Below, in pieces: positions 1 to 64,000 of a DNA stretch of 64,000 nt. Positions within the stretch are counted from its first letter, which is position 1; every line of letters begins with the position of its first letter. A program made the translations under genes and the position numbers. This DNA comes from Candidatus Omnitrophota bacterium (GTDB lineage: Bacteria > Omnitrophota > Gorgyraeia > 2-01-FULL-45-10): assembly GCA_026387175.1 (NCBI GenBank), contig JAPLME010000012.1, forward strand, positions 69,849-133,848. The letters run 5' to 3'. The notes beneath the pieces were generated by a model. The model searched no databases and was not told the origin of the DNA. It was given only the letters and a program-made list of their open reading frames with translations.

Positions 1-287
1 TTTTAAATAATACGAAGATCTCCGACGCCCTGTCCGGTAATAAGGTAAGAGTCGGCATGACTAAAAAGGAGCTTGTCGCCCAGATCGGGTATCCGCCCGA
101 CGGTGCGATCGGGCAGGGCCCGCTCTTCTCCAACTTTGTCCAGTCCAGAGCAACGGCCGCGGGCAAGGAGGAGTCCTGGACCTATCAGATCAGTAAGACG
201 GTTGACGGCGTGAAAAGCGTTACCTTCAAGATCGTCGATGGAAAGGTCGCCGCGTGGAACGAGTGGCTGGACACAGGCAGAAAATAA
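1..287 (+). CDS. partial (5'-truncated by window) small lipoprotein with SmpA/OmlA (BamE-like) fold
   Basis: Frame is open from nt 3 to the stop at 287. Motif GMTKKELVAQIGYPPD matches the BamE-family G-M-T-k-x-x-V-x-x-x-l-G-x-P start of the domain. Confidence 0.45.
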   Translation, partial: LNNTKISDALSGNKVRVGMTKKELVAQIGYPPDGAIGQGPLFSNFVQSRATAAGKEESWTYQISKTVDGVKSVTFKIVDGKVAAWNEWLDTGRK

Positions 288-316
288 GTTTTTAACTTTA
301 GGGATGGTTCATAAAG

Positions 317-1690
317 ATGACTAAATTAAATTGTTGGGAATACAAAAAGTGCGGGAGGGAAAAAGGCGGCTCCAAAGCCGCTAAGTTAGGTATATGTCCT
401 TCTTATCCCGATCATGGTCGAGATTGCTGGTTTGTTGCCGGGACACTTTGTGGGGGTAAGATTCAGGGGACTTCTGCTGAAAAGTTCGGCAATTGCCAAA
501 AGTGTGATTTCTTTAAGAAAGCTACGAAAAATCAAGAAGGGCTGATTAACGCACTTAGTGAAAAATATGCTTTGAGTAACAATATTTTACTCAATACCAA
601 TGATTCTGTGATCGAAGTAGATAAGAATCAAGCCATTACTTTTATCAATAAAACCTGCCTTAAAAAGACCGGATATAAGCAGGAAGAGGTCTTGGGGAGA
701 ATTAAAGCTAATGAGTTATGGCAAGGCCGCGGCAGGAAGGGCCATATTCCTGAAAAATGTTTAAAAGGAAGCCGAGTGATTAAACCTATAAAGCGCCTAC
801 TTGAAAATAGACAAGGAGATAAAAAGTGGTTTCTTGTCAGCGCCGGACCATTAATAAATGTTTTGGGGACGGTAAAAGGCGCGTTTGTCGTATATACCGA
901 TATTGATCTTATGGTAAAACAAAACGAAGAAATCAAAAGAAAAAATAAAGAATTAAAGAAACTTGATCAACTAAAATCACAATTTGTTGCTAATGTTTCA
1001 CATGAATTCAAAACCCCCCTTGCCATTATTAAGGGGTCTTTAACCATTATTCTTGATGGGCTGGTAGGCCGAATAACACCCGAACAAGAAAGCATGCTTA
1101 AGGCGGGAAAAAATAATATAGAGCGCCTCATTCGATTAGTTATGAATATCCTGGATGTTTCCAAAATAGAATCAGGAAAGATGAAGATGAAGGTGGTTCC
1201 GGTAAATATCTCTACGTTAGTGGAAGAAGTATTGGAAGACTATAAAGACGAACTGCTTAAAAGGCACCTGGTTCTTAAATATGAAGGTCGCCTTTCCGGG
1301 GAACAGGTTACTCGACAACTTTTAGCCGATAGAGACATGATGATTCAGGTTATTACAAATTTATTAACTAACGCGATTAAATATACCCCTGATAATGGGA
1401 TTATCAGCGTTAAAATCAAAGGGGATAAAGAGAAAGTTCGATTAGAGATTGCTGATACCGGTCCAGGTATTCCGAAGAAGTATGTCAATAAGATATTTGA
1501 TAAATTTGAACGTATTACCGCTGAAAAAGAAGAGGGTACAGGATTGGGCCTTCCAATAGCAAAAGATATTGTCAATCTTCACAAAGGAAAGATTTGGGTA
1601 GAAAGCGATATTGGGAAGGGTAGTCGTTTTATCGTTATTTTGCCGCTCGCTTCAACAAGAAGCCGAATGAGCTTAATAAAAAAAACATGA
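317..1690 (+). CDS. sensor histidine kinase: N-terminal Cys-rich domain with two C-W motifs, PAS, HisKA, HATPase_c
   Basis: N-terminus NCWEYKKCG...CPSYPDHGRDCWFVAGTLCGG...CQKCD (8 Cys, two CW dipeptides). H-box SHEFKTPLAIIKG. N/G1/G2 boxes NLLTNAIKYTPDNG, DTGPGIP, GTGLGLPIAK. Confidence 0.85.
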   Translation: MTKLNCWEYKKCGREKGGSKAAKLGICPSYPDHGRDCWFVAGTLCGGKIQGTSAEKFGNCQKCDFFKKATKNQEGLINALSEKYALSNNILLNTNDSVIEVDKNQAITFINKTCLKKTGYKQEEVLGRIKANELWQGRGRKGHIPEKCLKGSRVIKPIKRLLENRQGDKKWFLVSAGPLINVLGTVKGAFVVYTDIDLMVKQNEEIKRKNKELKKLDQLKSQFVANVSHEFKTPLAIIKGSLTIILDGLVGRITPEQESMLKAGKNNIERLIRLVMNILDVSKIESGKMKMKVVPVNISTLVEEVLEDYKDELLKRHLVLKYEGRLSGEQVTRQLLADRDMMIQVITNLLTNAIKYTPDNGIISVKIKGDKEKVRLEIADTGPGIPKKYVNKIFDKFERITAEKEEGTGLGLPIAKDIVNLHKGKIWVESDIGKGSRFIVILPLASTRSRMSLIKKT

Positions 1691-1753
1691 TAAGAGGACA
1701 GTTAATCAAGGGACAGATATGGTATAATTTATCTTATGGAAATGAGGTGAAAA

Positions 1754-2977
1754 ATGATCCCCCAGCAAAATAATCAACTGAAGCTTTTAAAGCTGCGAAA
1801 ACGCCTTAATCAGTTGTCTCTGGAAGACTCTCACACCGGACTTTATAATCATCGCTATCTTATGTACAGGATAGATGCCGAGTTCGCCCGCGCAAAAAGA
1901 TTTAATCTGAAACTCTCTGTAATGATGATGGACCTGGACTATTTTAAATCGATAAACGATACGTATGGCCATCGCTTTGGGGATGTGATCCTGTGCCAAT
2001 TCGCTTTGCAGCTTAAGAAGATCCTCCGTAAGGGAGACGTTATTGCGAGATTCGGCGGGGATGAATTCGTCGTTATACTTATAGATACTGATAATGTCAC
2101 CGCAGAGTCTGTCGGTCAAAAGATAATTGAGCGAATTAACGAATATGCTTTCGGCAATAAAAAATATTCAATAAATCTTAGGGTGAGCATAGGCATCTCG
2201 TCGTATCCTATGCACAACGTCCAAAAAGCCATCGATTTGATCGATATAGCCGACAAACATCTTAATATAGCTAAAGAGCTCGGAGGGGGCAGGTTAGTAC
2301 TGTCTCCGGACACCAAACAAGAGATATCTAAATACAACCAGGAAGGTATCCAGGTCTCTCTTGTAAAAAAGAGGATAGCTAATCTGGCAAAAAGGGCAAA
2401 CCGAAGTTTTGTTGAGGCGATATATGCCTTGGCAAAGGCGTTGGAGTTTAAAGATCGCTACAGCGTAAAGAATGTGGAAAAGAGTTTATATTATGCCCAA
2501 GAGATCGCTAAGAGATCTGGTTTTGTATCGCGAGACATCGATCTTATAAGGCACGCCGCCATGCTGCACGATCTGGGAAAGATTGGCATAAAAGAAAAGG
2601 TCTTGTTTAAAAAAAGGCGGCTGTCGAAGTCGGAATTTGAAAAGGCCAAGATGCACCCACAAATCGCCGTTGATATTATCAGGCCTATCCATTTCTTAAA
2701 AGATGTTATACCATGGATCCTGCACCATCATGAAAGATGGGATGGTAAGGGTTACCCGGACGGCCTGAAAGGAGAAGATATACCGCTGGGCTCTCGCATC
2801 ATTGCGATAACGGACGTTTATCAAGCATTGAGTTCCGATAGGGTATATAGGAAGGCATACGGTAAAAAGAAGGCTATAAATATAATAAAAGAGTGGGCAG
2901 GCACTAAATTCGATCCTCGCCTTGTTGATATATTTCTCGATATTCTCCAGTTAGAGAAGAAAAATAAAAGGGCATAA
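1754..2977 (+). CDS. GGDEF diguanylate cyclase fused to HD-GYP phosphodiesterase domain
   Basis: RFGGDEFVVIL active-site motif. Downstream HD motif HAAMLHDLGKIGI and HHERWDGKGYPDGL (GYP). SD gaggtga upstream of ATG. Confidence 0.85.
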   Translation: MIPQQNNQLKLLKLRKRLNQLSLEDSHTGLYNHRYLMYRIDAEFARAKRFNLKLSVMMMDLDYFKSINDTYGHRFGDVILCQFALQLKKILRKGDVIARFGGDEFVVILIDTDNVTAESVGQKIIERINEYAFGNKKYSINLRVSIGISSYPMHNVQKAIDLIDIADKHLNIAKELGGGRLVLSPDTKQEISKYNQEGIQVSLVKKRIANLAKRANRSFVEAIYALAKALEFKDRYSVKNVEKSLYYAQEIAKRSGFVSRDIDLIRHAAMLHDLGKIGIKEKVLFKKRRLSKSEFEKAKMHPQIAVDIIRPIHFLKDVIPWILHHHERWDGKGYPDGLKGEDIPLGSRIIAITDVYQALSSDRVYRKAYGKKKAINIIKEWAGTKFDPRLVDIFLDILQLEKKNKRA

Positions 2978-3192
2978 GCGAGGCCCAACAATGTCAAGCC
3001 GAGCACGATAAGAGTGAAGCTTGAAATTCTACGGTAAAGTAGTTAGTGAAACCTCACTTCGCGTTAATGGAGCAGGCATTAGCATATTATCTTTTAGGAT
3101 TGACCTATTTATGCCAAAGTGGTACGATTTATCATCGGTCGGGCCGTAAAGAGGGCTATGTGCCGGAGACGGTAAAAACAAGGAGGGCAGTA

Positions 3193-3537
3193 ATGAAAAA
3201 GATAGCAATTGTTTTGCTGGCGCTTGCATTCGTCAGCCCTGCGATTTTTGCGCAGACGGCGACCCCAGAGAAAAAATCTGTTGCGGAAAAGGCAAGCACG
3301 GTTGTAGGTAAAATAGTCGATGTTACGGTGGCAGATCCTGCGAAAGGCGTCACCGCAGGAGTCATAACCGTTGCAGACGAGACGGGGAAAACTACCACCT
3401 TTACGGTAAAAGCGACCGCAAAGATTCTCGCGCACACCTTGGATGTCATTACCTTAAATAAATTAAAGGTAGGAGATAAGGTTAAAATAGAAACATCTTC
3501 AGCAAACGATGCGCAGTCAATAAAAGTTGTAAGATAA
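3193..3537 (+). CDS. small secreted protein (signal peptide), unknown function
   Basis: AGGAGGG SD at 3181-3187, ATG 3193. MKKIAIVLLALAFVSPAIFAQ signal peptide. The track's upstream extension (3046) lacks an SD. Confidence 0.5.
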   Translation: MKKIAIVLLALAFVSPAIFAQTATPEKKSVAEKASTVVGKIVDVTVADPAKGVTAGVITVADETGKTTTFTVKATAKILAHTLDVITLNKLKVGDKVKIETSSANDAQSIKVVR

Positions 3538-3560
3538 AGAAAATATATCACAATCGTAGA

Positions 3561-3598
3561 GGACGTTCTTACCTACCTGTCGGTAGGTAAGAACGTCC
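3561..3598. repeat. perfect 17-bp stem / 4-nt loop hairpin (possible terminator or protein-binding site)
   Basis: ggacgttcttacctacc-tgtc-ggtaggtaagaacgtcc. No U-tract follows on either strand. Confidence 0.5.
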
Positions 3599-3679
3599 CC
3601 TACGTTGTAGATAAACCTGATGGCTAATCTGTTACGTTGACCAAAGTTAAATATCAAAAAGTAATATTTCAAAATCATA

Positions 3680-3712
3680 AAAAGACCTCTAAAGTTGAGA
3701 GGTCTTTTTTGT
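3680..3712 (+). terminator. rho-independent terminator
   Basis: aaaagacctct-aaagtt-gagaggtctttttt: GC stem plus T-run. Confidence 0.6.
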
Positions 3713-3770
3713 TCCCAAAATTTATGGTATAATCAAAAAAATTGCTTCACAATGACATTTGAATACCCAT

Positions 3771-4727
3771 ATGAAACCCATGAAAAATCAACGTTCCAAA
3801 AAACCCACGATGTCGTTCCCTAGGTATGGAAAATATACGCCGCTCCTCTCAGAGCTGTTTACAAGATTGGGTGCGAACGTCATAATACCTCCTCCCATAA
3901 CAAAACGCACTACGGAGCTGGGAACGCTCTATTCTCCTTCGGAAGTATGCTATCCATTCAAAATCACGCTTGGCACACTGATAGAGGCGTCGGAGCTGGG
4001 CGCCGAGTCTGTCGTCATGGCCAATTCGGAAGGCTGGTGCATTTTACGCTGCTATAACATCGTACAGGCTGAGATCATGAAGGCACATGGCTATAAAGCC
4101 GCGATGGCTCCCATATGTATACGTAAACCTATTAAATTCGTGCGCGACGCTAAACGGCTCATCCCGGGATTATCTGTTTTTAAACTCACAAAGGAGATGT
4201 ATAGGTTTTTTAAAAAAGTGAAAGAGCTCGATAAGATCGAGGGCTCGATTAACAAGAATGCGGATATAAAGATAGGGATAGCGGGCGAGGTGTATGTCTG
4301 CAATGAAAATACGGTCAATATGGATATAGTAAAAAAACTTCAGGCATTAGGCGTCTTTGTGGACAGATGGTTATGTCTTTCCAATAATGTCTCGATGCTT
4401 TTTCAGGACATGTTCGGCGTCAGTAATATTTCTAAATATTCCAGGTTGGCAAAGAAATATTTTCCGGTCCGGATAGGAGGGCATGCCAATGAGAATCTGG
4501 TCAAGCTGATAAAATATGCCGAGGAGGGTTACGACGGCGCGATAATGCTTAAACCGTTCGCGTGTAATCCCGAAACAGTCATCGAGCCGATAGTGGACCG
4601 CATAAGCCGCGATTACGATATGCCGATACTATGCCTTAGCATCGATGAGTCCACCCTGGAGACGCATTTTCAGACCAGAGTCGAATCATTCGTTGACATG
4701 CTTAAGATGAGAAAGGCTTTAATATGA
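3771..4727 (+). CDS. putative partner of CoA-enzyme activase (DUF2229-like / 2-hydroxyacyl-CoA dehydratase-associated family), start uncertain
   Basis: Sequence style YSPSEVCYPFKITLGTLIEA and location directly upstream of, and 4-nt overlapping, a BadF/BadG ATPase. Track start 3759 is a TTG. ATG at 3771, 3780 and 3810 are alternative starts. TATAAT at 3727. Confidence 0.5.
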   Translation: MKPMKNQRSKKPTMSFPRYGKYTPLLSELFTRLGANVIIPPPITKRTTELGTLYSPSEVCYPFKITLGTLIEASELGAESVVMANSEGWCILRCYNIVQAEIMKAHGYKAAMAPICIRKPIKFVRDAKRLIPGLSVFKLTKEMYRFFKKVKELDKIEGSINKNADIKIGIAGEVYVCNENTVNMDIVKKLQALGVFVDRWLCLSNNVSMLFQDMFGVSNISKYSRLAKKYFPVRIGGHANENLVKLIKYAEEGYDGAIMLKPFACNPETVIEPIVDRISRDYDMPILCLSIDESTLETHFQTRVESFVDMLKMRKALI

Positions 4728-5683
4728 AATTCTTCCTCGGAGTGGATATAGGGTCTGTCTCCGTCAAGATGGCTGTATTGAATGAAGAGAAGGCCCTGAT
4801 GGGAAGCGTATATGTGGAAACTGCCGGCGCGCCCCTTGAAGCTCTGTGCAAAGCGGCGGCAGAGATAAAAAATACTGTTGAAAAACATTCGGCGCAAATA
4901 TGCGGCATAGGTATCACCGGAAGCAGCAGAAAGCTGGCAGCGCTTGTTCTGGGGGCGGACGTAATAAAAAATGAGGTTACTGCGCAAACCGTGGCCGCTT
5001 TACATTACGATCCGCGCATAGCTACCGTAATAGAAATCGGCGGGCAAGATTCAAAGGTTATACTCCTTAAGGACGGCATACCTACCTGGCATAACCTTAA
5101 TACGTTATGCGCGGCGGGCACCGGATCGTTCCTTGCCTCGCAGGCAATACGGCTTGGCATCCCGATAGAGGAATTTGGAAACTACGCCCTTCGATCGACA
5201 GTCAGGGTAAACATCGCTTCGAAGTGCACAGTATTCTCGGAAAGCGATATGATACATAAGGCGGCGCTTGGCTGTCGAAAGGAAGATATAATAAACGGCC
5301 TTTGCGAAGGCCTGGCGCGAAATTTTATAAATAATGTGGCGCGCAACAGAGAAATGCCCGATCCCGTTATTTTCGTCGGAGGCGTAGCGTCGAATATAGG
5401 TGTAGTTCGCGCATTTGAGGCGGCGCTCAAGACCAGGATAACCGTACCTGAAGAACACCGGATCACCGGATGCGTAGCTATGGCGCTTCTGGCTCTAAGG
5501 AGCGGCATAAAAGAATCGGCGTTTAAAGGCTTTGGCCTGCTCGACAAAGAAGTAAGGGCCGGCTTCTTTTTATGCGAAGACTGCCCAAACCAGTGTGAGA
5601 TAACCAGGGTTAATGTTGAAGAGAAAAGCGTCGGCTGTTTTGGCTCCAGATGCGGGAAACATAACAGCGCGCTTTCAGCATAA
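4724..5683 (+). CDS. BadF/BadG/BcrA/BcrD-type ATPase (CoA-substrate-specific enzyme activase-like) with C-terminal Cys cluster
   Basis: MKFFLGVDIGSVSVKMAVL (actin-fold phosphate-1 motif) and GIGITGSSRK. C-terminal CEDCPNQCEI...CFGSRCG. Confidence 0.8.
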   Translation: MKFFLGVDIGSVSVKMAVLNEEKALMGSVYVETAGAPLEALCKAAAEIKNTVEKHSAQICGIGITGSSRKLAALVLGADVIKNEVTAQTVAALHYDPRIATVIEIGGQDSKVILLKDGIPTWHNLNTLCAAGTGSFLASQAIRLGIPIEEFGNYALRSTVRVNIASKCTVFSESDMIHKAALGCRKEDIINGLCEGLARNFINNVARNREMPDPVIFVGGVASNIGVVRAFEAALKTRITVPEEHRITGCVAMALLALRSGIKESAFKGFGLLDKEVRAGFFLCEDCPNQCEITRVNVEEKSVGCFGSRCGKHNSALSA

Positions 5684-5724
5684 ACTGGTTTATGGTATAA
5701 TTATAAAAATTACCGAGGTGAGAA

Positions 5725-6066
5725 ATGCTCAGAGGCTGTATAGTTATTTTAATCCTGACGTTCGGAATATTGATATTTTCTCCCTCCTGCCCTAAAGATA
5801 GTCTTGCCCAACAAAACATACGCGCCGTGGAAGGCAAGATATACGCGATAGATACATTCAAATCCACCGTTACCGTGAAGTCACTCATGCTCGCTCCGGT
5901 TATCAAATATAGCGATGTCACTCTCTTCGTCGGGCCCAATACGAAAATAAAGCGTTTAGGCAGTGACATAAGCATTTTCGATCTTACTATGGGTTGCCCT
6001 GTAAATGTCCAATATGCCGATAAAGTTGGCACCCCGGAAGCATTATCGATCACGGTTACTAAATGA
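5725..6066 (+). CDS. secreted/lipoprotein-like hypothetical protein
   Basis: SD gaggtgag. Hydrophobic N-terminus LILTFGILIFSPSCP (lipobox-like Cys). Confidence 0.5.
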   Translation: MLRGCIVILILTFGILIFSPSCPKDSLAQQNIRAVEGKIYAIDTFKSTVTVKSLMLAPVIKYSDVTLFVGPNTKIKRLGSDISIFDLTMGCPVNVQYADKVGTPEALSITVTK

Positions 6067-6083
6067 TGATAAGGAGATACCAG

Positions 6084-6959
6084 ATGAATAGAAGCGTGTT
6101 TATTGCCGGGGCGGTTCTTTTTGCCGGCTTAATTTTTGCCGGCTTATCCTGTGCCGCGGACGCCCCGAAACTGACCGCAGGTCATGTTGAGCGGGTGGTA
6201 GCGGATGCCGTTAAGCTCCTCCAGGAGAAAGGGGAAAGCGCTTTTCCTGAATTCAAGAAAGAAGTGGAGAGGTGGGAAGTAGGCGATACATATATATTCG
6301 TTCTCGACACAGACGGAAATATGGTCATTCATCCGGACCCCGCGCTTGAAGGAAAGAATCAGATAAATCTTAAAGATATGGTCGGCAGGCCGATAACAAA
6401 GATGTTTATAGAAACGACTTCCGATAAAGACGGCGTGGGCTGGGTGCATTATATGTGGCCGAGGCCCAACGGGATATTCCCCACATGGAAGAGCACTTTC
6501 GTCAGAAGGGTGACCGCGCCGTCCGGGAAGACGTATATTGTCGGCTGCGGCATATATAACATGAAAATGGAAGAGGAATTTATCGTGGACGAAGTGAACG
6601 ATGCGGCGGCGCTTATCGAGCAAAAAGGAGGGGCTGCGTTCGACGTATTGCGCGATAAGACAGGGCCGTTCGTTTTCTTCGATACATACATATTTGTGGA
6701 TGCGCCGGACGGCACAGAGCTGGTGAACGGCGGCTTTCCCGGTATCGAGGGGAAGAATATCATGGATTTTAAAGACGTTAACGGCAAATACCTGGTGCGC
6801 GATTATATAAACCTGGCGCTTAAAGACGGTGAGGGATGGATAAAATATTTCTGGCCAAAACCGGGAAGCGACGTGCCTTCTGAAAAGCGCACCTATGTGA
6901 AAAAAGTAAAGTACGGCGATGAGACATTTATAGTAGGATGCGGCGCGTATCTGGAATAA
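6084..6959 (+). CDS. periplasmic tandem single-Cache (sCache_2-like) domain protein
   Basis: AAGGAGA SD then ATG 6084 and a signal peptide. Two internally repeated ~130-aa units (…GDTYIFVLDTDGNMVIHP… and …FDTYIFVDAPDGTELVNG…, each ending …IVGCGIY / IVGCGAY) are typical of Cache_2. Confidence 0.7.
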   Translation: MNRSVFIAGAVLFAGLIFAGLSCAADAPKLTAGHVERVVADAVKLLQEKGESAFPEFKKEVERWEVGDTYIFVLDTDGNMVIHPDPALEGKNQINLKDMVGRPITKMFIETTSDKDGVGWVHYMWPRPNGIFPTWKSTFVRRVTAPSGKTYIVGCGIYNMKMEEEFIVDEVNDAAALIEQKGGAAFDVLRDKTGPFVFFDTYIFVDAPDGTELVNGGFPGIEGKNIMDFKDVNGKYLVRDYINLALKDGEGWIKYFWPKPGSDVPSEKRTYVKKVKYGDETFIVGCGAYLE

Positions 6960-6966
6960 ATGGAAG

Positions 6967-7368
6967 ATGATAAAAAAACTCATAAGGACGATCGCTGTTA
7001 TAGAATTGTCAATAGGCGCCTTCACCATATGCGGTATCACGATATACGGGTTACTTGCGATATCGAGAAAGCCGCTTAATGTATTTATATTCGTTTTCCT
7101 GGCAGGCGTGGCATCCAGCGTTATCGGGATGGGGCTTTTCAATTATAAACACTGGGCGAGAAATTTATTAATCTTCTTCTCCGGATATATCATTCTTATC
7201 AAGATAATGATTTTCGCAGATCTACTACACTTAAATGGGGAGATAATGACATTTCCTCCGGCCAGTTTAAAAAATTACATCTCGATAGCATACCATGGTT
7301 TCATAGTGCTGTTTCTCACCAGACAGACCGTCAAAGAGTGCTTTATTAAAAATGAGCTCCGCAATTAA
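6967..7368 (+). CDS. small integral membrane protein, unknown function
   Basis: 3-4 hydrophobic helices. Overlaps the next gene by 17 nt. Confidence 0.45.
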   Translation: MIKKLIRTIAVIELSIGAFTICGITIYGLLAISRKPLNVFIFVFLAGVASSVIGMGLFNYKHWARNLLIFFSGYIILIKIMIFADLLHLNGEIMTFPPASLKNYISIAYHGFIVLFLTRQTVKECFIKNELRN

Positions 7369-8086
7369 TAAATTTGCTTTAGAACGCGCTTTGTCGAAAA
7401 TGGGCGTGGCTTCTCGCAGTCAGACCCGGGAATGGATCCTGGAGGGGCGGCTAAAAGTTAATGGAAAGACGGTTAAAGACCCTCTTCGCATTGTTCTTCC
7501 CGGGAAAGATAAAATTACTTTGGACGGAAAGGAAGCGCGGAAAAAGACCCGGGAGACGATCCTGCTGTATAAGCCGAGATCCGTTGTGACGACTCGGTCT
7601 GATGAGCATGGCCGCCGCACGATTTTTAATCTGCTACCCGAAGAGCTGCAATCTCTTCATCCGGTGGGCCGTCTGGATATGGCTACTACCGGGCTGCTAC
7701 TGTTGACCAATGATACGAAGCTTTCAGCTTATTTGGCCGACCCCGCCAATGCTATTGTGCGCGTCTATGCGGTATCCGTTAAGGGTAAGGTCACGGACGC
7801 GGAAGTCCGTAAACTTATCGAGGGTGTTTGGGACCGCGGCGAATTTTTAAAACCGTTAAAGCTAACCCTGCGTAAATCCAGCAATAGAGAGTCCCATCTG
7901 ATCATGGAATTAACTGAAGGGAAAAACAGAGAGATCCGAAGGATATTTGAATCTATCGGCCATGAGGTGACGAGTCTTAAGCGCATTGCCTTCGGTGCCC
8001 TGAAGCTTGGAGACATGCAGCCGGGTGAGTTTCGCCACCTGACGCCGGAAGAGATCAGGGCATTCTTAATTTATATTGATTTATAA
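7352..8086 (+). CDS. RsuA/RluB-family rRNA pseudouridine synthase (S4 domain + PseudoU_synth_2)
   Basis: S4-like N-terminus (LERALSKMGVASRSQ...GRLKVNGK). Catalytic region HPVGRLDMATTGLLLLTNDTKL with the conserved Asp. Confidence 0.9.
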   Translation: MSSAINKFALERALSKMGVASRSQTREWILEGRLKVNGKTVKDPLRIVLPGKDKITLDGKEARKKTRETILLYKPRSVVTTRSDEHGRRTIFNLLPEELQSLHPVGRLDMATTGLLLLTNDTKLSAYLADPANAIVRVYAVSVKGKVTDAEVRKLIEGVWDRGEFLKPLKLTLRKSSNRESHLIMELTEGKNREIRRIFESIGHEVTSLKRIAFGALKLGDMQPGEFRHLTPEEIRAFLIYIDL

Positions 8087-8109
8087 TGAGCACAATGTTA
8101 TAACTAATG

Positions 8110-8265
8110 AAGTTTTAGCATCCCGGAACACGGCGTAAATCCGTGGCGGACCCACCGCTGTAATCGGTACGATGCGCATAGCAATAATAGCTAGCCACTT
8201 TTAACTAATGTTAGAGGGAAGGCATGCGCATCTGGAAAGAACCGTAAGCCAGAAGACCTGCTAAA
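8110..8265 (+). promoter_or_regulatory. cobalamin (B12) riboswitch aptamer
   Basis: CCCGGAACACGGCGTAAATCCGTGGCGGACCCACCGCTGTAA ... TAGCCACTT ... GAGGGAAGGC ... AAGCCAGAAGACCTGC matches the RF00174 cores (GGUGAAAUCC / CNGCAACUGUAA / GCCACUG / GGGAAGGC / B12-box AGYCAGGAGACCUGCC) in the correct order. Confidence 0.8.
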
Positions 8266-8290
8266 GCTGTAGAAAACCGAATCCAACGGC

Positions 8291-8345
8291 AAAGGATTTT
8301 GGCGAAGCGTATAGACGCTTTGTCAGAGTCCTTTTTTATTTTTAT
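8291..8345 (+). terminator. intrinsic terminator (probable riboswitch expression platform)
   Basis: AAAGGA..GGCGAAGCGT-atag-ACGCTTTGTC..TCCTTTTTTATTTTTAT: a 10-bp stem (2 G-U pairs) inside an outer AAAGGA/TCCTTT stem, followed by a U-tract. Confidence 0.55.
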
Positions 8346-8362
8346 ATTCAATAAACCAAAAA

Positions 8363-8415
8363 GGCCGATGTCAGAGACATCGGCACTTAGCCTGTAATAC
8401 GGCTGAATAAACTTG
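8363..8415 (+). repeat. copy 1 of a conserved ~53-nt two-hairpin leader motif (recurs at 32619-32722)
   Basis: ggCCGATGTCagaGACATCGGcacttAGCCtgtaatacGGCTgaataaacttg, followed by GGAGGA SD and ATG 8424. Confidence 0.75.
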
Positions 8416-8423
8416 GAGGACGT

Positions 8424-8558
8424 ATGAATAGGAACAGAAAAAGCAATAAGGGCGGGACGAAAAAAAATAGAAATGATATTATCGCGAGCCGGAAAACTTG
8501 CACGGCCGACGGGACAGGTTTGTCGCATTACGTTCTGATGGACAAGAAGACCAAATAA
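8424..8558 (+). CDS. small basic peptide (44 aa), candidate RiPP precursor; below the ORF-track size cutoff
   Basis: ATG 8424 is 7 nt after GGAGGA. Translation MNRNRKSNKGGTKKNRNDIIASRKTCTADGTGLSHYVLMDKKTK, TAA at 8556. Only 4 nt from the radical SAM gene. Confidence 0.45.
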   Translation: MNRNRKSNKGGTKKNRNDIIASRKTCTADGTGLSHYVLMDKKTK

Positions 8559-8562
8559 GGTA

Positions 8563-9930
8563 ATGGATCGTTTTGTCAATTCAGGGGACGGCCCGGCATT
8601 CCAGCCGATAGAGATAGGCCATCCGCGTTATATTGGGCTCATAGATCCCGATACCGCATTTTGGTCATTGGTTGAACGCGGTAAACTATCTGATATTATG
8701 CGTGACAGTGAACTGTTGAGGGCCTACCGTAAGAAAAGGGAAAGTTTTCGCGCGGAGATGGATCGTCTCCGTTTTGGTCTGAGACCGTCCGCGGTATATT
8801 TTAATATTACCGAAAGATGTAATCTTAATTGCCGCTATTGTTATATTCCCGAACATATGCGCCGCAATGGCAGGCACATGTCCGAAAAGACCGTGATCGA
8901 TGCCCTTCAATTATTGAAAGCATACTTTAAAACGTCGGCCGGTAATGCCTCATTACCTAAAATAATATTTCACGGAGCCGAACCTCTGCTGAATAAAAAG
9001 GCATTGAGAGCCGCTATCGAAAAGTTTAGCGGGGACTTTATGTTTGGCATACAAACGAACACCGTTTTATTGGATGCCGAAATGGTTTCGTTTTTGAAAT
9101 CCAACAAAGTAAGCATCGGTATCTCACTTGATGGCCCGACGGCCGAAACAGTTAACAGGACCAGGGCGAGCTGGTCCGGCGAAGGTGTATTTCACAGCGT
9201 TATAGAGGCGATGAAGTTGCTCAGGGGTTATGATGCATGGAGCGCGATATGCACGATCACAACTGAAAATGTGCGCTCCCTTCCCGGTCTTACAGCTTTT
9301 TTACATAAGAACGAAGTTCCCACCTGTCTTTTAAATGTTGTTCGATGTACTCTTCCTTCCGCTCGAAAAATTAAACCTGCGGATGCGCTTGCCGCGCGAT
9401 ATTTTATTAAAGCTCTCGAGACGAGCCATAGACTTTATAAAGAGAGCGGCCGCAAGCTTGTGGTGGCTAACTTTGCCAATATACTGATAAGCATCCTTGC
9501 CCCAACAGCTCGCAGATTGATGTGCGATATCTCGCCGTGTGGGGGAGGAAGAAGCTTTTTTGCCTTAGTGCCAAACGGCGACATATTTCCCTGCAGCGAA
9601 TTTATCGGGTTGAAACGTTTTAAAGGCGGCAATATTTTTAAGGATAGTGTAAAAAATATTTTAAAAAGTGATCCATTTAAGCTGGTTACAGAAAGAAAAG
9701 TAGAGAAGATCGAACCATGCCGCCGATGCGCTATCCGGCATTTTTGCGGCTCGCCCTGTCCCGCCGAAGCGTATGAAATGAACGGCGGAATGAATAAAAC
9801 GGGTTCGTTCTGCGAATTCTATGAAGAACAGACCCGTTTTGCATTTCGGCTCATAGCGGATAACAGGCATGAAGCTTTTCTATGGGATGGCTGGGATAGG
9901 GGCACCAAAGAAATCTTTAATGTCACATAG
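8563..9930 (+). CDS. radical SAM enzyme with C-terminal SPASM/twitch domain (anSME-like peptide-modifying family)
   Basis: NITERCNLNCRYCY (CX3CX2C) at ~aa 85. C-terminal CDISPCGGG...CSEF...CRRCAIRHFCGSPCPAEAY (CX2CX5CX3C). ~85-aa N-terminal extension could be a peptide-recognition domain. Confidence 0.85.
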   Translation: MDRFVNSGDGPAFQPIEIGHPRYIGLIDPDTAFWSLVERGKLSDIMRDSELLRAYRKKRESFRAEMDRLRFGLRPSAVYFNITERCNLNCRYCYIPEHMRRNGRHMSEKTVIDALQLLKAYFKTSAGNASLPKIIFHGAEPLLNKKALRAAIEKFSGDFMFGIQTNTVLLDAEMVSFLKSNKVSIGISLDGPTAETVNRTRASWSGEGVFHSVIEAMKLLRGYDAWSAICTITTENVRSLPGLTAFLHKNEVPTCLLNVVRCTLPSARKIKPADALAARYFIKALETSHRLYKESGRKLVVANFANILISILAPTARRLMCDISPCGGGRSFFALVPNGDIFPCSEFIGLKRFKGGNIFKDSVKNILKSDPFKLVTERKVEKIEPCRRCAIRHFCGSPCPAEAYEMNGGMNKTGSFCEFYEEQTRFAFRLIADNRHEAFLWDGWDRGTKEIFNVT

Positions 9931-9995
9931 CCGCATTAAGCATAACCCATCGAAATTTATCTTGCATATTTTGAAAATTGGCAGTATTCTTGGGA

Positions 9996-10457
9996 ATGAT
10001 GAGTCACTTCTACTTACTAAACAAAAAAGGCTTTGCCCTTCTTGAGGTTTTAATAGGCGTCATCATTTTAAGTGTAGGCCTATTTACCGTAGGGGCTGTT
10101 TTTTTCGGAGAGTTTGGCACTATTAATAAGCTGAGCGAAACGCTGGTGGCTACCTTAGCGGTTCAGGAAGAAATCGATAAAATCAGGGCCCTGCCTTTTA
10201 ACAATATCGCCGCGTATACATGTTCAGGATATAACGCGGCGGATCCTATGTGCCCCTCCGGCTTTAAATATCTGGCAAATAAAAGCCCCGTCTGCACAGT
10301 ATTGGTTGACGGATGCGCAAACGCGGTTGATAATTTTAGCGGCGACGCAAATATTAAAAAAGTTTCAGTTACCGCGACCTGGAATTCTGCCTCAGGGAGA
10401 ATATTGTCAAAAAGCCTGGTAACTCTGATAACTTATCAGGGCATCGATAAGTGGTGA
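9996..10457 (+). CDS. prepilin-type N-terminal cleavage/methylation domain protein (pseudopilin/minor pilin)
   Basis: LNKKGFALLEVLIGVIILSV = G|FxLLE class III signal. Track start 9978 is a TTG. ATG at 9996. Confidence 0.7.
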   Translation: MMSHFYLLNKKGFALLEVLIGVIILSVGLFTVGAVFFGEFGTINKLSETLVATLAVQEEIDKIRALPFNNIAAYTCSGYNAADPMCPSGFKYLANKSPVCTVLVDGCANAVDNFSGDANIKKVSVTATWNSASGRILSKSLVTLITYQGIDKW

Positions 10458-10470
10458 AAACGAGGAAAAT

Positions 10471-11154
10471 TTGAATAAACGAAAGAGCGGATTTACAATG
10501 GTTGAGATTCAGATAGCGGCATTTATCGCTTCTATCATATTATTAGCCGCTGTTTCTTTGTACACGATGTATTGGCGGACTTTCGTAACGGACAGCGCTT
10601 ATCTGGACGTTTATTCAAGTTCAAGAATCGCGGTGGACCACATGGTAAGAGATATCAGGTGCGCGGCGCAAGTAGTGACGAACTATGGTTCTTATACGAC
10701 CACCGACAATACCATCGTTCTTCAGGTCCCTTCTATAGATAACTCGAACCCACCGATCACTATAAACTCTATAACCTCAGACACAAATCTTTATTACGAT
10801 TATATAATTTATACATTGATCTATAATAATAATCTGCAAAGCTACGATCTGTACAGAATTGTCCAAATAGACGGGAAGTTCACTACCGCCGGAGACTCGT
10901 ATTATCATAAAAACGGCAGGGTAAATGAAAATCGCGCCGTAGCCCACCATTGCGGCACTAATTCCGGAAACTTACTGACTTTCAGCTCCGGAAGCGTCGG
11001 TGGCACAACGTTATCACATGTTACATATCTGTCGGATGTCAATACCATAGGTATCTCTTTGCCGATTAATGAAAAAATGCTTTCTTTAAGCGGATCGGGA
11101 ACGAACACGGCGCAGATGATCCCGACAGCGGTAGTCAGGATGCGTAATAAATAA
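10471..11154 (+). CDS. prepilin-type N-terminal cleavage/methylation domain protein (pseudopilin/minor pilin)
   Basis: KRKSGFTMVEIQIAAFIASIILLAA. TTG start preceded by GAGGA. Confidence 0.7.
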   Translation: MNKRKSGFTMVEIQIAAFIASIILLAAVSLYTMYWRTFVTDSAYLDVYSSSRIAVDHMVRDIRCAAQVVTNYGSYTTTDNTIVLQVPSIDNSNPPITINSITSDTNLYYDYIIYTLIYNNNLQSYDLYRIVQIDGKFTTAGDSYYHKNGRVNENRAVAHHCGTNSGNLLTFSSGSVGGTTLSHVTYLSDVNTIGISLPINEKMLSLSGSGTNTAQMIPTAVVRMRNK

Positions 11155-11156
11155 AT

Positions 11157-12431
11157 ATGAATTCCAATAAACATAAAAATCCGGACGGCTTTATATTAGT
11201 TACCTCTCTTTTAATAGTAGCCATATTGCTTATACTGGTATCAGCCTGCATGGCCAGGCTTGTCACCGAATATGGGCTTGCGGCAAAATTTTATAATTCG
11301 ACCGCTGCCTTCGATTTGGGAGAAGTAGGATTAGAGCGGGCAATTTGGCATTACTTAAATAATAATCTTACCGGCTGGACTCCTTCGCCGGATCCGTCCC
11401 ACCCAGGTAATACACTATACACCCTTCCTCACCAGTTTCTTAAGGCGCATGTCGGAAGCGTCTATCTTAACATAGGGGAATACGACGCAAGCATTTCAAT
11501 TTCCGCCGATGGGACGGCTGCCGTTATCTCCGCTAATGGGTATGTGCCAAATTACTCATCATATAGCGCAAAAAGAACGTTGGGGGCTACATACAAAAAA
11601 TGGGGCGCTTTTACACACGCTGTCTCCAGCCTTCATAATATTACGATGAGCGGTCAGGCCAAAGCGGATAGCTATGATTCTTCGAAAGGGGCCTATAATT
11701 GTATATTATCGGGTGGGTCCAGAAATATCGGACAAAAAGGCAGTATGGCGTCTAACGGTTCGATAACCCTGAGCGGAGAAGTATATATCAATGGAGACGC
11801 GACTCCAGGATCCGGCCATCCATTTCCGGCCAGCCCCTCGCCTTCGACTTATATATCGGGTAAATACGGAACCATGTCGACCCCGATAACAGTTGATGCG
11901 GCTATGACTTCAGCCCTGGCTTCGACCATTGCCGCTACAAAAACAAGCAATAGCAACAGCGGTATCACCATTACTCATAACGGCACTACAACGCCTTACA
12001 CCGGAGGAAACAATCTTTCCGTAAGCGGCCAGGATGTAATGACAATACCCGGCGGCACATATTATTTTACAGCGATAAGCACGAGCGGCCAGGCGCAGAT
12101 TAATGTTACAGGGCCCTCAGTTATATATGTGGATGGCGGCAGTATAAATATTTCCGGGCAGGGAATTGTAAATAGCGGGCAGCCGAAAGATATGCAAATC
12201 TACTCTACAGGTTCTACTGTCAGTTTATCGGGTCAGGCCGCTGTTACCGGAGCCATATATGCCCCTTCCGCTACTATTACCCTGAGCGGACAGGAGAATT
12301 TTTATGGCTCTATTTTTTGCGGCTCCGATGTCGATAGCGGCCAAGCGGTGGTACATTATGATACTAGCCTGTCAAGCGTGACGCCATCTTTTGCGACGAA
12401 TGGAGTGACTTCCTGGGCGGATATAAAATAA
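11157..12431 (+). CDS. large PilX-like minor pilin / pseudopilin with Ser/Thr/Gly-rich beta-rich C-terminal region
   Basis: N-terminus NPDGFILVTSLLIVAILLILVSAC (PilX-N-like, no Glu5). 424 aa, S/T/G-rich. Confidence 0.5.
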   Translation: MNSNKHKNPDGFILVTSLLIVAILLILVSACMARLVTEYGLAAKFYNSTAAFDLGEVGLERAIWHYLNNNLTGWTPSPDPSHPGNTLYTLPHQFLKAHVGSVYLNIGEYDASISISADGTAAVISANGYVPNYSSYSAKRTLGATYKKWGAFTHAVSSLHNITMSGQAKADSYDSSKGAYNCILSGGSRNIGQKGSMASNGSITLSGEVYINGDATPGSGHPFPASPSPSTYISGKYGTMSTPITVDAAMTSALASTIAATKTSNSNSGITITHNGTTTPYTGGNNLSVSGQDVMTIPGGTYYFTAISTSGQAQINVTGPSVIYVDGGSINISGQGIVNSGQPKDMQIYSTGSTVSLSGQAAVTGAIYAPSATITLSGQENFYGSIFCGSDVDSGQAVVHYDTSLSSVTPSFATNGVTSWADIK

Positions 12432-12622
12432 GCTGATATTGCGCAATAAACATGATGATTCTCGATGCGCATTATTCTCTTTACAGGGGAAGAGCTCCAA
12501 GATACAATAAAACAAATTTAATATACCGCACTATGTTGTGCGGGTAGATACGTAATGAACGCAGGCGTTCACTTTGGCAAAGCAGATAAGCCAGATTGAG
12601 CGCTATTTTTTTGTCCAATTTA

Positions 12623-12648
12623 TATTCAATTGTGTACACAATTGAATA
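12623..12648. promoter_or_regulatory. 26-bp perfect palindrome 17 nt upstream of amt start (candidate operator)
   Basis: TATTCAATTGTGT|ACACAATTGAATA, followed by AAGGGAGGG SD and ATG 12665. Confidence 0.4.
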
Positions 12649-12664
12649 ACCACAAAGGGAGGGT

Positions 12665-13903
12665 ATGATGATAAATTCCGGTGACACGGCGTGGGTCCTG
12701 ATAGCTACCGCGCTCGTAATGCTTATGACTATCCCGGGCCTCGCGCTTTTTTACGGCGGCCTGGTGCGAAGGAAGAATGTCCTTGCTACCATGATGCAGT
12801 CTTTTTTTGTATTGTGCCTAATAAGCTTGCAATGGATATTGTTTGGGTATAGTCTATCCTTTGGGCCCGACAAATGGCACCTGATAGGGAACCTGTCATG
12901 GTTTGGCCTGAACGGTGTTGGCGCGAGCCCGAATGCCACTTATGCCGCGACCATTCCCCACATTCTCTTTATGGCATTTCAAATGATGTTCGCGGTAATC
13001 ACCCCCGGGCTTATAACAGGCGCATTTGCCGAAAGAATGAAATTTTCCACATATGTGGTCTTCACTTTATTGTGGGCAACCCTTGTATATAATCCTGTGT
13101 GCCACTGGATCTGGGGCGCCGGCGGATGGCTGGGCAAGATGGGCGTAATGGATTTTGCCGGAGGGCTTGTCGTGCATGTTACAGCGGGTTTTTCGGCGCT
13201 TGTATGCGCGCTGTATATGGGATCGAGAAGAGGGTATGGTAAGGAGCCCATGCCGCCGCATAATCTCCCATTGACCATTATAGGCGCCGGGCTTCTATGG
13301 TTCGGCTGGTTCGGATTTAATGCCGGAAGCGCGCTGGGAGCAAATGCTGTCGCGGCGACAACGTTCGTTGTAACCAATACAGCCGCCGCTACCGCCGCGC
13401 TTACCTGGATGCTGATCGAATGGAAAATTACCGGAAAACCCACCCTCCTCGGTGGAGCTACCGGCGCCGTAGCGGGGCTGGCGACCATAACTCCCGCGTC
13501 CGGCTTTGTGAGTCCGATTTCGGCTATTATCATCGGCATCGCGGCCTCCCTGATATGCTATTTTTCAGTCGCCGTGGTGAAGCTTAAATTCTCTTACGAT
13601 GACTCACTTGACGCGTTTGGCGTGCATGGCATCGGAGGGCTGGTCGGCGTTATCTTTACGGGAGCCCTTGCTCAGAAGATATTAAACCCCGCGGGCAACA
13701 ACGGCCTGTTCTTTGGGAACGTCCCACAGCTTGGCATTCAGGCATTCGGCTCATTAATTGTTATCATCTACTCTGTCGGCATGACATTCGCGATGCTTAA
13801 AATACTCGATCTCACCATGGGGCTCAGGGTGAGCGACGAGGAAGAGGTGATAGGCCTTGATATCACTCAGCACGAAGAGAGCGCATACACATTATTAGAC
13901 TAA
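12665..13903 (+). CDS. amt: ammonium transporter (Amt family)
   Basis: N-terminus [36 protein letters not shown] is the Amt signature. 11 TM. Followed by a PII gene. Confidence 0.9.
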
Positions 13904-13913
13904 GGAGAAAAAT

Positions 13914-14255
13914 ATGAAATTGATAATAGCCGTAATTCAGCCGCATAAGCTTGAAGATGTCATGCAGGAACTTGACAAGAGCGAGATCCATCTAAGGACC
14001 GTTTCCAATGTTCTGGGGTGCGGGAGGCAGAAGGGCCGGACGGAAGTATACCGCGGGAGAAAAGAGACGGGAAACCTTCTTAAAAAGGTCCGCATCGAGA
14101 TCGCCGTTAACGAAAAATTTGTCGAACCGGCTATAGCGGCGATAACGCGCGGCGCCAGGACCGGTAATATAGGCGACGGTAAGATATTTGTGCTGGATCT
14201 TGAGGAATGCGTAAGGATACGAACGAATGAAAAAGGCAGCGAAGCCATAGGGTAG
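13914..14255 (+). CDS. glnK: nitrogen regulatory protein P-II (GlnK, amt-linked)
   Basis: [16 protein letters not shown]...VLGCGRQKG...YRG...[11 protein letters not shown]; 113 aa; classic amt-glnK pairing. Confidence 0.9.
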
Positions 14256-14261
14256 AACCAT

Positions 14262-14924
14262 ATGCGCACTTTTGTTATAGGCGATATTCATGGTGCCTAT
14301 CAAGCGTTTTTGCAATGCTTGAAAAAGGCGGATTTCAACAAGAATAAGGATCATTTGATCTGTCTTGGCGATGTCTGCGATCGCGGGCCGCATGTTAAAG
14401 AATGCATCGATGAATTATTGAGCATCCAAAAGCGCACTTATCTTTTAGGTAATCATGATGCGTGGGCCCTGGACTGGGCCATTAAAGGTATATCTGTCAG
14501 GGAATGGCTGGAGCAGGGCGGCTCTGATACGATAGCTTCATATAAAGACGGTGGAATGCCTGTGGAACATATTCGGTTACTTGCCCAGGCGCCGTTATGG
14601 TTATTAGACAAAAACCGCCTGTTCCTTCATGCCGGGTTTGATGTAGATAATGGGCTGGAAGGCACCCCAAAGAATGTGATACTTTGGGATCGGGAGCTCC
14701 TCTGCAGGGCAAAATTATTACATCAGTCCTGCCCGGAATTTAAATTTGGCGGTTACGATGAAATATTTGTCGGGCACACCCCGACGTTGATATTCAATAA
14801 AGACACCCCTCAGAAATTCTGCAATGTGTGGGCTATCGATACCGGCGCCGTATGGAGCGGTAAATTAACGATAATGGATGTCGATACGAAAGAATACTGG
14901 CAATCAACCCCGGCAGCATTGTGA
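14262..14924 (+). CDS. metallophosphoesterase, PPP-family Ser/Thr phosphatase / ApaH-like
   Basis: GDIHG, GDVCDRGP, GNHD motifs in canonical order. Confidence 0.75.
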   Translation: MRTFVIGDIHGAYQAFLQCLKKADFNKNKDHLICLGDVCDRGPHVKECIDELLSIQKRTYLLGNHDAWALDWAIKGISVREWLEQGGSDTIASYKDGGMPVEHIRLLAQAPLWLLDKNRLFLHAGFDVDNGLEGTPKNVILWDRELLCRAKLLHQSCPEFKFGGYDEIFVGHTPTLIFNKDTPQKFCNVWAIDTGAVWSGKLTIMDVDTKEYWQSTPAAL

Positions 14925-14942
14925 TAGATTCTTCCTTAACTT

Positions 14943-14978
14943 ATTGACACATTTTCACCGTAGTAGTACCATATGAAT
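14943..14978 (+). promoter_or_regulatory. sigma70-like promoter candidate
   Basis: TTGACA, 17-nt spacer, TACCAT, about 12 nt before the receiver gene. Confidence 0.3.
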
Positions 14979-14989
14979 AGAGGGAATAT

Positions 14990-15364
14990 ATGAAGAAAAA
15001 GATAATGGTTATTGACGATGAAGAGGGTTTCACGGCACTGATCAAGACGACTCTTGAGGAAAGAGGAAATTACGAAGTCCGGACAGAAAATAACGCGTTG
15101 CTGGCAATTCCCGCCGTTCGAGAATTCAGGCCGGACCTGATATTGCTGGATATAATGATGCCGGGTGATATAGACGGCGCTGAAATAGCCAGAAGGATCG
15201 AAAACGATAGAAGTGTTAAAAATATCCCAATGGTATTTCTGACCGCGGTAGCGACGGGAGAAGAAGTGGAATCCGGAGGCGGTTTCATAGGCGGGCATCC
15301 TTTTATAGCCAAACCGGTAAACATAAAAAAACTTATCGAATATCTTGAAAAAAAGCTGTCATAA
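14990..15364 (+). CDS. stand-alone CheY-like response regulator receiver domain
   Basis: MVIDDEEG...DLILLDIMMPGDIDG...: phospho-acceptor Asp context. 124 aa. Confidence 0.8.
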   Translation: MKKKIMVIDDEEGFTALIKTTLEERGNYEVRTENNALLAIPAVREFRPDLILLDIMMPGDIDGAEIARRIENDRSVKNIPMVFLTAVATGEEVESGGGFIGGHPFIAKPVNIKKLIEYLEKKLS

Positions 15365-15371
15365 ATTTTAG

Positions 15372-16934
15372 ATGATAAAACGGATCATATTCGCCCTGAT
15401 AATAGTTGTCGCGTTCTTCGGTTTGGTCGAGCTCTCCTTCCGTATATTTCTCTTCCCCGGTTCCTATGATTATATAGAGCGATGTGTAATGGACCAGGGT
15501 CTTCATCAAAGGAAGGCCCACGACGAATACCGGATATTTCTATTCGGAGAGTCCACTATGCATGGGCACTACCTGTATCCCCGCTCAACTATCAAGACAT
15601 GGATGAAGCTTTATCTGCAGGATCTTTTGCCTGAGACGGCAGCGCATCGCGTCACTATTACCAATTTCGGGCGGCTCGGCGAAGGCAGCGATTTCATAAC
15701 ACAAGCTTTCATCGAAACGATCCCTTATAAGCCGGATCTCGCCATATTCTATATTGCGCATAACGACTATACTCTGATCAGGCACAGGGAGGCCTATTTC
15801 AAACCGATACCGTTTAAAGAGAAGATGAAGCATTTTTTCGGGGAGATACCCAAGAAGAGCTCATTCCTTACGTTTATGAACAGGTTGTATATCTCGGCGC
15901 GCGGTAAGGCGCGCGCGGCAAAAGACAGCCGCCGCAAAGTCGATGACGGATGGTATACCGAAAGCCAGAGGCCGGTTTCTTATAATCAGGAGGAGATGCT
16001 CCTCTACCCGGACTCGCGAGAATTTAATATTATTAAAGAGCGGTTCGAGGCAAACATAAATAAAGCCATACGTTTGGCCGGGTCCCATTCTATAAAGACT
16101 ATATTTTTTGAAGGTGTGGCAAAATGGACAGGATATGAACCCGTGCGGTCGGTACATAACAGGTTGCTTACAGGAGATGCGCTTAACAGGTGGAATGATA
16201 TAGATAAAAGGGCGGAGGAGTTTTTTAGGGATAATAAATTCCAGAACGCGATGGCCCTGTATCAGGAGTGCCTTAATATCGACAACGCATATGCTCTTAC
16301 CTATTATCGTATCGGTCAGTGCTATGAGCATATGGGCGATGCGGCGCAGGCGAACAAATATTATATAATGGCCAATGACAAAGATTGTTTCCCCATCCGC
16401 GGGCCGTCGGTCGTTAACCGTTTTTACGAAAGCGTCCGTGATGCCGGCATACAGGATGTCAGCGTCATACGGACGCGGGATATCTTTGAACAGAATTCCC
16501 CGGGGGGTATAATCGGGGACGATCTGATCGCGGATCAGATACATCCAACGATAAAAGGTCAGGCGCTGATGGCGCTGGAGATAATCCGCGTTATGTACCA
16601 GAACGATCTTATTATCCCCAAGGAGGAATGGCGGTGGAATAAGCTTAAGAGCCCGGAGGAAATGATGGGAGAGCTCGGTCTCGAGCAGGCGTTTAAATTC
16701 AATATGTATATAACGCTGGCCGGTTATGTCGAGAGGCGGTATGATAAGGCCGCGGAATTTTTAGAAAAGGCTGTCGAGATAAAACCGAATTCGATATTTG
16801 CGAACAGCTGGCTCGCCTGGGCATATTGGAAGGAAGGCAATAAAACGAAAGCGTTCGAAATATATGAAAAATTGCGCGGGCAGGCCCCTGACGAAGCGGC
16901 CAAGTTTTTTAAAGAGCATCCCGAAATCGAATAA
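15372..16934 (+). CDS. membrane-anchored protein with SGNH-hydrolase-like N-terminal region and C-terminal TPR repeats
   Basis: N-terminal TM helix. TPR-like ALYQECLNIDNAYALTYYRIGQCYEHMGD and AEFLEKAVEIKPNSIFANSWLAWAYWKEG. Confidence 0.55.
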   Translation: MIKRIIFALIIVVAFFGLVELSFRIFLFPGSYDYIERCVMDQGLHQRKAHDEYRIFLFGESTMHGHYLYPRSTIKTWMKLYLQDLLPETAAHRVTITNFGRLGEGSDFITQAFIETIPYKPDLAIFYIAHNDYTLIRHREAYFKPIPFKEKMKHFFGEIPKKSSFLTFMNRLYISARGKARAAKDSRRKVDDGWYTESQRPVSYNQEEMLLYPDSREFNIIKERFEANINKAIRLAGSHSIKTIFFEGVAKWTGYEPVRSVHNRLLTGDALNRWNDIDKRAEEFFRDNKFQNAMALYQECLNIDNAYALTYYRIGQCYEHMGDAAQANKYYIMANDKDCFPIRGPSVVNRFYESVRDAGIQDVSVIRTRDIFEQNSPGGIIGDDLIADQIHPTIKGQALMALEIIRVMYQNDLIIPKEEWRWNKLKSPEEMMGELGLEQAFKFNMYITLAGYVERRYDKAAEFLEKAVEIKPNSIFANSWLAWAYWKEGNKTKAFEIYEKLRGQAPDEAAKFFKEHPEIE

Positions 16935-17292
16935 ATCTTGTTTATCGCCTCTACGGGGGGTATAATAGAAATCCGTGAATTCAAAACCTGTTTATATAGC
17001 CTTAATTTGTGTATTAATACTCTTATTGGGCCTCTGTGTAAAAAACACCGTCGCGGAAACCCCGGATAAGGGTAAAGAATTCGTATTACAGGCATTTTGC
17101 TTATCCGTTCAAATTATTTTTGATCATTACGCCTCTTTCTCTATCTGGTTTATTATAGCATTCGCTTTTGTTATATTTCCGCGGGGATTTCTTATACAAT
17201 GCATAGGCAGGCATGAACAATCCCCGCCCGGCACCCTTCGAGTCACAACGTTTTAAATTTTCGCACATTAAATTAAAAATAAAAGGAGATAC

Positions 17293-17505
17293 ATGAAAAA
17301 GTCACTGTTTGCTTTATTCGCGGCATTATTGGTAAGTTCGTTATGTTTTGCTGAACAGGCGCCTGTCGCCGCTCCCGGCGACCAGACGAAGACGGTTGAA
17401 ACCAAAAAGCAGAACGCCGTTAAAAAATCTGTAAAGCCGAGGGTAAAAAAATCGGTTAGCAAAGTTCAAAAAACAGATAAAGTAGACAATACAGTAAAAA
17501 AATAA
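17293..17505 (+). CDS. small secreted Lys-rich protein
   Basis: AAAAGGAGA SD. Signal peptide MKKSLFALFAALLVSSLCFA. K-rich tail. Confidence 0.5.
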   Translation: MKKSLFALFAALLVSSLCFAEQAPVAAPGDQTKTVETKKQNAVKKSVKPRVKKSVSKVQKTDKVDNTVKK

Positions 17506-17535
17506 AAAATTTTACGGTCAGATCGGTCGAGAAGG

Positions 17536-17572
17536 GCGTAAGAGGTTACAATCTTACGCCTTTCTTTTGACT
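17536..17572 (+). terminator. hairpin terminator candidate
   Basis: ggcgtaagaggttacaatcttacgcc followed by tttctttt. Confidence 0.45.
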
Positions 17573-17604
17573 TTATTCGGGAAAAGAGGTACATTTTATA
17601 TTGT

Positions 17605-19032
17605 ATGGAAGATCATATCATTACGGAAAAGAGCGGGCAGAATTGGCTTATCGCGATCATCTCCCTGACAGTATTCATGTTCTGCATAGATTACAGTATG
17701 TTAAATATTTCGCTGCCTGTGATCGCGAAGTATTTTAATGCCACTATCGGCCATGTCTCAAGGCTGCCGCTGGCGTATCTACTGGTGGTTACGAGCACCG
17801 TCCTTTTATTCGGCAAACTCGGGGACATCGCGGGATTTAAAAAAATATTTGTAACCGGCCTGGTTATTTTTGTGACCGGAACGCTCCTATGCGGTATCGC
17901 GCCTACATTAAATATCCTTCTGGGATTAAGAGTATATCAGTGCATCGGCGAGGCGATGTTTAGCCCGATAGGGATCGCCATCGTGACGGTCTTTTTGCCA
18001 TCAACGATCAAAGGCAGGGCGCTGGGTATTATGGCTACGGCGCAGGGGCTCGGTTTTTGCCTGGGCCCTGTTTTAGGAGGCTATATTAATGACCATCTGG
18101 GCTGGCACAGCATATTCTTTGTTAACATTCCACTCGGGATATTTGCGATCGTCGCGGCCATTAAGCTGATCCCATCCAAACAGCCTGTTCCGGAGGATAG
18201 GCGCGTGGATTTTTTTGGCGCGAGCCTGATATTCATATGTTTGTCGACCCTGATCTATGCCCTAAATTCGATTTCAGGTATGGGACTGAAAAACCCGGTG
18301 ATAATATCTAGTTTCGTGATATCGGCCGTTACGTTCATCTTATTTATAATGCAGGAAAAGAGAGCGTCGAATCCCATACTTGATCTTTCGCTTTTTTCAA
18401 ACCGCGATTTCGCGTTTGCCACCGTTTCGGCATTCTGTGTCATCTTTGTGTATATGGGGTTAATTTTTCTTCTCCCATTCTATCTGAACATGGTGCGGGG
18501 CCTAGACATCATGCATTCCGGGCTCATGCTTATGATCCCGGCGCTCATGGTGATAATCTCCGCGCCGATAGCAGGGCTCATCTCCGACAGGCTGGGCTCC
18601 AGATCGATATGCACTTTCGGCATATCGATGACGACTTTAGCGTTTTTTATGTTTTCTCTGCTTAAGCCGGATACCCCTCTATCGCATCTCATGCCTTCAT
18701 TGATAATAGCGGGTATAGCGATAGGGTGTTTTTTGCCCGCGAATAATAAATTGGTCATGGCCCTGGCGCCTTCGGATAAGCAGGGGATGGCATCCGCCGT
18801 ATATAAAATACTTAACAGCACCGGCGGTGTATTCGGAATAGCCATATTACCTCTTATTATCATGACTACAATTCGCGCTCAAATAGCGCTCGCGCGTATA
18901 AATATGTCGGCGGTTAAAGAGCACCCTGAAATTTTAATAATGGGCTTCGATGCCGCTTTTAAATTCGGCATGATAGTCTGTCTGGCCGGTTTGGTGTTTA
19001 CTGTTTTGGCGAAAGATAAAAAGGCACAGTGA
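17605..19032 (+). CDS. MFS transporter, 14-TMS DHA2/EmrB-like drug:H+ antiporter family
   Basis: 475 aa, ~14 hydrophobic helices. MFS motif-A-like GKLGDIAGFKK. Confidence 0.85.
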   Translation: MEDHIITEKSGQNWLIAIISLTVFMFCIDYSMLNISLPVIAKYFNATIGHVSRLPLAYLLVVTSTVLLFGKLGDIAGFKKIFVTGLVIFVTGTLLCGIAPTLNILLGLRVYQCIGEAMFSPIGIAIVTVFLPSTIKGRALGIMATAQGLGFCLGPVLGGYINDHLGWHSIFFVNIPLGIFAIVAAIKLIPSKQPVPEDRRVDFFGASLIFICLSTLIYALNSISGMGLKNPVIISSFVISAVTFILFIMQEKRASNPILDLSLFSNRDFAFATVSAFCVIFVYMGLIFLLPFYLNMVRGLDIMHSGLMLMIPALMVIISAPIAGLISDRLGSRSICTFGISMTTLAFFMFSLLKPDTPLSHLMPSLIIAGIAIGCFLPANNKLVMALAPSDKQGMASAVYKILNSTGGVFGIAILPLIIMTTIRAQIALARINMSAVKEHPEILIMGFDAAFKFGMIVCLAGLVFTVLAKDKKAQ

Positions 19033-19871
19033 AGCTTACAATCGCAAAGAGCGCGGGTTTCTGTTTCGGCGTGAAGAGAGCGCTTGCTATCGCCCTCGAG
19101 GCCGCGAATCAGGGGCGTGAAGTCTATATGCTCGGCGACATCGTGCACAACGAAGTCGTTGTGGAGAAGATGAAGGCTTCCGGCATCAAGAAGATAGCCA
19201 AGCCGCTGAAAGGCGCAGGGAAGAGGGCGCTTCTTATCCGGGCGCATGGCGCCGGACGGTATACTATCGCGAGCGCCCGGCGCGCGGGATATGAGATCAT
19301 CGACGCGACGTGCCCGATGGTAAAAGAGATACACGCTATCGCAAAGTCCCTGGAACAGGATAAGCGGACGGTCATAATCATAGGCGATAAAAAGCACGAT
19401 GAGGTCCGCGGCATAATTGGCCAGCTTAATAATAAACCCGTCATTATAAGCTCACGCTCGGACGTTTTCCGTAAAGCGCTACAACATATCGATAGGGCCG
19501 GCGTTGTTGTCCAATCGACACAGGAAGAGGCGAAGGTGCTCGATATCGTCAGCGCCTTACGAAAACGCGTAAAAGATCTCGTCTTTAAAAATACAATATG
19601 TAATCCTACCAGGATAAAACAGAAAGAAGCTAAAAGCCTTCCCGCGGAAAACGGTGTCGTGATAGTGGTCGGGTCCAAGTCGAGCGCGAATACGAAACGC
19701 CTTTATCAGATAGCCAGGTCCCTTAACAAAAGAACTTACTGGGTGAATTCTCCGGGCGAGATCAAGCCCGCATGGTTTAAAGGCGCAAAATCGGTTGGTA
19801 TTACCGCCGGAGCGTCCACTCCGGAAAGTTCGATAAGAGATGTCGTAAAAAGCATATGCTTAATAAGTTAA
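19029..19871 (+). CDS. ispH: 4-hydroxy-3-methylbut-2-enyl diphosphate reductase (IspH/LytB)
   Basis: GTG start. KSAGFCFGVKRALAIA LytB signature, conserved Cys, and SSNT-like motif GSKSSANTKRL. Confidence 0.9.
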   Translation: MKLTIAKSAGFCFGVKRALAIALEAANQGREVYMLGDIVHNEVVVEKMKASGIKKIAKPLKGAGKRALLIRAHGAGRYTIASARRAGYEIIDATCPMVKEIHAIAKSLEQDKRTVIIIGDKKHDEVRGIIGQLNNKPVIISSRSDVFRKALQHIDRAGVVVQSTQEEAKVLDIVSALRKRVKDLVFKNTICNPTRIKQKEAKSLPAENGVVIVVGSKSSANTKRLYQIARSLNKRTYWVNSPGEIKPAWFKGAKSVGITAGASTPESSIRDVVKSICLIS

Positions 19872-20569
19872 AGAAGGATCTGCGTGCTCAGGCGGATCCT
19901 GAGAAAGCAAAGATACTTCAGCGGTTCTTCAAAACAGCCGCGGGAGAGTACGGAGAAGGCGATGTATTTTTAGGCCTTGTGGTCCCGAAGATAAGGGCTC
20001 TGTCAAAAAAATACGCCCACCTCGATATCCGCAACACCGAAATATTATTAAGATCGCCTATTCATGAGGAAAGGCTCTCGGCCCTACTCATACTTGTATT
20101 GAAATTTGAGAAAGGCAGCGCCCGGGAGAAGGCGGAGATATACCGGACCTATCTGAAAAATACCGAATACATAAATAGCTGGGACCTTGTGGACCTTACC
20201 GCCGACCGTATTGCGGGCGCGTTTCTGAAAGACAGAGATAAGGCCATTTTATATAAACTCGCCCGTTCTGAGAATATGTGGGAACGCCGCATAGCGATAA
20301 TAGCGACGTTCCATTTTATCAAGAACGGTTCATTCAGGCATACATTCGCGATCGCGAAAGTCCTTCTCAGCGACGATCATGACCTGATCCATAAGGCTGT
20401 CGGATGGATGCTTCGGGAAACAGGGAAGCGCATTGATATGGCTGCCGAAGAACGTTTTTTGGAAAATTATTATAAGAAGATGCCGCGTACTATGCTGCGT
20501 TACGCGATCGAACGTTTTCCGGAATCAAAACGTAAAGCCTACCTGAAGGGGCGCGGTCCCCGGACATAA
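19856..20569 (+). CDS. DNA alkylation repair enzyme (AlkD-like HEAT-repeat glycosylase family)
   Basis: LRAQADPEKAKILQRFFKT...W.LVD...: PF08713-like layout. 237 aa. Confidence 0.7.
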   Translation: MLNKLKKDLRAQADPEKAKILQRFFKTAAGEYGEGDVFLGLVVPKIRALSKKYAHLDIRNTEILLRSPIHEERLSALLILVLKFEKGSAREKAEIYRTYLKNTEYINSWDLVDLTADRIAGAFLKDRDKAILYKLARSENMWERRIAIIATFHFIKNGSFRHTFAIAKVLLSDDHDLIHKAVGWMLRETGKRIDMAAEERFLENYYKKMPRTMLRYAIERFPESKRKAYLKGRGPRT

Positions 20570-20602
20570 AAAAGAGCGGCAGTGATGCCGCTCTTTTTTA
20601 TT
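20570..20602. terminator. bidirectional intrinsic terminator between convergent genes
   Basis: AAAAAGAGCGGC-agtgat-GCCGCTCTTTTTTATTTAT: A-run 5' and T-run 3'. Confidence 0.6.
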
Positions 20603-20617
20603 TATATGAAGAAACGA

Positions 20618-20965
20618 TTAATAATCATCCCCTGTTGTAGCCTGCTCCGCAGTATCAGAAACCGCTTCAACGGTATTACCGGCTGCGTCGGTTACACCCT
20701 TGGTAACCTTTGCGGCAGTATCAGAAACAGCGGTGACAGCGTCACCGGTCTTTCCGGTCACTTCCTTAGTGGCATTTACGGTAGTGTCGGAAACGGTGCT
20801 TACTGTATCGCCGGTCACTTCGCCGACTTTCTTTGTGGTATCCGCGGCGGCAGAGACTACTTTACCGACCGGGCCCTTCTTATCCTGGTCCACAGCCATG
20901 GCGCATACGGTCATTACAAACATGCCGATCACCAATACCATGACTAAACTCATTAAACGCTTCAT
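20618..20965 (-). CDS. secreted low-complexity repeat protein (VSDT..K.VTG.TGD repeats)
   Basis: Minus strand: AAGGGGG SD, ATG (20965) or GTG (20971). Signal peptide MKRLMSLVMVLVIGMFVMTVCAMA. + strand ORFs 20582 and 20700 are shadows. Confidence 0.55.
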   Translation of the reverse strand: MKRLMSLVMVLVIGMFVMTVCAMAVDQDKKGPVGKVVSAAADTTKKVGEVTGDTVSTVSDTTVNATKEVTGKTGDAVTAVSDTAAKVTKGVTDAAGNTVEAVSDTAEQATTGDDY

Positions 20966-21072
20966 TCTCACTCACCCCCTTTAAAATTAATGCGTATAGT
21001 ATATATCTTTTCCGAAACGAAAAGCAATAAATAAGTGAAATTTATCTTCAATGGTGATATATTGAGTACGAC

Positions 21073-21147
21073 GCGCCTGTAGCGTAACGGATAACGCGTT
21101 GGCCTCCGAAGCCATGTATGGCAGTTCGATTCTGCCCAGGCGCGCCA
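21073..21147 (+). tRNA. tRNA-Arg (anticodon CCG)
   Basis: Cloverleaf: acceptor GCGCCTG/CAGGCGC; D-stem GCGT/ACGC; anticodon arm TTGGC-CTCCGAA-GCCAT; T-arm GGCAG-TTCGATT-CTGCC; discriminator G plus encoded CCA. Confidence 0.85.
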
Positions 21148-21212
21148 TTTAAGCAAAATGTTGAATTTAGAATCACTTTGTATTAAAATATGAAAAACAG
21201 GAGAGGTGAGAT

Positions 21213-21602
21213 ATGAGAAAGTTGATTATAGCCATGCTGATACTTGCAGGCACCGCGTCTTTTTCTTTCGCTGATGAGGGCGAGCAATCGGCGGCTCAAG
21301 AGGCGCCTAAAAAAGTCATCAAAGAGGTGACGCTAAGGACCGGGTCTACTGATTTTGTCACAGGCAAAGTCGACAGCGTAATGCCCGCCGATCTATTGAC
21401 CAGGCCAAGGGCGAAGATCGTCATCGTCGATGGCTCCGGCAATTCACAGGAATTTGCCATTAAAACGCTTGCTGTTATATATGATTCAACCGGCCGTTTT
21501 TTGACCCTTAGCGATGTACATCCGGCTCAGGAAGTCCAAGTGAATTATATAACCAAAGCCGATAAAACAAGAGAAGCTGCCTCTATAAAGATCCTGAAGT
21601 AG
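21213..21602 (+). CDS. secreted hypothetical protein
   Basis: GGAGAGGTGAG SD. Signal peptide MRKLIIAMLILAGTASFSFA. Confidence 0.5.
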   Translation: MRKLIIAMLILAGTASFSFADEGEQSAAQEAPKKVIKEVTLRTGSTDFVTGKVDSVMPADLLTRPRAKIVIVDGSGNSQEFAIKTLAVIYDSTGRFLTLSDVHPAQEVQVNYITKADKTREAASIKILK

Positions 21603-21724
21603 CGCTTCATGAAGCCATAAGAGCTGTTTTTTCTTGAATAACCAGGTTTTTAAGTCTATACTATCCGAAAGCGATTAAATGATTAAAGATCAATTAATGA
21701 TTATAACCAGAAGAGAGGTATGAT

Positions 21725-22696
21725 ATGAAATCAAACAGGATCAGCCGGATAGTAATTTCATTGATGATATTTTCGTTCTTATCCGGTTCCGCGTTCGTGC
21801 TGGCCCAATCGTCGCGGGAAGATGGCCGGGCAAAGGATATGCAAAAATTACAGGAAAAGTTCAGCTGGTGGGGAACGAGCGACGCTCAGCCCGCTCCTGT
21901 AAGGGACGCCGAGAAGGGCGGTTACTGGTGGATGCCGAAACACCCCGGGCCCAAATCTCCGAAGAGATGGGGTAACGGCGGCTATATTTATGTCTATAAA
22001 ATAATTTTCGATTATAAAGAAGAGGAATTACCGCCCGCGAAGCCGAAAGAGATGAGGCCGTCATTGCTCATTAAGAAGATCATCAAGAACGTTAAAGTTT
22101 ATTTCGATTACGATAAAGCGGACATCAGGGACGATGCGGCGAAGATCCTGGCTAACGCGGCCGATCTTGTGAAGCGCAACGAGGGATCGAGCATACTTAT
22201 AAGCGGGAACTGCGACGCCCGCGGCAGCGAGAAGTATAATGAAAAGCTGGGCAAAAAGAGAGGCCAGGCCGTTAAAGATTACATGCTTGAGCACGGAGTG
22301 ACGGATGAGCGCATAAAGATCATAAGCCGCGGCAAGCTCGACGCCATAGCTCCGGTGACGGACCTCGAGGGAATGCAGAAGGACCGCAATGCCCAATTTA
22401 TGGTCGCGGAAGTGGAGGAAGTCATGATACCCGCTCCCGGCGAAGTCAAGGAGCCGGGCGCCGTATCCGTCGAAGAAGGCAAATATATGGTCGAGAAGGA
22501 AGAGACCGTAGAGTCGGAGCCGAAAGTTTCGACGAAAGAATATGTGACGAAGAAGGGCGATACCCTGTGGAAGATCGCCGAAGAGGTTTACGGAAACGGC
22601 CGTAAATGGAAGAATATATACCGTTTCAATAAAGATAAGATAAAAGATCCGAACCGCCTTAAGGCCGGAGTGACGCTTACTATACCTATCGAATAG
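21725..22696 (+). CDS. OmpA/MotB-family peptidoglycan-binding protein with C-terminal LysM domain
   Basis: VYFDYDKADIRDDAAKILANAADLV...ILISGNCDARGSEKYNEKLGKKRGQAVKDYM (OmpA_C). C-terminal YVTKKGDTLWKIAEEVYGNGRKWKNIYRFN (LysM). Confidence 0.8.
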   Translation: MKSNRISRIVISLMIFSFLSGSAFVLAQSSREDGRAKDMQKLQEKFSWWGTSDAQPAPVRDAEKGGYWWMPKHPGPKSPKRWGNGGYIYVYKIIFDYKEEELPPAKPKEMRPSLLIKKIIKNVKVYFDYDKADIRDDAAKILANAADLVKRNEGSSILISGNCDARGSEKYNEKLGKKRGQAVKDYMLEHGVTDERIKIISRGKLDAIAPVTDLEGMQKDRNAQFMVAEVEEVMIPAPGEVKEPGAVSVEEGKYMVEKEETVESEPKVSTKEYVTKKGDTLWKIAEEVYGNGRKWKNIYRFNKDKIKDPNRLKAGVTLTIPIE

Positions 22697-22699
22697 TCG

Positions 22700-23068
22700 A
22701 TGAGAAATATAGCGTTAATAGCGGCAGTCATAGTTATCATCTCCCCGGCTCAAATCCGGGCCGGGGGGATCGATTCACTGGTAGAGGTCGGTAAGTCGAT
22801 GGCCGATATTAACGCGGCTATGGACGAAGAGACCAGGGCTTTTAACCGTGTTAAAGAGGCAATCGATACCGGCATTATCAAAAAAGGCATATCGGAAGCC
22901 GAGGTCAGATCACGATGTGGAGAGCCCGTTATCGCGAATGACGACTCCGCTACCAAGAGAGAGAAATGGGTATATAAACCGGCCACCTCATCGTTCTTTA
23001 AAGGCATCCGCATATACCTCTTCTTTGATGATACGGGCGCTTTAGATGAGATCAGGACTTTGCAATAG
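22700..23068 (+). CDS. secreted hypothetical protein
   Basis: N-terminal hydrophobic signal. 122 aa. Confidence 0.45.
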   Translation: MRNIALIAAVIVIISPAQIRAGGIDSLVEVGKSMADINAAMDEETRAFNRVKEAIDTGIIKKGISEAEVRSRCGEPVIANDDSATKREKWVYKPATSSFFKGIRIYLFFDDTGALDEIRTLQ

Positions 23069-23182
23069 CGGCCATTGGCTCTTTTTTTGCTTATCCCAAG
23101 AACCTTCCGGCAATATGTCCGAATGTAAAATTCATTTACTATAGTATGTCGTGCTGATATACCAGAAAAAGGAGAGTTCCGT

Positions 23183-23503
23183 ATGGCAACATATGATGAT
23201 TTCAAAAAATTAGAATTCAAAGTAGCAAAAATTAAAGACGTGGTCGAACATCCGAACGCCGACAGGCTTTATATCGTGACGGTAGATCTTGGCGATAAGA
23301 CTAAACAGGTGATCGCGGGCATCAGGAACACGTATAAAAAAGAAGATCTGGTGGGCCGCCAGGTGGTTGTGGTGGACAATTTGGATCCAGCGGTCCTGCG
23401 GGGAGTCGAAAGTCAGGGCATGATACTGGCTGCCTCCGACGAGAACGGCAGTTCGATAGTGACTTTGGCCAGAGAAACGAAATTGGGAAGTATAGTAAAA
23501 TAG
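23183..23503 (+). CDS. tRNA-binding domain protein (CsaA/Trbp111-like, MetRS C-terminal-domain family)
   Basis: FKVAKIKDVVEHPNADRLYIVTVDLGDKTKQVIAGI...VVDNLDP...GVESQGMILAA: OB-fold tRNA-binding signature. Confidence 0.8.
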   Translation: MATYDDFKKLEFKVAKIKDVVEHPNADRLYIVTVDLGDKTKQVIAGIRNTYKKEDLVGRQVVVVDNLDPAVLRGVESQGMILAASDENGSSIVTLARETKLGSIVK

Positions 23504-23513
23504 AGATATTGGG

Positions 23514-23590
23514 GCGCCCGTAGCTCAACTGGATAGAGTAACTGGCTACGAACCAGTAGGTTGGCCGTTCGAGCCGGCCCGGGCGCGCCA
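23514..23590 (+). tRNA. tRNA-Arg (anticodon ACG)
   Basis: Acceptor GCGCCCG/CGGGCGC; D-arm GCTC-AACTGGATA-GAGT; anticodon arm ACTGG-CTACGAA-CCAGT; T-arm GGCCG-TTCGAGC-CGGCC; discriminator G plus CCA. Confidence 0.85.
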
Positions 23591-23605
23591 TCCTCCTTCG
23601 CAGAA

Positions 23606-24070
23606 ATGAATATGCCTATTAGCGATAACATATATATGTCGGAGGCTATTAAGGAAGCGGTGAAGGCGTTCGACGCCGACGAGGTGCCCGTCGGAGCTGT
23701 CATTGTGCATAACGGCAGGGTCATTGCCAGGGCGCATAACCAGATTAAGCTATTGAAGGATCCTACGGCGCATGCCGAGATGATAGCTATCACACAGGCC
23801 GCCTCTCATCTTTCCAGCGAACGGCTATTGGAAACCACTTTATATTCTACGGTCGAGCCCTGCGCGATGTGCGCCGGGGCGATGGTTTTGGGCAGGATCA
23901 AAAGGCTGGTATACGGCGCCGAAGATCCCAAGACGGGCGCCTCCGGATCCGTCATGAATGTCGTGAATAACAGGAAATTGAACCACAGGATATCCGTGGT
24001 TAAAGGTGTGATGGAGAAAGAGAGTTCAGCTCTTCTTAAAGAGTTCTTCGCCTTAAAGAGAAAGAAATAG
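23606..24070 (+). CDS. tadA: tRNA-specific adenosine deaminase (TadA, A34-to-I in tRNA-Arg ACG)
   Basis: HAEMIAI (zinc His/Glu) and VEPCAMCAGAM (PCxxC) CDA-fold motifs. Start ATG 23606; the track ORF start 23561 lies inside the tRNA. Confidence 0.85.
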   Translation: MNMPISDNIYMSEAIKEAVKAFDADEVPVGAVIVHNGRVIARAHNQIKLLKDPTAHAEMIAITQAASHLSSERLLETTLYSTVEPCAMCAGAMVLGRIKRLVYGAEDPKTGASGSVMNVVNNRKLNHRISVVKGVMEKESSALLKEFFALKRKK

Positions 24071-24101
24071 AGCCGTTTCATTTTTTCATGGAGGGAGCTA
24101 T

Positions 24102-24533
24102 ATGAAGAGAATCGCTTATATTTTTTTTGCGGTTTGTCTCATTGGATTAATCCCGATTCAGTGTCCGGCCGAGGATCAAAGCGGAATGGAATATGGTGAT
24201 ACCCCTGCTTCACCTGATGGCACTTATACCACTGCCTCGCCTGATAGTACCTATGCCTCATCTGATAACAAAGAAGCCAATATAGAGATACCTCCGGGTA
24301 TGGAGCTGAGGATGATGGGCAGTATCAAGATGATAGTACCGAAGGGCACCCAGCTCCACAAAAAAGGCAGCCTCGTGGTTATGGAGGGGCCGGATGAATA
24401 CGCGGCCAGGAATATCTACGAGATGAACGGCCGTCTCGTGGGGCTGGAAGCGCGGCAGCTGAATATCGAAAAGGAGCTGGAAGGTTTAAGGCAGGCCGTA
24501 TTAAAACAGCAGAAGAAACCCGCCGGTCAATAG
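24102..24533 (+). CDS. secreted hypothetical protein
   Basis: GGAGGGAG SD. Signal peptide MKRIAYIFFAVCLIGLIPIQCPA. Confidence 0.45.
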   Translation: MKRIAYIFFAVCLIGLIPIQCPAEDQSGMEYGDTPASPDGTYTTASPDSTYASSDNKEANIEIPPGMELRMMGSIKMIVPKGTQLHKKGSLVVMEGPDEYAARNIYEMNGRLVGLEARQLNIEKELEGLRQAVLKQQKKPAGQ

Positions 24534-24708
24534 CCGCCGGCCCGGACTTTATTGTTTGACATCCCACCGTCGTTAATATAGAATAATTTCACTATAATAT
24601 ACAATAAAATGGCTAATAAACGAAGATTACTCATCGGATCGTCATTCCAGAGAAAAGACCTAATTTTTTCTTTCCACTCAAAAACTAAGCGCTTGAGGAG
24701 GTAATATC

Positions 24709-25089
24709 ATGACAGGAGTCGGTATGGGAGAGCTCATCTGGTTAATATTAGCTGTCCTGTTAGGGCTGGGTGTGGTTATCGCCTGGATCATTAAAGCCGA
24801 GATAAGCCGCAACTTTTTCAGGCTTGAGGTAAAAAAATTAAGATCGCAATTGGAATCTTCGGATCGCGAGAAGGTCGTGATGATCGAGGAGATGCAGGCT
24901 TTTAAAGAAAGCGCCGGCGCGCCCGTGAATACCGGCACCCCGAGTGATGCGGACCCCGGAAAAATGATGATCGGCAAAATGGTGGAGAGGACCGGGGAGC
25001 TTGAGAAGGAGAACGAGAGGCTAAAGAAAGAACTTAGCGAGGCGAAGAGCTCGCTGGAAGAAGTTTATAAGGCGCTATGCAGTAAGTAG
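24709..25089 (+). CDS. small membrane-anchored coiled-coil protein
   Basis: GAGGAGG SD. N-terminal TM LIWLILAVLLGLGVVIAWII. C-terminal heptad-rich ELEKENERLKKELSEAKSSLEEV. Confidence 0.45.
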   Translation: MTGVGMGELIWLILAVLLGLGVVIAWIIKAEISRNFFRLEVKKLRSQLESSDREKVVMIEEMQAFKESAGAPVNTGTPSDADPGKMMIGKMVERTGELEKENERLKKELSEAKSSLEEVYKALCSK

Positions 25090-25108
25090 GGCCCCGGAGA
25101 CCAAGAGT

Positions 25109-26941
25109 ATGGAAATAAGCGATATGAAGAGACAGATCCTGGAGAAGCTCAAAGAGAAGCGCTCGAGCGCTCCGGCCGTTGTCGATACCGGGAAACCGGC
25201 TATAAGCCGGGAGGAGATATTAAACGCGATAAAGAGGCCGTTCGGCACATTGCGGCCCGAAGGACGTATTGTCATAAAGAAAGACGAGGAGCTTTTAAAA
25301 CGATACGAGAGTCTTAAGGCAGAGCTGGATCGGAAGACCGCCGTTGTTCAGGATCTGGAGAGGCGCTTGAAAGAGGAAAAAGGCCGCGCAGCCGCATTAG
25401 CCGAGACCGTGAAAGCCAGAGATGATAAGGCCGCCCATGCCAGCAGGTTATCCAAAGAGCTTGAAGATATCAGGAAGATCAGCGAGGAACAGCGCTTAAG
25501 ACACGAGAACCTGCAGGCCGAGCACAAGAAAGCGACGCTGAGCAGGGACGAGACGGCGAAGCTGCTCAAGATACTGCGTTCCGAGGCCGATGTGAAGGAG
25601 CGGACCATTCGCGACCTCCAGAAAAAAGTAACGAGGCTGGATGAGCTGGAAGAGATGCTTCGAGTAAAGAATAATAAGACGGCGGAGACAGCGAAGGTAT
25701 ATAAAGAACTTGAAGAAGCCAAGAAGCTGAACGATGAATACCGGGCGAAGATAGAAAGCGTTCGGGCGGAAAAGCGCGATGAAGAGGCGTTGCGGAGCGA
25801 AAAGATCAAAGACGAGCTGGTGCGTAAAGACGCGTTTGTACTGGATCTGCAAAAGAAATTCGCGACCGAGATCGATGAAATTACGAAGGACCGGGACAGG
25901 ACCGCATCGAATGTGGAATCGTTAAGATCAAAGCTTTACGCCGCGACAAAAGAGATAAAAGAGCAGAGCGTTAAGATGTCGCAGCTTGAAGAAGCCTCGA
26001 GGGCTAAGGACAAAAGGATACTGGAGACGGAGAAGCTGCATGCGGCGCTTGATCTCGCGAAGAGCGAGATGGAATCGAAGCTTCTGGCGGCCGAAAATGA
26101 TAATAAAAATCTCAATGAGAGGTACGCCAAGTCAAATGATGAGCTTGGGGCCGGCATAACCAGGATAGAGCAGGCCGAGAAATCTTATAAGGAGCTTGAG
26201 GCCTCTTATGGCGAGATCAGTTCCGAGCTCCAGGCAAGCCTTCGCGGCAAGAAAGAGCTCGAGGCTAAACTTGAGCAGGCGCATATAGAGCTGGAAGCGA
26301 AGACGACCCGCCTTGCGGAGGCCGATAAATTATATAAAGAGCTCGACTCAAGCGTGCGCGAGTTGACATCGAAACTTCAGGCAAACCAGCACCACACTAA
26401 AGAGGTGGAGGCCTCTAATGAAGATCTTGCGCTCAGGCTTTCAAACGCTAATCGCGATAGAAAAGAGTTTGAGGCGCGCATAACCGAGCTCGAATCAGAA
26501 GCCGAAGCAAAAACAGTTCGTCTTGAGAGCGCGGATAAATTACACAAGGAACTGGAATCTATAATAAAGGACGCTGAAGCGAAGCTTCAGGCGAGCCAGC
26601 ACAGGGTCGGTGATCTGGAAAAGGAAACGGCTCTTCTTGCGGAATCGTTGAAGGCCTCCAATCTTAAGCTGAAAGAAGTTGAGGATGAAGCGAAGAGTGA
26701 GATGGAGAAGCTTCGCGCGGAGCTGGGACCTCTCAAGAATACCGTTATACAAAAAGAGAAGAATGAGCTTGAGCTTAGAAGTTCAATAGAACATCTAGAG
26801 GTCGAGATGCAGGCGCGCGATTCTAAGATCGAAGGAGATCTTAGATATACCGAAAAGGTCATAAAAGAGATCAGCGAACTTCGTAAGAAAGTGGCGGCCC
26901 TTCAGAGGCAATCCGAGAGGACAAAGAGTGCAGGCGCTTAA
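25109..26941 (+). CDS. 610-aa coiled-coil protein with internal ~60-aa repeats
   Basis: Almost entirely E/K/L/A/R-rich heptads. Repeated EAKT[TV]RL..ADKL[YH]KEL..S...KLQA.QH blocks. 14-nt overlap with the ParA-like gene. Confidence 0.6.
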   Translation: MEISDMKRQILEKLKEKRSSAPAVVDTGKPAISREEILNAIKRPFGTLRPEGRIVIKKDEELLKRYESLKAELDRKTAVVQDLERRLKEEKGRAAALAETVKARDDKAAHASRLSKELEDIRKISEEQRLRHENLQAEHKKATLSRDETAKLLKILRSEADVKERTIRDLQKKVTRLDELEEMLRVKNNKTAETAKVYKELEEAKKLNDEYRAKIESVRAEKRDEEALRSEKIKDELVRKDAFVLDLQKKFATEIDEITKDRDRTASNVESLRSKLYAATKEIKEQSVKMSQLEEASRAKDKRILETEKLHAALDLAKSEMESKLLAAENDNKNLNERYAKSNDELGAGITRIEQAEKSYKELEASYGEISSELQASLRGKKELEAKLEQAHIELEAKTTRLAEADKLYKELDSSVRELTSKLQANQHHTKEVEASNEDLALRLSNANRDRKEFEARITELESEAEAKTVRLESADKLHKELESIIKDAEAKLQASQHRVGDLEKETALLAESLKASNLKLKEVEDEAKSEMEKLRAELGPLKNTVIQKEKNELELRSSIEHLEVEMQARDSKIEGDLRYTEKVIKEISELRKKVAALQRQSERTKSAGA

Positions 26942-27761
26942 CGGCAAACTGGACAAGATGTTTGGATGGTGGAAGGGAGAGTTTTCCGTCACAAGCGGCA
27001 AGACCGCCAAGAAACAGCTTTTCCTGAACTATAAGGGCGGTACCGGCAAAACCTCTATATCCGCGGCATATGGATATTATCTTGCGATGACGGGAAAGAG
27101 AGTGCTGATGATAGACCTGGACGCCCAGGCGCACCTGACCACCTGTTTAAACCAGAAGACCGCGCGCCATGAGAAGAGCCTGTACAGCGTGCTGATACGT
27201 TCCGCGCGGATCTCGGACGTCATAGTCGGCACGTCTCTGCCTACGCTGAAGCTTGCGCCGTCATCAATATCGCTCTCGGCTCTAGAGATGCCTTTATTCA
27301 AGATGCCGTACAGAGAATTCAGGTTACGCCGCGCGATAAAAGAGATAGAGCGCGAATTCGACTTCATAATAATAGACTCGAGCCCCAATATAGGGCTCGT
27401 AAGCCTGAACGCTATACTCGCCTCGAACGAGATACTGGTGCCTCTTCTCGCGGATTTTCTCTCGTTTCACGGGCTCAAGATACTTATGGAGACGCTCGCT
27501 TCGGTGCAGGACGATTTTAATTTTTATTTCAAAAAAATTAATATATTTTTAAACAGGTTTAACCCCGGCTACTCTATATGCAATGAATGCCTGGAAGCCG
27601 TGCGTAAGTATTATCCGGGTTATGCGCTCAAGACGGTAATAGAAGAATCGCATGAGATGATGGATGCCTCGAGCTTCGGAAAATCGATATTCGAGTTCAG
27701 TCCGGATTCGAAAGCCGCCCAAAATATTAAAGATCTTGTGCGGGAAGTCAACGGAATCTAA
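26928..27761 (+). CDS. ParA/MinD-family P-loop ATPase
   Basis: Deviant Walker A NYKGGTGKTSISAAYGYYLAMTGKRVLMIDLDAQ. Walker B-like FDFIIIDSSP. Confidence 0.8.
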   Translation: MQALNGKLDKMFGWWKGEFSVTSGKTAKKQLFLNYKGGTGKTSISAAYGYYLAMTGKRVLMIDLDAQAHLTTCLNQKTARHEKSLYSVLIRSARISDVIVGTSLPTLKLAPSSISLSALEMPLFKMPYREFRLRRAIKEIEREFDFIIIDSSPNIGLVSLNAILASNEILVPLLADFLSFHGLKILMETLASVQDDFNFYFKKINIFLNRFNPGYSICNECLEAVRKYYPGYALKTVIEESHEMMDASSFGKSIFEFSPDSKAAQNIKDLVREVNGI

Positions 27762-27797
27762 TCTGGTTAGAGACTCAAGAATTCAAGGGAGATCGTT

Positions 27798-28250
27798 ATG
27801 AAAACAAAGTTCGATGATAACGTCGCGCAGAATATACCGGTAACTAAAAATTCCGCCGAGCCGGAGCTGCCATGGAAGCTTTCCGAATCGGAGATAACCC
27901 GGATAGAAGCTACCGACGAGGAACATAAGAGCGCGATAACGGCCCCCCCGCTGCATGTGAGGGCGATATTCGTGGTGCTTTTGGTGCTCACCATATTCGT
28001 TGTGATACTGAACAGCGTAGTCAATATGACCATCGATAACGCCGAGATGAGGCTTAATATGTCAAAAAAAGAGAAACAGGTCGTCTCTATACAGACTGCG
28101 CTGACGAATGCCGCGAGCGAAAAAGCGGCCCTGAGCGATACCGCCGCAAAGCTTGAAAAACGCGTCAGTGATCTTAACGCTCAGAAAGAACTCTACACCG
28201 CGGTCATAGAGACATTGACAAAAAAGACGGATGATACACAGACCAACTAA
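27798..28250 (+). CDS. membrane-anchored coiled-coil protein
   Basis: GGGAGATCG..ATG. Single TM IFVVLLVLTIFVVILNSVV. C-terminal heptads. Confidence 0.45.
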   Translation: MKTKFDDNVAQNIPVTKNSAEPELPWKLSESEITRIEATDEEHKSAITAPPLHVRAIFVVLLVLTIFVVILNSVVNMTIDNAEMRLNMSKKEKQVVSIQTALTNAASEKAALSDTAAKLEKRVSDLNAQKELYTAVIETLTKKTDDTQTN

Positions 28251-28275
28251 AACCTAAACTAAACCCCGGGGGTCT

Positions 28276-30879
28276 ATGTTATTTAGAAGACTTGCTTTAT
28301 TTATAATTATATCCTTTCTGGGAATTTCGGCGGCATTCTGCCAGAACCTTGCATGGGAAGATCTCAGTAAACAATCATGGGAGTCCGCTAAAAAGGGTAA
28401 TTTCCCGGAAGCCATTGATGTCGCGATCAAAGCGCTGAATGTCGCCACCGAGCGGTATGGCCCGCGGCATAATAACGTCATAATATCCCTGAACCAGATA
28501 GCGTCTATATATAAGGCGCACGAAAGATACAGGGAGGCGGAACCGTTTTTAAAGAAAGCGCTCGCCGTGAGAGCTCTTTTGGTAAGTGACCCTATTTCTA
28601 GAGAGGATTACGCGGACATATATACGGCCATGAAGAACCTTTACGATATATATAAACTTCAGAATAAATTAGCGCGGGCGGGAAAAGTTTTGAATCGCGC
28701 TATAATGATCGAAGAGAAGTTCGCGTTCAGGAACAATTCCGGCGTTGAATCGGACATAAGAGAGCTGATATCCATATATGAGGCTCAGGATAAGCCGCAG
28801 AGGACAGAGCCTCTATATAAGAAGCTGATGGAGCTGGAAGAGAAACGGTATGGCGCTCATAGCGCCGAGGTCACCAATACGATGAATAATCTGGCTTCCG
28901 CTTACAGGGCCATGAAAAAATATTCGCAAGCCGAACCGCTTCTCAGGTCCGTAATAGAATCGGCCGAGAGTGTTCACGACGGCCCCGCCAGCCAGAATCT
29001 CCCGACATATCTTAATAACCTCGGGACAGTCTATTTCTATCAGGGGAAACTTGCCGAAGCGGAACCGCTTTTTAAGAGAGCGCTTGATATAGATGAGAAG
29101 GCCCTGGGAGCAGCTTCACCCGACATCGTCACAGACCTGAATAACATTGCCACTCTTTATTCATATCAAAAAAAATATCAGGAAGCGGAAGAGCTTTATA
29201 ACAGAGTCCTCGATATAAATGAGAAGGCGTACGGCGCCGACAGCGCCAAACTGATAAAATATATGAATAATATCGCGGCGATATTAACGTACCAGAAGAA
29301 ATATAATGACGCGGAAGGTCTTTATAAGAAAACGCTGGAGATAAGCGAGAAGTCGTTAGGGCCCGATCATTCCACCACAGCCATAGCTCTAAATAATCTG
29401 GCGTTTGTGTATGAAGCCAGAGAAGAATACGCCGAGGCCGAAAGGCTTTATTCCAGATCGGCCCTGATATGCGAGAAGGACCTCGATAAAAATTACTCTA
29501 CGATGAAGACAGCTATTAATAACCTCGTCGCTATCTACAAGATCCAGAACAGGACGCCCGAGGCCGAACAGGCTCTGCGCAGATTGATCGCCGCGCGCGA
29601 AGGCGCTAAAAAAAAAGATAATTCCGATTCCATCCCTGCCATAAAAGAGCTGATCGCGTTATACGCCTCCCAAAATAATTTTAAGATGATGGAAGACAGC
29701 TACCTGAAACTTATACTTATGGAAGCGAATGTCTTTGGCCCCGAAAGCGCGGAGCTTATTAACACAATGAACGAGTTGGCGGGTATTTACAGGAGCCGGA
29801 AAAAAATGTCCGAGGCGGAACCGCTGCTTAAAAGGGTGGTGGCGATAGCTCAAGACGTCGAAGGGCTGCCAGGGTCGAGCCTCTCAATCTATCTTAATAA
29901 CCTCGGCGCTTCATATTTTTATCAGGGCAAATTCGCTGAAGCCGAGCCCATTCTTAAAAAAGCGCTTGTCCTGGACGAAAAAGCGCTGGGCAAAGACAGC
30001 TCCGAGATGATAACGCCTCTCAATAACCTTGCCACCGTGTATTCCTATCAGAAGAAATACAGAGAAGCGGAAGCTCTTTACAATAGGGTTCTTGAGATAT
30101 CCAAAAAGACGTTAGGCCCGGAGAACATCGGCACAAGCTCAGCGCTCAATAATCTGGCCTATCTTTATGAGTCGGAGGAAAATTACGACGAAGCTGCGAA
30201 GTTTTATAACAGTGCCGTAGAGATATGCGAAAAAGACATGAAGGGCAATTATTCCGAACTTAAGTATTCGCTCAACGGCCTCGCCAACATTTACAGAAGC
30301 CAGGGCAAATATGAAGATGCCGAATCGTATTTGAAGAAAATCCTCGCGATAGAGGAAAAGGTCGCGGGAGCCCAGAGCGCGGATCTAGCGGATACGTTGA
30401 ATTCTCTCGCCAGGCTTTACAGGGCGCAGGGGCGTTATTCGGAAGCGGAGGCTGCGCTCAAGAACGCTATAGAGATAGGCGAAAAGGCCCTGGGGGCGAA
30501 TAGCCCGTCCATGAAACCTTACCTGAACAATCTTGCTACAGTATATTTTTATCAGAAAAGGTATGATGACGCGGAGCCGCTCCTTGAAAAGGTCCTTGAT
30601 ATAGATGAACAGTCAACGGGCATGGACAGCGCCGGCCTTATAAAAGACCTGAATAATCTGGCGGCGGTGTATTCGAGCCAGAAAAAATTCGGAGACGCCG
30701 AGTTACTTTACGCAAGGGCGGCATATATATGCCAGAATTTCAGCAATGACCCGAGAGAGCTTTCCAGCGTGCTCGAAAACATGGCCAATATGTACGAGCT
30801 GAGCGATGATTCAGGAAGAGCTGATACATTACGGAAGCAATCCGAAGCAATAACCGCAAAAATAGCAACTCCGCAGTAA
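28276..30879 (+). CDS. secreted 867-aa tetratricopeptide (TPR_10/12, kinesin-light-chain-like) repeat protein
   Basis: Signal peptide, then more than 15 repeats of NNLA..Y..Q.KY.EAEPL..RAL.I.EKALG. Confidence 0.8.
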   Translation: MLFRRLALFIIISFLGISAAFCQNLAWEDLSKQSWESAKKGNFPEAIDVAIKALNVATERYGPRHNNVIISLNQIASIYKAHERYREAEPFLKKALAVRALLVSDPISREDYADIYTAMKNLYDIYKLQNKLARAGKVLNRAIMIEEKFAFRNNSGVESDIRELISIYEAQDKPQRTEPLYKKLMELEEKRYGAHSAEVTNTMNNLASAYRAMKKYSQAEPLLRSVIESAESVHDGPASQNLPTYLNNLGTVYFYQGKLAEAEPLFKRALDIDEKALGAASPDIVTDLNNIATLYSYQKKYQEAEELYNRVLDINEKAYGADSAKLIKYMNNIAAILTYQKKYNDAEGLYKKTLEISEKSLGPDHSTTAIALNNLAFVYEAREEYAEAERLYSRSALICEKDLDKNYSTMKTAINNLVAIYKIQNRTPEAEQALRRLIAAREGAKKKDNSDSIPAIKELIALYASQNNFKMMEDSYLKLILMEANVFGPESAELINTMNELAGIYRSRKKMSEAEPLLKRVVAIAQDVEGLPGSSLSIYLNNLGASYFYQGKFAEAEPILKKALVLDEKALGKDSSEMITPLNNLATVYSYQKKYREAEALYNRVLEISKKTLGPENIGTSSALNNLAYLYESEENYDEAAKFYNSAVEICEKDMKGNYSELKYSLNGLANIYRSQGKYEDAESYLKKILAIEEKVAGAQSADLADTLNSLARLYRAQGRYSEAEAALKNAIEIGEKALGANSPSMKPYLNNLATVYFYQKRYDDAEPLLEKVLDIDEQSTGMDSAGLIKDLNNLAAVYSSQKKFGDAELLYARAAYICQNFSNDPRELSSVLENMANMYELSDDSGRADTLRKQSEAITAKIATPQ

Positions 30880-31000
30880 AGCGCCAGTTAAAGCCACTGT
30901 TAACCATGAAAAAGTAAGCTTTATATCCCATCTCCTTAAATAGTCTTGTGATATACTTCTAATTGGGTTAAGTAATTATAAAGTTAACCAATTTAAAAGT

Positions 31001-31381
31001 ATGGATAAAATAAAATTATCGATTTCCATATTATTGATAGTAGCCGTCGCAAGCTCCCTGGGCTTTGCGGAAATATTTGAGACGGGTATTGCGAGTTATT
31101 ACTCTTATGAATGCGCGAAATCTCCCATGGCAAATGGTAAGCCATTCGATCCGGAGAAGAGGACATGCGCGAGCTGGTTTTACGATTTTGGGACGGTGTT
31201 ATCCGTGCAAAGCCTCGATACCGGACGCTCTACGTATGTTGTTGTGACAGACCGCGGGCCGAATAAAAGGCTTGTGAAAAAAGGAAGAGTGATAGACTTA
31301 TCAAAGAGAGCATTCGAAGATATCTGCGATTTAAAGAAAGGTTTTACACGAGTTATCATCACTGTAAAGACCCGCCTATAG
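31001..31381 (+). CDS. RlpA-like double-psi beta-barrel (DPBB) domain protein
   Basis: GIASYYS...G...TCASW...GTVLSV....GRSTYVVVTDRGP....RVIDLSKRAFE.I matches the RlpA/DPBB_1 pattern. Signal peptide. Confidence 0.7.
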   Translation: MDKIKLSISILLIVAVASSLGFAEIFETGIASYYSYECAKSPMANGKPFDPEKRTCASWFYDFGTVLSVQSLDTGRSTYVVVTDRGPNKRLVKKGRVIDLSKRAFEDICDLKKGFTRVIITVKTRL

Positions 31382-31402
31382 ATAATAATATTATCAAATC
31401 TT

Positions 31403-31437
31403 GACAATACTATATTCATTAGGTATACTTAATTCAA
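31403..31437 (+). promoter_or_regulatory. sigma70-like promoter candidate
   Basis: TTGACA, 17 nt, TATACT, about 55 nt upstream of ATG 31492. Confidence 0.3.
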
Positions 31438-31491
31438 AAGTTAGTTACTAACTTCAGGAAGTTATGGTTTTTTATATATGGAGTTAAGAAA

Positions 31492-32616
31492 ATGAAAATA
31501 GAGAGAAATTATTTTTTCACCTGTCAAGAGCTGAATGACAAAGAAAAAAGGAATTTGTTAATATACGACTTGATAAGAAAAAAAGGCGTGATATCCCGGG
31601 CGGAGATTACTAAAGCCACCGGGATAAACGCGGTATCGGTCTCCAATTACGTAAATAATTTTATTGAAAAGAAGATGGTTCTCGAAAAAGGATTTGATGT
31701 ATCCTCCGGCGGAAGAAAGCCGGAACTCGTTGAGCTCGATTCCGAATCGAACTACGTTATAGGTATAAATATCGGTAAGGCTAATATACGGAGCGTGGTC
31801 GCGGATATCGGATTAAGCGTGAAAGCCAGGAAGCAGGTTTCCAGGCCATCGGACCGGGGAATGTCCGGAGAGATCGTTAAATTAATAGAAGAGATCATCC
31901 GCGATTCCAAGATCAGCGCTTCAAATATAAAAGCTATAGGACTGGGCGTATCGGCCGCAAAATTTGATCAGGCCGCCGGCGTAATCAAAAAAGAGACCGG
32001 CATAGACGCGTATGCAGGTCCTTCCGCTGTGTGCGCGGCTTTCGCGGAGAAGCGCTTTAATAAGGCCGCGGAAAACTTCGAGAATATGTTATATATATAT
32101 TCGGACGTCGGCGAAGGCGTTATGACGCGCGGCGAAGCGTATCTGAGCGCGTCGGAAGATGCGGAGCTTTTGGACGGGAAGCTCAGGTACTTAAGGCCAT
32201 GGGATGATTATTTAAGCATAGTGGAGAGCGCGAAGCGCGAAGTGGCCAGAGGCGTGGGGACCAAAATCGTGAGCCTGGCCAGCGGAAGAATGGATAACAT
32301 AACAAAAGAAGTAGTAGTAGCTGCCGCGAAAGCCGATGACGAAGTCGCGCTTAACATAGCGTTCGGCGTCGGTATAAACCTGGGACTAAGGATAGCGTAT
32401 CTAATCAATCTTTTCACCCCCGAAGTTATAGTGATAGGGGACGGCCTCCAGGATACCGGCGATATAATATTCATGCCGCTCAAAAAGATGATAGAGCGGC
32501 TATCTTATAGAAACAATATGAAAAATCTGAAGATAATATTGGGCGCTTTCGGTGAAGACGCGCCTGAAATCGGAGCGGCATCGCTCGCTGTCAGAGAAAT
32601 ATTTCTTAAAGCGTAA
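31492..32616 (+). CDS. ROK-like transcriptional regulator / sugar-kinase-fold protein with N-terminal wHTH
   Basis: N-terminal LLIYDLIRKKGVISRAEITKATGINAVSVSNYVNNF (MarR-like wHTH), followed by an actin-like ATPase fold (VIGINIG...). Canonical ROK Zn motif not evident. Confidence 0.55.
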   Translation: MKIERNYFFTCQELNDKEKRNLLIYDLIRKKGVISRAEITKATGINAVSVSNYVNNFIEKKMVLEKGFDVSSGGRKPELVELDSESNYVIGINIGKANIRSVVADIGLSVKARKQVSRPSDRGMSGEIVKLIEEIIRDSKISASNIKAIGLGVSAAKFDQAAGVIKKETGIDAYAGPSAVCAAFAEKRFNKAAENFENMLYIYSDVGEGVMTRGEAYLSASEDAELLDGKLRYLRPWDDYLSIVESAKREVARGVGTKIVSLASGRMDNITKEVVVAAAKADDEVALNIAFGVGINLGLRIAYLINLFTPEVIVIGDGLQDTGDIIFMPLKKMIERLSYRNNMKNLKIILGAFGEDAPEIGAASLAVREIFLKA

Positions 32617-32618
32617 AA

Positions 32619-32722
32619 GGCCGATGTCGGAGACATCGGCACTTAGCTTGTAATGCGGCTTAATAAACTTGACCGATGTCGGAGACATCGGCACTTAGCC
32701 TGTAATATGGCTGAATAAACTT
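32619..32722 (+). repeat. two tandem copies of the ~53-nt two-hairpin leader motif (copies 2 and 3)
   Basis: 32619-32671 and 32672-32722 each read CCGATGTCggaGACATCGG-cactt-AGCYtgtaatRYGGCT-Kaataaacttg. The last copy is followed by GGAGGA and ATG 32734. Confidence 0.75.
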
Positions 32723-32733
32723 GGAGGAAAAGT

Positions 32734-33087
32734 ATGTCTGAAGAGAAAAATTGCAGGCTCTGCGGAAAACCGTTCCTTGCCAATAAGTACAGACCCAATC
32801 AGACGATCTGTTCTTCGCTCGAATGCCAATATCAGAGGCAGCTGGAGAATATGAAACAGTGGCGCGATCGAAACCCCCAGTACTTCAAGTATAAAGAAAG
32901 CCAGGATTCCTCCTGGAAAGAGACCTGCAGGCAGCGATCGCTCGAATGGCGCAAGCGCCATATGGACTATCTGAAACTCTACAGAGAAGAGCATAGAGAG
33001 CGCCATCGTAATTACATGAGAGATTACATGAGGCAGTATAGAAAGCAGAAGGGCGTCGGGGAAACAAAAGACTGGAAGGCCGAATAA
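32734..33087 (+). CDS. zinc-ribbon protein with extremely basic Arg/Tyr/Lys/Glu-rich C-terminal region
   Basis: CRLCGKPF...CSSLECQYQRQ (C4), then RKRHMDYLKLYREEHRERHRNYMRDYMRQYRKQKG. Confidence 0.5.
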   Translation: MSEEKNCRLCGKPFLANKYRPNQTICSSLECQYQRQLENMKQWRDRNPQYFKYKESQDSSWKETCRQRSLEWRKRHMDYLKLYREEHRERHRNYMRDYMRQYRKQKGVGETKDWKAE

Positions 33088-33095
33088 ACTTTCCC

Positions 33096-35099
33096 ATGCC
33101 CATATTTAAACACGCGGTAAAGATCATAATATCAGCCACACTTATTTTCGGCTTATCGGCCTGGAGCACCGTTTTCGCGAGCCAGCTTGGTTCTAAAGAA
33201 GAACTTAATCTGGACCTTAATCCCGTCGTGCCTGAGGCCGAGACCTCTGAACCGAAGGCTCCCGCAAAAACAACTCCACAGCCTACAATTGTAAAAAAGG
33301 CCCCCGCGCCGATCCCTGAGCTTCCCAAAAAAGAGATTGCCGAACAGAAGCCGGACATGAATAAAGCCGCCGTGGCGCCTGTAGTGTCGCCGAAAGCGCC
33401 AGTGGTTGCGCCAAAAACACCGGCAGTCGCGCCGAAAGCAATGCCGAAAGATACGGTGAAGAAGGCCGAGCCTGTCGCGCCGCAGACAATAAAAACTCAG
33501 CCGATAAAAGTGACAGAGAAAAGCGCTGAAGAGATGAAGCCGCCGGAAGTGAAGAAGCCGGTAGAGAGTAAAGTCGAGATCATAAAGCCTCCCAAAATAA
33601 GTAAAGTAAGCAGGAAGCCTTATGAGAAGGGATCGGGAATTGTCAATAAATGGTTTGGCCTCGAAACCGGAGTGGAAAAGATGGGCTCGCCCCGCGGCGT
33701 CAATCCGCAGATAAATCCGGTTCCGAGCTTCGGCGACGTATTTACTCTTGACGATTGTATAAGCATCGCGATAAAGAATGACATCCCTTTACAGGTATCG
33801 GAGAAGAGCGTAAAGCTCGCGCAGATGAGAATTATTGAGGCCCGGCGCAATATGCTGCCTTCGGTCACCGTAGCCTTTGAGCCATACACCGGAAAAGTCA
33901 ATGAACGGAACTATATAGGGAGAAAACAGTACATAGAGGGCAAACAGCCGCTCTACCACGGCGGTGAATTATACTACACTTTAAAACAGGCAGAGACAAA
34001 CCTTGAGATAACGAAGACCGAAGGGGATAAGATAAAAAATGAGCTCGTGCTCCAGGTCAAAAAGGCTTACTATACTCTCGCGAAGACGGAGGATAACCTG
34101 CGTATGCAGACAGAGCTCTCCGGCGAAGTCGAACGTATTTTCCAAATGGTCAACGACCAGTATGATGCCAATGTCGCTTCCAAACTGGAGCTTCTTAATG
34201 TGAGCTCGCAGGCAAGCCAGGTCAAATTTCAATTCGCTTCCGCGGAAGGCGATGTCTCTGTGGCGGAATTGATATTAAAGCAGGCGATGAATATAGATCC
34301 GGAAATAAAGATAAACGTGAAACCAAAACTCGCGTTTAATAGAGTAAAAGTGAGATATGAAGACGCGCTGACGGCAGCTTTTATGAACAGGCCGGAGGTG
34401 AAGACCAACCTGCTGATGATAGAATATTATACTTACGGCAAAAAGATAGCCGCATCCAAGAGCCTGCCAAAAGTAGATCTTATGGGAAGCTGGGGCTACG
34501 CGAAGGAATATTTTACACCACTGGATAACGCGTGGGCCGATACAGGTTTTCCCGGACAGACCCCTATATATCCGGAGCAGAAGCTCGAAGAGCAGTGGTA
34601 CGCCGGAGTAAAGGCATCGGTTCCGTTCTGGGGATCCACCGCGGAATATTCCTTTACCAAAGAACAGTGGACTCCGGTGATAAGCGCGTACCAGGGGACA
34701 GAGGCCACCACAAATTCTTATAAACTGAAGCTCTTCGACAATCTCGCCATGTACTCCGATAAACAGCTCTCGGAAGTAGACTTTGACAGGGCAAGACAGG
34801 AACTTAACAAGATAAAGCAGGATGTCACTCTCGAGGTGAAAGAACAGTGTTTCAATTACCAGAAAGCGCTTATACAGCTCGATACGGCTTCCAATAAAGT
34901 AAGGTACCAGGAAAATGACTTCGAATTTACGAAAACGAAACGCTCGCTCGATGAGGCGCCGGACTCCGGCGTCATAGAGAGCATGATAAAGCTTTTTCAG
35001 GAGAGATTCGGGTATGTGCAGGCTTTAGCGGATTGTCATACGGCCATAGCAAGTATAAATAAAGCGATCGGCATCGAAGATTATTTTAAGGATGAATAA
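33096..35099 (+). CDS. TolC-like outer membrane efflux protein (OEP) with Pro/Ala/Lys-rich N-terminal extension
   Basis: Signal peptide. ~150-aa PAK-rich low-complexity region. Then two OEP repeats (LTLDDCISIAIKNDIPLQVSEKSVKLAQMRIIEARRNMLPSV...). Confidence 0.8.
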   Translation: MPIFKHAVKIIISATLIFGLSAWSTVFASQLGSKEELNLDLNPVVPEAETSEPKAPAKTTPQPTIVKKAPAPIPELPKKEIAEQKPDMNKAAVAPVVSPKAPVVAPKTPAVAPKAMPKDTVKKAEPVAPQTIKTQPIKVTEKSAEEMKPPEVKKPVESKVEIIKPPKISKVSRKPYEKGSGIVNKWFGLETGVEKMGSPRGVNPQINPVPSFGDVFTLDDCISIAIKNDIPLQVSEKSVKLAQMRIIEARRNMLPSVTVAFEPYTGKVNERNYIGRKQYIEGKQPLYHGGELYYTLKQAETNLEITKTEGDKIKNELVLQVKKAYYTLAKTEDNLRMQTELSGEVERIFQMVNDQYDANVASKLELLNVSSQASQVKFQFASAEGDVSVAELILKQAMNIDPEIKINVKPKLAFNRVKVRYEDALTAAFMNRPEVKTNLLMIEYYTYGKKIAASKSLPKVDLMGSWGYAKEYFTPLDNAWADTGFPGQTPIYPEQKLEEQWYAGVKASVPFWGSTAEYSFTKEQWTPVISAYQGTEATTNSYKLKLFDNLAMYSDKQLSEVDFDRARQELNKIKQDVTLEVKEQCFNYQKALIQLDTASNKVRYQENDFEFTKTKRSLDEAPDSGVIESMIKLFQERFGYVQALADCHTAIASINKAIGIEDYFKDE

Positions 35100-35135
35100 A
35101 ATTTATCAGGACACAAAAAAAGGGGCGCTTCATAT

Positions 35136-36338
35136 ATGGACATAAAAAATAAGAAGAAATTTCTTTTTATCGCGATTGTCGCGGTAGTGGCGGTGGTAAT
35201 CCTGGTAAGGACGACCGGGAACATCCAGAAGGCGATATTCAAGAAAAAACCCAGCGCCGCCGGCAAGGTCCCCGCCGTAAGTTTCGAAGAGGAAGTTACG
35301 CCGGTAAAGGTCTATAAGGTCAGGCGCATGGATTTTAAAGATACGCTGCCGGCCATAGGAAACATAAAAGGTTTCAAAGAAGTCGATCTTCGCTTTCAGG
35401 CGGCGGGCGTTATAGAGAGCATGAACTTTGAGGAAGGCGAGAAGATCCAGGAAGGCGACATCATAGCGAGCGTTGTGCAGAAGGACGCGCTCTTAAAACT
35501 AAAATATGCTGAAGTTGAATTGAATAAAAATAAGAGGCTCTTCGAGATAGGGGCGATATCGCCCTTGAAGATGGAGCAGGCCAAGCTTGAATACGAATCC
35601 GCGAAATCGGATCTCGACAAGACAAATATATACGCGATGTACAACGGTTTTATGGGACCAAAGACTTTAGATGTCGGCAGTTACGTAAATCCCAGTACCA
35701 GCGATAAGGTCGGAACATTTATAGTTATGGATAAAGTATACGCCGAGTTCAGCATAATAGAGAAGGACATGCCTAATGTCACATTGGGCCAGAAAGTGGA
35801 TGTATTCGCCGAATCCTATCCCAATAAATCTTTCAGCGGCACTGTCGACAGGATCTCTCCTATTATTGAGGGCCGTTCGCGCACGATGACTATAAAGGTA
35901 GAGCTTGATAATAAAGACGGAATCTTGAAACCCGGATTATTCATCAGGGCGCTCATCTATACGTATGACAAGAAGGACGCGATAGTGGTGCCGACATCCG
36001 CGATGAAGAAGAAGGACGCCGATGTCTTTGTTTACATCGTGACTAAGGAGGAGCCGAAGAAAGAGGTAGTTGAGGAGAAGCCGAAAGAGAAGAAGCGCGG
36101 GCTCTTCGGATTCATGGCCGGAAAGAAGAAGGAGGAGCCGAAGAAAGAGCCGATGGTGAAAGAGAAAGAGGCCCAGTTCGGCACCGTCGAAGTGAGAAAG
36201 ATCAAGATGGGCCATACCACACCGGATCTTATGGAAGTCGACGACGGCGTGAAAGAGGACGATCTCGTGATAGTGGAGGTCCAGGAAGAATTTAAGGATA
36301 AAGCCCGGGTAGAGATATCAGAAGTGCAGGAGACGTAA
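35136..36338 (+). CDS. RND efflux membrane-fusion (periplasmic adaptor) protein, HlyD family, with K/E-rich insertion
   Basis: N-terminal TM. Biotinyl-lipoyl-like and beta-barrel MFP motifs (GNIKGFKEVDLRFQAAGVIESMNFEEGEKIQEGDIIASV). EEPKKE repeats near the C-terminus. Confidence 0.85.
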   Translation: MDIKNKKKFLFIAIVAVVAVVILVRTTGNIQKAIFKKKPSAAGKVPAVSFEEEVTPVKVYKVRRMDFKDTLPAIGNIKGFKEVDLRFQAAGVIESMNFEEGEKIQEGDIIASVVQKDALLKLKYAEVELNKNKRLFEIGAISPLKMEQAKLEYESAKSDLDKTNIYAMYNGFMGPKTLDVGSYVNPSTSDKVGTFIVMDKVYAEFSIIEKDMPNVTLGQKVDVFAESYPNKSFSGTVDRISPIIEGRSRTMTIKVELDNKDGILKPGLFIRALIYTYDKKDAIVVPTSAMKKKDADVFVYIVTKEEPKKEVVEEKPKEKKRGLFGFMAGKKKEEPKKEPMVKEKEAQFGTVEVRKIKMGHTTPDLMEVDDGVKEDDLVIVEVQEEFKDKARVEISEVQET

Positions 36339-36342
36339 TCTT

Positions 36343-36412
36343 TAAAATAGGGACAGCGCCCTATTTGTTTTCGAATAAGTCCGGAAAAATAGGGCGCTGT
36401 CCCTATTTTTCA
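36343..36412 (+). terminator. palindromic double hairpin with T-tract between MFP and RND genes (intra-operon attenuator/terminator candidate)
   Basis: aaaATAGGGacagcgCCCTATtt ... aaATAGGGcgctgtCCCTATTTTT. The two arms are exact reverse complements. Confidence 0.45.
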
Positions 36413-36426
36413 AGAGAAAATAACCA

Positions 36427-39400
36427 ATGAGCCTTCCGTCTTTTTCCATCAATAGACCTGTCACGATGCTGATGATCTATACGATGCTCCTTTTGTTGGG
36501 CATAGTATGCATGATGCAGCTGCCGGTGGAACTATATCCTAATATAAGTTTCGGCGAGATAAGCATAATAATCGAGGTGCGAGGCGGCATTCCGCCCACA
36601 GAAGTCGAATCGATGGTGACGAAACTCGTCGAGGAGGGCGTGGGCAGCGTAACGCATCTGGAAGAGATGCTTTCGATATCCAAAGAGGGCGAATCGACGG
36701 TTGTCCTGAGTTTCACGCCGGGAATAGCCATGGAGTTCGCCGCGCTCGAGGTTCGTGAAAAATTCGCCCGTGTCAAGAATAAGCTCCCCAAAGAGATAGA
36801 AAAACCGATCATAGCCCAGTTCAAACGCTCCGATGTCCCCATAGTTATCATTTCTATAACGAGCCTGAAGCGCACTACCGAAGAGATCCGGAAGATCGTG
36901 GACGAGAATGTGCGCGAGGTGATAAAACGCATACCCGGCGTAGCCGATGCGGAGGTCGCCGGCGGGAGAGAACGCAAGATCCTGATAGAGGCCGATCAAA
37001 GAAAGATGGCCGCGTATAATCTTTCGCTGGATCGTATCATCGCTATGATAGGCGCCAATAATCTGAACCTGCTATCCGGCGATATAGAGCGCGCTAAAGA
37101 CAAGTATCTCATAAGAACGATCGGTCTTTACAGGACGGTAGATGATATAAAGAATATTCCTGTAACGGCCCTGCCCGACGGAACGATGGTACGCCTTAAG
37201 GATGTGGCAAGTGTGCTTGATTCTTACCTCGACCCTACAGGATACGCCCGCGTCAATGTGCGCCCCGTCGTATCGATATATGTGCAGAAGGAGTCGACCG
37301 CCAACACCATTAAGGTCGCACAAGCGATTGTAGCGGAAGTCGACCGCTTACGCGGGATATTGCCCAAGGACCTGCAGCTGGTAATAACGAGTAATCAGGC
37401 GGATTTTATAGAAAAATCCATCGAAAATCTTAAGGTGGCCCTTCTTCAGGGAGCCGGCCTTATTATAATAGTTCTCTCGTACTTCATGATAAAACTGAGC
37501 AGGAAAGCAATGCTGTTGGTAACAGCTCTTTTAATCACGATTCTTTTCATACCCACGAAATTCTTATATATACTCCTGGTGGTAATGGTAATAGCGGCGA
37601 TCGCGATCAAGAAAGTGCGGCCGGTCCTGATAGTGAGCTCGGCGATTCCCATTTCCATTATCATCACTTTTATATTCATGTGGATGGTGAAGCTGTCGAT
37701 AAACTTCATGACGCTCTTTGGCTTGGCGCTCGGGGTAGGTATGCTCGTCGATAACGCCATAGTCGTATTTGAAAATATAGCCCATAAACATGAAAAAGGC
37801 ATAAGCGGGATCCCCGCGGCGATAGAGGGCACCGAAGAAGTATGGGTGGCGATACTTGCCGGCACGCTTACGCACGTCTCAGTATTCCTGCCGATGATCT
37901 TTGTGGGACAGGAAATAAAACTGCTTTACGGCGGCGTTGCCTGGACGGTGACGATCTCACTTTTTATATCGCTCTTCGTCGCTATCACGGTCGTGCCGCT
38001 CCTTTCCTCAAGAACACGCTTTTCGATCGAAGATATACCGAAAGGTTACGGAAAGGCCAATGTGGTTGGCTTCATGAAGGCGCTGTATGCCGCCCAGCGC
38101 AGGGGCGTTATTTACGTCATAAGGAATATAAGGAACGTATATATTATAGCGTTTATAGCATTTTTGATCGCACTCTTCGGCTTAGGCAGGCTCGGCATGG
38201 AATTCATGGGCACTACCGAACAGAACAAGTTCACCATATTCATAGAATTACCTACGGGGGCCAAGCTTGACGCTACCGATTCGATAGTTAAAAAAGTCGA
38301 AGCTATAGTCAAGGAAATCCCCGAAGTCAAAACGTTCTCGGCCCGCGTCGAGCCGTGGTCAAGCAAGGTCTATGTGGAGCTTGTAAGCCTTCTAAGGCGC
38401 AAGCGTTCCGTCGCCGAAGTCATTGAGTCCCTCCGTCCTAAGGTTGAAAAATTTAGGCCTGCGTTCATATACTTCGAGGAAGAGCAGGAGGTCGGCACAA
38501 AAGAGGTGATAGTGGAACTATTCGGTTACGAGTATGACACTATGCGTGAAGTGGCGATATCGATGGCGACGCGCCTCGGGGCCGTAAAAGGCTTCACAGA
38601 TACCAAGATAAGGATGAGGGAAGGGCGCCCTGAGCTCGGGCTAAGGGTGGATAAAAAGAAGGCCTACATATTCGATATGACGACTACCGATATAGCCGAT
38701 GCCGTGCATGCCCAGATGAGAGGATTGCGCGCGACACTTTTCCACACGGCATCGAGCGAGGTCGAGACCATAGCGCGGCTTGACGAGAAATACCGTAAAA
38801 CGTTTAAAGATGTTCACAAGCTCATGTTCATAAATAAGAATGACGAAAGGATATATCTCGATCAGGTGGCTGATTTTAAATATGGCCTTGGCCCCAGCGA
38901 AATATGGCGCAAGAACAAGACCAGAATGATACAGGTGAGCGCCAATATAGGTAAATATCCGCTGAGTAAAGCCGCGACACTTGCCAAGGAGGCCTTCGGC
39001 GACTTGAAGCTTCCGGATGGTTATTATTACAGGATCGGCGGTAACTACCCTACTATGATGGCCACCCAGAAGCAGTTCAAGATAATAATCTGGCTGATAG
39101 TGGTACTTATATATCTGGTGCTGGCATCGCTCTTTGAGTCGTATCACCAGCCGTTCATAATAATGGTTTCGGTGCCGCTCGCGCTTATAGGTGTTACGAT
39201 AGCGCTCTACGTGACCGGTAAATCAGTGGGGATGGGCGTCCTGGTGGGGATAATGATGCTCGGCGGCATCGTGGTCAATAACGCTATACTCCTGATCGAT
39301 CACGCTAACAACCTGCGCAGGCAGAAAGTTAATTACCTGAAAGCGGTAATAATAGCGTCAAGAGACAGGCTCAGGCCGATACTTATGACCACAATGACCA

Positions 39401-39615
39401 CGCTCCTGGGGTTACTGCCTATGGCTGTCAGCACCTCGGAAGGGTCTAACCTGTGGAGCCCGCTGGCCATAACAGTCGGAGGAGGCCTCACCAGCTCTAC
39501 GATCCTTACGCTTCTTATAGTACCCAGCGTATACATTGTGTCTGAAAATGCGGGCATCCGTATAAAAGAACTAACGGGGAAGATCCGCATATTCAAGCCA
39601 CGTGATAAGACATAA
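36427..39615 (+). CDS. RND efflux permease (AcrB/MdtB-like), subunit 1
   Basis: MSLPSFSINRPVTMLMIYTMLLLLGIVCMMQLPVELYP is a canonical AcrB N-terminus. 1062 aa, 12 TM. Confidence 0.9.
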   Translation: MSLPSFSINRPVTMLMIYTMLLLLGIVCMMQLPVELYPNISFGEISIIIEVRGGIPPTEVESMVTKLVEEGVGSVTHLEEMLSISKEGESTVVLSFTPGIAMEFAALEVREKFARVKNKLPKEIEKPIIAQFKRSDVPIVIISITSLKRTTEEIRKIVDENVREVIKRIPGVADAEVAGGRERKILIEADQRKMAAYNLSLDRIIAMIGANNLNLLSGDIERAKDKYLIRTIGLYRTVDDIKNIPVTALPDGTMVRLKDVASVLDSYLDPTGYARVNVRPVVSIYVQKESTANTIKVAQAIVAEVDRLRGILPKDLQLVITSNQADFIEKSIENLKVALLQGAGLIIIVLSYFMIKLSRKAMLLVTALLITILFIPTKFLYILLVVMVIAAIAIKKVRPVLIVSSAIPISIIITFIFMWMVKLSINFMTLFGLALGVGMLVDNAIVVFENIAHKHEKGISGIPAAIEGTEEVWVAILAGTLTHVSVFLPMIFVGQEIKLLYGGVAWTVTISLFISLFVAITVVPLLSSRTRFSIEDIPKGYGKANVVGFMKALYAAQRRGVIYVIRNIRNVYIIAFIAFLIALFGLGRLGMEFMGTTEQNKFTIFIELPTGAKLDATDSIVKKVEAIVKEIPEVKTFSARVEPWSSKVYVELVSLLRRKRSVAEVIESLRPKVEKFRPAFIYFEEEQEVGTKEVIVELFGYEYDTMREVAISMATRLGAVKGFTDTKIRMREGRPELGLRVDKKKAYIFDMTTTDIADAVHAQMRGLRATLFHTASSEVETIARLDEKYRKTFKDVHKLMFINKNDERIYLDQVADFKYGLGPSEIWRKNKTRMIQVSANIGKYPLSKAATLAKEAFGDLKLPDGYYYRIGGNYPTMMATQKQFKIIIWLIVVLIYLVLASLFESYHQPFIIMVSVPLALIGVTIALYVTGKSVGMGVLVGIMMLGGIVVNNAILLIDHANNLRRQKVNYLKAVIIASRDRLRPILMTTMTTLLGLLPMAVSTSEGSNLWSPLAITVGGGLTSSTILTLLIVPSVYIVSENAGIRIKELTGKIRIFKPRDKT

Positions 39616-39679
39616 AATCTGATCCACCGAGGGATTGGTCTTGACAAGCTTGACTACTTAAACTTATAATAAAAATTAT

Positions 39680-42600
39680 ATGAGTCTATCCCAATTTTCT
39701 ATAGAGAGACCTGTGACAATCATAATGATTGTCTCAGGAATTTTGATATTTGGCTGTATTTCGTTAGGATTATTGCCCCAGGAACTGTTCCCGCAGATAG
39801 TATATCCACAGCTCACAGTCGTTACCCCTTATGAGAACGCCGCGCCGGAAGAGATAGAGACCCTTATAACTAAGCCGATAGAAGAGGCGGTCGGTACCGT
39901 TGCCGGCGTAAAAAGAATACGCTCCATATCGAAGGAAGGTCTGTCTCTTGTCATAGCCGAATTCGGATGGAGCCAGAATATAAACTTCGCCGCTCTCGGG
40001 ATGAGGGAAAAGATAGATCTCGTGAAGGAGAGGCTGCCCAGAGAAGCGGAAGAACCTATCGTATTAGCCTATAACCCTTTCGACAAACCCATCCTGCTTT
40101 TGAGCGTGACCTCCAGTTCCGAGAGCCGTTCGCCCGTAAATTTAAGGCGCCTGGCGAAGAAGATGATAAAAGACGAGATCGAGAAAGTCGAAGGGGTCGC
40201 GTCGGCAACCATCTCCGGCGGGCTCGAGCGCGAGATCCTGGTCGACATTAACCAGGGCAGGCTTCAATCACGGCAGATACCTATCCTCGATGTGTCGAAA
40301 GCCGTAAGCAACGCAAACCTCAACTACCCTGCCGGCACTATCAAAGAAAGCTTTTATGAATATCTTATCAGGACGCTCGGTGAATTTGAAAAGGTCAGCG
40401 ATGTAGAGACCGTCCCTGTCGGCTCCGAAGAAGCGCGGGGACAGCAGCCCCAGCAGCAGGAAGATGAGCCGGGTAAGCCCTCAAAAAGAAATGTCAGCAA
40501 GGATAAGCGGCTCATTTACCTCCGGGACATAGCGACCATCACCGATGATGTCAAGGAGCGGACGAGTTATTCTAGGTACAATGGTAAAGAGAACATATCG
40601 ATAGCCATACAGAAACAGGCGCTCGGTAATACCGTCAGGATCATCGACAGGGTAAAAAAGAAACTCGAGGAGCTTAAAGGAGACCTGCCCAAGGATATCA
40701 GCTTCAAGGTTGTATATGATCAGTCCGGTTTTATAAAAGATTCCATCAACGGCGTATGGGACGCTGCCTGGCAGGGGGCCGTTCTCGTAATAATAGTTCT
40801 GTATTATTTTTTAAGAAACGCCAAGAGTTCCCTTATAGTCGCGTTTACTATCCCCATATCGATAATGGCAACATTTTCTTTAATGTTCCTCTCAGGCGTA
40901 TCGATAAATATGATGTCATTGAGCGGATTAGCTTTTGGCGTCGGCAGCCTTGTCGATGCCGCAATTGTCGTTATTGAAAATATATTCAGCCACATGCAGT
41001 CCGGTGAAGATCCGAAAAAAGCAGCTATTATCGGAGCAAACGAAGTCTCCACCGCGGTGGCAGGGGCTATATTAACCACAGTGGTGGTCTTCCTGCCGCT
41101 GATATTTGTCGTCGGAATTGTCGGCCAGATAACAAAAGATTTTGCCCTCACGGTGACATTCTCGCTTATGACTTCGTGGGTCGCCTCCATGACGATAATC
41201 CCTCTTCTCGCCTCAAGAGGCTTGAAGATATTGGATAAAGATCCGAAGACCGTCGCGATAGTGCGTCACTTCTACGAAAAGCAGACAGTAAAATATGTAA
41301 ACGCGCCGGGGAAATATATATTTCAGACATTTATTGTATTCCTGTTATCGCTCACACTTTTCATATTCATGGATAAAGAGCTGATGCCGAAGGTAGACCA
41401 GGGCCAGTTTACCGTAAAGATCGATATGCCGGCGGGAACCAGGTTAGAGGTTACCAATACGGTCTCCGAAAAGATAGAAAAATTCCTTTTAACAATACCG
41501 GAGGTGGAAGCTGTCAGCGCAACGGTGGGCTCCACGAAAGAATCCTCGACGAAAAGTATCGTAGACCGCTTAAACTATAATCAAGCTGAGATAGTCGTAT
41601 CTCTTAAGAAGAAAAGGAAGCTGAAGAGCTCCGATGTAGTTCAGATAGTAAAGAGCCACTTGGCCACCATGAAACTTGAAGGAGCGCGCATAGATTACGT
41701 ATTGCAGGAAAACGTCCTGGCGGCAGGCACGGCGGTACAAGCGCCTGTGACCATAGAAATAAAGGGAAATGACTTAAAGGTCCTGGAAAATTTAGCCCGT
41801 GAGGTGCAAAAGGCCTTAGGAAGTATCAAGGGGATATACGGCGTTAAAAATAACCTGTCAGAACCTTCCCCGGAAATCAAAGTCTATATAGATAAAGATA
41901 AGGCCTCTCTTTACGGCCTCTCGGTTACGGATATAGCGCAGACCTCCCTGATAGGGCTGAAAGGCTTTGTTTCCAGCAAGCTGAAAGATAAGGGAGAAGA
42001 ATATGATATTCGAGTGCGCCTGAGGAAACAGGATAGGGACAATTTCGATAAACTTGCAAGGATCGAGCTGCAAACACCGACAGGCGCTAAAATACAATTA
42101 TCGAGCGTGGCCAGTTTCACAAGGGGTAAAGGCCCCAGTGAAATAATAAGGATGGAGCAGGAGAGGGTGGTATTGGTCTATGCCAATATTTATGATAGGG
42201 CCTTAAAAGACGTTACCTCCGATGTAGACAATATATTAACCAAAATTCATGTCCCGAATAACTATACCTTCAAACTGGCGGGCGAATCGGAAGAGATGAA
42301 GACATCTTTCGATAGTTTAAGAAACGCCATAATTGCCGCGTTTCTACTGGTGTATATGATAATGGCGGCGCTATTCGAATCTTTATGGCAGCCTTTCGTC
42401 GTAATGTTCAGTATACCTCTGTCACTTATAGGAGTCGCATGGGGACTATTCATTACCCATACAAGCGTGAGCGCATATGTATTGATAGGCATTGGGATAC
42501 TTGGCGGAATAGACGTAGCCCACACGGTGGTCTTGATCGACTGTATTAATCTGTATATATCAAGAGGAATGAGTACCAAAGAAGCTGCTTTAGCCGCCAG

Positions 42601-42838
42601 TATCTCCAGAGTCAGGCCTATACTTATGACAGCGTTTTCGACGATACTGGGGCTTGTACCTATGGCATTTTTAGGCGGCGAAGGCGCGGAACTCCGCGCA
42701 CCTATGGCCATAACGGTTATGGCCGGCCTTACAGTCGCGACATTTCGCACACTTACGGTAATTCCGGCAATCTATTTAAGTGTTACAAACATAGGAAAAA
42801 AACTTTTTAAGAGAAAAATAACAGAGCCAAGCTTATAA
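39680..42838 (+). CDS. RND efflux permease, subunit 2 (tandem paralogue, MdtBC-like arrangement)
   Basis: MSLSQFSIERPVTIIMIVSGILIFGCISLGLLPQELFPQ. 1052 aa. Confidence 0.9.
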   Translation: MSLSQFSIERPVTIIMIVSGILIFGCISLGLLPQELFPQIVYPQLTVVTPYENAAPEEIETLITKPIEEAVGTVAGVKRIRSISKEGLSLVIAEFGWSQNINFAALGMREKIDLVKERLPREAEEPIVLAYNPFDKPILLLSVTSSSESRSPVNLRRLAKKMIKDEIEKVEGVASATISGGLEREILVDINQGRLQSRQIPILDVSKAVSNANLNYPAGTIKESFYEYLIRTLGEFEKVSDVETVPVGSEEARGQQPQQQEDEPGKPSKRNVSKDKRLIYLRDIATITDDVKERTSYSRYNGKENISIAIQKQALGNTVRIIDRVKKKLEELKGDLPKDISFKVVYDQSGFIKDSINGVWDAAWQGAVLVIIVLYYFLRNAKSSLIVAFTIPISIMATFSLMFLSGVSINMMSLSGLAFGVGSLVDAAIVVIENIFSHMQSGEDPKKAAIIGANEVSTAVAGAILTTVVVFLPLIFVVGIVGQITKDFALTVTFSLMTSWVASMTIIPLLASRGLKILDKDPKTVAIVRHFYEKQTVKYVNAPGKYIFQTFIVFLLSLTLFIFMDKELMPKVDQGQFTVKIDMPAGTRLEVTNTVSEKIEKFLLTIPEVEAVSATVGSTKESSTKSIVDRLNYNQAEIVVSLKKKRKLKSSDVVQIVKSHLATMKLEGARIDYVLQENVLAAGTAVQAPVTIEIKGNDLKVLENLAREVQKALGSIKGIYGVKNNLSEPSPEIKVYIDKDKASLYGLSVTDIAQTSLIGLKGFVSSKLKDKGEEYDIRVRLRKQDRDNFDKLARIELQTPTGAKIQLSSVASFTRGKGPSEIIRMEQERVVLVYANIYDRALKDVTSDVDNILTKIHVPNNYTFKLAGESEEMKTSFDSLRNAIIAAFLLVYMIMAALFESLWQPFVVMFSIPLSLIGVAWGLFITHTSVSAYVLIGIGILGGIDVAHTVVLIDCINLYISRGMSTKEAALAASISRVRPILMTAFSTILGLVPMAFLGGEGAELRAPMAITVMAGLTVATFRTLTVIPAIYLSVTNIGKKLFKRKITEPSL

Positions 42839-43032
42839 ACCGCGAAGATCGGAAATGACGTCCCATCATACAGTTCCGCTTCAATCGCCACAGGTGTTTT
42901 CCGCAGCATAAAATGCAAAGTAGCCGCAGGCTAAAGAGCACTGTTTTTTAAGCTAGGTTTTCATAGACGTAACTAGCTATAAAATAAGCAAGTTACAATT
43001 GGATTAAGAGCTAAAAAAGGTAGATATTAAGA

Positions 43033-43062
43033 CTTGACAAAGGTTGCATGTATGATATACTT
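43033..43062 (+). promoter_or_regulatory. sigma70-like promoter candidate for the giant gene
   Basis: TTGACA, 17 nt, TATACT, within the 350-bp gap after the RND genes. Confidence 0.3.
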
Positions 43063-43188
43063 AGTATGTAAATATGAATAGAAAGGCAGATAGTAAAAAT
43101 TTGAAAAGGTTTTTGATAACAAGCGTGGCGCATAGTTTCTTTATATTATAGTGGTATCATATAATTAGCTACAAGAGGGCGGCCTCTA

Positions 43189-46100
43189 ATGGATATCCGA
43201 AACGACGAAAAGACTATTGATTCGGCCAGAGAAGAACTTGGCTCGAAATCTTTGATAATGGACTTACAAAGTCCTCGGCATAAGATATGGATGCGTGCTA
43301 TAGCGGTAATTCTCGTCGTCACATTTATAAATCAGGATATCATATGGGCGCAGGATGGAGCTCCTGTCTGGTCCAAAGGACAGAATGGGAGCTTTTCTTT
43401 TAAGCCGCCCGTCAATGTAAACAGTCCGATCAATGTCCCCAAGGATGTCGCCGTCACTAAGGAAGTCTATACCGCTCCCGGCGATAAGACTATCATAAAC
43501 ATCCAGGATGCCCACTCATCTCTCGGCGCCCAGGAGTCGATAGCTTCAGTGCTCGACTCATTAGTGACTAATTATGACCTAAAGCTTATAGCTATAGAAG
43601 GCTCTTCAGGTTACATAGATACGTCCATCCTCAGGGCTTTTTCAAACGAAAATGTCAGAAAAGGAACCGCAAGCTACTTGGTTAAAGAAGGCAGGATGTC
43701 AGCGGGCGAATTCTTCACTGTCACATCGAATAAGCCGGTGGCCCTCTACGGAATCGAAGACAAGCCCCTATACCAGGAAAACCTTGAACAATTCAGAGCT
43801 GTTTACCAGGCAAACAGTGAAATCAGGAAAGACATTGAAAACCTGCTCTCATCGCTTAAAACCCTCCAAGATAAGATCTATTCCCAGGAGTTGAAAGACC
43901 TTACCACCAATTCGGTTCTGCACAAGGACGGCAAGCTTACATTCACCGAGAGGTGGAGCCTGGTGAAGGCCCTTGCTGATAGGACCGGCTCTGACTACAA
44001 GAGATACGAGAACTTGACCAAGCTTGTCGAGTCTCTGAAACTGGAGAAAGATATCAGTTTCGAGAAGGCTAATAAGGAGAGAGACTCTCTTATAGACGCG
44101 CTTAGCAAAAAGGCCTCCAAGCAGGACCTGGAACAGATAGTCCTGAAATCGCTTTCATACAAGACCGGCAAGATTTCACATGGTGAGTATTATGTCTTCC
44201 TGCAGGAACAGGCCGAGAAGGCCGGCATTGACGCGGAGCCTTATAAGAACCTGATATCATACACAAATTACATTACGCTCTATGAATCGATAGATCTCAC
44301 CGCCATCTTCGAAGAGGTGAGGGATTTTGAAGACCAGATAAAAGAAAAACTCTTCACCGGAGAAGACCAGAAGAAGCTTTACGAGATAACGAAGTGCATG
44401 GAATATTTGAGAGATATCTTTGACCTGAAGCTGACTAACGGTGACTTTGAATATCTGGCCAAGAATATCGAGCACTGCAACGCTGGCTTTGTGGCATCCT
44501 TCATAAGGGACGCCTCGATAAAATACGGCGTTACGATCGACACGGATTACGATCTCGGTAAGATATTCGGCGCTCTCCCCCAAGCGATGGATTTCTACAG
44601 GACGGCCGAGAAGAGAAATCATACGATACTCGCCAACACAATTGCCACAATGAAAGAGCGTAATCAGAACGTAGCGGCTCTTATAACAGGCGGTTACCAC
44701 TCGCAGGGCATAACGGAACTATTAAGACAGAACCGCACATCCTATATTGTAATACTCCCGAAGTTCGACGCCTCGAAGGGCGAGAGGCCATATGTGGCGA
44801 TCCTTACGAATAAATCAGCTCCGTACGAGAAACTCCTCAAGAGCGGACAATACTTCATCGCCACGAGCGCGTATCTGGCCGGAATAAGCAAACTCAATGA
44901 GGATGTCAATAATCTGCCGGCGGGCAAAGATTCAAAGGAGTTGATTAATAGCTCGGAATTTAAGGAGCTGCGGGCTAGGCTCGCTGATAGTTTGATCGCG
45001 TCCTTATTACAGTCAGTTACTGGCGCCGCAGGTGTAGATGCGGCTGTCCTGGCGTTTAAGAAGAGACAGCAAGTTAATTTATTAGGCGCCGGCAGGGAAA
45101 TGAAAGCCGCGGTCGAGCAATATCTGAGAGACTATACAATGCTTCTAGAGCGAGAAGGAGCAGGATTTCGTGATGCAAATGTTAAGCCGCTCTCTCCTGA
45201 AGTATTGCAAGAGCTGGTTCGCGAAGTTATATTGGATTATGCGGGTTTTGATATTTCCGCAGAGGAGCCGACGGAAGCTAAGGGCCTAGCCACCGAAAAA
45301 GTTATTCCGCTGGTTGAAGAGCGGATAAAAGGACTAACCAAGAGAATAGAAGTGCTCGAAGATCAGGACAAGCAGGCGAAGATCGATAAGATAATAGACA
45401 TTGTGAAGTCCGCGGCCAATCTTGAATCGAGCGACTGGAAAGAGAAGGTTGCCACTGCGGTTGCCACCGAGTTACGGCGCAAGGGTTTGGGCACAGAAGA
45501 GCAGGATAATATTACAAACCGGATTATAACGGATCTCGAGCAGCAGGCCGTTGCGGCGGCGAAACCGGTTGTAGTTGCCGTGCCTGCAGCTCAGACTCCT
45601 GCAGTTCCGATGGTTTTAAGTCAAGCGCCGACAGCTGTTGAGCCGGCCGCATTGCCTGCGCCAACTATGCTTGATCAGGGCGGAAAAGATCTTGCAGGGA
45701 AGCTTGCTGAGGCAATCGGTAAGCAGTTAGATATTATAGAAGAAAATATGAATGGTATACCATGGGGAGAGAAAAACTTAAGCGCTGATACCATGAAAAA
45801 GCTGCAACAGATGAAAGAAGCTGGACTCGGAATAACTAAGATTATAGACCAAACAGCTAAAAACATAGACTTATCTCCTCACCAAAGGGCGTTAATCGAT
45901 ACTATATCGCGTGGTGGGGAAATTAAGTTTTATGATTTAAAGAACGGCATTGCGCCTTTAGTTTCATATCTAGACATGATTATAAAAGATGAAAATGCGC
46001 ACGAATTGCTAACAAAAATTTTGGAAAGATGTAAACAAACTGTTTCTTATCTAAAGAGGGCTTCGTTTGAGAATGAGCCAATGGCAGTTTTAACTATTAG

Positions 46101-49100
46101 AATTTCCGGAGAAGAGCTTAACTTCGTACAGTTACGTGATTGGAAAAAAGAGCCGCCAGAAACTCCGGAAGAATGGAAGGGTAAGTTAGCTCAGGATGGA
46201 TTAAACGCGCGAGAGATAGATGCAAAGTTAAAAGAGCTTGCCGATAAAACAGTTATTGCACCAACCCCTCCTATAAAGCCCACTCCAACGGTTAGCGAAT
46301 CAGCCGCACAGCGGGTTATATTAGATTTCTCAAGCAAAAATGCTAAGTTGGCCTTTGACGCGCTTATTGAGACCTTGAAAACCGAAACCGTCGATACTGA
46401 AAAAGCTATTATAGATAGCATGATTCCAAAGAATAGCACCCCCGACCAGCCGACCACGGTCTTGCATTTAGCCGGAGCAGAACAAAGAGGTTTTAACGAC
46501 TTTTTACGGAATGAAGTAGAGGTGAAGAGAAATGCAAAGCTTATAGGGCTTGACTTAAATTATTCACTAGCTGATGAGGAAAAGAAGTTATTTATAGGAG
46601 ACATTACAGGAGATAACTCTCGCAAAATAGCCGATGGATCGGTTAACACTATAATATCCGTAAATTTCTTTAATGCGGAGTGCTATAAGTTATATGAAAA
46701 AGCCCGCGAAACACCACTCTCCGAAACGGACTATTATATTAATATCGCGGCGGAAATTTACAGAATGTTAAGAAACGGCGGAAAGCTTTATATTGCCGGT
46801 TCTAGTGTGACCAGTGAGTTTGAAAAAGCATTCAAAGCAGAATCCTTCAAGATGATGCCGCTGGACGATACCATGCCTGGATTTTATGAAATAATCAAGA
46901 TCGCGAAAGCCGGCCCGGAGACACCCGGCGGACCTAGCGAACGCGTCGGGTCCGTGGCAGGAGAAACTCCTGTCGCACCGCCGGCAGTGCAAGCGGCTCA
47001 AAGAATTTTAGTCGAAGTTTGTGGAAAAGCAGGCTATCCATTCGTCAATATTTTATTAACATTTATCCTTACACTATTTATACTTGTCTCAAGCTCAGTT
47101 TACTCAATAGCCGCTCCGGCGCGAACTGTTCCGGGAGGTCCACAGATAAAACTGGCACAAGCAGTAAAAATGCCTACGGCGGTACGAACTAAGGCCCCGG
47201 TAAAAGCGCAACCTGCGCCGGTACAGGCTGTTAAGCCGCCGTCTTTGGTGGCCGAAAAGCAGTTCGCGCTTGACCAGAAAAAGCTCCGGGATGCGATCGA
47301 TACTTATTTCGCAAAAATGGCTTCTTCGCAGTATTTCATGTATAGAGCTCCACGCCTCAACTCCGAAAGCAAGATGATAGAAAACCCTCTCCTTATAGAT
47401 GCATTCGTCAATAACCGGGGAAAGTTAGCTCTAAAAGATTTTCGTGGTGTTCCCGGCCTGGAAAATATGCCTGAAACCAGGATAGATAACATCAACCGCA
47501 TCATCGATGAAATATGGAGGAGCGTTGACAAGACGGCCCTGCCGGAATATATAAAAGGTAAGCTGGTGCTGGACAGGAAAACAGGACGATTATCGCCGGT
47601 AGAGGAGCTTCAGAAGACGCTGTTTGCGCTCTCTGTTCTTGCTCCCGATACGTATGAGTATCTGAAAAATGATAATGCGCCTATTGTTTTGGTTGATACC
47701 GATTGGTTTTCCGGCGCCACTAAAGGCGATACTTTTTTCGGCATGATAGCGCGCAATCCTCGCGGAGTGAAAATAGAGCTAAGCAGCCGGAATAACACCG
47801 TTAAAAGAGTCGGGACGGCCGTTCATGAGGCCATTCATCGTAAGAGAGGCGATGTTGCCACAGGTTATTTTAGCCTCTATCTTAAAACGTTGGGCCGCAT
47901 CCGGGAGCTTTTTGTCAGCCTCCCTTCGTTCGAAAAAGAGCCAATTAAGAAACAGCAGGATTTTTATAAGAAAGAATTGCTCATAAATGTGTCGGCAGAG
48001 GTTTTAAACAATGCCTATTTAAGCCAGCGCTGGTGGCTGGGCCTGATCGGTGTCATGGCCTGGGTATTGACGATTATTACGCCTGCCGTATTGATTGCGA
48101 AACTCATTGTCTCTTTGGTCTCGAGCAAAAAAGAAGGTGCTGGGAGACGTCCCGGGCCCACCACATTTATGCTGGCATTCATTTTACCGCTCATCGCGAC
48201 CGGTCTCGCGGGACTGCCCGTGATAGGCCAGCAAGTGAACAATTTTGCCGGTATGCTCTTTTCGCCGATACCATTGCCGGAGATCGCTCCCGGAGAAAAG
48301 GTCGCCGCTAAGAAGAAAGCAGGTTCGGATGTCCAGACAATAGTTGACAGGACTATCGGGAAATTTTACGCCGGCATAAACGCGCCTCCCGTGGTGCTCG
48401 ATAATAACCTCTTTGACCGTTTCTGCGCGTTCGATCCGGAAGACGGCACCATTCATATAAGTCCCAGAGCGTATGATCCTAAAACCGGAAGGGTAATAGA
48501 AGAGGTAAGACTCTTCCACCTGCCGCATGAAGCATTCCACTATGCTTTGCAGATGACACCCATTAATAAGAATGAGAAAGCGCATGAGATCGCAGCCACA
48601 TATCTCGCCCTCCTTAATATAATCACCAATCGCAGCAGCTTGACAAAATTGATAAATGCTGCAAATCCCGTAGATGGGCGTGAGGTCTCTGCCGGCATGA
48701 AGGGGATAGTTAAGTATTTTGAAAGCTTCGGATTCGATGTAAAGAATATAAATAATTACCGCGCCCTCTTATCCGCTTTAAACGTCGATGGATTAAGAGG
48801 GATCGCTTCATACCTTGCCTCGACCAACCCTGATTTTAGAAATATTTCCGATAGAGATATGGCTTCGGCTGTAAGGCTCATTAGCTCTAAGCCTCAGGAT
48901 GGGATATTCAAACCCTTAAAGAAATTAGATGCCCTCGGGATTAATAAAAAAGGTTATCTTGCAAACCCATACCTGTATGCCGATAAGCTGGTGCGGTTCG
49001 AAGATGCCGGAGTTAAGCTGAGCGCCAAGAATTTAAGTCTACTCTCATTAGGTAGAGATAATATAAAGCCGTATGTAGAAATAGCGTTAGCTAGTGGTAT

Positions 49101-52100
49101 CAACCCCAATGACATGACTCTCGCCATATTGAGAGCGCAAAAGGCTGAGGTGGCGGTGCCTGCCGCTGCGCCGGCTATATTATTAGAGGAAGCCAAGGCT
49201 CCGGCACCGGTTGAGCCGGCTGAATTACAGTTGCCCGCCGCAATACCGCCAGTTGTGGAGATTATCCCCGGTGAAACTGACATTCAGAAAAAAGCTCTTC
49301 AGGTGTTCGGAGAAGTTCGCGGGATACCTGCGGAGAAATTGAGTTATAGGAAGGGACAGATAGAAGCGGTCGAGGCGATGAAAGAAGGGAAATTCGCTGA
49401 ACTGCGAACAGGCGGTGGTAAGACGCTTACCGAGGGCGTGACTGCGCTCGAAGTGCTCAATGATCCTATTCGGCAAACGGTATGGCCGGGTGAAAAAGTC
49501 CTGATAATGACTCACGAAGACAATCTTACCGAACAGGCAATGGTGAAGGATAAGATGGGCGCTATATTGAGCAAGTGCGGCGCTGTGACAGGGTTTATTC
49601 TTCCGAAAGTTATGGCTAATGGAAGCGTTGCCGAGATCGGCGTAATATTCGAGAATGGGGTGGAAGTTGAGAGTGAGGCCGCTATCGACAAGGTTTTCGA
49701 GCGCTGCGATATCATATATGGTAAGTGGGACAGGTTCGTCCATCGTAATATGAAGGAGAGGCTTGGGACCGATACTCTCGAGATGAATACGAACAAGTAT
49801 TTTACACTCTTTGATGAGGCGGATCTGATGCTCGTATTTGGTTCCGCGACGCCGTGCATTATATCAGGCAAAGATATGGACGATGCTGAGAAGCGCCTTG
49901 CTGTACGCAAGGGGATAAACAGTATAGTTAAAGAGATGGTATTAAAAAATCAAAAACGCTATTTATATATTCCGCAAGGGACAAGAGAAGCATATTTGAC
50001 TGACAGCGGAGAGCAGGCAATCGAGAAGAAGATCCGGGAATTATATAAAGACAATGAATATAAAGAGCTTCTAGATATAGCGGTTAAAAACTGGAAGATC
50101 TTTGCCATGGACGCGTTACAGGCGAACCTTTTCTATAAAGTTGACGAACAGTACTTCCTTAGAACGGATGAGAAGGGAAAAGTCATTGGTGTTGATGTTT
50201 GCGACACGGACACTAAAGCCAGAAAGACCGGCATGTCTTTTGGCGAAGGTCTTCAGCAAGCCATAGAAATTTCCGCAGGTGTAGCGGACGCGAATTTAAC
50301 TCCCGAAACGTATACTTCGATGTCGATGGCTATAGGCAATTTCCTCTCGAGAGATATTATCACAGATTACGCGGGCGCCAGCGGCACAATGGAAAAAGAG
50401 CGTTTTGAGAATATGTATATGGATAAACACGGCAAAATCAAAACCGTGCTCAAGATAGAAGGTGAATCACAGACGCTGGATAAGAGTGCCGGCCACACGG
50501 GATTTAATACAAGGGAAGAGAAGTGGGCGGCCCTGATAGATAGATTGCCTGCAAAGATGTCCCTTGGACAGCCAATCCTAATAAAGATTGAATCGGATGC
50601 CGAGATGGCAGAGCTAAAGAAGTATATAGAGGCTAATATGGCTTCTATGCTGGCTGAGCGAGGAACGATAATAAATCTGGCCAGCGGCAGGAATGCTGCA
50701 GAGTTTACTGAAAATATAGCCAAAGCCGGATATGGAAATGTTATAACGATAGTTACCAATATAGCGCATCGCGGTATCGATATAGAGATAAAGGGCCGTT
50801 TCCTTAATAATGACGGAACCGAAGGCGCCAAAGTGCCGCCGATAGATAAAGATGCCCCCGGGTTGCACGTAATATCGACTTATTTGGATGAACCTGAGGC
50901 ATTCGAGATCCAAACTCAGGGCCGCGCGGATAGAGGCGCCAATAAAGGTTCGTGGGAAGGGCTATTCTCGTTAGATGAAAAAATATTTACTGAGCATGTC
51001 ACTCTATTGGACCAGCAGATAGCCGCGCTGCGTAATGCGGTGGGGAAAGGTGATAAGACCGCTATCGACGGGCTTATGGCAGCGGATGGGCGCACAGTAA
51101 GACTGGGTTTAATAGCTGAGATCAGAGACAGGATAGTGAGTGAGCAGAGCCGCAATGATGAGAAACGCCGCGAATATGAGAACGAGGTATTCGCATATCA
51201 GGAAAAGATCCTGGGTCTTCTTAATATAACAACATCGCGTGACGAATTTATAAAATTCCTTAAGGCGATAGGCGCCTATGATGGTATAGTGAATAATCTC
51301 AAAGAGGGTGAGACGATCGATGAGAAGATAGCCGTTCTGGCACAGTTGACTGTTTCCGTGCTGACCGATGAGATGAGTAAATTCCAGACGGAACAGCAGG
51401 TTATCCGGAAACGGCTTGACTATCTGGCCCGGGAAGCAAGGCTGGGATTGAGGCCCGCTCTTATACAGTTCAATAAGGAGATAGCGAACCTGGCGTTACT
51501 TGCCAGGACTTTTGACGCCAGGATAAAAGATGCCAAAGCATTCGTGTCCGCCATTATTGCCCAGGACATGGGAGATAAAGTCGAGAATGTGGCGGAGACC
51601 GGGAAACGGAGCTTGCGCGATCTTATCTCCACCAACTTTATCAAAACATTCGCATCCATAATTATGATCGTAGGAGCAGGTTTCCTGACGGCTAAATACG
51701 GCTTCTCTTCGCTGGCTGATAGCATACTGCAGCCCTTAGTCACGCTGTTGACGGCGCATCCTCTCCTAGCCGGTATTGCCGCGGCGATGATGCTCATCTC
51801 GGCTGTATATTTAAAACAGCTTTACGGTAAGAAGATAGGCGTGCTCGATACATCTAATACGGAGTTCCTGAGATTCACAGTCGGCGTAGGCAGAGGGAAC
51901 TTCTTCAAGGCTTTTGGCCGATGGACAGGCATAATGGCCTTACAGATCCTTGCAGGTCCCGGACTATTTGTTGGCGCCGGCACGCTGATAGCCGCGATAG
52001 CACATCCTATACTTGCGGTGGGATCAGTAGCGCTTCCGCTTGCGCTGGTCACAGTAACACTTGCGCTCGCGGCCAATATAACCCTTATCGCGATATTTAA

Positions 52101-55100
52101 GTCGAAACTCGAAACAGTCAGAGATATCACGCCTACGCGCTTCCAATCAGGGTTCAATACATTCGTGAGGGCGCTGGCCATTTCTATAGGCGTCGTCTTT
52201 GCATTGCAGATGGCCGGCGGTATTCTCGCCACCACTCTCATCTCGCTTGGTTTTATAGTCGTGACTGCGGTGGTTGCCGGCTTGGTGGCCAGAAGTATCG
52301 AGAATAGATCTTACAGAGCGAAACTGCCGGTATTTATAGGCGGAGCCTACGGTATTATCGCGGCAGTGGGTCTTATAGTCTTGTCCGCAATATTCGGAAC
52401 GCCCGCTGTATTCTCCTCGGCCCTTATCATGCCGCTCATATCCATTCCGGTCGCGGTTATCGGGATAGCGATGATGATATTGCAGGTGGTCCAGGCGCGC
52501 AAGGTGGCCTTGGAAGCTGAACGCGCCGGCCAGAGTTACTGGAGAACTTTAGCGGAATCGTTCGTGCCAAATTCGCGCAATATATTGATGTACGCTATGT
52601 CGCTACCGGCCGTGTTTATACTATTCAGCGGAGCTGTTCCAGCGCTGATATTTGTGGGCGCGGTAGGGTTTGGAACTCTCCTTATTAATAAATACAGCGT
52701 GAACATCGAGAAGATGACCGGCCGTAAGATGTCGGAAACTATTTCAGGAATGGCAGGACAGGCTATAATGTTATCGGCAGGCGCCGCTCCGATGGTGGCC
52801 TACCCGCAGGCCGCGTATTCTGCGCAGGTGGAGAGCTTAAAGGCCGGTCTGAAGCAGGGCGCGATGGACCGAGCTGCCATAGCCGCCGCTGAAACTATAG
52901 GCAAATATTCTCCGAAGCAGTTCTCCGGATTCGAAAGATTGAGCAATAATATTAGCAGTGTTTTTGATGATATCATGAATGGGAAAGCGGTTGTGGCGCC
53001 TGAAACACTTCAAATTACCGCACCCGCGGCTCCGCAAGTTACTGAAAAAGCTATTGAAGAGCAAGTGAAGCCGAAGGAGAAGCCTCAGGTCGGCGAAACC
53101 CCCGGTGGCGGCACTGCAGGACAGGGCCCTGCAGCAGGGCCCGGCGCGGGTGGAATTCCTCCGCCACCGCCTGTTATTCCCGAAGTGCAACCTGCTCCTG
53201 AGCAGATTTCGCCTGTGCCTACGCCTGTAAGGATGGAAAAACCGGATCTTGCGAGTGTCTTGAAGGATGCCCGGGAAAGTAACCTCGCTGTCGCGAAACT
53301 CGTATCCCCGCTCGCAAATTTTATAAATCAGGGTAATGTTATAAGCAATGTTGGTGGCCCCACCGATAACCCAAACATCCTGATAATCCGAAATATTCTT
53401 AAAGCTCTGGATTATAATCTAGACGGAGAGGCTGTCGCAGCGCTCCAGGAAAAGCATAACCTCGCGAAACAAGATGGAAAGATCGGCCGCGAAACTATGG
53501 CTGCGCTAATAGGAGAGCTATTAGCGCTGGATAACAGCGCGGATGTCGCTAAAACGATAAGCAAGAACACCGCTATGGAAATAGCGTCCCTTCGGGAAAA
53601 AGCGGCAGAGGTCGAAAAGAAGCAATTTGCCGGCGCGGCAGGGGTTAATCAAGCTGGAGCTAATCCAAAACTTCTTGATAATATGGCAGCGCTCCAAGAG
53701 GAGATATACGCTAAGTATGGCTGGCGGTTCTACAAGCTTAGCGTAGTGCGGACGAAAGAAAGAGAAGCCATGGTCGTTAAGAAACACTATAAGGATCTTA
53801 AGTATAAGGATAGCGAGAAGATAGCGGAGCTCGCCGATTATATCATTGATCCCGCAAATTCTCTGCTTCCCGCTGATGAGGCGAATCAACTTAAGGCGAG
53901 ATATCCTGATGTTGAGCGGCTTATTAACAACAGCCCGCATGTTAGAGGGATCGCCATGGATATCTATTTAATAGATGAAAATGGGATAGTTCGCGATTCA
54001 CATGTTTCCGCTAATCGTTATATGTATGATATAGTCGGCAAGCTTGCGGCGGAAAAATACGGCATGATATATGGCGGCAATTTCAAAGGCCTATTCAAAG
54101 ACGACACTATGCATTTCCAGCTTGATCCTCGTAATCTAGCAATTGAACTGGCCAAAGAGGAAGCTGCCGCGGCCAAAGAGCCAAAGAAGGTTACGAAGAA
54201 GGCAATGGAAAGAAAGCCTCGCGCCGGGCTTGACGAAGCATTCAAGAGAATAGAGAATTGGGCAGGAAAGGTGGCAGCCACCGTTAAGTCTGCAGCCGAT
54301 AAATTAACATTAACGCCTATGGGATTTCCGATCTGGGGAACTTCGGCCGCATGCAGTCCGTCGAACGGGGAATATTTAATTGCCGGAGGCCCGCTTGGCA
54401 GTATAGGTAAAGCTGACAAGTGCTATGTTTTTGGTAGAGAAGGAATTATAGCCCCTCATGCGAGTTTCCTCGCCCTTGACGTAGCGCCTGCTGAAGCGAT
54501 GTGGAATATAGACGAAATGATAAAATTATATCCTCAGGTGCTCGGTAAATACGGAATGTATGATTCCGTAAATGCGAAGAACGAACAATCCTCCAGACAG
54601 TATGTAGCGGTCAACCAGGCCATGAGTTTCATAGCTATGGTCAATTGCCTAAAAGGTGGAGTTATACAAGACCGTTTTGCCTCAAATGCAGCTATCAAAA
54701 AGTCAATCAGCTTATTGAACGAGACGTTCGACAAGATAGAGACTCCTGCCGGCCTATCACTCGATAGAAACATTTCTTCGGAAGACAGGAATAGGCTTCT
54801 GAGTATAGCTCAAAAGACCTGGGACTACTTTAAAGATAACGTTAATGAGAGCACAAACTGGCTGCCGCCAAACATGATAGATTCGCGAGGAGCCGCCGTT
54901 AAGCATACTTCCATAACCGACATAGGGCTCTACCTTACAAGCATTGTCGGAGCAAAAGAATTAGGGCTTATCGATGAGGCTGAGGCCAGGACCAGGATCA
55001 TCAACACTATAAATACTCTCAAGAAATTGGACAAGTGGAACGGGCTATACCGGAACTATTATCATACGGATGACTTGAAGTCCGTGACAAAGGGAGACAG

Positions 55101-58100
55101 GCACATCTCTACCGTTGACAATGGATGGCTCGCCGCAGGCCTTATAATTGCCGGTGAGACATTCCCTGGATTACAGGCAGAGACGGCAAACATCGTCATG
55201 AACATGAAGTTCGATAAGTTGTATGATGCTAAAGAGCAAAAGTTCGCCAATGGATATGACGAAGATACAGGGCTGACAAAGTCGCACTATGGACTTATCT
55301 ATACCGAGATACGCCCGGCGTTACTGATAGCGATAGCAAAAGGCGATATACCTAAAGAAGCCTGGCTGAAGACATCTAAGACATTACCCGAAGCGTGGGA
55401 TTGGCAGGCCCAGAAACCGAAAGAAGGCTATTACGAACACCGGGTTAAGACGGGCGTAGGAGTTGAGACGGCCCATTTCATCCCTTCATGGAACGGCACT
55501 ATGTTCGAGGGTCTGATGCCGAACATGATTTTAAATAATAGAACGCTTTCACCGAACGGCTACGCGAAACAGGACGCGATGTATGTATTCCTGCAGAAGT
55601 ATTTCGCTACGGGATTCCGCGAGGTAGCGCCGCCGGTTACTGAAACGCCAACACCAGTTACCCAGCCACAGGTGGCACCAGCGCCAGCTGCTCCGGAAAA
55701 GGGAGAGATACCGCAGTTCGCGGATCTTGCGAATGCTTTAAAATATGCCCGGGAAAATAATCCTGCCGTCGCAATCCTTATATCGAGACCATCTAACTTC
55801 ATAAATCAGGGTAATGTTATAAAGAGGACCAAGAGCCCTGGTATTGATCCAAACACTAAAGTGATTCAGGGCGCTTTGATCTCGCTCGGCTATGATCTAC
55901 CGAAGTATAAAGATGACGGAATATACTGGACGGAGACGGAAGCCGCGGTTAGAAAATTCCAGGAAGATCACAGACTAGCAAAGCGTGATGGAAAAGTCGG
56001 CCGCGAGACGATGACTTCCTTAATAAGAGAGCTGCTATTACGCGAGAGTAAGGCAAGACCTACTCCAATTGAGACGGCCGTTACTCCGGTTGCTCCATCT
56101 GCTAAGCCGATCGTTATCGCAGCTCCCAAGCCTGCTGTTACCGCGGTCCCTTCACCCGCCAAGCCGGCCGTGACCGTTCCGCAGGCTAAGCCAACTGTTA
56201 CTGCAGTTCCCCGGCCCGCTGAACCGGCTGTGGCTATCGCACCGGCTAAGCCAGCTGTCTCCGTGGTTCCTTCATCCGCCAAGCCGGCCGTTACCGCGGC
56301 GCCTAAGCTCGCTAAACCGCAAGTCAGCCCGGCTCCGGAAACCGCTGTAGCCGCAACTCCGGCGGAGTTAAAAGCCGCGCGGCAAGCACTCTTCAGAAAG
56401 AAGGGAGAGTATGGCGCTGAACTATCGAAAGCAACCAGAAAGCTTGACGAACTAAAAGAGGTTAAGGTAAGAGCCTCTGCGCAGATTAGCGGTAATCTTA
56501 AAGAGCTTGACAGGGAAACAATTCCTGCCGGGGCATTGGTCCCGACCGGTCCGCAGCGTAGGGTATCGTTCAGGGATGCTTCTGAAAATAGCACTGCATC
56601 AGCTGATGCCGAGATGAAGAGGCTCAGGATAACAAGGCAGGAACTTCTCGCGAAGCGCACATCGCGGTTATATTGGCCGGAAGTCATCGGTTTTGCGGGC
56701 ATTGGTTTCCCGGGGGCCGCATTTGTAGGAGTGACTGTAAGTCATTGGCTGAAATACCCTGGACGAGAGACTATAGTAGAGAGCGCCGAAATGAAAACTG
56801 AGCGGGCGAAGCAGGAAGAAGCCTTGTTCAAGAGGCAGCTTCTCTTCGGATTGACCAGGGCGTTCGGCCTTTGCCAGATAGCGGAAAAGGAGCTTGACGC
56901 CGCCCAGGTCTCATATAAAACAAGCTTAGAAGCGCTAAAGACGGCGCTTGCGCAGTTTGAAAAAGGGGAACTTACGAAGGGCGAGCTGGAGAATTTAAAA
57001 GCGAAACAGAACGAAGCGAACGTCAGGTATCTGAAAGCGCAGCAGGCATCGAGAAACGCGAGAGAGCTGGTAAAGTCATTAGCAGGCTATGACGTTAGAG
57101 AAGGAGTGGAGATAGATACTTCAGTTTCGCCGGATAAAGAATTTGCCAGGGAACTGGAAAAATTGGAAGACAGGAACAGGCAACCCCGTATATTACTTAA
57201 AGTCTTGGGTATTAAGGACCAGACATTGAATACCCTTTTCGCTATGGAGCAGCGTAATACAGCAGTAAAGTTAAATGCCCGCGCGACGCTCAATTTAGGC
57301 GCTGTAACGAGCGCCAATTTCGGAGTCGGATTTGAGATCACTCTCGGTAAAGATGTAGATCTCCAGCTCCGCCAATTAGAGGAGAGGCTGGCGGAAGGCA
57401 AATATATTCAGGAATTGAGAAACATGTACTTGGAAAGTGCCGAACTGATGCATGGTTTGAAACTGTATAACGACACATTAGCGCGGCTCGTAAAGATAGC
57501 TAAGAACGCGAGAGAAAAGGCGGAAGAAGATAAAGTAAAAGCTAAAAATAATATTATTTCACAGGATGATTATCTAAAGAAAGAATTGGAAGCGATAAGA
57601 GCCGAGGTGCTGGTAAAACAATTCAAGGCTTTGATAAAAAATGTTCGCAGCATGCTGGCGGAACTGGGCATCGAATCAAATGACATACCCCGCAATCTCT
57701 CGGAGGAGAATATGCTCGTCGCCGCTAAAGAGTTGATGCGGCGCAGAGCCAACGAATCGATATTATATCTAAAGGCATTAAAGACTCCCGAGAGCACACT
57801 TCGGAAGATAGACGAAAACGTCAATAACCTTTTAGCGGATAGATCGTTCTATCGCGAGGCCACGAACAGATGGGTAGTAGAGGAAGCGGAGATCTTCGAA
57901 AAGATACAGAAGAGAATAGTTTCGGAAGAGATTATGAAGAACAAGTCTTTAAAAGAACGCGTTCAGACATTGAGCGCCGGCTATACATATACAAGAGAAC
58001 AAGCTGTTGCGCAGCAGACTCTTTCCACAGGACAGGCGCCTATCGGAGGAGGAGGCGGCGCGCCGATAATTCAGCCGTGGCCGTCAACAGCCGTTTCTTC

Positions 58101-61100
58101 TACAGGAGCCGCTCCTTCTGCAGGAAGCAACCCTTCCACAGGAGCCGCTCCTTCGGAGCCGAGCGCTGCCACTACGTCCGGCACGCTTTCAATGGGCGCC
58201 GTTATACGAGTAGCCGATCCCGCATTCAAAGCGAGAATTGCTTACAGAGGCAGCCTCCAAGAAATGTTCAATGCGTATGTAAGGGCGGCAAAGAGCGATC
58301 AGATGATAGAGGCTGAGAGGGCTCAGATCGATGAAGAATTGCTAAAATTCGAACTGCGGGAAGCCAAGAAAAGGCTGGATCTGGCGGTAAGATTAAGAGA
58401 GCTTCGCGATCGCCAGGATAAGGATCAGAAAGTAAGGATAGATGCCGCCGGAAAAGATTTCGACGTTCATAATAACGAACTTCAGGCGAAGAACGATGTT
58501 GCCGATCTTGAACGAAGGCTCAAAGAAATACAATTTAAATATTCCGTGAGAAAGAGTTCGCTTAAATACGGCGTGGATCTTACCGCGGAAGTCGATAAGC
58601 TCATAAAGACATTGGAGTCGATAGATCGGGTGGTCGATATAGCCGATAAGGGAGAGCCATATGATCTTTCTATAACTGGAGAAAATAATATAAAGAATAA
58701 GAGCTGGTGGATAGGCTTGCAGTTGCCTTTCCCCATATGGTTTACAAGCAGGTGGGCCGCTAAAAAGATCAATGTCAAACAAGTGAAAAAAGACCAGCAG
58801 TTGGAGCAGGAGAAAGCAGCGAGTGTAATAATAGGGTGGATAAATGATGATCTGAAAACCGATAATGATCTTACAACCGCCAAGGCGAATGTTAAAGGGG
58901 CGGAGGAGATGATAGCGAAGATCACCAAAGAATTAGACAGGTTAAAAGGAAAAGGCTCGCGAGAAGATATCGTTCTTCGTATAGAGATGGACCTTGCCAG
59001 ATCCAGGATGGCGCTGGAAAATGCAAAAGGAGTTTTAAAGAAAGCAGGGCTCGTAAAAGAACGATCGAAGAAGATCCTTACGGCACTGGACAACTCTCTC
59101 AGAAGAACAGACGATGTTTTGATGGAGTCGCCTTCTGTGACTAAGCTAAAAGATTTTGCGAGAGAGGCATTGAGCCAAAAACGCAGAGGCGACAAGATCT
59201 CGATCACATGGGAAAAGTTTAAAGAGCTGGCGGAAAAGAATGCTGTCCCGGTCAAAATCGCTACCACCGAAAAAGAGAAGAGCGAACTGGAGCTGACGAA
59301 GAAAAAATTGACGGCCCGTCTACCGTACCTCTTCCTTGGAGCCCCTTATGCGCCGGGCGCCGGAAACGACACTTTCCGCTATGGCCTTACGGCTTATACC
59401 GACCCTTCAAGATGGTTTGAGCTCACCAACCCCGCCATTAAAGAGGCCAGGCTCGAAGATATGATAAAACAATTGGATAGCGAAAAGGAAAAGCTTAACA
59501 CGAGATTAGATATAGACGGCGCATACGGAGCCTACAGAGTCGCGCTTGTGAAAGCGGAATCCCTGAAATCTATACTTAAGAAGATGAGAGAGCAAAGATC
59601 GCGCATGGAAGCGCATACCAGGATATATCCAGAATCCGGCGGCGAAGCAGTCAATAGATATGATGTCCTTATCGCGGATACGGAAAAGACGCTGAGAGAT
59701 ACGACGGCTCAGATCAATGATCTCAAGATAAAGATGATGAATATGCTGCAGAGCGTAGGCGATATAGATTTTAAGGATGAGTCCGGCAGATCCGTAGGAT
59801 TGGAGAAGGTAGATTTTGATGCTATCTGGCCCAAAATAGAGGCCGGCCACCCCGATATAAAAGCGCTCAAACTTAGAATAGATAAAGAAGAAGTCTCCGC
59901 AAGGGCCGTATTGCGCGACAATTGGTGGACGGAGCTTTCAATTTCGCTCGTAAACAGCGAAAAATTAACGCCAGGGCTGAATTTAGTTTTAAATGTCAGG
60001 TTGAACCCGAGCTATTGGGAAAATAACGCGGAAAAGATCAGGGTAAAGGAAGTAAAGGAAGAGCTTAGAAAGAACCTTTTTGAATTAAGGCGTAAGATAG
60101 ATGACTCTATATCGAGACGCGCCAATCTTATTGCATCGATAAAGTTGGCAGAAGGTGTTTACAAAGAGAGAGCGCGTATGGTGGTGGAGGAAAGAAAGAA
60201 CTACCTCAACACCACTATTCCCACGGACAAATTACGCGAGAGAGAATACGATCTTCTGGAGGCCCAGAAGGAATACTTTGCGCAGCTTGCGGAACTCCGT
60301 ACAATAGACGCGCAGTTAAAAGATATTGTGGAAAAAGTAGGCGGCAGGATAGAAGAGACCGGCGTGGAAGAGGTTAGGAAAGATATAGTGCGTACTGAGG
60401 AACTCAGCAATGATTTTGCGGATCTCGGCGCGCAGATAGCTATGGCGGAACAGGCCAGACGAGTGGCTTCAAGGGGGATCAAATGGGTCGATAAAGCTTT
60501 AAATAGATTATCGAAAGGCATTACGCCGGAAGACGATCTGGCCGCAGCTCTCGTAAAGACGATGGAGAAGAGTGCTTCGATCGAAGTCAACGCAGCCAAT
60601 TTAAAAGAAGCCGGATATATATCCAGGGAGAAAATGGCCGAGATAGCCGTGCTTATGGGAATGCCGAAGACCCGGGCCCAGGAGCTTGAACGCGTTCAGG
60701 ATCTTCTCAGAGTAGTCTTTGATAGATATAGAAAAGCGCATAACATGACAAAAGATGAAATGTCGGCATATATAGGCAACTTCATATATTTCGCCCGGAC
60801 CATCCTGCCCAAAGTCAAGACAATCGAAACGTTACCCGAATTTGTCGGCACCCAATTCGCGTTCGTGGATAGAGATGAAACCTTAAGTTACAAAAAGCTC
60901 GGGCTGGTAAGCTACTACGCAAGGCGGGCGACCCTTCTTCTGTCGCCGGGATACAGTTGCGAAGGGAAAGGCCAGGGCGCGGCCAGAGATACGCTAGTGA
61001 AGAAAGAGGCCCCTGAAGATATCAAATTCTTAAATATGTATGACAGGATGGCCAAAGGCGGGACCTTAACCGCCGCCGATTACGAGCAATATATAAAATG

Positions 61101-64000
61101 GCACGATGAATTTGTAGCGAAGTTTGACGAGTCCGAATGGGCCAAGTTCACTTTGGACGAGATAACCGTGATGTCGAACCGCGCGAAGGAGTTCGCGACG
61201 CTTCTCCAGAAAAAGGGCCTTTACCTCTTCGGCGACATGAAAGACAAGGGTATCCTAAGCCTCATAGCGAGCCTTATTAAAGTAAACGGCTGGGAAGGAA
61301 AGATGCCGTCGGTGGTCGATACGGTCGCCGCTGTATCGCCAGCTGTGAACAAGTTCTACGGCGAAGTGACGGCCAAAGAGATAGCGAGTACACCAGAAGG
61401 CGCCAAGCTGAAGATGCTTTCCGGGTTAGTGAGCACGGAATCCGACAAAGAGAAGCTGGAATTTTATAAGAATGAATACAGTAAAACCCTTAAAGAGGCA
61501 AAAGAATCGCTAGCGCTCGGCAGGGCCATCTCGTGGGCACGTTTTGTGCTGGACAGGAACCTCGCCCCCGAAGATATGGATATGATGTTCCGCAGATTAT
61601 CCAATCTATCCGCTATAGATAAATACCTGATCGGGACAAAATCCGAGAAAGAGGGGCAGAAGATCGCCATAGTGATAGATCTGGTTACAAATCATAGGGT
61701 CTACAAAGATTTCTTCAATAAAGATGGCACTGTCAAAGATGAGGCGAAGGTTAAGAAGCTGTTTAGTATCTTCGGCAATCTTTCGGCTCTTGACCCTACG
61801 CTAAAAGCTTACGGGTATGCGGCACCTTCCGAGAGAAACGGAATGAAGATAGCGATCGCAAGGGATATCGCCCTTCAGACCGATGCCGATGCATGGAGCG
61901 CGTTTTTTGACTTAGAGGGCCGTATTATAAATCCCGGCAATGTGGATAAGCTGGTTAAATCCTTTACCAATATCTTTGTCCTCGATAGCCTGGGTTATCT
62001 CAAAAACGCAGGCTACGCGAAAAAATCCGATAAAGAAGGTGTGAGAATGGCCATAGCCAGAGACCTGGTCCTGAGGCCAAACGCTTGGAAGAGCTTCTTC
62101 GATCCTGACGGCAATATAGTCGATCAAGAGAAGGTCAAAACTTTATTCAATGTGATACTACCTAACATTGCCAAAGGCCTCGTTTCCGAAAAGATCGAGG
62201 TGCCCGGCACTGAATATGAAAAGACCGGATATATCATGGCCATAGCCAGAGACCTTGTAGAATATCCGCAGAAATGGTCGGGTTTCTTTGACGCAAAAGG
62301 CAACATAATAAAAGAAAATAATTATGTCAAAACCCTGTTCGAGGTTATTCTAAAGAATAAAGATATTCTAGAGAGTTACATGCTTCATATAGACGATAGA
62401 AAAAAAGGATCGACAGGATTTTATACAAAATCCTCTCGGCTTGAGAGAAGCGGTATGCTTACTCCGATGGCGAGAGACCTTACTACTACAGGCATAGATT
62501 CGAAAGAAAAACTGATAGAAGAGCTGGATTACAGAAAAGAGATTTTCAAGGCAGCGAATTCAAACGACGTAAAGTTATTTGATGAGCACCTTCCTTATCT
62601 TTCCGTATACACCAGGAAAGTATTTAAAGAATACGGAGACATATATAAAGACAAGACAGGAAAAGAGCTTACTCTGGACATACTGTTTAAGAATATCGCT
62701 TATGCTCGAGATACGGTCTATCCGATGGCAGGAAAAGATCTCTTAGAAGATTTGAAGGGTAAGCGCGAAAGTTGGGAGACAGATAGCGAAAGAAAGGCAC
62801 TGCTTAAACACATTGAGATGCTTAGGAATGAAGAGATAAATTTTGAATCGGCGGTTTATCTTGGCACAAAATATATGGTCTTAAAAGGCTATACGATAGA
62901 AGACGATAAGAGTAAGGAAACATATTTCCAGGAAGTCAAAAACAGGTTATATTTCCAGGCCGTGTATATGGCCAATAATGAAAATGAAAGATTGCAGCAA
63001 GGCGAGATAGGCCAGCTGCTTACTTTCCGTGCAACGGATAACTATAGCAGAATAGACATGGGTAAATTCATAAAATATGCGTCTGTATTCATCAGGAAAG
63101 AAAAAGAACTGTTAAATTCATTAGTTAAAAAGTTCGGGGAAGAGGCAATGGGAGCGTATCAATTTGCCACTAGAGGCCAGCGGTCCGGATTTATTACCTA
63201 TATGCATCGCAAAGGCTGGGACCAGAAAAAGATGGACGAGATATTTAAAGATATCGAATTCATCCAGATGGAAGAATACACTGCCACAAGTAATAAAAAG
63301 TTTATCGGATGGGAGAATATATTCCCTGTTCTTTATCAGTTGCGCGGTGATGGTGATAAGCCGCTCGATATGTGGGAGCAAAAACGCGCGCACCTCAGGT
63401 TCCAAAGCACTTTTAAACAGGATTACGCATTTATGTACGCAGGGCCTTATGAACCGCTCGCTCAGCTTATGAGAAAATGGAAGGGTGACTTTGGTGAGTT
63501 GCCATCCGCGGCTGAAAGATCGGATACTTTAAAAGTCATGGGTCTCTTGCCCGAAAAATTGCGTGATGATAATACGGAATTGCCCGAGACAAGGCTCCGT
63601 CAGGCTAAGTTAGGCGAATTCACCGAAGAGCTTGGCAGTATATATAAATCATTCGCTGTTCTCATGGCAGGACCTGTTTATGAAAAGGATATGAATGCAG
63701 ATATCCTGGCCGGACTAGAGGAACCTTGGAAAGATATGAGAGAATTTGTTGGCGATAAACTCATGAGATTTATCACCGACAAAACAGACCGATACTACAG
63801 GATAGAAGATAATCATGAAAGGCTGAACTTAAAGGAAGAGACATTAAGGCACTATCGGTATGAACTAAAGGATGAAAAGAAGAATAGGGAGAAAGGGAAT
63901 ACCGACATTCTATTGGATCCGGCCAGAAGAGCGGAAGCCATTGCCAGGCTGCAGAGGAAAGCCGAGGAGAAGACACCAGAGAAAGAAAGTTATAAGATAA
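43189..64000 (+). CDS. giant multidomain protein, 3'-truncated by window end (at least 6,937 codons in-window)
   Basis: ATG 43189 is 9 nt after AGAGGG. Reading triplets in that phase gives sensible protein with no stop through 64000; phase was rechecked at 43189, 48031, 49321, 57841 and 63931. The ORF track shows no stop-terminated + ORF in this phase anywhere in 20.8 kb, and only short out-of-phase or antisense ORFs. Confidence 0.85.
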   Translation, partial: MDIRNDEKTIDSAREELGSKSLIMDLQSPRHKIWMRAIAVILVVTFINQDIIWAQDGAPVWSKGQNGSFSFKPPVNVNSPINVPKDVAVTKEVYTAPGDKTIINIQDAHSSLGAQESIASVLDSLVTNYDLKLIAIEGSSGYIDTSILRAFSNENVRKGTASYLVKEGRMSAGEFFTVTSNKPVALYGIEDKPLYQENLEQFRAVYQANSEIRKDIENLLSSLKTLQDKIYSQELKDLTTNSVLHKDGKLTFTERWSLVKALADRTGSDYKRYENLTKLVESLKLEKDISFEKANKERDSLIDALSKKASKQDLEQIVLKSLSYKTGKISHGEYYVFLQEQAEKAGIDAEPYKNLISYTNYITLYESIDLTAIFEEVRDFEDQIKEKLFTGEDQKKLYEITKCMEYLRDIFDLKLTNGDFEYLAKNIEHCNAGFVASFIRDASIKYGVTIDTDYDLGKIFGALPQAMDFYRTAEKRNHTILANTIATMKERNQNVAALITGGYHSQGITELLRQNRTSYIVILPKFDASKGERPYVAILTNKSAPYEKLLKSGQYFIATSAYLAGISKLNEDVNNLPAGKDSKELINSSEFKELRARLADSLIASLLQSVTGAAGVDAAVLAFKKRQQVNLLGAGREMKAAVEQYLRDYTMLLEREGAGFRDANVKPLSPEVLQELVREVILDYAGFDISAEEPTEAKGLATEKVIPLVEERIKGLTKRIEVLEDQDKQAKIDKIIDIVKSAANLESSDWKEKVATAVATELRRKGLGTEEQDNITNRIITDLEQQAVAAAKPVVVAVPAAQTPAVPMVLSQAPTAVEPAALPAPTMLDQGGKDLAGKLAEAIGKQLDIIEENMNGIPWGEKNLSADTMKKLQQMKEAGLGITKIIDQTAKNIDLSPHQRALIDTISRGGEIKFYDLKNGIAPLVSYLDMIIKDENAHELLTKILERCKQTVSYLKRASFENEPMAVLTIRISGEELNFVQLRDWKKEPPETPEEWKGKLAQDGLNAREIDAKLKELADKTVIAPTPPIKPTPTVSESAAQRVILDFSSKNAKLAFDALIETLKTETVDTEKAIIDSMIPKNSTPDQPTTVLHLAGAEQRGFNDFLRNEVEVKRNAKLIGLDLNYSLADEEKKLFIGDITGDNSRKIADGSVNTIISVNFFNAECYKLYEKARETPLSETDYYINIAAEIYRMLRNGGKLYIAGSSVTSEFEKAFKAESFKMMPLDDTMPGFYEIIKIAKAGPETPGGPSERVGSVAGETPVAPPAVQAAQRILVEVCGKAGYPFVNILLTFILTLFILVSSSVYSIAAPARTVPGGPQIKLAQAVKMPTAVRTKAPVKAQPAPVQAVKPPSLVAEKQFALDQKKLRDAIDTYFAKMASSQYFMYRAPRLNSESKMIENPLLIDAFVNNRGKLALKDFRGVPGLENMPETRIDNINRIIDEIWRSVDKTALPEYIKGKLVLDRKTGRLSPVEELQKTLFALSVLAPDTYEYLKNDNAPIVLVDTDWFSGATKGDTFFGMIARNPRGVKIELSSRNNTVKRVGTAVHEAIHRKRGDVATGYFSLYLKTLGRIRELFVSLPSFEKEPIKKQQDFYKKELLINVSAEVLNNAYLSQRWWLGLIGVMAWVLTIITPAVLIAKLIVSLVSSKKEGAGRRPGPTTFMLAFILPLIATGLAGLPVIGQQVNNFAGMLFSPIPLPEIAPGEKVAAKKKAGSDVQTIVDRTIGKFYAGINAPPVVLDNNLFDRFCAFDPEDGTIHISPRAYDPKTGRVIEEVRLFHLPHEAFHYALQMTPINKNEKAHEIAATYLALLNIITNRSSLTKLINAANPVDGREVSAGMKGIVKYFESFGFDVKNINNYRALLSALNVDGLRGIASYLASTNPDFRNISDRDMASAVRLISSKPQDGIFKPLKKLDALGINKKGYLANPYLYADKLVRFEDAGVKLSAKNLSLLSLGRDNIKPYVEIALASGINPNDMTLAILRAQKAEVAVPAAAPAILLEEAKAPAPVEPAELQLPAAIPPVVEIIPGETDIQKKALQVFGEVRGIPAEKLSYRKGQIEAVEAMKEGKFAELRTGGGKTLTEGVTALEVLNDPIRQTVWPGEKVLIMTHEDNLTEQAMVKDKMGAILSKCGAVTGFILPKVMANGSVAEIGVIFENGVEVESEAAIDKVFERCDIIYGKWDRFVHRNMKERLGTDTLEMNTNKYFTLFDEADLMLVFGSATPCIISGKDMDDAEKRLAVRKGINSIVKEMVLKNQKRYLYIPQGTREAYLTDSGEQAIEKKIRELYKDNEYKELLDIAVKNWKIFAMDALQANLFYKVDEQYFLRTDEKGKVIGVDVCDTDTKARKTGMSFGEGLQQAIEISAGVADANLTPETYTSMSMAIGNFLSRDIITDYAGASGTMEKERFENMYMDKHGKIKTVLKIEGESQTLDKSAGHTGFNTREEKWAALIDRLPAKMSLGQPILIKIESDAEMAELKKYIEANMASMLAERGTIINLASGRNAAEFTENIAKAGYGNVITIVTNIAHRGIDIEIKGRFLNNDGTEGAKVPPIDKDAPGLHVISTYLDEPEAFEIQTQGRADRGANKGSWEGLFSLDEKIFTEHVTLLDQQIAALRNAVGKGDKTAIDGLMAADGRTVRLGLIAEIRDRIVSEQSRNDEKRREYENEVFAYQEKILGLLNITTSRDEFIKFLKAIGAYDGIVNNLKEGETIDEKIAVLAQLTVSVLTDEMSKFQTEQQVIRKRLDYLAREARLGLRPALIQFNKEIANLALLARTFDARIKDAKAFVSAIIAQDMGDKVENVAETGKRSLRDLISTNFIKTFASIIMIVGAGFLTAKYGFSSLADSILQPLVTLLTAHPLLAGIAAAMMLISAVYLKQLYGKKIGVLDTSNTEFLRFTVGVGRGNFFKAFGRWTGIMALQILAGPGLFVGAGTLIAAIAHPILAVGSVALPLALVTVTLALAANITLIAIFKSKLETVRDITPTRFQSGFNTFVRALAISIGVVFALQMAGGILATTLISLGFIVVTAVVAGLVARSIENRSYRAKLPVFIGGAYGIIAAVGLIVLSAIFGTPAVFSSALIMPLISIPVAVIGIAMMILQVVQARKVALEAERAGQSYWRTLAESFVPNSRNILMYAMSLPAVFILFSGAVPALIFVGAVGFGTLLINKYSVNIEKMTGRKMSETISGMAGQAIMLSAGAAPMVAYPQAAYSAQVESLKAGLKQGAMDRAAIAAAETIGKYSPKQFSGFERLSNNISSVFDDIMNGKAVVAPETLQITAPAAPQVTEKAIEEQVKPKEKPQVGETPGGGTAGQGPAAGPGAGGIPPPPPVIPEVQPAPEQISPVPTPVRMEKPDLASVLKDARESNLAVAKLVSPLANFINQGNVISNVGGPTDNPNILIIRNILKALDYNLDGEAVAALQEKHNLAKQDGKIGRETMAALIGELLALDNSADVAKTISKNTAMEIASLREKAAEVEKKQFAGAAGVNQAGANPKLLDNMAALQEEIYAKYGWRFYKLSVVRTKEREAMVVKKHYKDLKYKDSEKIAELADYIIDPANSLLPADEANQLKARYPDVERLINNSPHVRGIAMDIYLIDENGIVRDSHVSANRYMYDIVGKLAAEKYGMIYGGNFKGLFKDDTMHFQLDPRNLAIELAKEEAAAAKEPKKVTKKAMERKPRAGLDEAFKRIENWAGKVAATVKSAADKLTLTPMGFPIWGTSAACSPSNGEYLIAGGPLGSIGKADKCYVFGREGIIAPHASFLALDVAPAEAMWNIDEMIKLYPQVLGKYGMYDSVNAKNEQSSRQYVAVNQAMSFIAMVNCLKGGVIQDRFASNAAIKKSISLLNETFDKIETPAGLSLDRNISSEDRNRLLSIAQKTWDYFKDNVNESTNWLPPNMIDSRGAAVKHTSITDIGLYLTSIVGAKELGLIDEAEARTRIINTINTLKKLDKWNGLYRNYYHTDDLKSVTKGDRHISTVDNGWLAAGLIIAGETFPGLQAETANIVMNMKFDKLYDAKEQKFANGYDEDTGLTKSHYGLIYTEIRPALLIAIAKGDIPKEAWLKTSKTLPEAWDWQAQKPKEGYYEHRVKTGVGVETAHFIPSWNGTMFEGLMPNMILNNRTLSPNGYAKQDAMYVFLQKYFATGFREVAPPVTETPTPVTQPQVAPAPAAPEKGEIPQFADLANALKYARENNPAVAILISRPSNFINQGNVIKRTKSPGIDPNTKVIQGALISLGYDLPKYKDDGIYWTETEAAVRKFQEDHRLAKRDGKVGRETMTSLIRELLLRESKARPTPIETAVTPVAPSAKPIVIAAPKPAVTAVPSPAKPAVTVPQAKPTVTAVPRPAEPAVAIAPAKPAVSVVPSSAKPAVTAAPKLAKPQVSPAPETAVAATPAELKAARQALFRKKGEYGAELSKATRKLDELKEVKVRASAQISGNLKELDRETIPAGALVPTGPQRRVSFRDASENSTASADAEMKRLRITRQELLAKRTSRLYWPEVIGFAGIGFPGAAFVGVTVSHWLKYPGRETIVESAEMKTERAKQEEALFKRQLLFGLTRAFGLCQIAEKELDAAQVSYKTSLEALKTALAQFEKGELTKGELENLKAKQNEANVRYLKAQQASRNARELVKSLAGYDVREGVEIDTSVSPDKEFARELEKLEDRNRQPRILLKVLGIKDQTLNTLFAMEQRNTAVKLNARATLNLGAVTSANFGVGFEITLGKDVDLQLRQLEERLAEGKYIQELRNMYLESAELMHGLKLYNDTLARLVKIAKNAREKAEEDKVKAKNNIISQDDYLKKELEAIRAEVLVKQFKALIKNVRSMLAELGIESNDIPRNLSEENMLVAAKELMRRRANESILYLKALKTPESTLRKIDENVNNLLADRSFYREATNRWVVEEAEIFEKIQKRIVSEEIMKNKSLKERVQTLSAGYTYTREQAVAQQTLSTGQAPIGGGGGAPIIQPWPSTAVSSTGAAPSAGSNPSTGAAPSEPSAATTSGTLSMGAVIRVADPAFKARIAYRGSLQEMFNAYVRAAKSDQMIEAERAQIDEELLKFELREAKKRLDLAVRLRELRDRQDKDQKVRIDAAGKDFDVHNNELQAKNDVADLERRLKEIQFKYSVRKSSLKYGVDLTAEVDKLIKTLESIDRVVDIADKGEPYDLSITGENNIKNKSWWIGLQLPFPIWFTSRWAAKKINVKQVKKDQQLEQEKAASVIIGWINDDLKTDNDLTTAKANVKGAEEMIAKITKELDRLKGKGSREDIVLRIEMDLARSRMALENAKGVLKKAGLVKERSKKILTALDNSLRRTDDVLMESPSVTKLKDFAREALSQKRRGDKISITWEKFKELAEKNAVPVKIATTEKEKSELELTKKKLTARLPYLFLGAPYAPGAGNDTFRYGLTAYTDPSRWFELTNPAIKEARLEDMIKQLDSEKEKLNTRLDIDGAYGAYRVALVKAESLKSILKKMREQRSRMEAHTRIYPESGGEAVNRYDVLIADTEKTLRDTTAQINDLKIKMMNMLQSVGDIDFKDESGRSVGLEKVDFDAIWPKIEAGHPDIKALKLRIDKEEVSARAVLRDNWWTELSISLVNSEKLTPGLNLVLNVRLNPSYWENNAEKIRVKEVKEELRKNLFELRRKIDDSISRRANLIASIKLAEGVYKERARMVVEERKNYLNTTIPTDKLREREYDLLEAQKEYFAQLAELRTIDAQLKDIVEKVGGRIEETGVEEVRKDIVRTEELSNDFADLGAQIAMAEQARRVASRGIKWVDKALNRLSKGITPEDDLAAALVKTMEKSASIEVNAANLKEAGYISREKMAEIAVLMGMPKTRAQELERVQDLLRVVFDRYRKAHNMTKDEMSAYIGNFIYFARTILPKVKTIETLPEFVGTQFAFVDRDETLSYKKLGLVSYYARRATLLLSPGYSCEGKGQGAARDTLVKKEAPEDIKFLNMYDRMAKGGTLTAADYEQYIKWHDEFVAKFDESEWAKFTLDEITVMSNRAKEFATLLQKKGLYLFGDMKDKGILSLIASLIKVNGWEGKMPSVVDTVAAVSPAVNKFYGEVTAKEIASTPEGAKLKMLSGLVSTESDKEKLEFYKNEYSKTLKEAKESLALGRAISWARFVLDRNLAPEDMDMMFRRLSNLSAIDKYLIGTKSEKEGQKIAIVIDLVTNHRVYKDFFNKDGTVKDEAKVKKLFSIFGNLSALDPTLKAYGYAAPSERNGMKIAIARDIALQTDADAWSAFFDLEGRIINPGNVDKLVKSFTNIFVLDSLGYLKNAGYAKKSDKEGVRMAIARDLVLRPNAWKSFFDPDGNIVDQEKVKTLFNVILPNIAKGLVSEKIEVPGTEYEKTGYIMAIARDLVEYPQKWSGFFDAKGNIIKENNYVKTLFEVILKNKDILESYMLHIDDRKKGSTGFYTKSSRLERSGMLTPMARDLTTTGIDSKEKLIEELDYRKEIFKAANSNDVKLFDEHLPYLSVYTRKVFKEYGDIYKDKTGKELTLDILFKNIAYARDTVYPMAGKDLLEDLKGKRESWETDSERKALLKHIEMLRNEEINFESAVYLGTKYMVLKGYTIEDDKSKETYFQEVKNRLYFQAVYMANNENERLQQGEIGQLLTFRATDNYSRIDMGKFIKYASVFIRKEKELLNSLVKKFGEEAMGAYQFATRGQRSGFITYMHRKGWDQKKMDEIFKDIEFIQMEEYTATSNKKFIGWENIFPVLYQLRGDGDKPLDMWEQKRAHLRFQSTFKQDYAFMYAGPYEPLAQLMRKWKGDFGELPSAAERSDTLKVMGLLPEKLRDDNTELPETRLRQAKLGEFTEELGSIYKSFAVLMAGPVYEKDMNADILAGLEEPWKDMREFVGDKLMRFITDKTDRYYRIEDNHERLNLKEETLRHYRYELKDEKKNREKGNTDILLDPARRAEAIARLQRKAEEKTPEKESYKI
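46450..46810 (+). other. giant protein sub-region: class-I SAM-methyltransferase-like fold (degenerate)
   Basis: VLHLAGAEQRG...KLIGLDLN....LFIGDITGDNSRKIADGSVNTIISVNFF......INIAAEIYRMLRNGGKLYIAG follows the motif I / post-I / II / III spacing of Methyltransf_11-type domains. Confidence 0.4.
49290..50990 (+). other. giant protein sub-region: SecA-homologous ATPase motor (NBD1-PPXD-NBD2)
   Basis: Motifs in SecA order: AELRTGGGKTLT; IIYGKWDRFVHRNM; LFDEADLMLVFGSATPCIISG; MSFGEGLQQAIEISAGV; YAGASGTM; TNIAHRGIDI; QTQGRADRGANKGSWEGLFSLDE. Confidence 0.8.
51630..52810 (+). other. giant protein sub-region: polytopic membrane domain (~8-10 TM helices)
   Basis: Consecutive 20-25-aa hydrophobic stretches (FASIIMIVGAGFLTA..., IMALQILAGPGLFVGAGTLIAAIA..., ALAISIGVVFALQMAGGILATTLISLGFIVVTAVVAGLVA..., and others). 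Confidence 0.65.
53230..53520 (+). other. giant protein sub-region: PG_binding_1-like domain, copy 1
   Basis: NFINQGNVI...ILIIRNILKALDYNLDGEAVAALQEKHNLAKQDGKIGRETMAALIGEL. Confidence 0.55.
53650..54130 (+). other. giant protein sub-region: M15-family zinc D,D/L,D-peptidase-like domain
   Basis: SPHVRGIAMDIYL fits the SxHxxGxAxD zinc motif. DDTMHFQLD fits the C-terminal His of VanY/M15_4-type peptidases. Confidence 0.55.
54290..55610 (+). other. giant protein sub-region: alpha/alpha-barrel glycoside-hydrolase-like domain (GH144/putative-glucoamylase-like)
   Basis: STNWLPPNMIDSRGAAVKHTSITDIGLYLTSIVGAKELGLI...NGWLAAGLIIAGETF...W resembles DUF3131/glucoamylase-like patterns. Recalled from memory, weaker than the other calls. 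Confidence 0.4.
55720..56040 (+). other. giant protein sub-region: PG_binding_1-like domain, copy 2
   Basis: NFINQGNVI...VIQGALISLGYDLPKYKDDGIYWTETEAAVRKFQEDHRLAKRDGKVGRETMTSLIREL. Confidence 0.65.
56050..56340 (+). repeat. in-frame tandem ~33-nt repeats encoding (P/S)AKPAVTAVP units
   Basis: AKPIVIAAPKPAVTAVPSPAKPAVTVPQAKPTVTAVPRPAEPAVAIAPAKPAVSVVPSSAKPAVTAAPKLAKPQV. Confidence 0.7.
56800..60400 (+). other. giant protein sub-region: several TolC/OEP-like repeats
   Basis: ATLNLGAVTSANFGVGFEITLGKD, KNKSWWIGLQLPFPIWF, DNWWTELSISLVNSEKLTPGLNLVLNVRL, each followed by helical QL..LE..L..G.IS..D.L-type segments characteristic of the OEP family (PF02321). Confidence 0.55.
61650..62480 (+). repeat. 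four in-frame ~58-aa tandem repeats ([GN]xKIAIARD[IL]..x..W..FFDxxGNI.......VKxLF.)
   Basis: QKIAIVIDLV...FFNKDGTV; MKIAIARDIALQTDADAWSAFFDLEGRII; VRMAIARDLVLRPNAWKSFFDPDGNIV; YIMAIARDLVEYPQKWSGFFDAKGNII. Confidence 0.65.

Follow-up and report, generated by a model that had tools for sequence, protein, structure and literature searches.

A SecA-bearing giant protein of a Candidatus Omnitrophota bacterium contains duplicated peptidoglycan-binding modules, an M15-type peptidase domain and a circularly permuted barrel of the beta-1,2-glucanase clan

The giant open reading frame and its domain context

The analyzed window, a stretch of 64,000 nucleotides from a Candidatus Omnitrophota bacterium, contains a giant open reading frame (ORF) on the plus strand (43189–63999), which begins with an ATG at 43189 and continues past the window's 3' boundary. 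Its frame (frame 1) is open from position 43165 onward, as far as the window reaches. Proteins encoded nearby have identical counterparts among the entries of a Ca. Omnitrophota MAG. In another assembly (Logan contig L007), the giant product comprises 9,262 residues and is ended by the contig end, so that its full length is at least 9,262 aa. An orthologous ORF in another Omnitrophota MAG (L001) encodes at least 6,852 aa, with 66–74% identity in the conserved blocks. All features described below are located within the giant ORF on the plus strand.

A SecA-like motor region (49351–50802), which is presumed to be cytoplasmic, was recognized by Pfam matches to SecA_DEAD, SecA_PP_bind and P-loop_SecA (E = 9e-13, 7e-6 and 1e-10, respectively). 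Further downstream, a Kyte-Doolittle scan (window 19, threshold 1.6) revealed a cluster of approximately nine hydrophobic helices (51622–52665), the last membrane segments upstream of the cassette studied here, although helix count and parity are unreliable with this crude hydropathy measure. The same scan detected no transmembrane segment within the cassette. On the 3' side of the cassette follow two TolC-like OEP repeats (56614–57079 and 58687–59029, overall 56614–59029), which matched PF02321 with 43.8 and 29 bits at a cut-off of 22.

The combination of SecA_DEAD and preprotein-binding domains with many transmembrane helices in one very long ORF places this protein among the SecA-bearing giant proteins of the Omnitrophota (West-Roberts et al. 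2023, bioRxiv 10.1101/2023.11.21.568195; 2026 preprint 10.64898/2026.06.07.730766). It stems from the same phylum, is similar in size and in its many transmembrane segments, and shares with them a SecA DEAD/preprotein-binding region that lacks the canonical C-terminal parts of SecA as well as embedded carbohydrate- and wall-active domains. The giant proteins in these two papers contain SLT lytic transglycosylase, TPR, dockerin and glycosyltransferase domains. PF13539/M15, PF01471, PF10091/PF11329 and TolC/OEP domains in giant proteins are not mentioned in the main text of either paper, and the order of helices, wall cassette and TolC-like repeats is described in neither.

Peptidoglycan-binding modules and a divergent zinc peptidase domain

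Four Pfam families were detected in the cassette above their gathering scores and well above chance level, namely PG_binding_1 (twice), Peptidase_M15_4, Glycoamylase and the DUF3131-type barrel matches. An earlier note, made by reading motifs, had described two PG_binding_1-like modules, an M15-type zinc pattern and an (alpha/alpha)6-hydrolase-like region behind a Gly/Pro linker, and had proposed a Pfam scan as a check. All of its motifs, including TSITDIGLYLTSIV and NGWLAAGLIIAG, were recovered in the one frame that is open from 43189 to beyond 64000, and the HMM searches supported PF01471, M15 and the DUF3131-type barrel alike. The Gly/Pro-rich linker, read from the translation, precedes the cassette at 53092–53229.

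Each peptidoglycan-binding module contains the lead-in NFINQGNVI, whose only two occurrences are at nt 53317 and 55795, and the cassette as a whole matched PG_binding_1 (PF01471) with E = 2e-17. Module 2 (55720–56052; lead-in 55795–55821) contains a full-length domain (Pfam match 55849–56022, profile positions 3–57 of 57, 48.4 bits at a cut-off of 23, E = 1e-12). It is similar to the C-terminal domains of PHROG endolysins (E = 2e-10) and is conserved in the L001 ortholog at 64%. Module 1 (53230–53559; lead-in 53317–53343) is shortened, and its match (53428–53508) is borderline, with 23.4 bits and coverage of profile positions 32–57 only. Over 111 aa, the two modules share 50% identity, with an 11-residue deletion in module 1, and their DNA is 75% identical across two blocks, one of 102 nt and one of 76 nt. 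They represent an intragenic duplication.

Located between the modules is a domain of the LAS-type zinc peptidase family Peptidase_M15_4 (53662–54150), which matched PF13539 at 53929–54123 with 33.1–34.2 bits (cut-off 25; E = 4e-8 to 9e-8; profile positions 6–70 of 70). The motif SPHVRGIAMD contains H3592 (53938) and D3599 (53959), and the downstream motif DDTMHFQLD contains D3647 (54103) and H3650 (54112). Hence, all four metal and catalytic positions of M15 enzymes are intact, comprising H-x6-D together with a distal His and, three residues ahead of that His, an acidic one. By sequence, H3592, D3599 and H3650 are putative zinc ligands and D3647 is a putative catalytic residue. The zinc ligands and the acidic residue are arranged in the same way in TagX, an L,D-endopeptidase associated with Acinetobacter's type VI secretion system (T6SS), and in Ply500 (PMC5061870), and the pfam13539 assignment with its metal-binding and Asp-x-x-His positions is shared with TagX and the Ply500/CwlK LAS peptidases. 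The domain is otherwise highly divergent. No close homologues and no pairwise similarity to known members were detectable, and similarity to PHROG endolysin families was limited to phrog_465 (E = 1e-5) and phrog_2649 (E = 4e-4). Its single-sequence AF2 model was poor (pLDDT 51.7, pTM 0.37), and the top Foldseek matches of this model, LdcB (4oxd; E = 0.03, TM 0.34) and the phage RB49 L-Ala-D-Glu peptidase (E = 0.55), were not significant.

A BLASTP comparison of the giant protein with the L001 ORF showed that the four modules do not form one fixed cassette. Residues 2009–3301 of the giant protein aligned with residues 1734–3031 of the ortholog, and residues 3696–4334 with 3059–3686, leaving 395 aa in the giant protein versus 28 aa at the same place in the ortholog. 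This segment (53065–54252; aa 3301–3696) consists of the Gly/Pro linker, the first peptidoglycan-binding module, the M15 domain and a Lys/Ala/Glu-rich linker. The first module and the M15 domain, both missing from the ortholog in this comparison, thus are a lineage-specific insertion, so that assembly of the giant protein cannot depend on the M15 domain.

A circularly permuted (alpha/alpha)6 barrel

The ~440-aa barrel matched Glycoamylase (PF10091; 55–60 bits) and DUF3131 (PF11329; 45–50 bits), confirming the proposed GH144/DUF3131 kind of hydrolase-like region. The first reading had missed that the order of these Pfam matches is reversed, with the C-terminal half of PF10091 lying ahead of the N-terminal part of PF11329. 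Block 1 (54310–54726; motifs WGxS, TPHASFLAL, YGxYDSV and xNQAM) corresponds to the canonical C-terminal third of the SGL-clan domain, and block 2 (54790–55629; with D3985, E4048 and F4114) to its canonical N-terminal two-thirds. The connector in between (54727–54789), which links what were formerly the C-terminus and the N-terminus of the barrel, was delimited by the aligned blocks and is of low confidence in the model. In the alignment with the solved structure 8wy1, query positions 193–461 corresponded to chain positions 4–417 and query positions 85–182 to chain positions 468–571, and the same swapped block order was seen against Cgs-like proteins. In a word-index comparison, block 1 aligned to the C-terminal parts of 120 out of 120 canonical homologues, all of which are canonical in order. 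The barrel is therefore circularly permuted, with the canonical C-terminal third placed first.

An exhaustive search yielded 3,793 representative homologues. This permuted order, recognized as a match in one stretch, was shared by only about 10 of them, all located in large or giant proteins. Stand-alone DUF3131 or 'glucoamylase family' proteins (P0006–P0125), many of them from Omnitrophota MAGs, share motifs and 30–42% identity with the barrel. They differ from it in their canonical order and in their size of 440–800 aa, and often carry a signal and an additional domain at the N-terminus. Circular permutation is not described for the beta-1,2-glucan enzyme clan in the papers searched, nor is any permutation mentioned in the SGL-clan paper. 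A precedent for the natural circular permutation of a glycosidase barrel is provided by the GH70 glucansucrases, which are permuted relative to GH13 but have a (beta/alpha)8 fold and belong to another clan with another substrate.

Predicted activity of the barrel

The barrel resembles the solved (alpha/alpha)6 structures of clan GH-S (GH144, GH162, GH189 and GH192–194; PMC12102758, PMC10834661), with GH189 providing the closest solved match in both sequence and fold. It differs from the clan in its location inside a giant protein, in the adjoining peptidoglycan-binding modules, and in a helix order that departs from the canonical alpha1 to alpha12. The clan residues, represented in CpSGL by the acid E211, F268 near the nucleophilic water, Y330 and the base candidate E142, all have counterparts. 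The acid Glu is E4048 (55306), which aligned with E1356 of TiCGS, and the candidate base is D3985 (55117). Both are invariant in the permuted clade (n = 10; 41–72% identity), and F4114 (55504) and Y3737 are each present in nine of the ten members; the Phe, Tyr and Asp were assigned by motif, spacing and invariance rather than by structural superposition.

The nucleophile of TiCGS (E1442, equivalent to 8wy1 E439 in 'PWGISESG') is replaced by Ala in the barrel ('PIWGTSAAC'), and no member of the permuted clade has an acidic residue at this position. Moreover, H1536 and H1537 of TiCGS are replaced by Val and Asn (AHHQGM versus AVNQAM). The GH189 insertion, comprising a long alpha5 and, between it and alpha4, additional helices, is absent, with query positions 327–330 bridging chain positions 138–306 of 8wy1. 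Since both the insertion and the nucleophile are lacking, the barrel fits with the hydrolase families of the clan, and it looks like an inverting hydrolase because the acid Glu and the candidate base Asp are retained. It is probably nearest to the GH193-like group, a placement drawn solely from the reported proximity of GH189 and Group 2; according to the clan literature, the GH193-like group is phylogenetically adjacent to GH189.

Characterized members of the clan act on beta-1,2-glucans and do not attack murein (PMC12102758, PMC10834661). No murein glycosidase families (muramidases or lytic transglycosylases) were found at 53050–56220 by Pfam (E up to 0.1–1) or NCBIfam. Judging from these sequence data, the most likely substrate would be a beta-1,2-glucan-like periplasmic or envelope glucan, hydrolyzed with inversion, and murein would not be cut. 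The earlier term 'peptidoglycan-targeting' for the whole cassette is hence not supported, and the expected substrate of the barrel is corrected from murein to beta-1,2-glucan. This correction connects a glucan about which little is known with a predatory or host-dependent phylum.

Possible role in the cell envelope

We consider it somewhat more probable than any alternative (probability roughly 0.55) that the segment is an extracytoplasmic, envelope-dealing part of the giant protein that works in the producer's own periplasm. This location is inferred from the placement of the cassette between the membrane helices and the TolC-like repeats, which favors remodeling of the own wall over the breaching of prey. 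The permuted-clade relatives P0127, P0128 and P0131–P0133 start with Sec-type signal peptides. In the proposed mechanism, the duplicated peptidoglycan-binding modules would tether the chain to the sacculus, and the zinc peptidase (PF13539) would cut peptide stems and thereby locally open the wall mesh. The permuted (alpha/alpha)6 glycosidase, which lacks the GH189 nucleophile, would hydrolyze a beta-1,2-glucan-like glucan with inversion, and the linkers rich in Pro, Gly and Lys that separate the domains would provide flexibility.

The cassette may thus fix the giant protein to the wall and open a way through for it, in a manner resembling TagX in the T6SS. TagX, a pfam13539 enzyme with an inner-membrane anchor, cleaves L-Ala-D-Glu and thereby lets the T6SS cross the producer's own wall (PMC5061870). 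By analogy, both peptidases are tethered to membrane helices and might share the role of opening the own peptidoglycan for a large envelope-spanning structure. Unlike TagX, the M15 domain described here is one module of a giant polypeptide and has PG_binding_1 modules on both sides. Counting against an own-envelope role are the ortholog that lacks M15, the divergence and poor model of this domain, and the crude transmembrane count; moreover, published work on the Omnitrophota giant proteins favors digestion of prey cell walls.

The cassette could instead be a weapon displayed at, or delivered to, the point where the bacterium touches a host or prey cell. There, the peptidoglycan-binding modules would dock on the prey wall, the M15 domain would cut stems and the glucanase would remove the osmoregulated or cyclic beta-1,2-glucans of a Gram-negative prey. 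The pairing of M15 with PG_binding_1 is like that of phage endolysins (phrog_2649 and phrog_465), the gain or loss of M15 between orthologs is the turnover expected of an offensive accessory module, and beta-1,2-glucans typically occur as periplasmic glucans in other Gram-negative bacteria. However, the cassette sits in the middle of the chain, with inner-membrane helices on one side and TolC-like repeats on the other, and at no free end, no recognizable adhesion or delivery domains adjoin it, and a cleavage or release signal was not seen. The termini of TolC-type proteins face the periplasm, and the segment before the TolC-like repeats would therefore stay inside the envelope of the producer. 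We regard a prey-directed function as less probable.

It is still less probable that the modules only bind, with the M15 domain and the barrel being pseudoenzymes whose role in a structural giant protein is that of a spacer or of an anchor to wall or glycan. The divergence of M15, the truncation of the first peptidoglycan-binding copy and the loss of the catalytic motifs in P0198 and P0240, two partly duplicated relatives, would agree with such a role, but the M15 metal and catalytic positions are complete, and the invariance of the barrel's acid Glu and candidate base Asp in 10 of 10 permuted-clade members at 41–72% identity indicates selection for catalysis. Finally, a GH189-type retaining transglycosylase that cyclizes or remodels beta-1,2-glucan as cyclic glucan synthase does is highly improbable despite the best solved match being GH189, as the nucleophile, the His pair tuning it and the insertion between helices 4 and 5 are all missing and Pfam detected no GT84 or phosphorylase domains next to the barrel.

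Returning to the own-envelope reading, a more far-reaching and tentative extension would be a single-polypeptide trans-envelope machine whose domain order mirrors the envelope layers, from the cytoplasmic SecA-like motor and the inner-membrane helices through the periplasmic wall-anchoring and wall-opening cassette to a TolC-like outer-membrane element. Here, the permuted barrel might represent a new glycoside hydrolase family that arose by tandem duplication and truncation, is specialized for giant and surface proteins, and clears periplasmic beta-1,2-glucan around the structure.

The envelope arrangement and function of Omnitrophota giant proteins are almost wholly obscure. The segment supplies three small domains that lend themselves to expression and for which point mutants can be predicted; these could distinguish crossing or remodeling of the own wall from an attack on prey. 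For the beta-1,2-glucanase clan, it adds a naturally occurring circular permutant and, alongside it, tandem-duplicate relatives resembling intermediates, which is useful for CAZy classification and for studies of barrel rearrangement.

The cassette lies within a conserved giant gene

The cassette at 53230–56040 belongs to frame 1 of the plus strand, which remains open from 43165 to the window end and has its likely start at ATG 43189. The cassette corresponds to residues 3356–4291 of this giant frame, and all strings quoted in the earlier note were recovered from the translation. On the Logan assembly, where the contig of the giant gene was reached via its HlyD neighbour, the product has 9,262 residues up to the contig end, which truncates it, so that this number is a lower bound on the protein length. 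The proteins encoded next to the giant gene are identical to NCBI entries of a Candidatus Omnitrophota MAG. The last 60 nt of the window had no exact match among GTDB representative genomes. In a marine Omnitrophota MAG (L001), the giant gene has an ortholog whose ORF spans at least 6,852 aa and whose conserved blocks are 66–74% identical. Judged by these comparisons, the giant gene is real and under selection, because its product is also found on the Logan assembly and is conserved to this degree in the ortholog. Within the window, a SecA-like region (Pfam; 49351–50802, +) and approximately nine hydrophobic helices (hydropathy scan; 51622–52665, +) precede the cassette, and two TolC-like OEP repeats (Pfam; 56614–57079 and 58687–59029, +) follow it. 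These two repeats are spaced ~540 residues apart.

A Pfam search of 53050–56220 found four families, among them PG_binding_1, M15 and DUF3131, which the earlier note had named from motifs. PG-binding module 2 matched the full PG_binding_1 profile with 48.4 bits, and module 1 only its second half with 23.4 bits (cut-off 23). Peptidase_M15_4 (PF13539) scored 33–34 bits (cut-off 25). The barrel was matched by Glycoamylase (PF10091; 55–60 bits, profile positions 105–220) and by DUF3131 (PF11329; 45–50 bits, profile positions 2–143).

The barrel is a circularly permuted SGL-clan domain by sequence

Alignment of the 486-aa barrel segment with the solved GH189 structure 8wy1 revealed a swapped order: query residues 193–461 align to chain residues 4–417, and query residues 85–182 to chain residues 468–571. 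Cgs-like proteins gave the same swapped-order alignment, and on these alignments the barrel is circularly permuted. The break point falls exactly between the helix ending '...QKYFATGF' and the 'PIWGTS' loop, and in 8wy1 the corresponding helix end runs straight on into the loop, as '...QKNYAKELGIPWGISES'. The 120 closest homologues in the word index, many of them from Omnitrophota, are without exception stand-alone DUF3131/glucoamylase proteins of 440–800 aa in canonical order. Searched exhaustively with HMMER, 1.84 billion representatives yielded 3,793 barrel homologues, only ~10 of which (P0001/P0002, P0126–P0128, P0130–P0133) match the whole query in one stretch, with 357–728 bits as compared to ≤279 bits for canonical homologues. 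Each of these permuted homologues is part of a large protein; the longest reaches 4,967 aa, and several carry a Sec signal peptide. Outside Omnitrophota, a permuted barrel with 41% identity over query residues 18–459 occurs in an uncultured Planctomycetia MAG (L002, ORF 8378–15283). The L002 protein is ≥2,302 aa long, and BLAST found neither PG-binding nor M15 neighbours in it. An assembly or frameshift artefact was rejected as an explanation for the swapped order, because this order is kept at 41–72% identity in ~10 independent clusters and in the L001 and L002 loci. Four long Cgs-like representatives (P0204, P0212, P0226 and P0250) also seemed to align without a break by BLAST; inspection of P0204 and P0212 showed that these two are canonical, their alignment being weakly extended upstream.

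P0129 (891 aa) carries two canonical DUF3131/SGL-clan domains as a tandem duplication, and its single-stretch alignment with the query runs from the end of the first copy into the second. P0198 and P0240 are partial duplicates with lost catalytic motifs, in which the part matching the canonical C-terminal third (block 1) flanks the part matching the N-terminal two-thirds (block 2) on both sides. A permutation that came about by duplication and truncation, as we infer, would be expected to leave such duplicates, and the three proteins are possible intermediates or by-products on this route. The SGL-clan paper makes no mention of permutation, and the only precedent in our literature search was GH70, which differs from the barrel in fold.

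By sequence, the best solved relatives of the barrel include Agrobacterium Cgs (E 4e-34), followed by EeSGL1 (8xuj; E 6e-12) and the GH144 endo-beta-1,2-glucanases (E ~4e-5), which identifies it as a predicted domain of the SGL clan (the beta-1,2-glucanase clan). Four residues mark the clan: the acid Glu, a candidate base that is itself acidic, a Phe and a Tyr. GH189 is further marked by the nucleophile Glu E1442, two paired His residues and extra sequence inserted between helices 4 and 5 (PMC12102758, PMC10834661). In the barrel, the acid Glu is kept (IYTEIR, E4048), and the Asp of STVDNGW (D3985), the Phe of TMFEG (F4114) and a Tyr (Y3737) are conserved. The GH189 nucleophile position is occupied by Ala ('PWGISESG' in 8wy1 versus 'PIWGTSAAC'), the His pair is replaced by Val and Asn, and the insertion is absent. 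This combination of kept and missing residues suggests that the barrel is an inverting hydrolase of the SGL clan, probably placed near the GH193 group, and its substrate would be a beta-1,2-glucan-like polymer. A barrel of GH189 type is less likely, and a GH189 transglycosylase identity was rejected as the nucleophile is missing. The barrel contains an internal pseudo-repeat, at which MAFFT wrongly placed the C-terminal fragments of homologues; for the structure-model alignment, 16 trimmed C-fragments and 8 N-fragments of homologues formed the workable set in MAFFT trials. A muramidase identity of the barrel was rejected for want of family support.

The M15 domain

Besides PF13539, the M15 domain matched two PHROG endolysin families, and it carries the pattern H-x6-D...D-x-x-H (H3592, D3599, D3647, H3650). 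The word-index search found no homologue, phmmer against the PDB nothing relevant, NCBIfam no match, and tblastn against 50,697 phage records a sole match (E 0.07) to a hypothetical protein. A single-sequence AF2 model was poor, and its best structural neighbours, LdcB and a phage L-Ala-D-Glu peptidase, were not significant. As these pairwise and NCBIfam searches were empty and the model poor, it is the Pfam and PHROG profiles together with the motif that support a putative LAS-type zinc peptidase. The best functional analogue is TagX, which has its Pfam family in common with the M15 domain; TagX is inner-membrane-anchored and cuts L-Ala-D-Glu, letting the type VI apparatus through the producer's own wall (PMC5061870).

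Modular history of the cassette

The L001 ortholog matches giant aa 2009–3301 and 3696–4334 with only 28 aa between these blocks. Hence, the Gly/Pro linker, PG-binding module 1, the M15 domain and the following linker (~395 aa, nt 53065–54252) were either inserted here or deleted in the ortholog, and the conserved core consists of the permuted barrel and PG-binding module 2. The two PG-binding modules share 50% protein identity and, in two blocks, 75% DNA identity, and module 1 has an 11-residue deletion, which points to an intragenic duplication.

Proposed role

PG-binding domains and TolC-like repeats operate outside the cytoplasm. Because of these parts, and since the cassette follows the TM cluster, lacks a hydrophobic segment in the hydropathy scan and has barrel relatives with signal peptides, we infer that it sits in the periplasm of the producer. 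There, the PG-binding modules would tether the chain to the sacculus, the M15 domain would locally open the wall mesh, and the barrel would hydrolyse a beta-1,2-glucan-like polymer. Chief among the rival explanations is exposure of the cassette to prey, which has been proposed in general for such giant proteins (bioRxiv 10.1101/2023.11.21.568195; 10.64898/2026.06.07.730766) and is consistent with the turnover of M15 between orthologs. It is less likely that the cassette domains, with the acid Glu of the barrel and the M15 pattern in place, bind only and lack catalysis. Omnitrophota giant SecA-bearing proteins with wall-active domains have already been published in the same two papers, which do not mention an outer-membrane-channel element embedded in the giant polypeptide. 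None of the giant-protein and SGL-clan papers searched describes the cassette, the way it is placed between membrane helices and TolC-like repeats, or the permuted SGL-clan domain.

Other features of the giant protein and its neighbourhood

Conservation within the giant protein is highest at aa 9–825 (window 43189–45640), with 74% identity to the L001 ortholog. The N-terminal ~800 residues, which include a signal-anchor helix and the motif 'I(N/H)IQDAH', are 29% identical to P0130 (aa 5–539) and had no family match by Pfam. In a Pro/Ala/Val/Thr-rich linker (56115–56296, +) after PG-binding module 2, a 62-nt unit recurs with a 120-nt spacing and 82% identity, encoding peptides of the type ...AAPKPAVTAVPSPAKPAVT... 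Farther downstream of the cassette, aa 6139–6401 (window ~61580–62370) are 23–29% identical to a unit repeated many times in P0126, a 4,967-aa fragment itself bearing a permuted barrel, and thus represent a shared repeat module.

On the same strand, a complete RND efflux set (33096–42838, +) directly precedes the giant gene, ~350 nt from its start. The set encodes a TolC-like OEP protein (33096–35099, +), an HlyD-type adaptor (35136–36338, +) and two AcrB-type pumps (36427–39615 and 39680–42838, +), and the Logan contig (L007) shows the RND efflux genes in the same order. Also upstream are genes for an OmpA-family protein with a C-terminal LysM domain (21725–22696, +), a ParA/MinD-type ATPase (26928–27761), an 867-aa protein with TPR repeats almost throughout (28276–30879, +), and a ROK-family protein (31492–32616).

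Follow-up and report, generated by a model that had tools for sequence, protein, structure and literature searches.

Three tandem TolC-like units within a giant open frame with a SecA-like ATPase in an Omnitrophota bacterium

In the 64,000-nucleotide stretch of DNA analysed here (the window), one giant open frame carries a module of ~1,320 aa, which we count as six OEP-type repeats in three units, each the size of a TolC protomer. The frame (nt 43165-63999, forward strand, frame 1) is uninterrupted for >6945 codons and runs past the end of the window, with ATG codons at 43189, 43258 and 43291 as candidate starts. We somewhat favour the view that the module is a single-chain, pseudo-trimeric TolC-like outer-membrane duct, lying in a periplasmic stretch of a giant protein that is anchored in the inner membrane. 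The three units are the following:

56566..57864, forward strand: TolC-like unit 1, repeats R1 and R2, aa 4468-4900 (Pfam OEP, hhalign, AF2 helices)
57862..59220, forward strand: TolC-like unit 2, repeats R3 and R4, aa 4900-5352 (Pfam OEP for R4)
59197..60534, forward strand: TolC-like unit 3, repeats R5 and R6, aa 5345-5790 (Pfam OEP for both repeats)

The initial annotation had assigned this region to the OEP/TolC family and proposed a PF02321 search, which proved positive (E 4.5e-21, 75.9 bits against a gathering cut-off of 22), with four stretches between 56.6 and 60.5 kb. As judged from sequence, this match is far beyond chance. The stretches fall at aa 4484-4638 in unit 1 (E 3.2e-11), aa 5175-5288 in unit 2 (E 2.4e-6), and aa 5352-5482 and 5555-5719 in unit 3 (E 3.6e-4 and 2.6e-5), and are in phase with the PF02321 model, at positions 19-184, 49-172, 4-141 and 5-183, respectively. 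The same repeats are OEP-positive in orthologues: R4 also in the fragments P0002 and P0001, and both stretches of unit 3 also in L003 and P0002, the last of which bears the NCBI name "TolC family protein, partial". When aligned to an Omnitrophota TolC alignment by hhalign, unit 1 matched over 318 columns covering both of its repeats (E 1.7e-4), and it is only inside this match that R2 is seen by a profile; units 2 and 3 gave no significant match to the Omnitrophota TolC profile. R2 and R3 fall below Pfam OEP significance on their own in every orthologue, a home-made HMM failed to tell them from decoys, and the six repeats show no significant similarity when compared pairwise. No NCBIfam family matched aa 4401-5800 at E <= 0.01, including TIGR01844 (type I secretion TolC) and TIGR01845 (NodT). 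The module thus shares the OEP profile of the TolC/OMF family (PF02321; e.g. E. coli TolC 1EK9, OprM, CusC 3PIK, CmeC 4MT4), but two of its six repeats are undetectable by profile and it is just ~17% identical in sequence to Omnitrophota TolCs.

An unbiased charge scan of aa 4400-5800 for segments with <=14% charged residues (regional mean 33%) returned exactly six low-charge islands, whose starts are 198-236 aa apart. The islands are 36-41 aa long, apart from one of 92 aa, a size compatible with hairpins:

56674..56751, forward strand: putative hairpin 1, WPEVIGFAGIGFPGAAFVGVTVSHWL (OEP stretch, charge scan)
57265..57348, forward strand: putative hairpin 2, VKLNARATLNLGAVTSANFGVGFEITLG (hhalign, charge scan)
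57961..58221, forward strand: putative hairpin 3, VQTLSAGYTYT ... TLSMGAVIRVADP (charge scan, tip indels)
58657..58740, forward strand: putative hairpin 4, PYDLSITGENNIKNKSWWIGLQLPFPIW (OEP stretch, charge scan)
59320..59406, forward strand: putative hairpin 5, LPYLFLGAPYAPGAGNDTFRYGLTAYTDP (OEP stretch, charge scan, tip indels)
59923..60009, forward strand: putative hairpin 6, WWTELSISLVNSEKLTPGLNLVLNVRLNP (OEP stretch, charge scan, tip indels)

The hhalign match of unit 1 puts hairpin 2 onto the second TolC hairpin. Hairpin 3 is the weakest of the six, with a G/P/S/A-rich tip of ~60 aa and an 18-bp tandem repeat at 58089-58154, and R3 is recognised only by its pattern of a low-charge island followed by helices of 67 and 38 aa. 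The initial annotation had noted at least three hairpin blocks following a "TM helix" at 56.69 kb, and all four peptides that it quoted lie in frame 1 of the giant frame: VIGFAGIGFPGAAFVGVTVSHW at aa 4507-4528 (nt 56683-56748), LNARATLNLG...LEERL at aa 4703-4742 (nt 57271-57390), NKSWWIGLQLPFPIWFTSRWAAKK at aa 5178-5201 (nt 58696-58767) and DNWWTELSISL...YWENN at aa 5585-5621 (nt 59917-60027). The blocks are present, but they number six, the supposed TM helix included: VIGFAGIGFPGAAFVGVTVSHW is part of the first OEP stretch and occupies the place of the first beta-hairpin. Since the orthologous segments carry E, R and D at this point (GIPEIWFTGIEARWW; GLSEGIFARIDAGWW), it is more likely a beta-hairpin than a TM helix, and its counterpart in L003 stays under the hydrophobicity threshold.

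Structure prediction with AF2 placed a helix of 66, 66, 67, 59, 65 and at least 66 aa after the six islands, followed in each case by a second helix of 34-48 aa. In unit 1, helices of 66 and 36 aa and of 64-66 and 34 aa were predicted with pLDDT 75-95. The pattern after all six islands agrees with the OMF repeat motif, in which two transmembrane beta-strands are followed by a ~100 Å helix and by shorter helices stacked as a pseudo-helix (PMC8277102 section 6.2). Neither run produced beta-strands, and the hairpin regions were disordered (pLDDT 25-40), so that the AlphaFold check suggested in the initial annotation yielded confident helices and neither confirmed nor refuted a barrel. In Foldseek searches the top ranks were taken exclusively by OMFs for both models, but the scores were weak (E 2.6e-3 to 6e-3), and for unit 1 there is some circularity, since the alignment behind the model contains TolC homologues. 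The module resembles the TolC/OMF family in its putative hairpin, ~65-aa helix and ~35-aa return helix, and in its unit of ~440 aa. Its inter-helix turns, e.g. FEKGELTKGELENL and ESGGEAVNRYDVL, resemble the TolC turn motif, G-x-x-[ST]-x-x-[DE]-h-h.

The helices might also be a barrel-less relic, in which a TolC-type scaffold serves as a rigid periplasmic spacer or ~100 Å coiled-coil stalk and the former hairpins are loops outside the outer membrane. We regard this as doubtful, as the islands remain charge-poor and rich in aromatic residues and Gly throughout the orthologues of the module, which are 36-40% identical. All indels of >=7 aa among these orthologues (aa 4468-5720) fall at the tips of hairpins 3, 5 and 6 and none in the long helices, as expected of surface loops on length-constrained strands. 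Moreover, the Pfam alignments of R1, R5 and R6 take in the hairpin part, as they start at model positions 4-19, ahead of the descending helix.

The initial annotation had proposed that the OEP-like segments share one frame with an N-terminal anchor, a motor, a membrane domain and a lytic cassette, and this fusion holds: the motor is a SecA-like ATPase, the membrane domain is polytopic and the cassette comprises peptidoglycan-binding and hydrolase domains. The other parts of the giant protein within the window are:

43297..43353, forward strand: N-terminal hydrophobic anchor or signal-like helix, aa 45-63 (Kyte-Doolittle scan)
47044..48225, forward strand: three more hydrophobic helices, aa 1294-1312, 1634-1652 and 1669-1687 (Kyte-Doolittle scan)
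49351..50802, forward strand: SecA-like ATPase (Pfam)
51622..52704, forward strand: polytopic membrane domain, ~9-11 predicted hydrophobic helices, aa 2820-3180, count and orientation approximate (Kyte-Doolittle scan)
53374..56022, forward strand: cell-wall cassette, presumed periplasmic (Pfam)
56062..56364, forward strand: Pro/Ala-rich linker, aa about 4300-4400, part of it encoded by a 60-bp tandem repeat at 56128-56296
60535..63999, forward strand: continuation of the giant frame downstream of the TolC-like module to the window end

The ATPase comprises SecA_DEAD (aa 2063-2408, E 6.7e-13), SecA_PP_bind (aa 2252-2368, E 2.4e-6) and P-loop_SecA (aa 2447-2546, E 5.5e-11), and no SecA scaffold or wing domain was matched by Pfam in the window part of the frame. 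The cassette consists of Peptidase_M15_4 (aa 3589-3653, E 2.2e-7), a glycoamylase domain (aa 3720-3841, E 1.5e-14), DUF3131 (aa 3881-4021, E 2e-11) and two copies of PG_binding_1 (Pfam, E 1e-16), at about aa 3404-3453 and aa 4229-4286, the position of the first having been read off the sequence. Two HExxH motifs are present in the giant frame. The Kyte-Doolittle scan found no hydrophobic helix between aa 3180 and the TolC-like module, and within the window the segment downstream of the module has no family match and no hydrophobic helix. In the orthologue L003, clusters of membrane helices return ~470 aa past the point matching the window end, ~1600 aa downstream of the module. Both termini of a TolC protomer are periplasmic, which allows the module to be part of a long segment of the giant protein in the periplasm; its putative periplasmic location depends on the inner-membrane helix count.

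Besides the giant frame described here, the TolC-like module is known in only three other lineages, and its nearest relatives, like those of the neighbouring stand-alone TolC, are Omnitrophota MAGs. L003, from an independent assembly, is a 4871-codon (14.6-kb) open frame that is colinear with the giant frame and reaches ~2000 aa beyond the point matching the window end. Mis-assembly is frequent in giant genes, and the orthologue in CP070780.1 is split by 100-N gaps with its pieces out of order, which could suggest that a TolC gene was merged into an adjacent frame by a sequencing or assembly error. Such an artefact is very improbable here: no stop interrupts the frame over 20.8 kb, the module consists of three units and lacks its own signal peptide, and its fusion with other domains is kept in independent assemblies, colinear both in L003 and in L005, a second assembly of the L003 organism.

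Upstream of the giant frame is an efflux operon that is separate from the fused protein:

33096..42838, forward strand: efflux operon (Pfam)
33096-35099, forward strand: stand-alone TolC, first gene of the operon (OEP E 2e-36)
35136-36338, forward strand: MFP (Pfam)
36427-39615 and 39680-42838, forward strand: two RND pumps (Pfam)

The stand-alone TolC, correctly recognised in the initial annotation, has 276 close Omnitrophota relatives and matches TIGR01844 and TIGR01845, both below the model cut-offs. Since the operon thus has its own TolC, there is less reason to suppose that the giant product is a polyprotein, cleaved to free the triple-TolC module as an outer-membrane factor that serves the adjacent RND/MFP pump or some other transporter. 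C39 peptidase-like domains have led to the proposal that Omnitrophota giants are proteolytically processed (10.1101/2023.11.21.568195), and the Pro/Ala-rich linker flanking the module and the two HExxH motifs in frame would suit it, but Pfam found no C39 domain or similar peptidase in the window part of the frame and no cleavage site could be identified. We consider cleavage quite unlikely, and it is compatible with a single-chain duct.

The canonical TolC duct is a homotrimer with 3 x 4 strands. In the reading that we prefer, the three tandem, anciently diverged TolC-protomer-like units at nt about 56.57-60.53 kb, each repeat of which would form a beta-hairpin, a ~100 Å helix and a shorter helix running back, would let a single chain contribute the full set of 12 strands and 12 helices. 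At 433-453 aa, each unit is as large as one TolC protomer, and every orthologue has exactly three. This number fits the need of a pseudo-trimer and is otherwise without reason if each unit instead forms a trimer with its counterparts in two other giants, giving three separate ducts per trimer of giants. All characterised OMFs are homotrimers (PMC8277102), and the three units are mutually too diverged to align, so that each may have its own partner surface; however, three ducts on short linkers (the unit boundaries overlap) would be sterically awkward, and we judge such inter-chain assembly to be improbable. The single-chain module would differ from the OMFs in that its units are covalently linked, and it is embedded from ~aa 4468 in a protein of >6,945 aa, without its own signal peptide or lipobox. 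In type V secretion, a 12-strand barrel is formed from one chain (Va) or from three four-strand chains (Vc), and the barrel is covalently tied to large non-barrel domains. These systems offer a precedent for one-chain and three-chain 12-strand barrels, although their fold and family are unrelated to the module, and Pfam matched no autotransporter, intimin or YadA-type barrel domain in the giant frame. A surface-exposed C-terminal passenger is unlikely, because the orthologue chain returns to membrane helices downstream.

The giant frame belongs with the Omnitrophota SecA_DEAD giants, which combine SecA_DEAD with a preprotein-binding domain and lack the scaffold and wing (10.1101/2023.11.21.568195), and which likewise have many membrane helices and cell-wall or carbohydrate-active domains (10.1101/2023.11.21.568195; 10.64898/2026.06.07.730766). 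West-Roberts et al. highlight Omnitrophota proteins of >30,000 aa (10.1101/2023.11.21.568195). TolC, OEP and PF02321 are unmentioned in the texts of both giant-gene papers (10.1101/2023.11.21.568195 and 10.64898/2026.06.07.730766), and compared with the giants described there, the module would supply the protein's own outer-membrane component. Tripartite efflux and type I secretion systems have the same parts in the same order (ATPase, membrane domain, periplasmic parts and TolC-type duct), whereas the giant frame has all of them in one chain and its ATPase is SecA-like. No HlyD/MFP adaptor, ABC, RND or MFS domain was found by Pfam in the giant frame at E <= 0.1; adaptor and RND occur only in the separate upstream operon.

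The module follows the inner-membrane domain, the peptidoglycan-binding/hydrolase domains and the Pro/Ala-rich spacer, and precedes the further membrane-helix clusters of the orthologue. The giant protein could accordingly be pictured as anchored in the inner membrane, spanning the wall and placing its duct in the outer membrane. Local clearing or binding of the wall could fall to the M15 peptidase and glycosidase-like domains, and the SecA-like ATPase and polytopic membrane domain are candidate components of the energised, inner-membrane side of an export route. As for the fused trans-envelope machine envisaged in the initial annotation, the domains are indeed fused in one frame, and the machine itself is a reading of domain order and topology. 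As a speculative extension only, and a rather unlikely one, we entertain a complete export machine of an undescribed kind that spans the envelope as one polypeptide. A SecA-like motor, the protein's own inner-membrane channel, domains that bind and cut the wall and a single-chain TolC-like duct of 12 strands would be combined in it, and it could secrete its own parts, products of its cleavage or other cargo through both membranes of a bacterium that is ultra-small and possibly predatory.

All TolC-family ducts described so far assemble as homotrimers from stand-alone proteins. Three protomers joined covalently in one chain would offer a natural experiment on how a 12-strand/12-helix duct assembles, and the module, at ~1,320 aa, is small enough for separate expression and testing. 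In a single-chain duct the three "protomers" would be free to diverge, and both ends would be tethered to inner-membrane parts of the same chain. With three tandem TolC-like copies, one chain may therefore build the whole exit duct and bridge both membranes. A built-in duct would provide a concrete, testable model for how the giants deal with the outer membrane and for the role of the SecA-like domain, matters left open in the Omnitrophota giant-gene preprint.

A single reading frame in frame 1 of the plus strand has no stop between nt 43165 and the window's final codon (nt 43165-63999, 6945 codons); it runs off the window end, and is hence missing from ORF lists. All four peptides quoted in the initial annotation were located in this frame at the positions assigned to them. 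The features of the encoded giant protein are as follows.

Domains and hydrophobic helices of the giant frame (plus strand; aa numbers count along the frame; E-values from Pfam)
aa 45-63, 1294-1312, 1634-1652 and 1669-1687: hydrophobic helices
aa 2063-2408: SecA_DEAD, E 6.7e-13
aa 2252-2368: SecA_PP_bind, E 2.4e-6
aa 2447-2546: P-loop_SecA, E 5.5e-11
aa 2820-3180: cluster of hydrophobic helices
about aa 3404-3453 and aa 4229-4286: PG_binding_1, two copies, E 1e-16
aa 3589-3653: Peptidase_M15_4, E 2.2e-7
aa 3720-3841: Glycoamylase, E 1.5e-14
aa 3881-4021: DUF3131, E 2e-11
aa 4484-4638: OEP stretch 1, model positions 19-184, E 3.2e-11
aa 5175-5288: OEP stretch 2, model positions 49-172, E 2.4e-6
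aa 5352-5482: OEP stretch 3, model positions 4-141, E 3.6e-4
aa 5555-5719: OEP stretch 4, model positions 5-183, E 2.6e-5
(the four OEP stretches together: E 2.3e-20 in the Pfam listing of the giant frame)

Since four helices precede it, the SecA-like ATPase would be cytoplasmic, and, given an odd number of helices in the cluster at aa 2820-3180, the domains that bind and cut the wall further along would be periplasmic. Two HExxH motifs, HEAIH (window 47824-47838, aa 1554) and HEAFH (48526-48540, aa 1788), lie in regions adjoining the membrane helices at aa 1634-1687; these regions have no Pfam match, and the motifs may be metalloprotease-like sites. A 60-bp tandem repeat (2.8 copies, window 56128-56296) encodes a Pro/Ala-rich linker preceding the TolC-like module (aa ~4468-5790). 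Repeats of ~95 aa with the motif [MI]AIARD[LI]...FFD..G.I can be seen by eye at window about 61840-62360 (aa about 6225-6400); they were not significant by self-BLAST and matched no Pfam or NCBIfam family.

The proposal that this polypeptide carries TolC/OEP-like repeats was borne out by PF02321 (OEP), which matches the region in four stretches with an E-value of 4.5e-21 and 75.9 bits (cut-off 22 bits), and thus supports homology. The core idea of the initial annotation therefore stands as OEP homology within the giant frame, while its transmembrane (TM) helix was not upheld, and the repeats probably number six, in three units. The NCBIfam TolC subfamily models gave no match to the module, and no outer membrane factor (OMF) was found among PDB sequences, either by phmmer with the region or by hmmsearch with three shallow unit profiles. 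Alignment of unit 1 to an Omnitrophota TolC profile covered 318 columns (E 1.7e-4, probability 49%) and placed hairpin 2 onto the second hairpin of TolC; units 2 and 3 were not significant against this profile. Judged from its sequence, the module belongs to the OEP/TolC family but is only distantly related to its other members.

Past the cluster at aa 2820-3180, the window encodes a single further hydrophobic segment, aa 4507-4525. The supposed TM helix, VIGFAGIGFPGAAFVGVTVSHW (aa 4507-4528), is located within OEP stretch 1, at the place expected for the first hairpin of a repeat. The orthologue columns matching it, GFVGAGIPEIWFTGIEARWW and ASVG-GLSEGIFARIDAGWW, contain E, R and D, and the corresponding segment of one orthologue locus, L003 (CAYGBL010000026.1), falls below the hydrophobicity threshold. 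The membrane-helix reading was rejected on these grounds, and we read VIGFAGIGFPGAAFVGVTVSHW as a beta-hairpin.

A count of six repeats (R1-R6) rather than four is indicated by several independent lines of evidence. A scan for low-charge segments (22-aa windows with D/E/K/R at most 14%, against a regional average of 33%) returned exactly six within aa 4400-5800.

Low-charge islands of the module (plus strand)
aa 4498-4538: island 1
aa 4696-4731: island 2
aa 4932-5023: island 3
aa 5168-5204: island 4
aa 5380-5415: island 5
aa 5586-5623: island 6

Five of the six islands are 36-41 aa long, and island 3 holds a ~60-aa insert rich in G/P/S/A, partly encoded by an 18-bp tandem repeat (3.7 copies, window 58089-58154) that gives the low-complexity tip of hairpin 3 and suggests a recent loop expansion. 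In the AF2 secondary structure of aa 4484-5683 (overall pLDDT 49), islands 1-6 are followed by helices of 66, 66, 67, 59, 65 and at least 66 aa, and each long helix by a second one of 34-48 aa. This matches the long-then-short pattern of the OMF repeat, which consists of two strands, a long helix that extends over the 100 Å of the periplasmic domain, and shorter helices stacked to an equal length (PMC8277102, section 6.2). Among orthologues at 36-40% identity, all indels of at least 7 aa within aa 4468-5720 fall at the tips of hairpins 3, 5 and 6 and none in the long helices, the pattern expected of surface loops on a scaffold of constrained length. The case is weakest for R2 and R3, neither of which attained OEP significance in any of the lineages: searched alone against Pfam in four lineages they had no OEP match, and with a home-made HMM built from TolC halves and R1, R4, R5 and R6 they scored inside the range of reversed and shuffled decoys. 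Pairwise phmmer and hhalign comparisons of the six repeats gave nothing significant (best R4-R6, E 1.3e-3), and in a beta-amphipathic-moment scan 3 of the 20 top windows fell in hairpins, no more than expected by chance.

The islands pair up into units of 433-453 aa, the same size as a TolC protomer, and the number of units is exactly three in all orthologues. Trimerisation of each unit with units of other chains is an unlikely arrangement, and we favour the three units of one chain folding together.

Foldseek against the PDB ranked OMFs first, weakly, for both AF2 models. The model of the full region (aa 4484-5683, 4-sequence alignment) had no strands and matched 36 consecutive OMF chains (best CmeC, E 5.8e-3); that of unit 1, whose alignment included TolC homologues, had good helices (pLDDT 75-95; overall 65), no strands, and OMFs as its top 26 matches (~440 aligned columns, E 2.6e-3, TM 0.31). 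The hairpin regions have a pLDDT of 25-40 in both runs, too low to count against strands. We consider a helical spacer without a barrel improbable.

A full HMMER search of 1.84 billion representatives found five proteins related to the module, and all loci added by scanning GTDB genomes and JGI metagenomes belonged to lineages already found. Together with a word-indexed search, these gave three other lineages in all, and relatives only in Omnitrophota MAGs.

Other lineages with the module (identity)
JBDRHE010000053: 68%
CAYGBL010000026 / JABAOF010010501 / NIO73: about 40%
CP070780.1: 38%

In L003 the module lies inside a 14.6-kb stop-free frame that matches window aa 4402-6933 colinearly and runs on for about 2000 aa beyond the colinear part. 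The fusion thus cannot be put down to misassembly of the window, and an assembly artefact was rejected; the module in the giant frame is a real, conserved feature. The L003 product also has several hydrophobic-helix clusters (aa 3313-4861), about 1600 aa after the module and past the position equivalent to the end of the window, so that the giant protein seems to re-enter a membrane downstream. Because of these clusters, an inverse autotransporter, with its C-terminal part threaded out through the duct, was rejected.

Of L003 and L005 (JABAOF010010501.1), the contig labelled "uncultured Actinomycetota" carries an orthologue of the Omnitrophota giant gene; it shares 99.9% identity with a contig from a JGI metagenome and is therefore probably mis-binned. 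In CP070780.1 (the Omnitrophota bin17 'chromosome'), the giant gene is split by 100-N gaps with its pieces out of order, the N-terminal part lying downstream of the TolC-like part; this "complete" assembly is scaffolded across the giant gene.

An ordinary efflux operon lies upstream of the giant frame.

Neighbouring genes in the window
33096-35099, plus strand: stand-alone TolC, OEP E 2e-36 in two stretches
plus strand, with the stand-alone TolC: HlyD-type adaptor and two AcrB-type pumps

The module is only about 17% identical to this TolC, and a recent duplication of the latter was rejected on that account. The stand-alone TolC has 276 close relatives, the named ones all from Omnitrophota, and bears a ~200-aa N-terminal extension ahead of its OEP repeats (window 33096-33692); in several of these relatives, precomputed Pfam annotation lists TPR domains (PF13414, PF07719). 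A ParA/MinD-like ATPase (AAA_31, E 5e-45) and, after it, an 867-aa protein consisting almost wholly of TPR repeats are encoded at window 26928-30879.

The relatives of the module and of the stand-alone TolC make Omnitrophota, a phylum known for giant genes, the most likely origin of the window. On the basis of limited text searches, no TolC that is single-chain or fused to other domains is known to have been described. Two papers on giant genes (10.1101/2023.11.21.568195; 10.64898/2026.06.07.730766) report on proteins with SecA_DEAD domains, numerous membrane helices and domains that degrade the wall, and the text of neither mentions TolC, OEP or PF02321; a literature search combining Velamenicoccus and TolC gave no result. 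One orthologous fragment bears the NCBI label "TolC family protein, partial", so the TolC homology is already in databases, yet uninterpreted.

Both termini of the TolC protomer are periplasmic, and three linked protomers would therefore fit the periplasmic stretch of an inner-membrane-anchored protein with no topological problem. We propose, as an inference throughout, that the three units fold about one axis into a 12-strand, 12-helix outer-membrane duct, the barrel being the key structural prediction for a module that AF2 models without strands. The Pro/Ala-rich spacer would tie this duct to the wall-binding and wall-cutting domains and the inner-membrane domain, and the SecA-like ATPase would face the cytoplasm. 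Proteolytic release of the module, which would be compatible with a single-chain duct, is less probable still than the alternatives of inter-chain trimers or a spacer. The single-chain duct would give the cell a one-chain export route or, minimally, a staple fixing the giant protein across the envelope.
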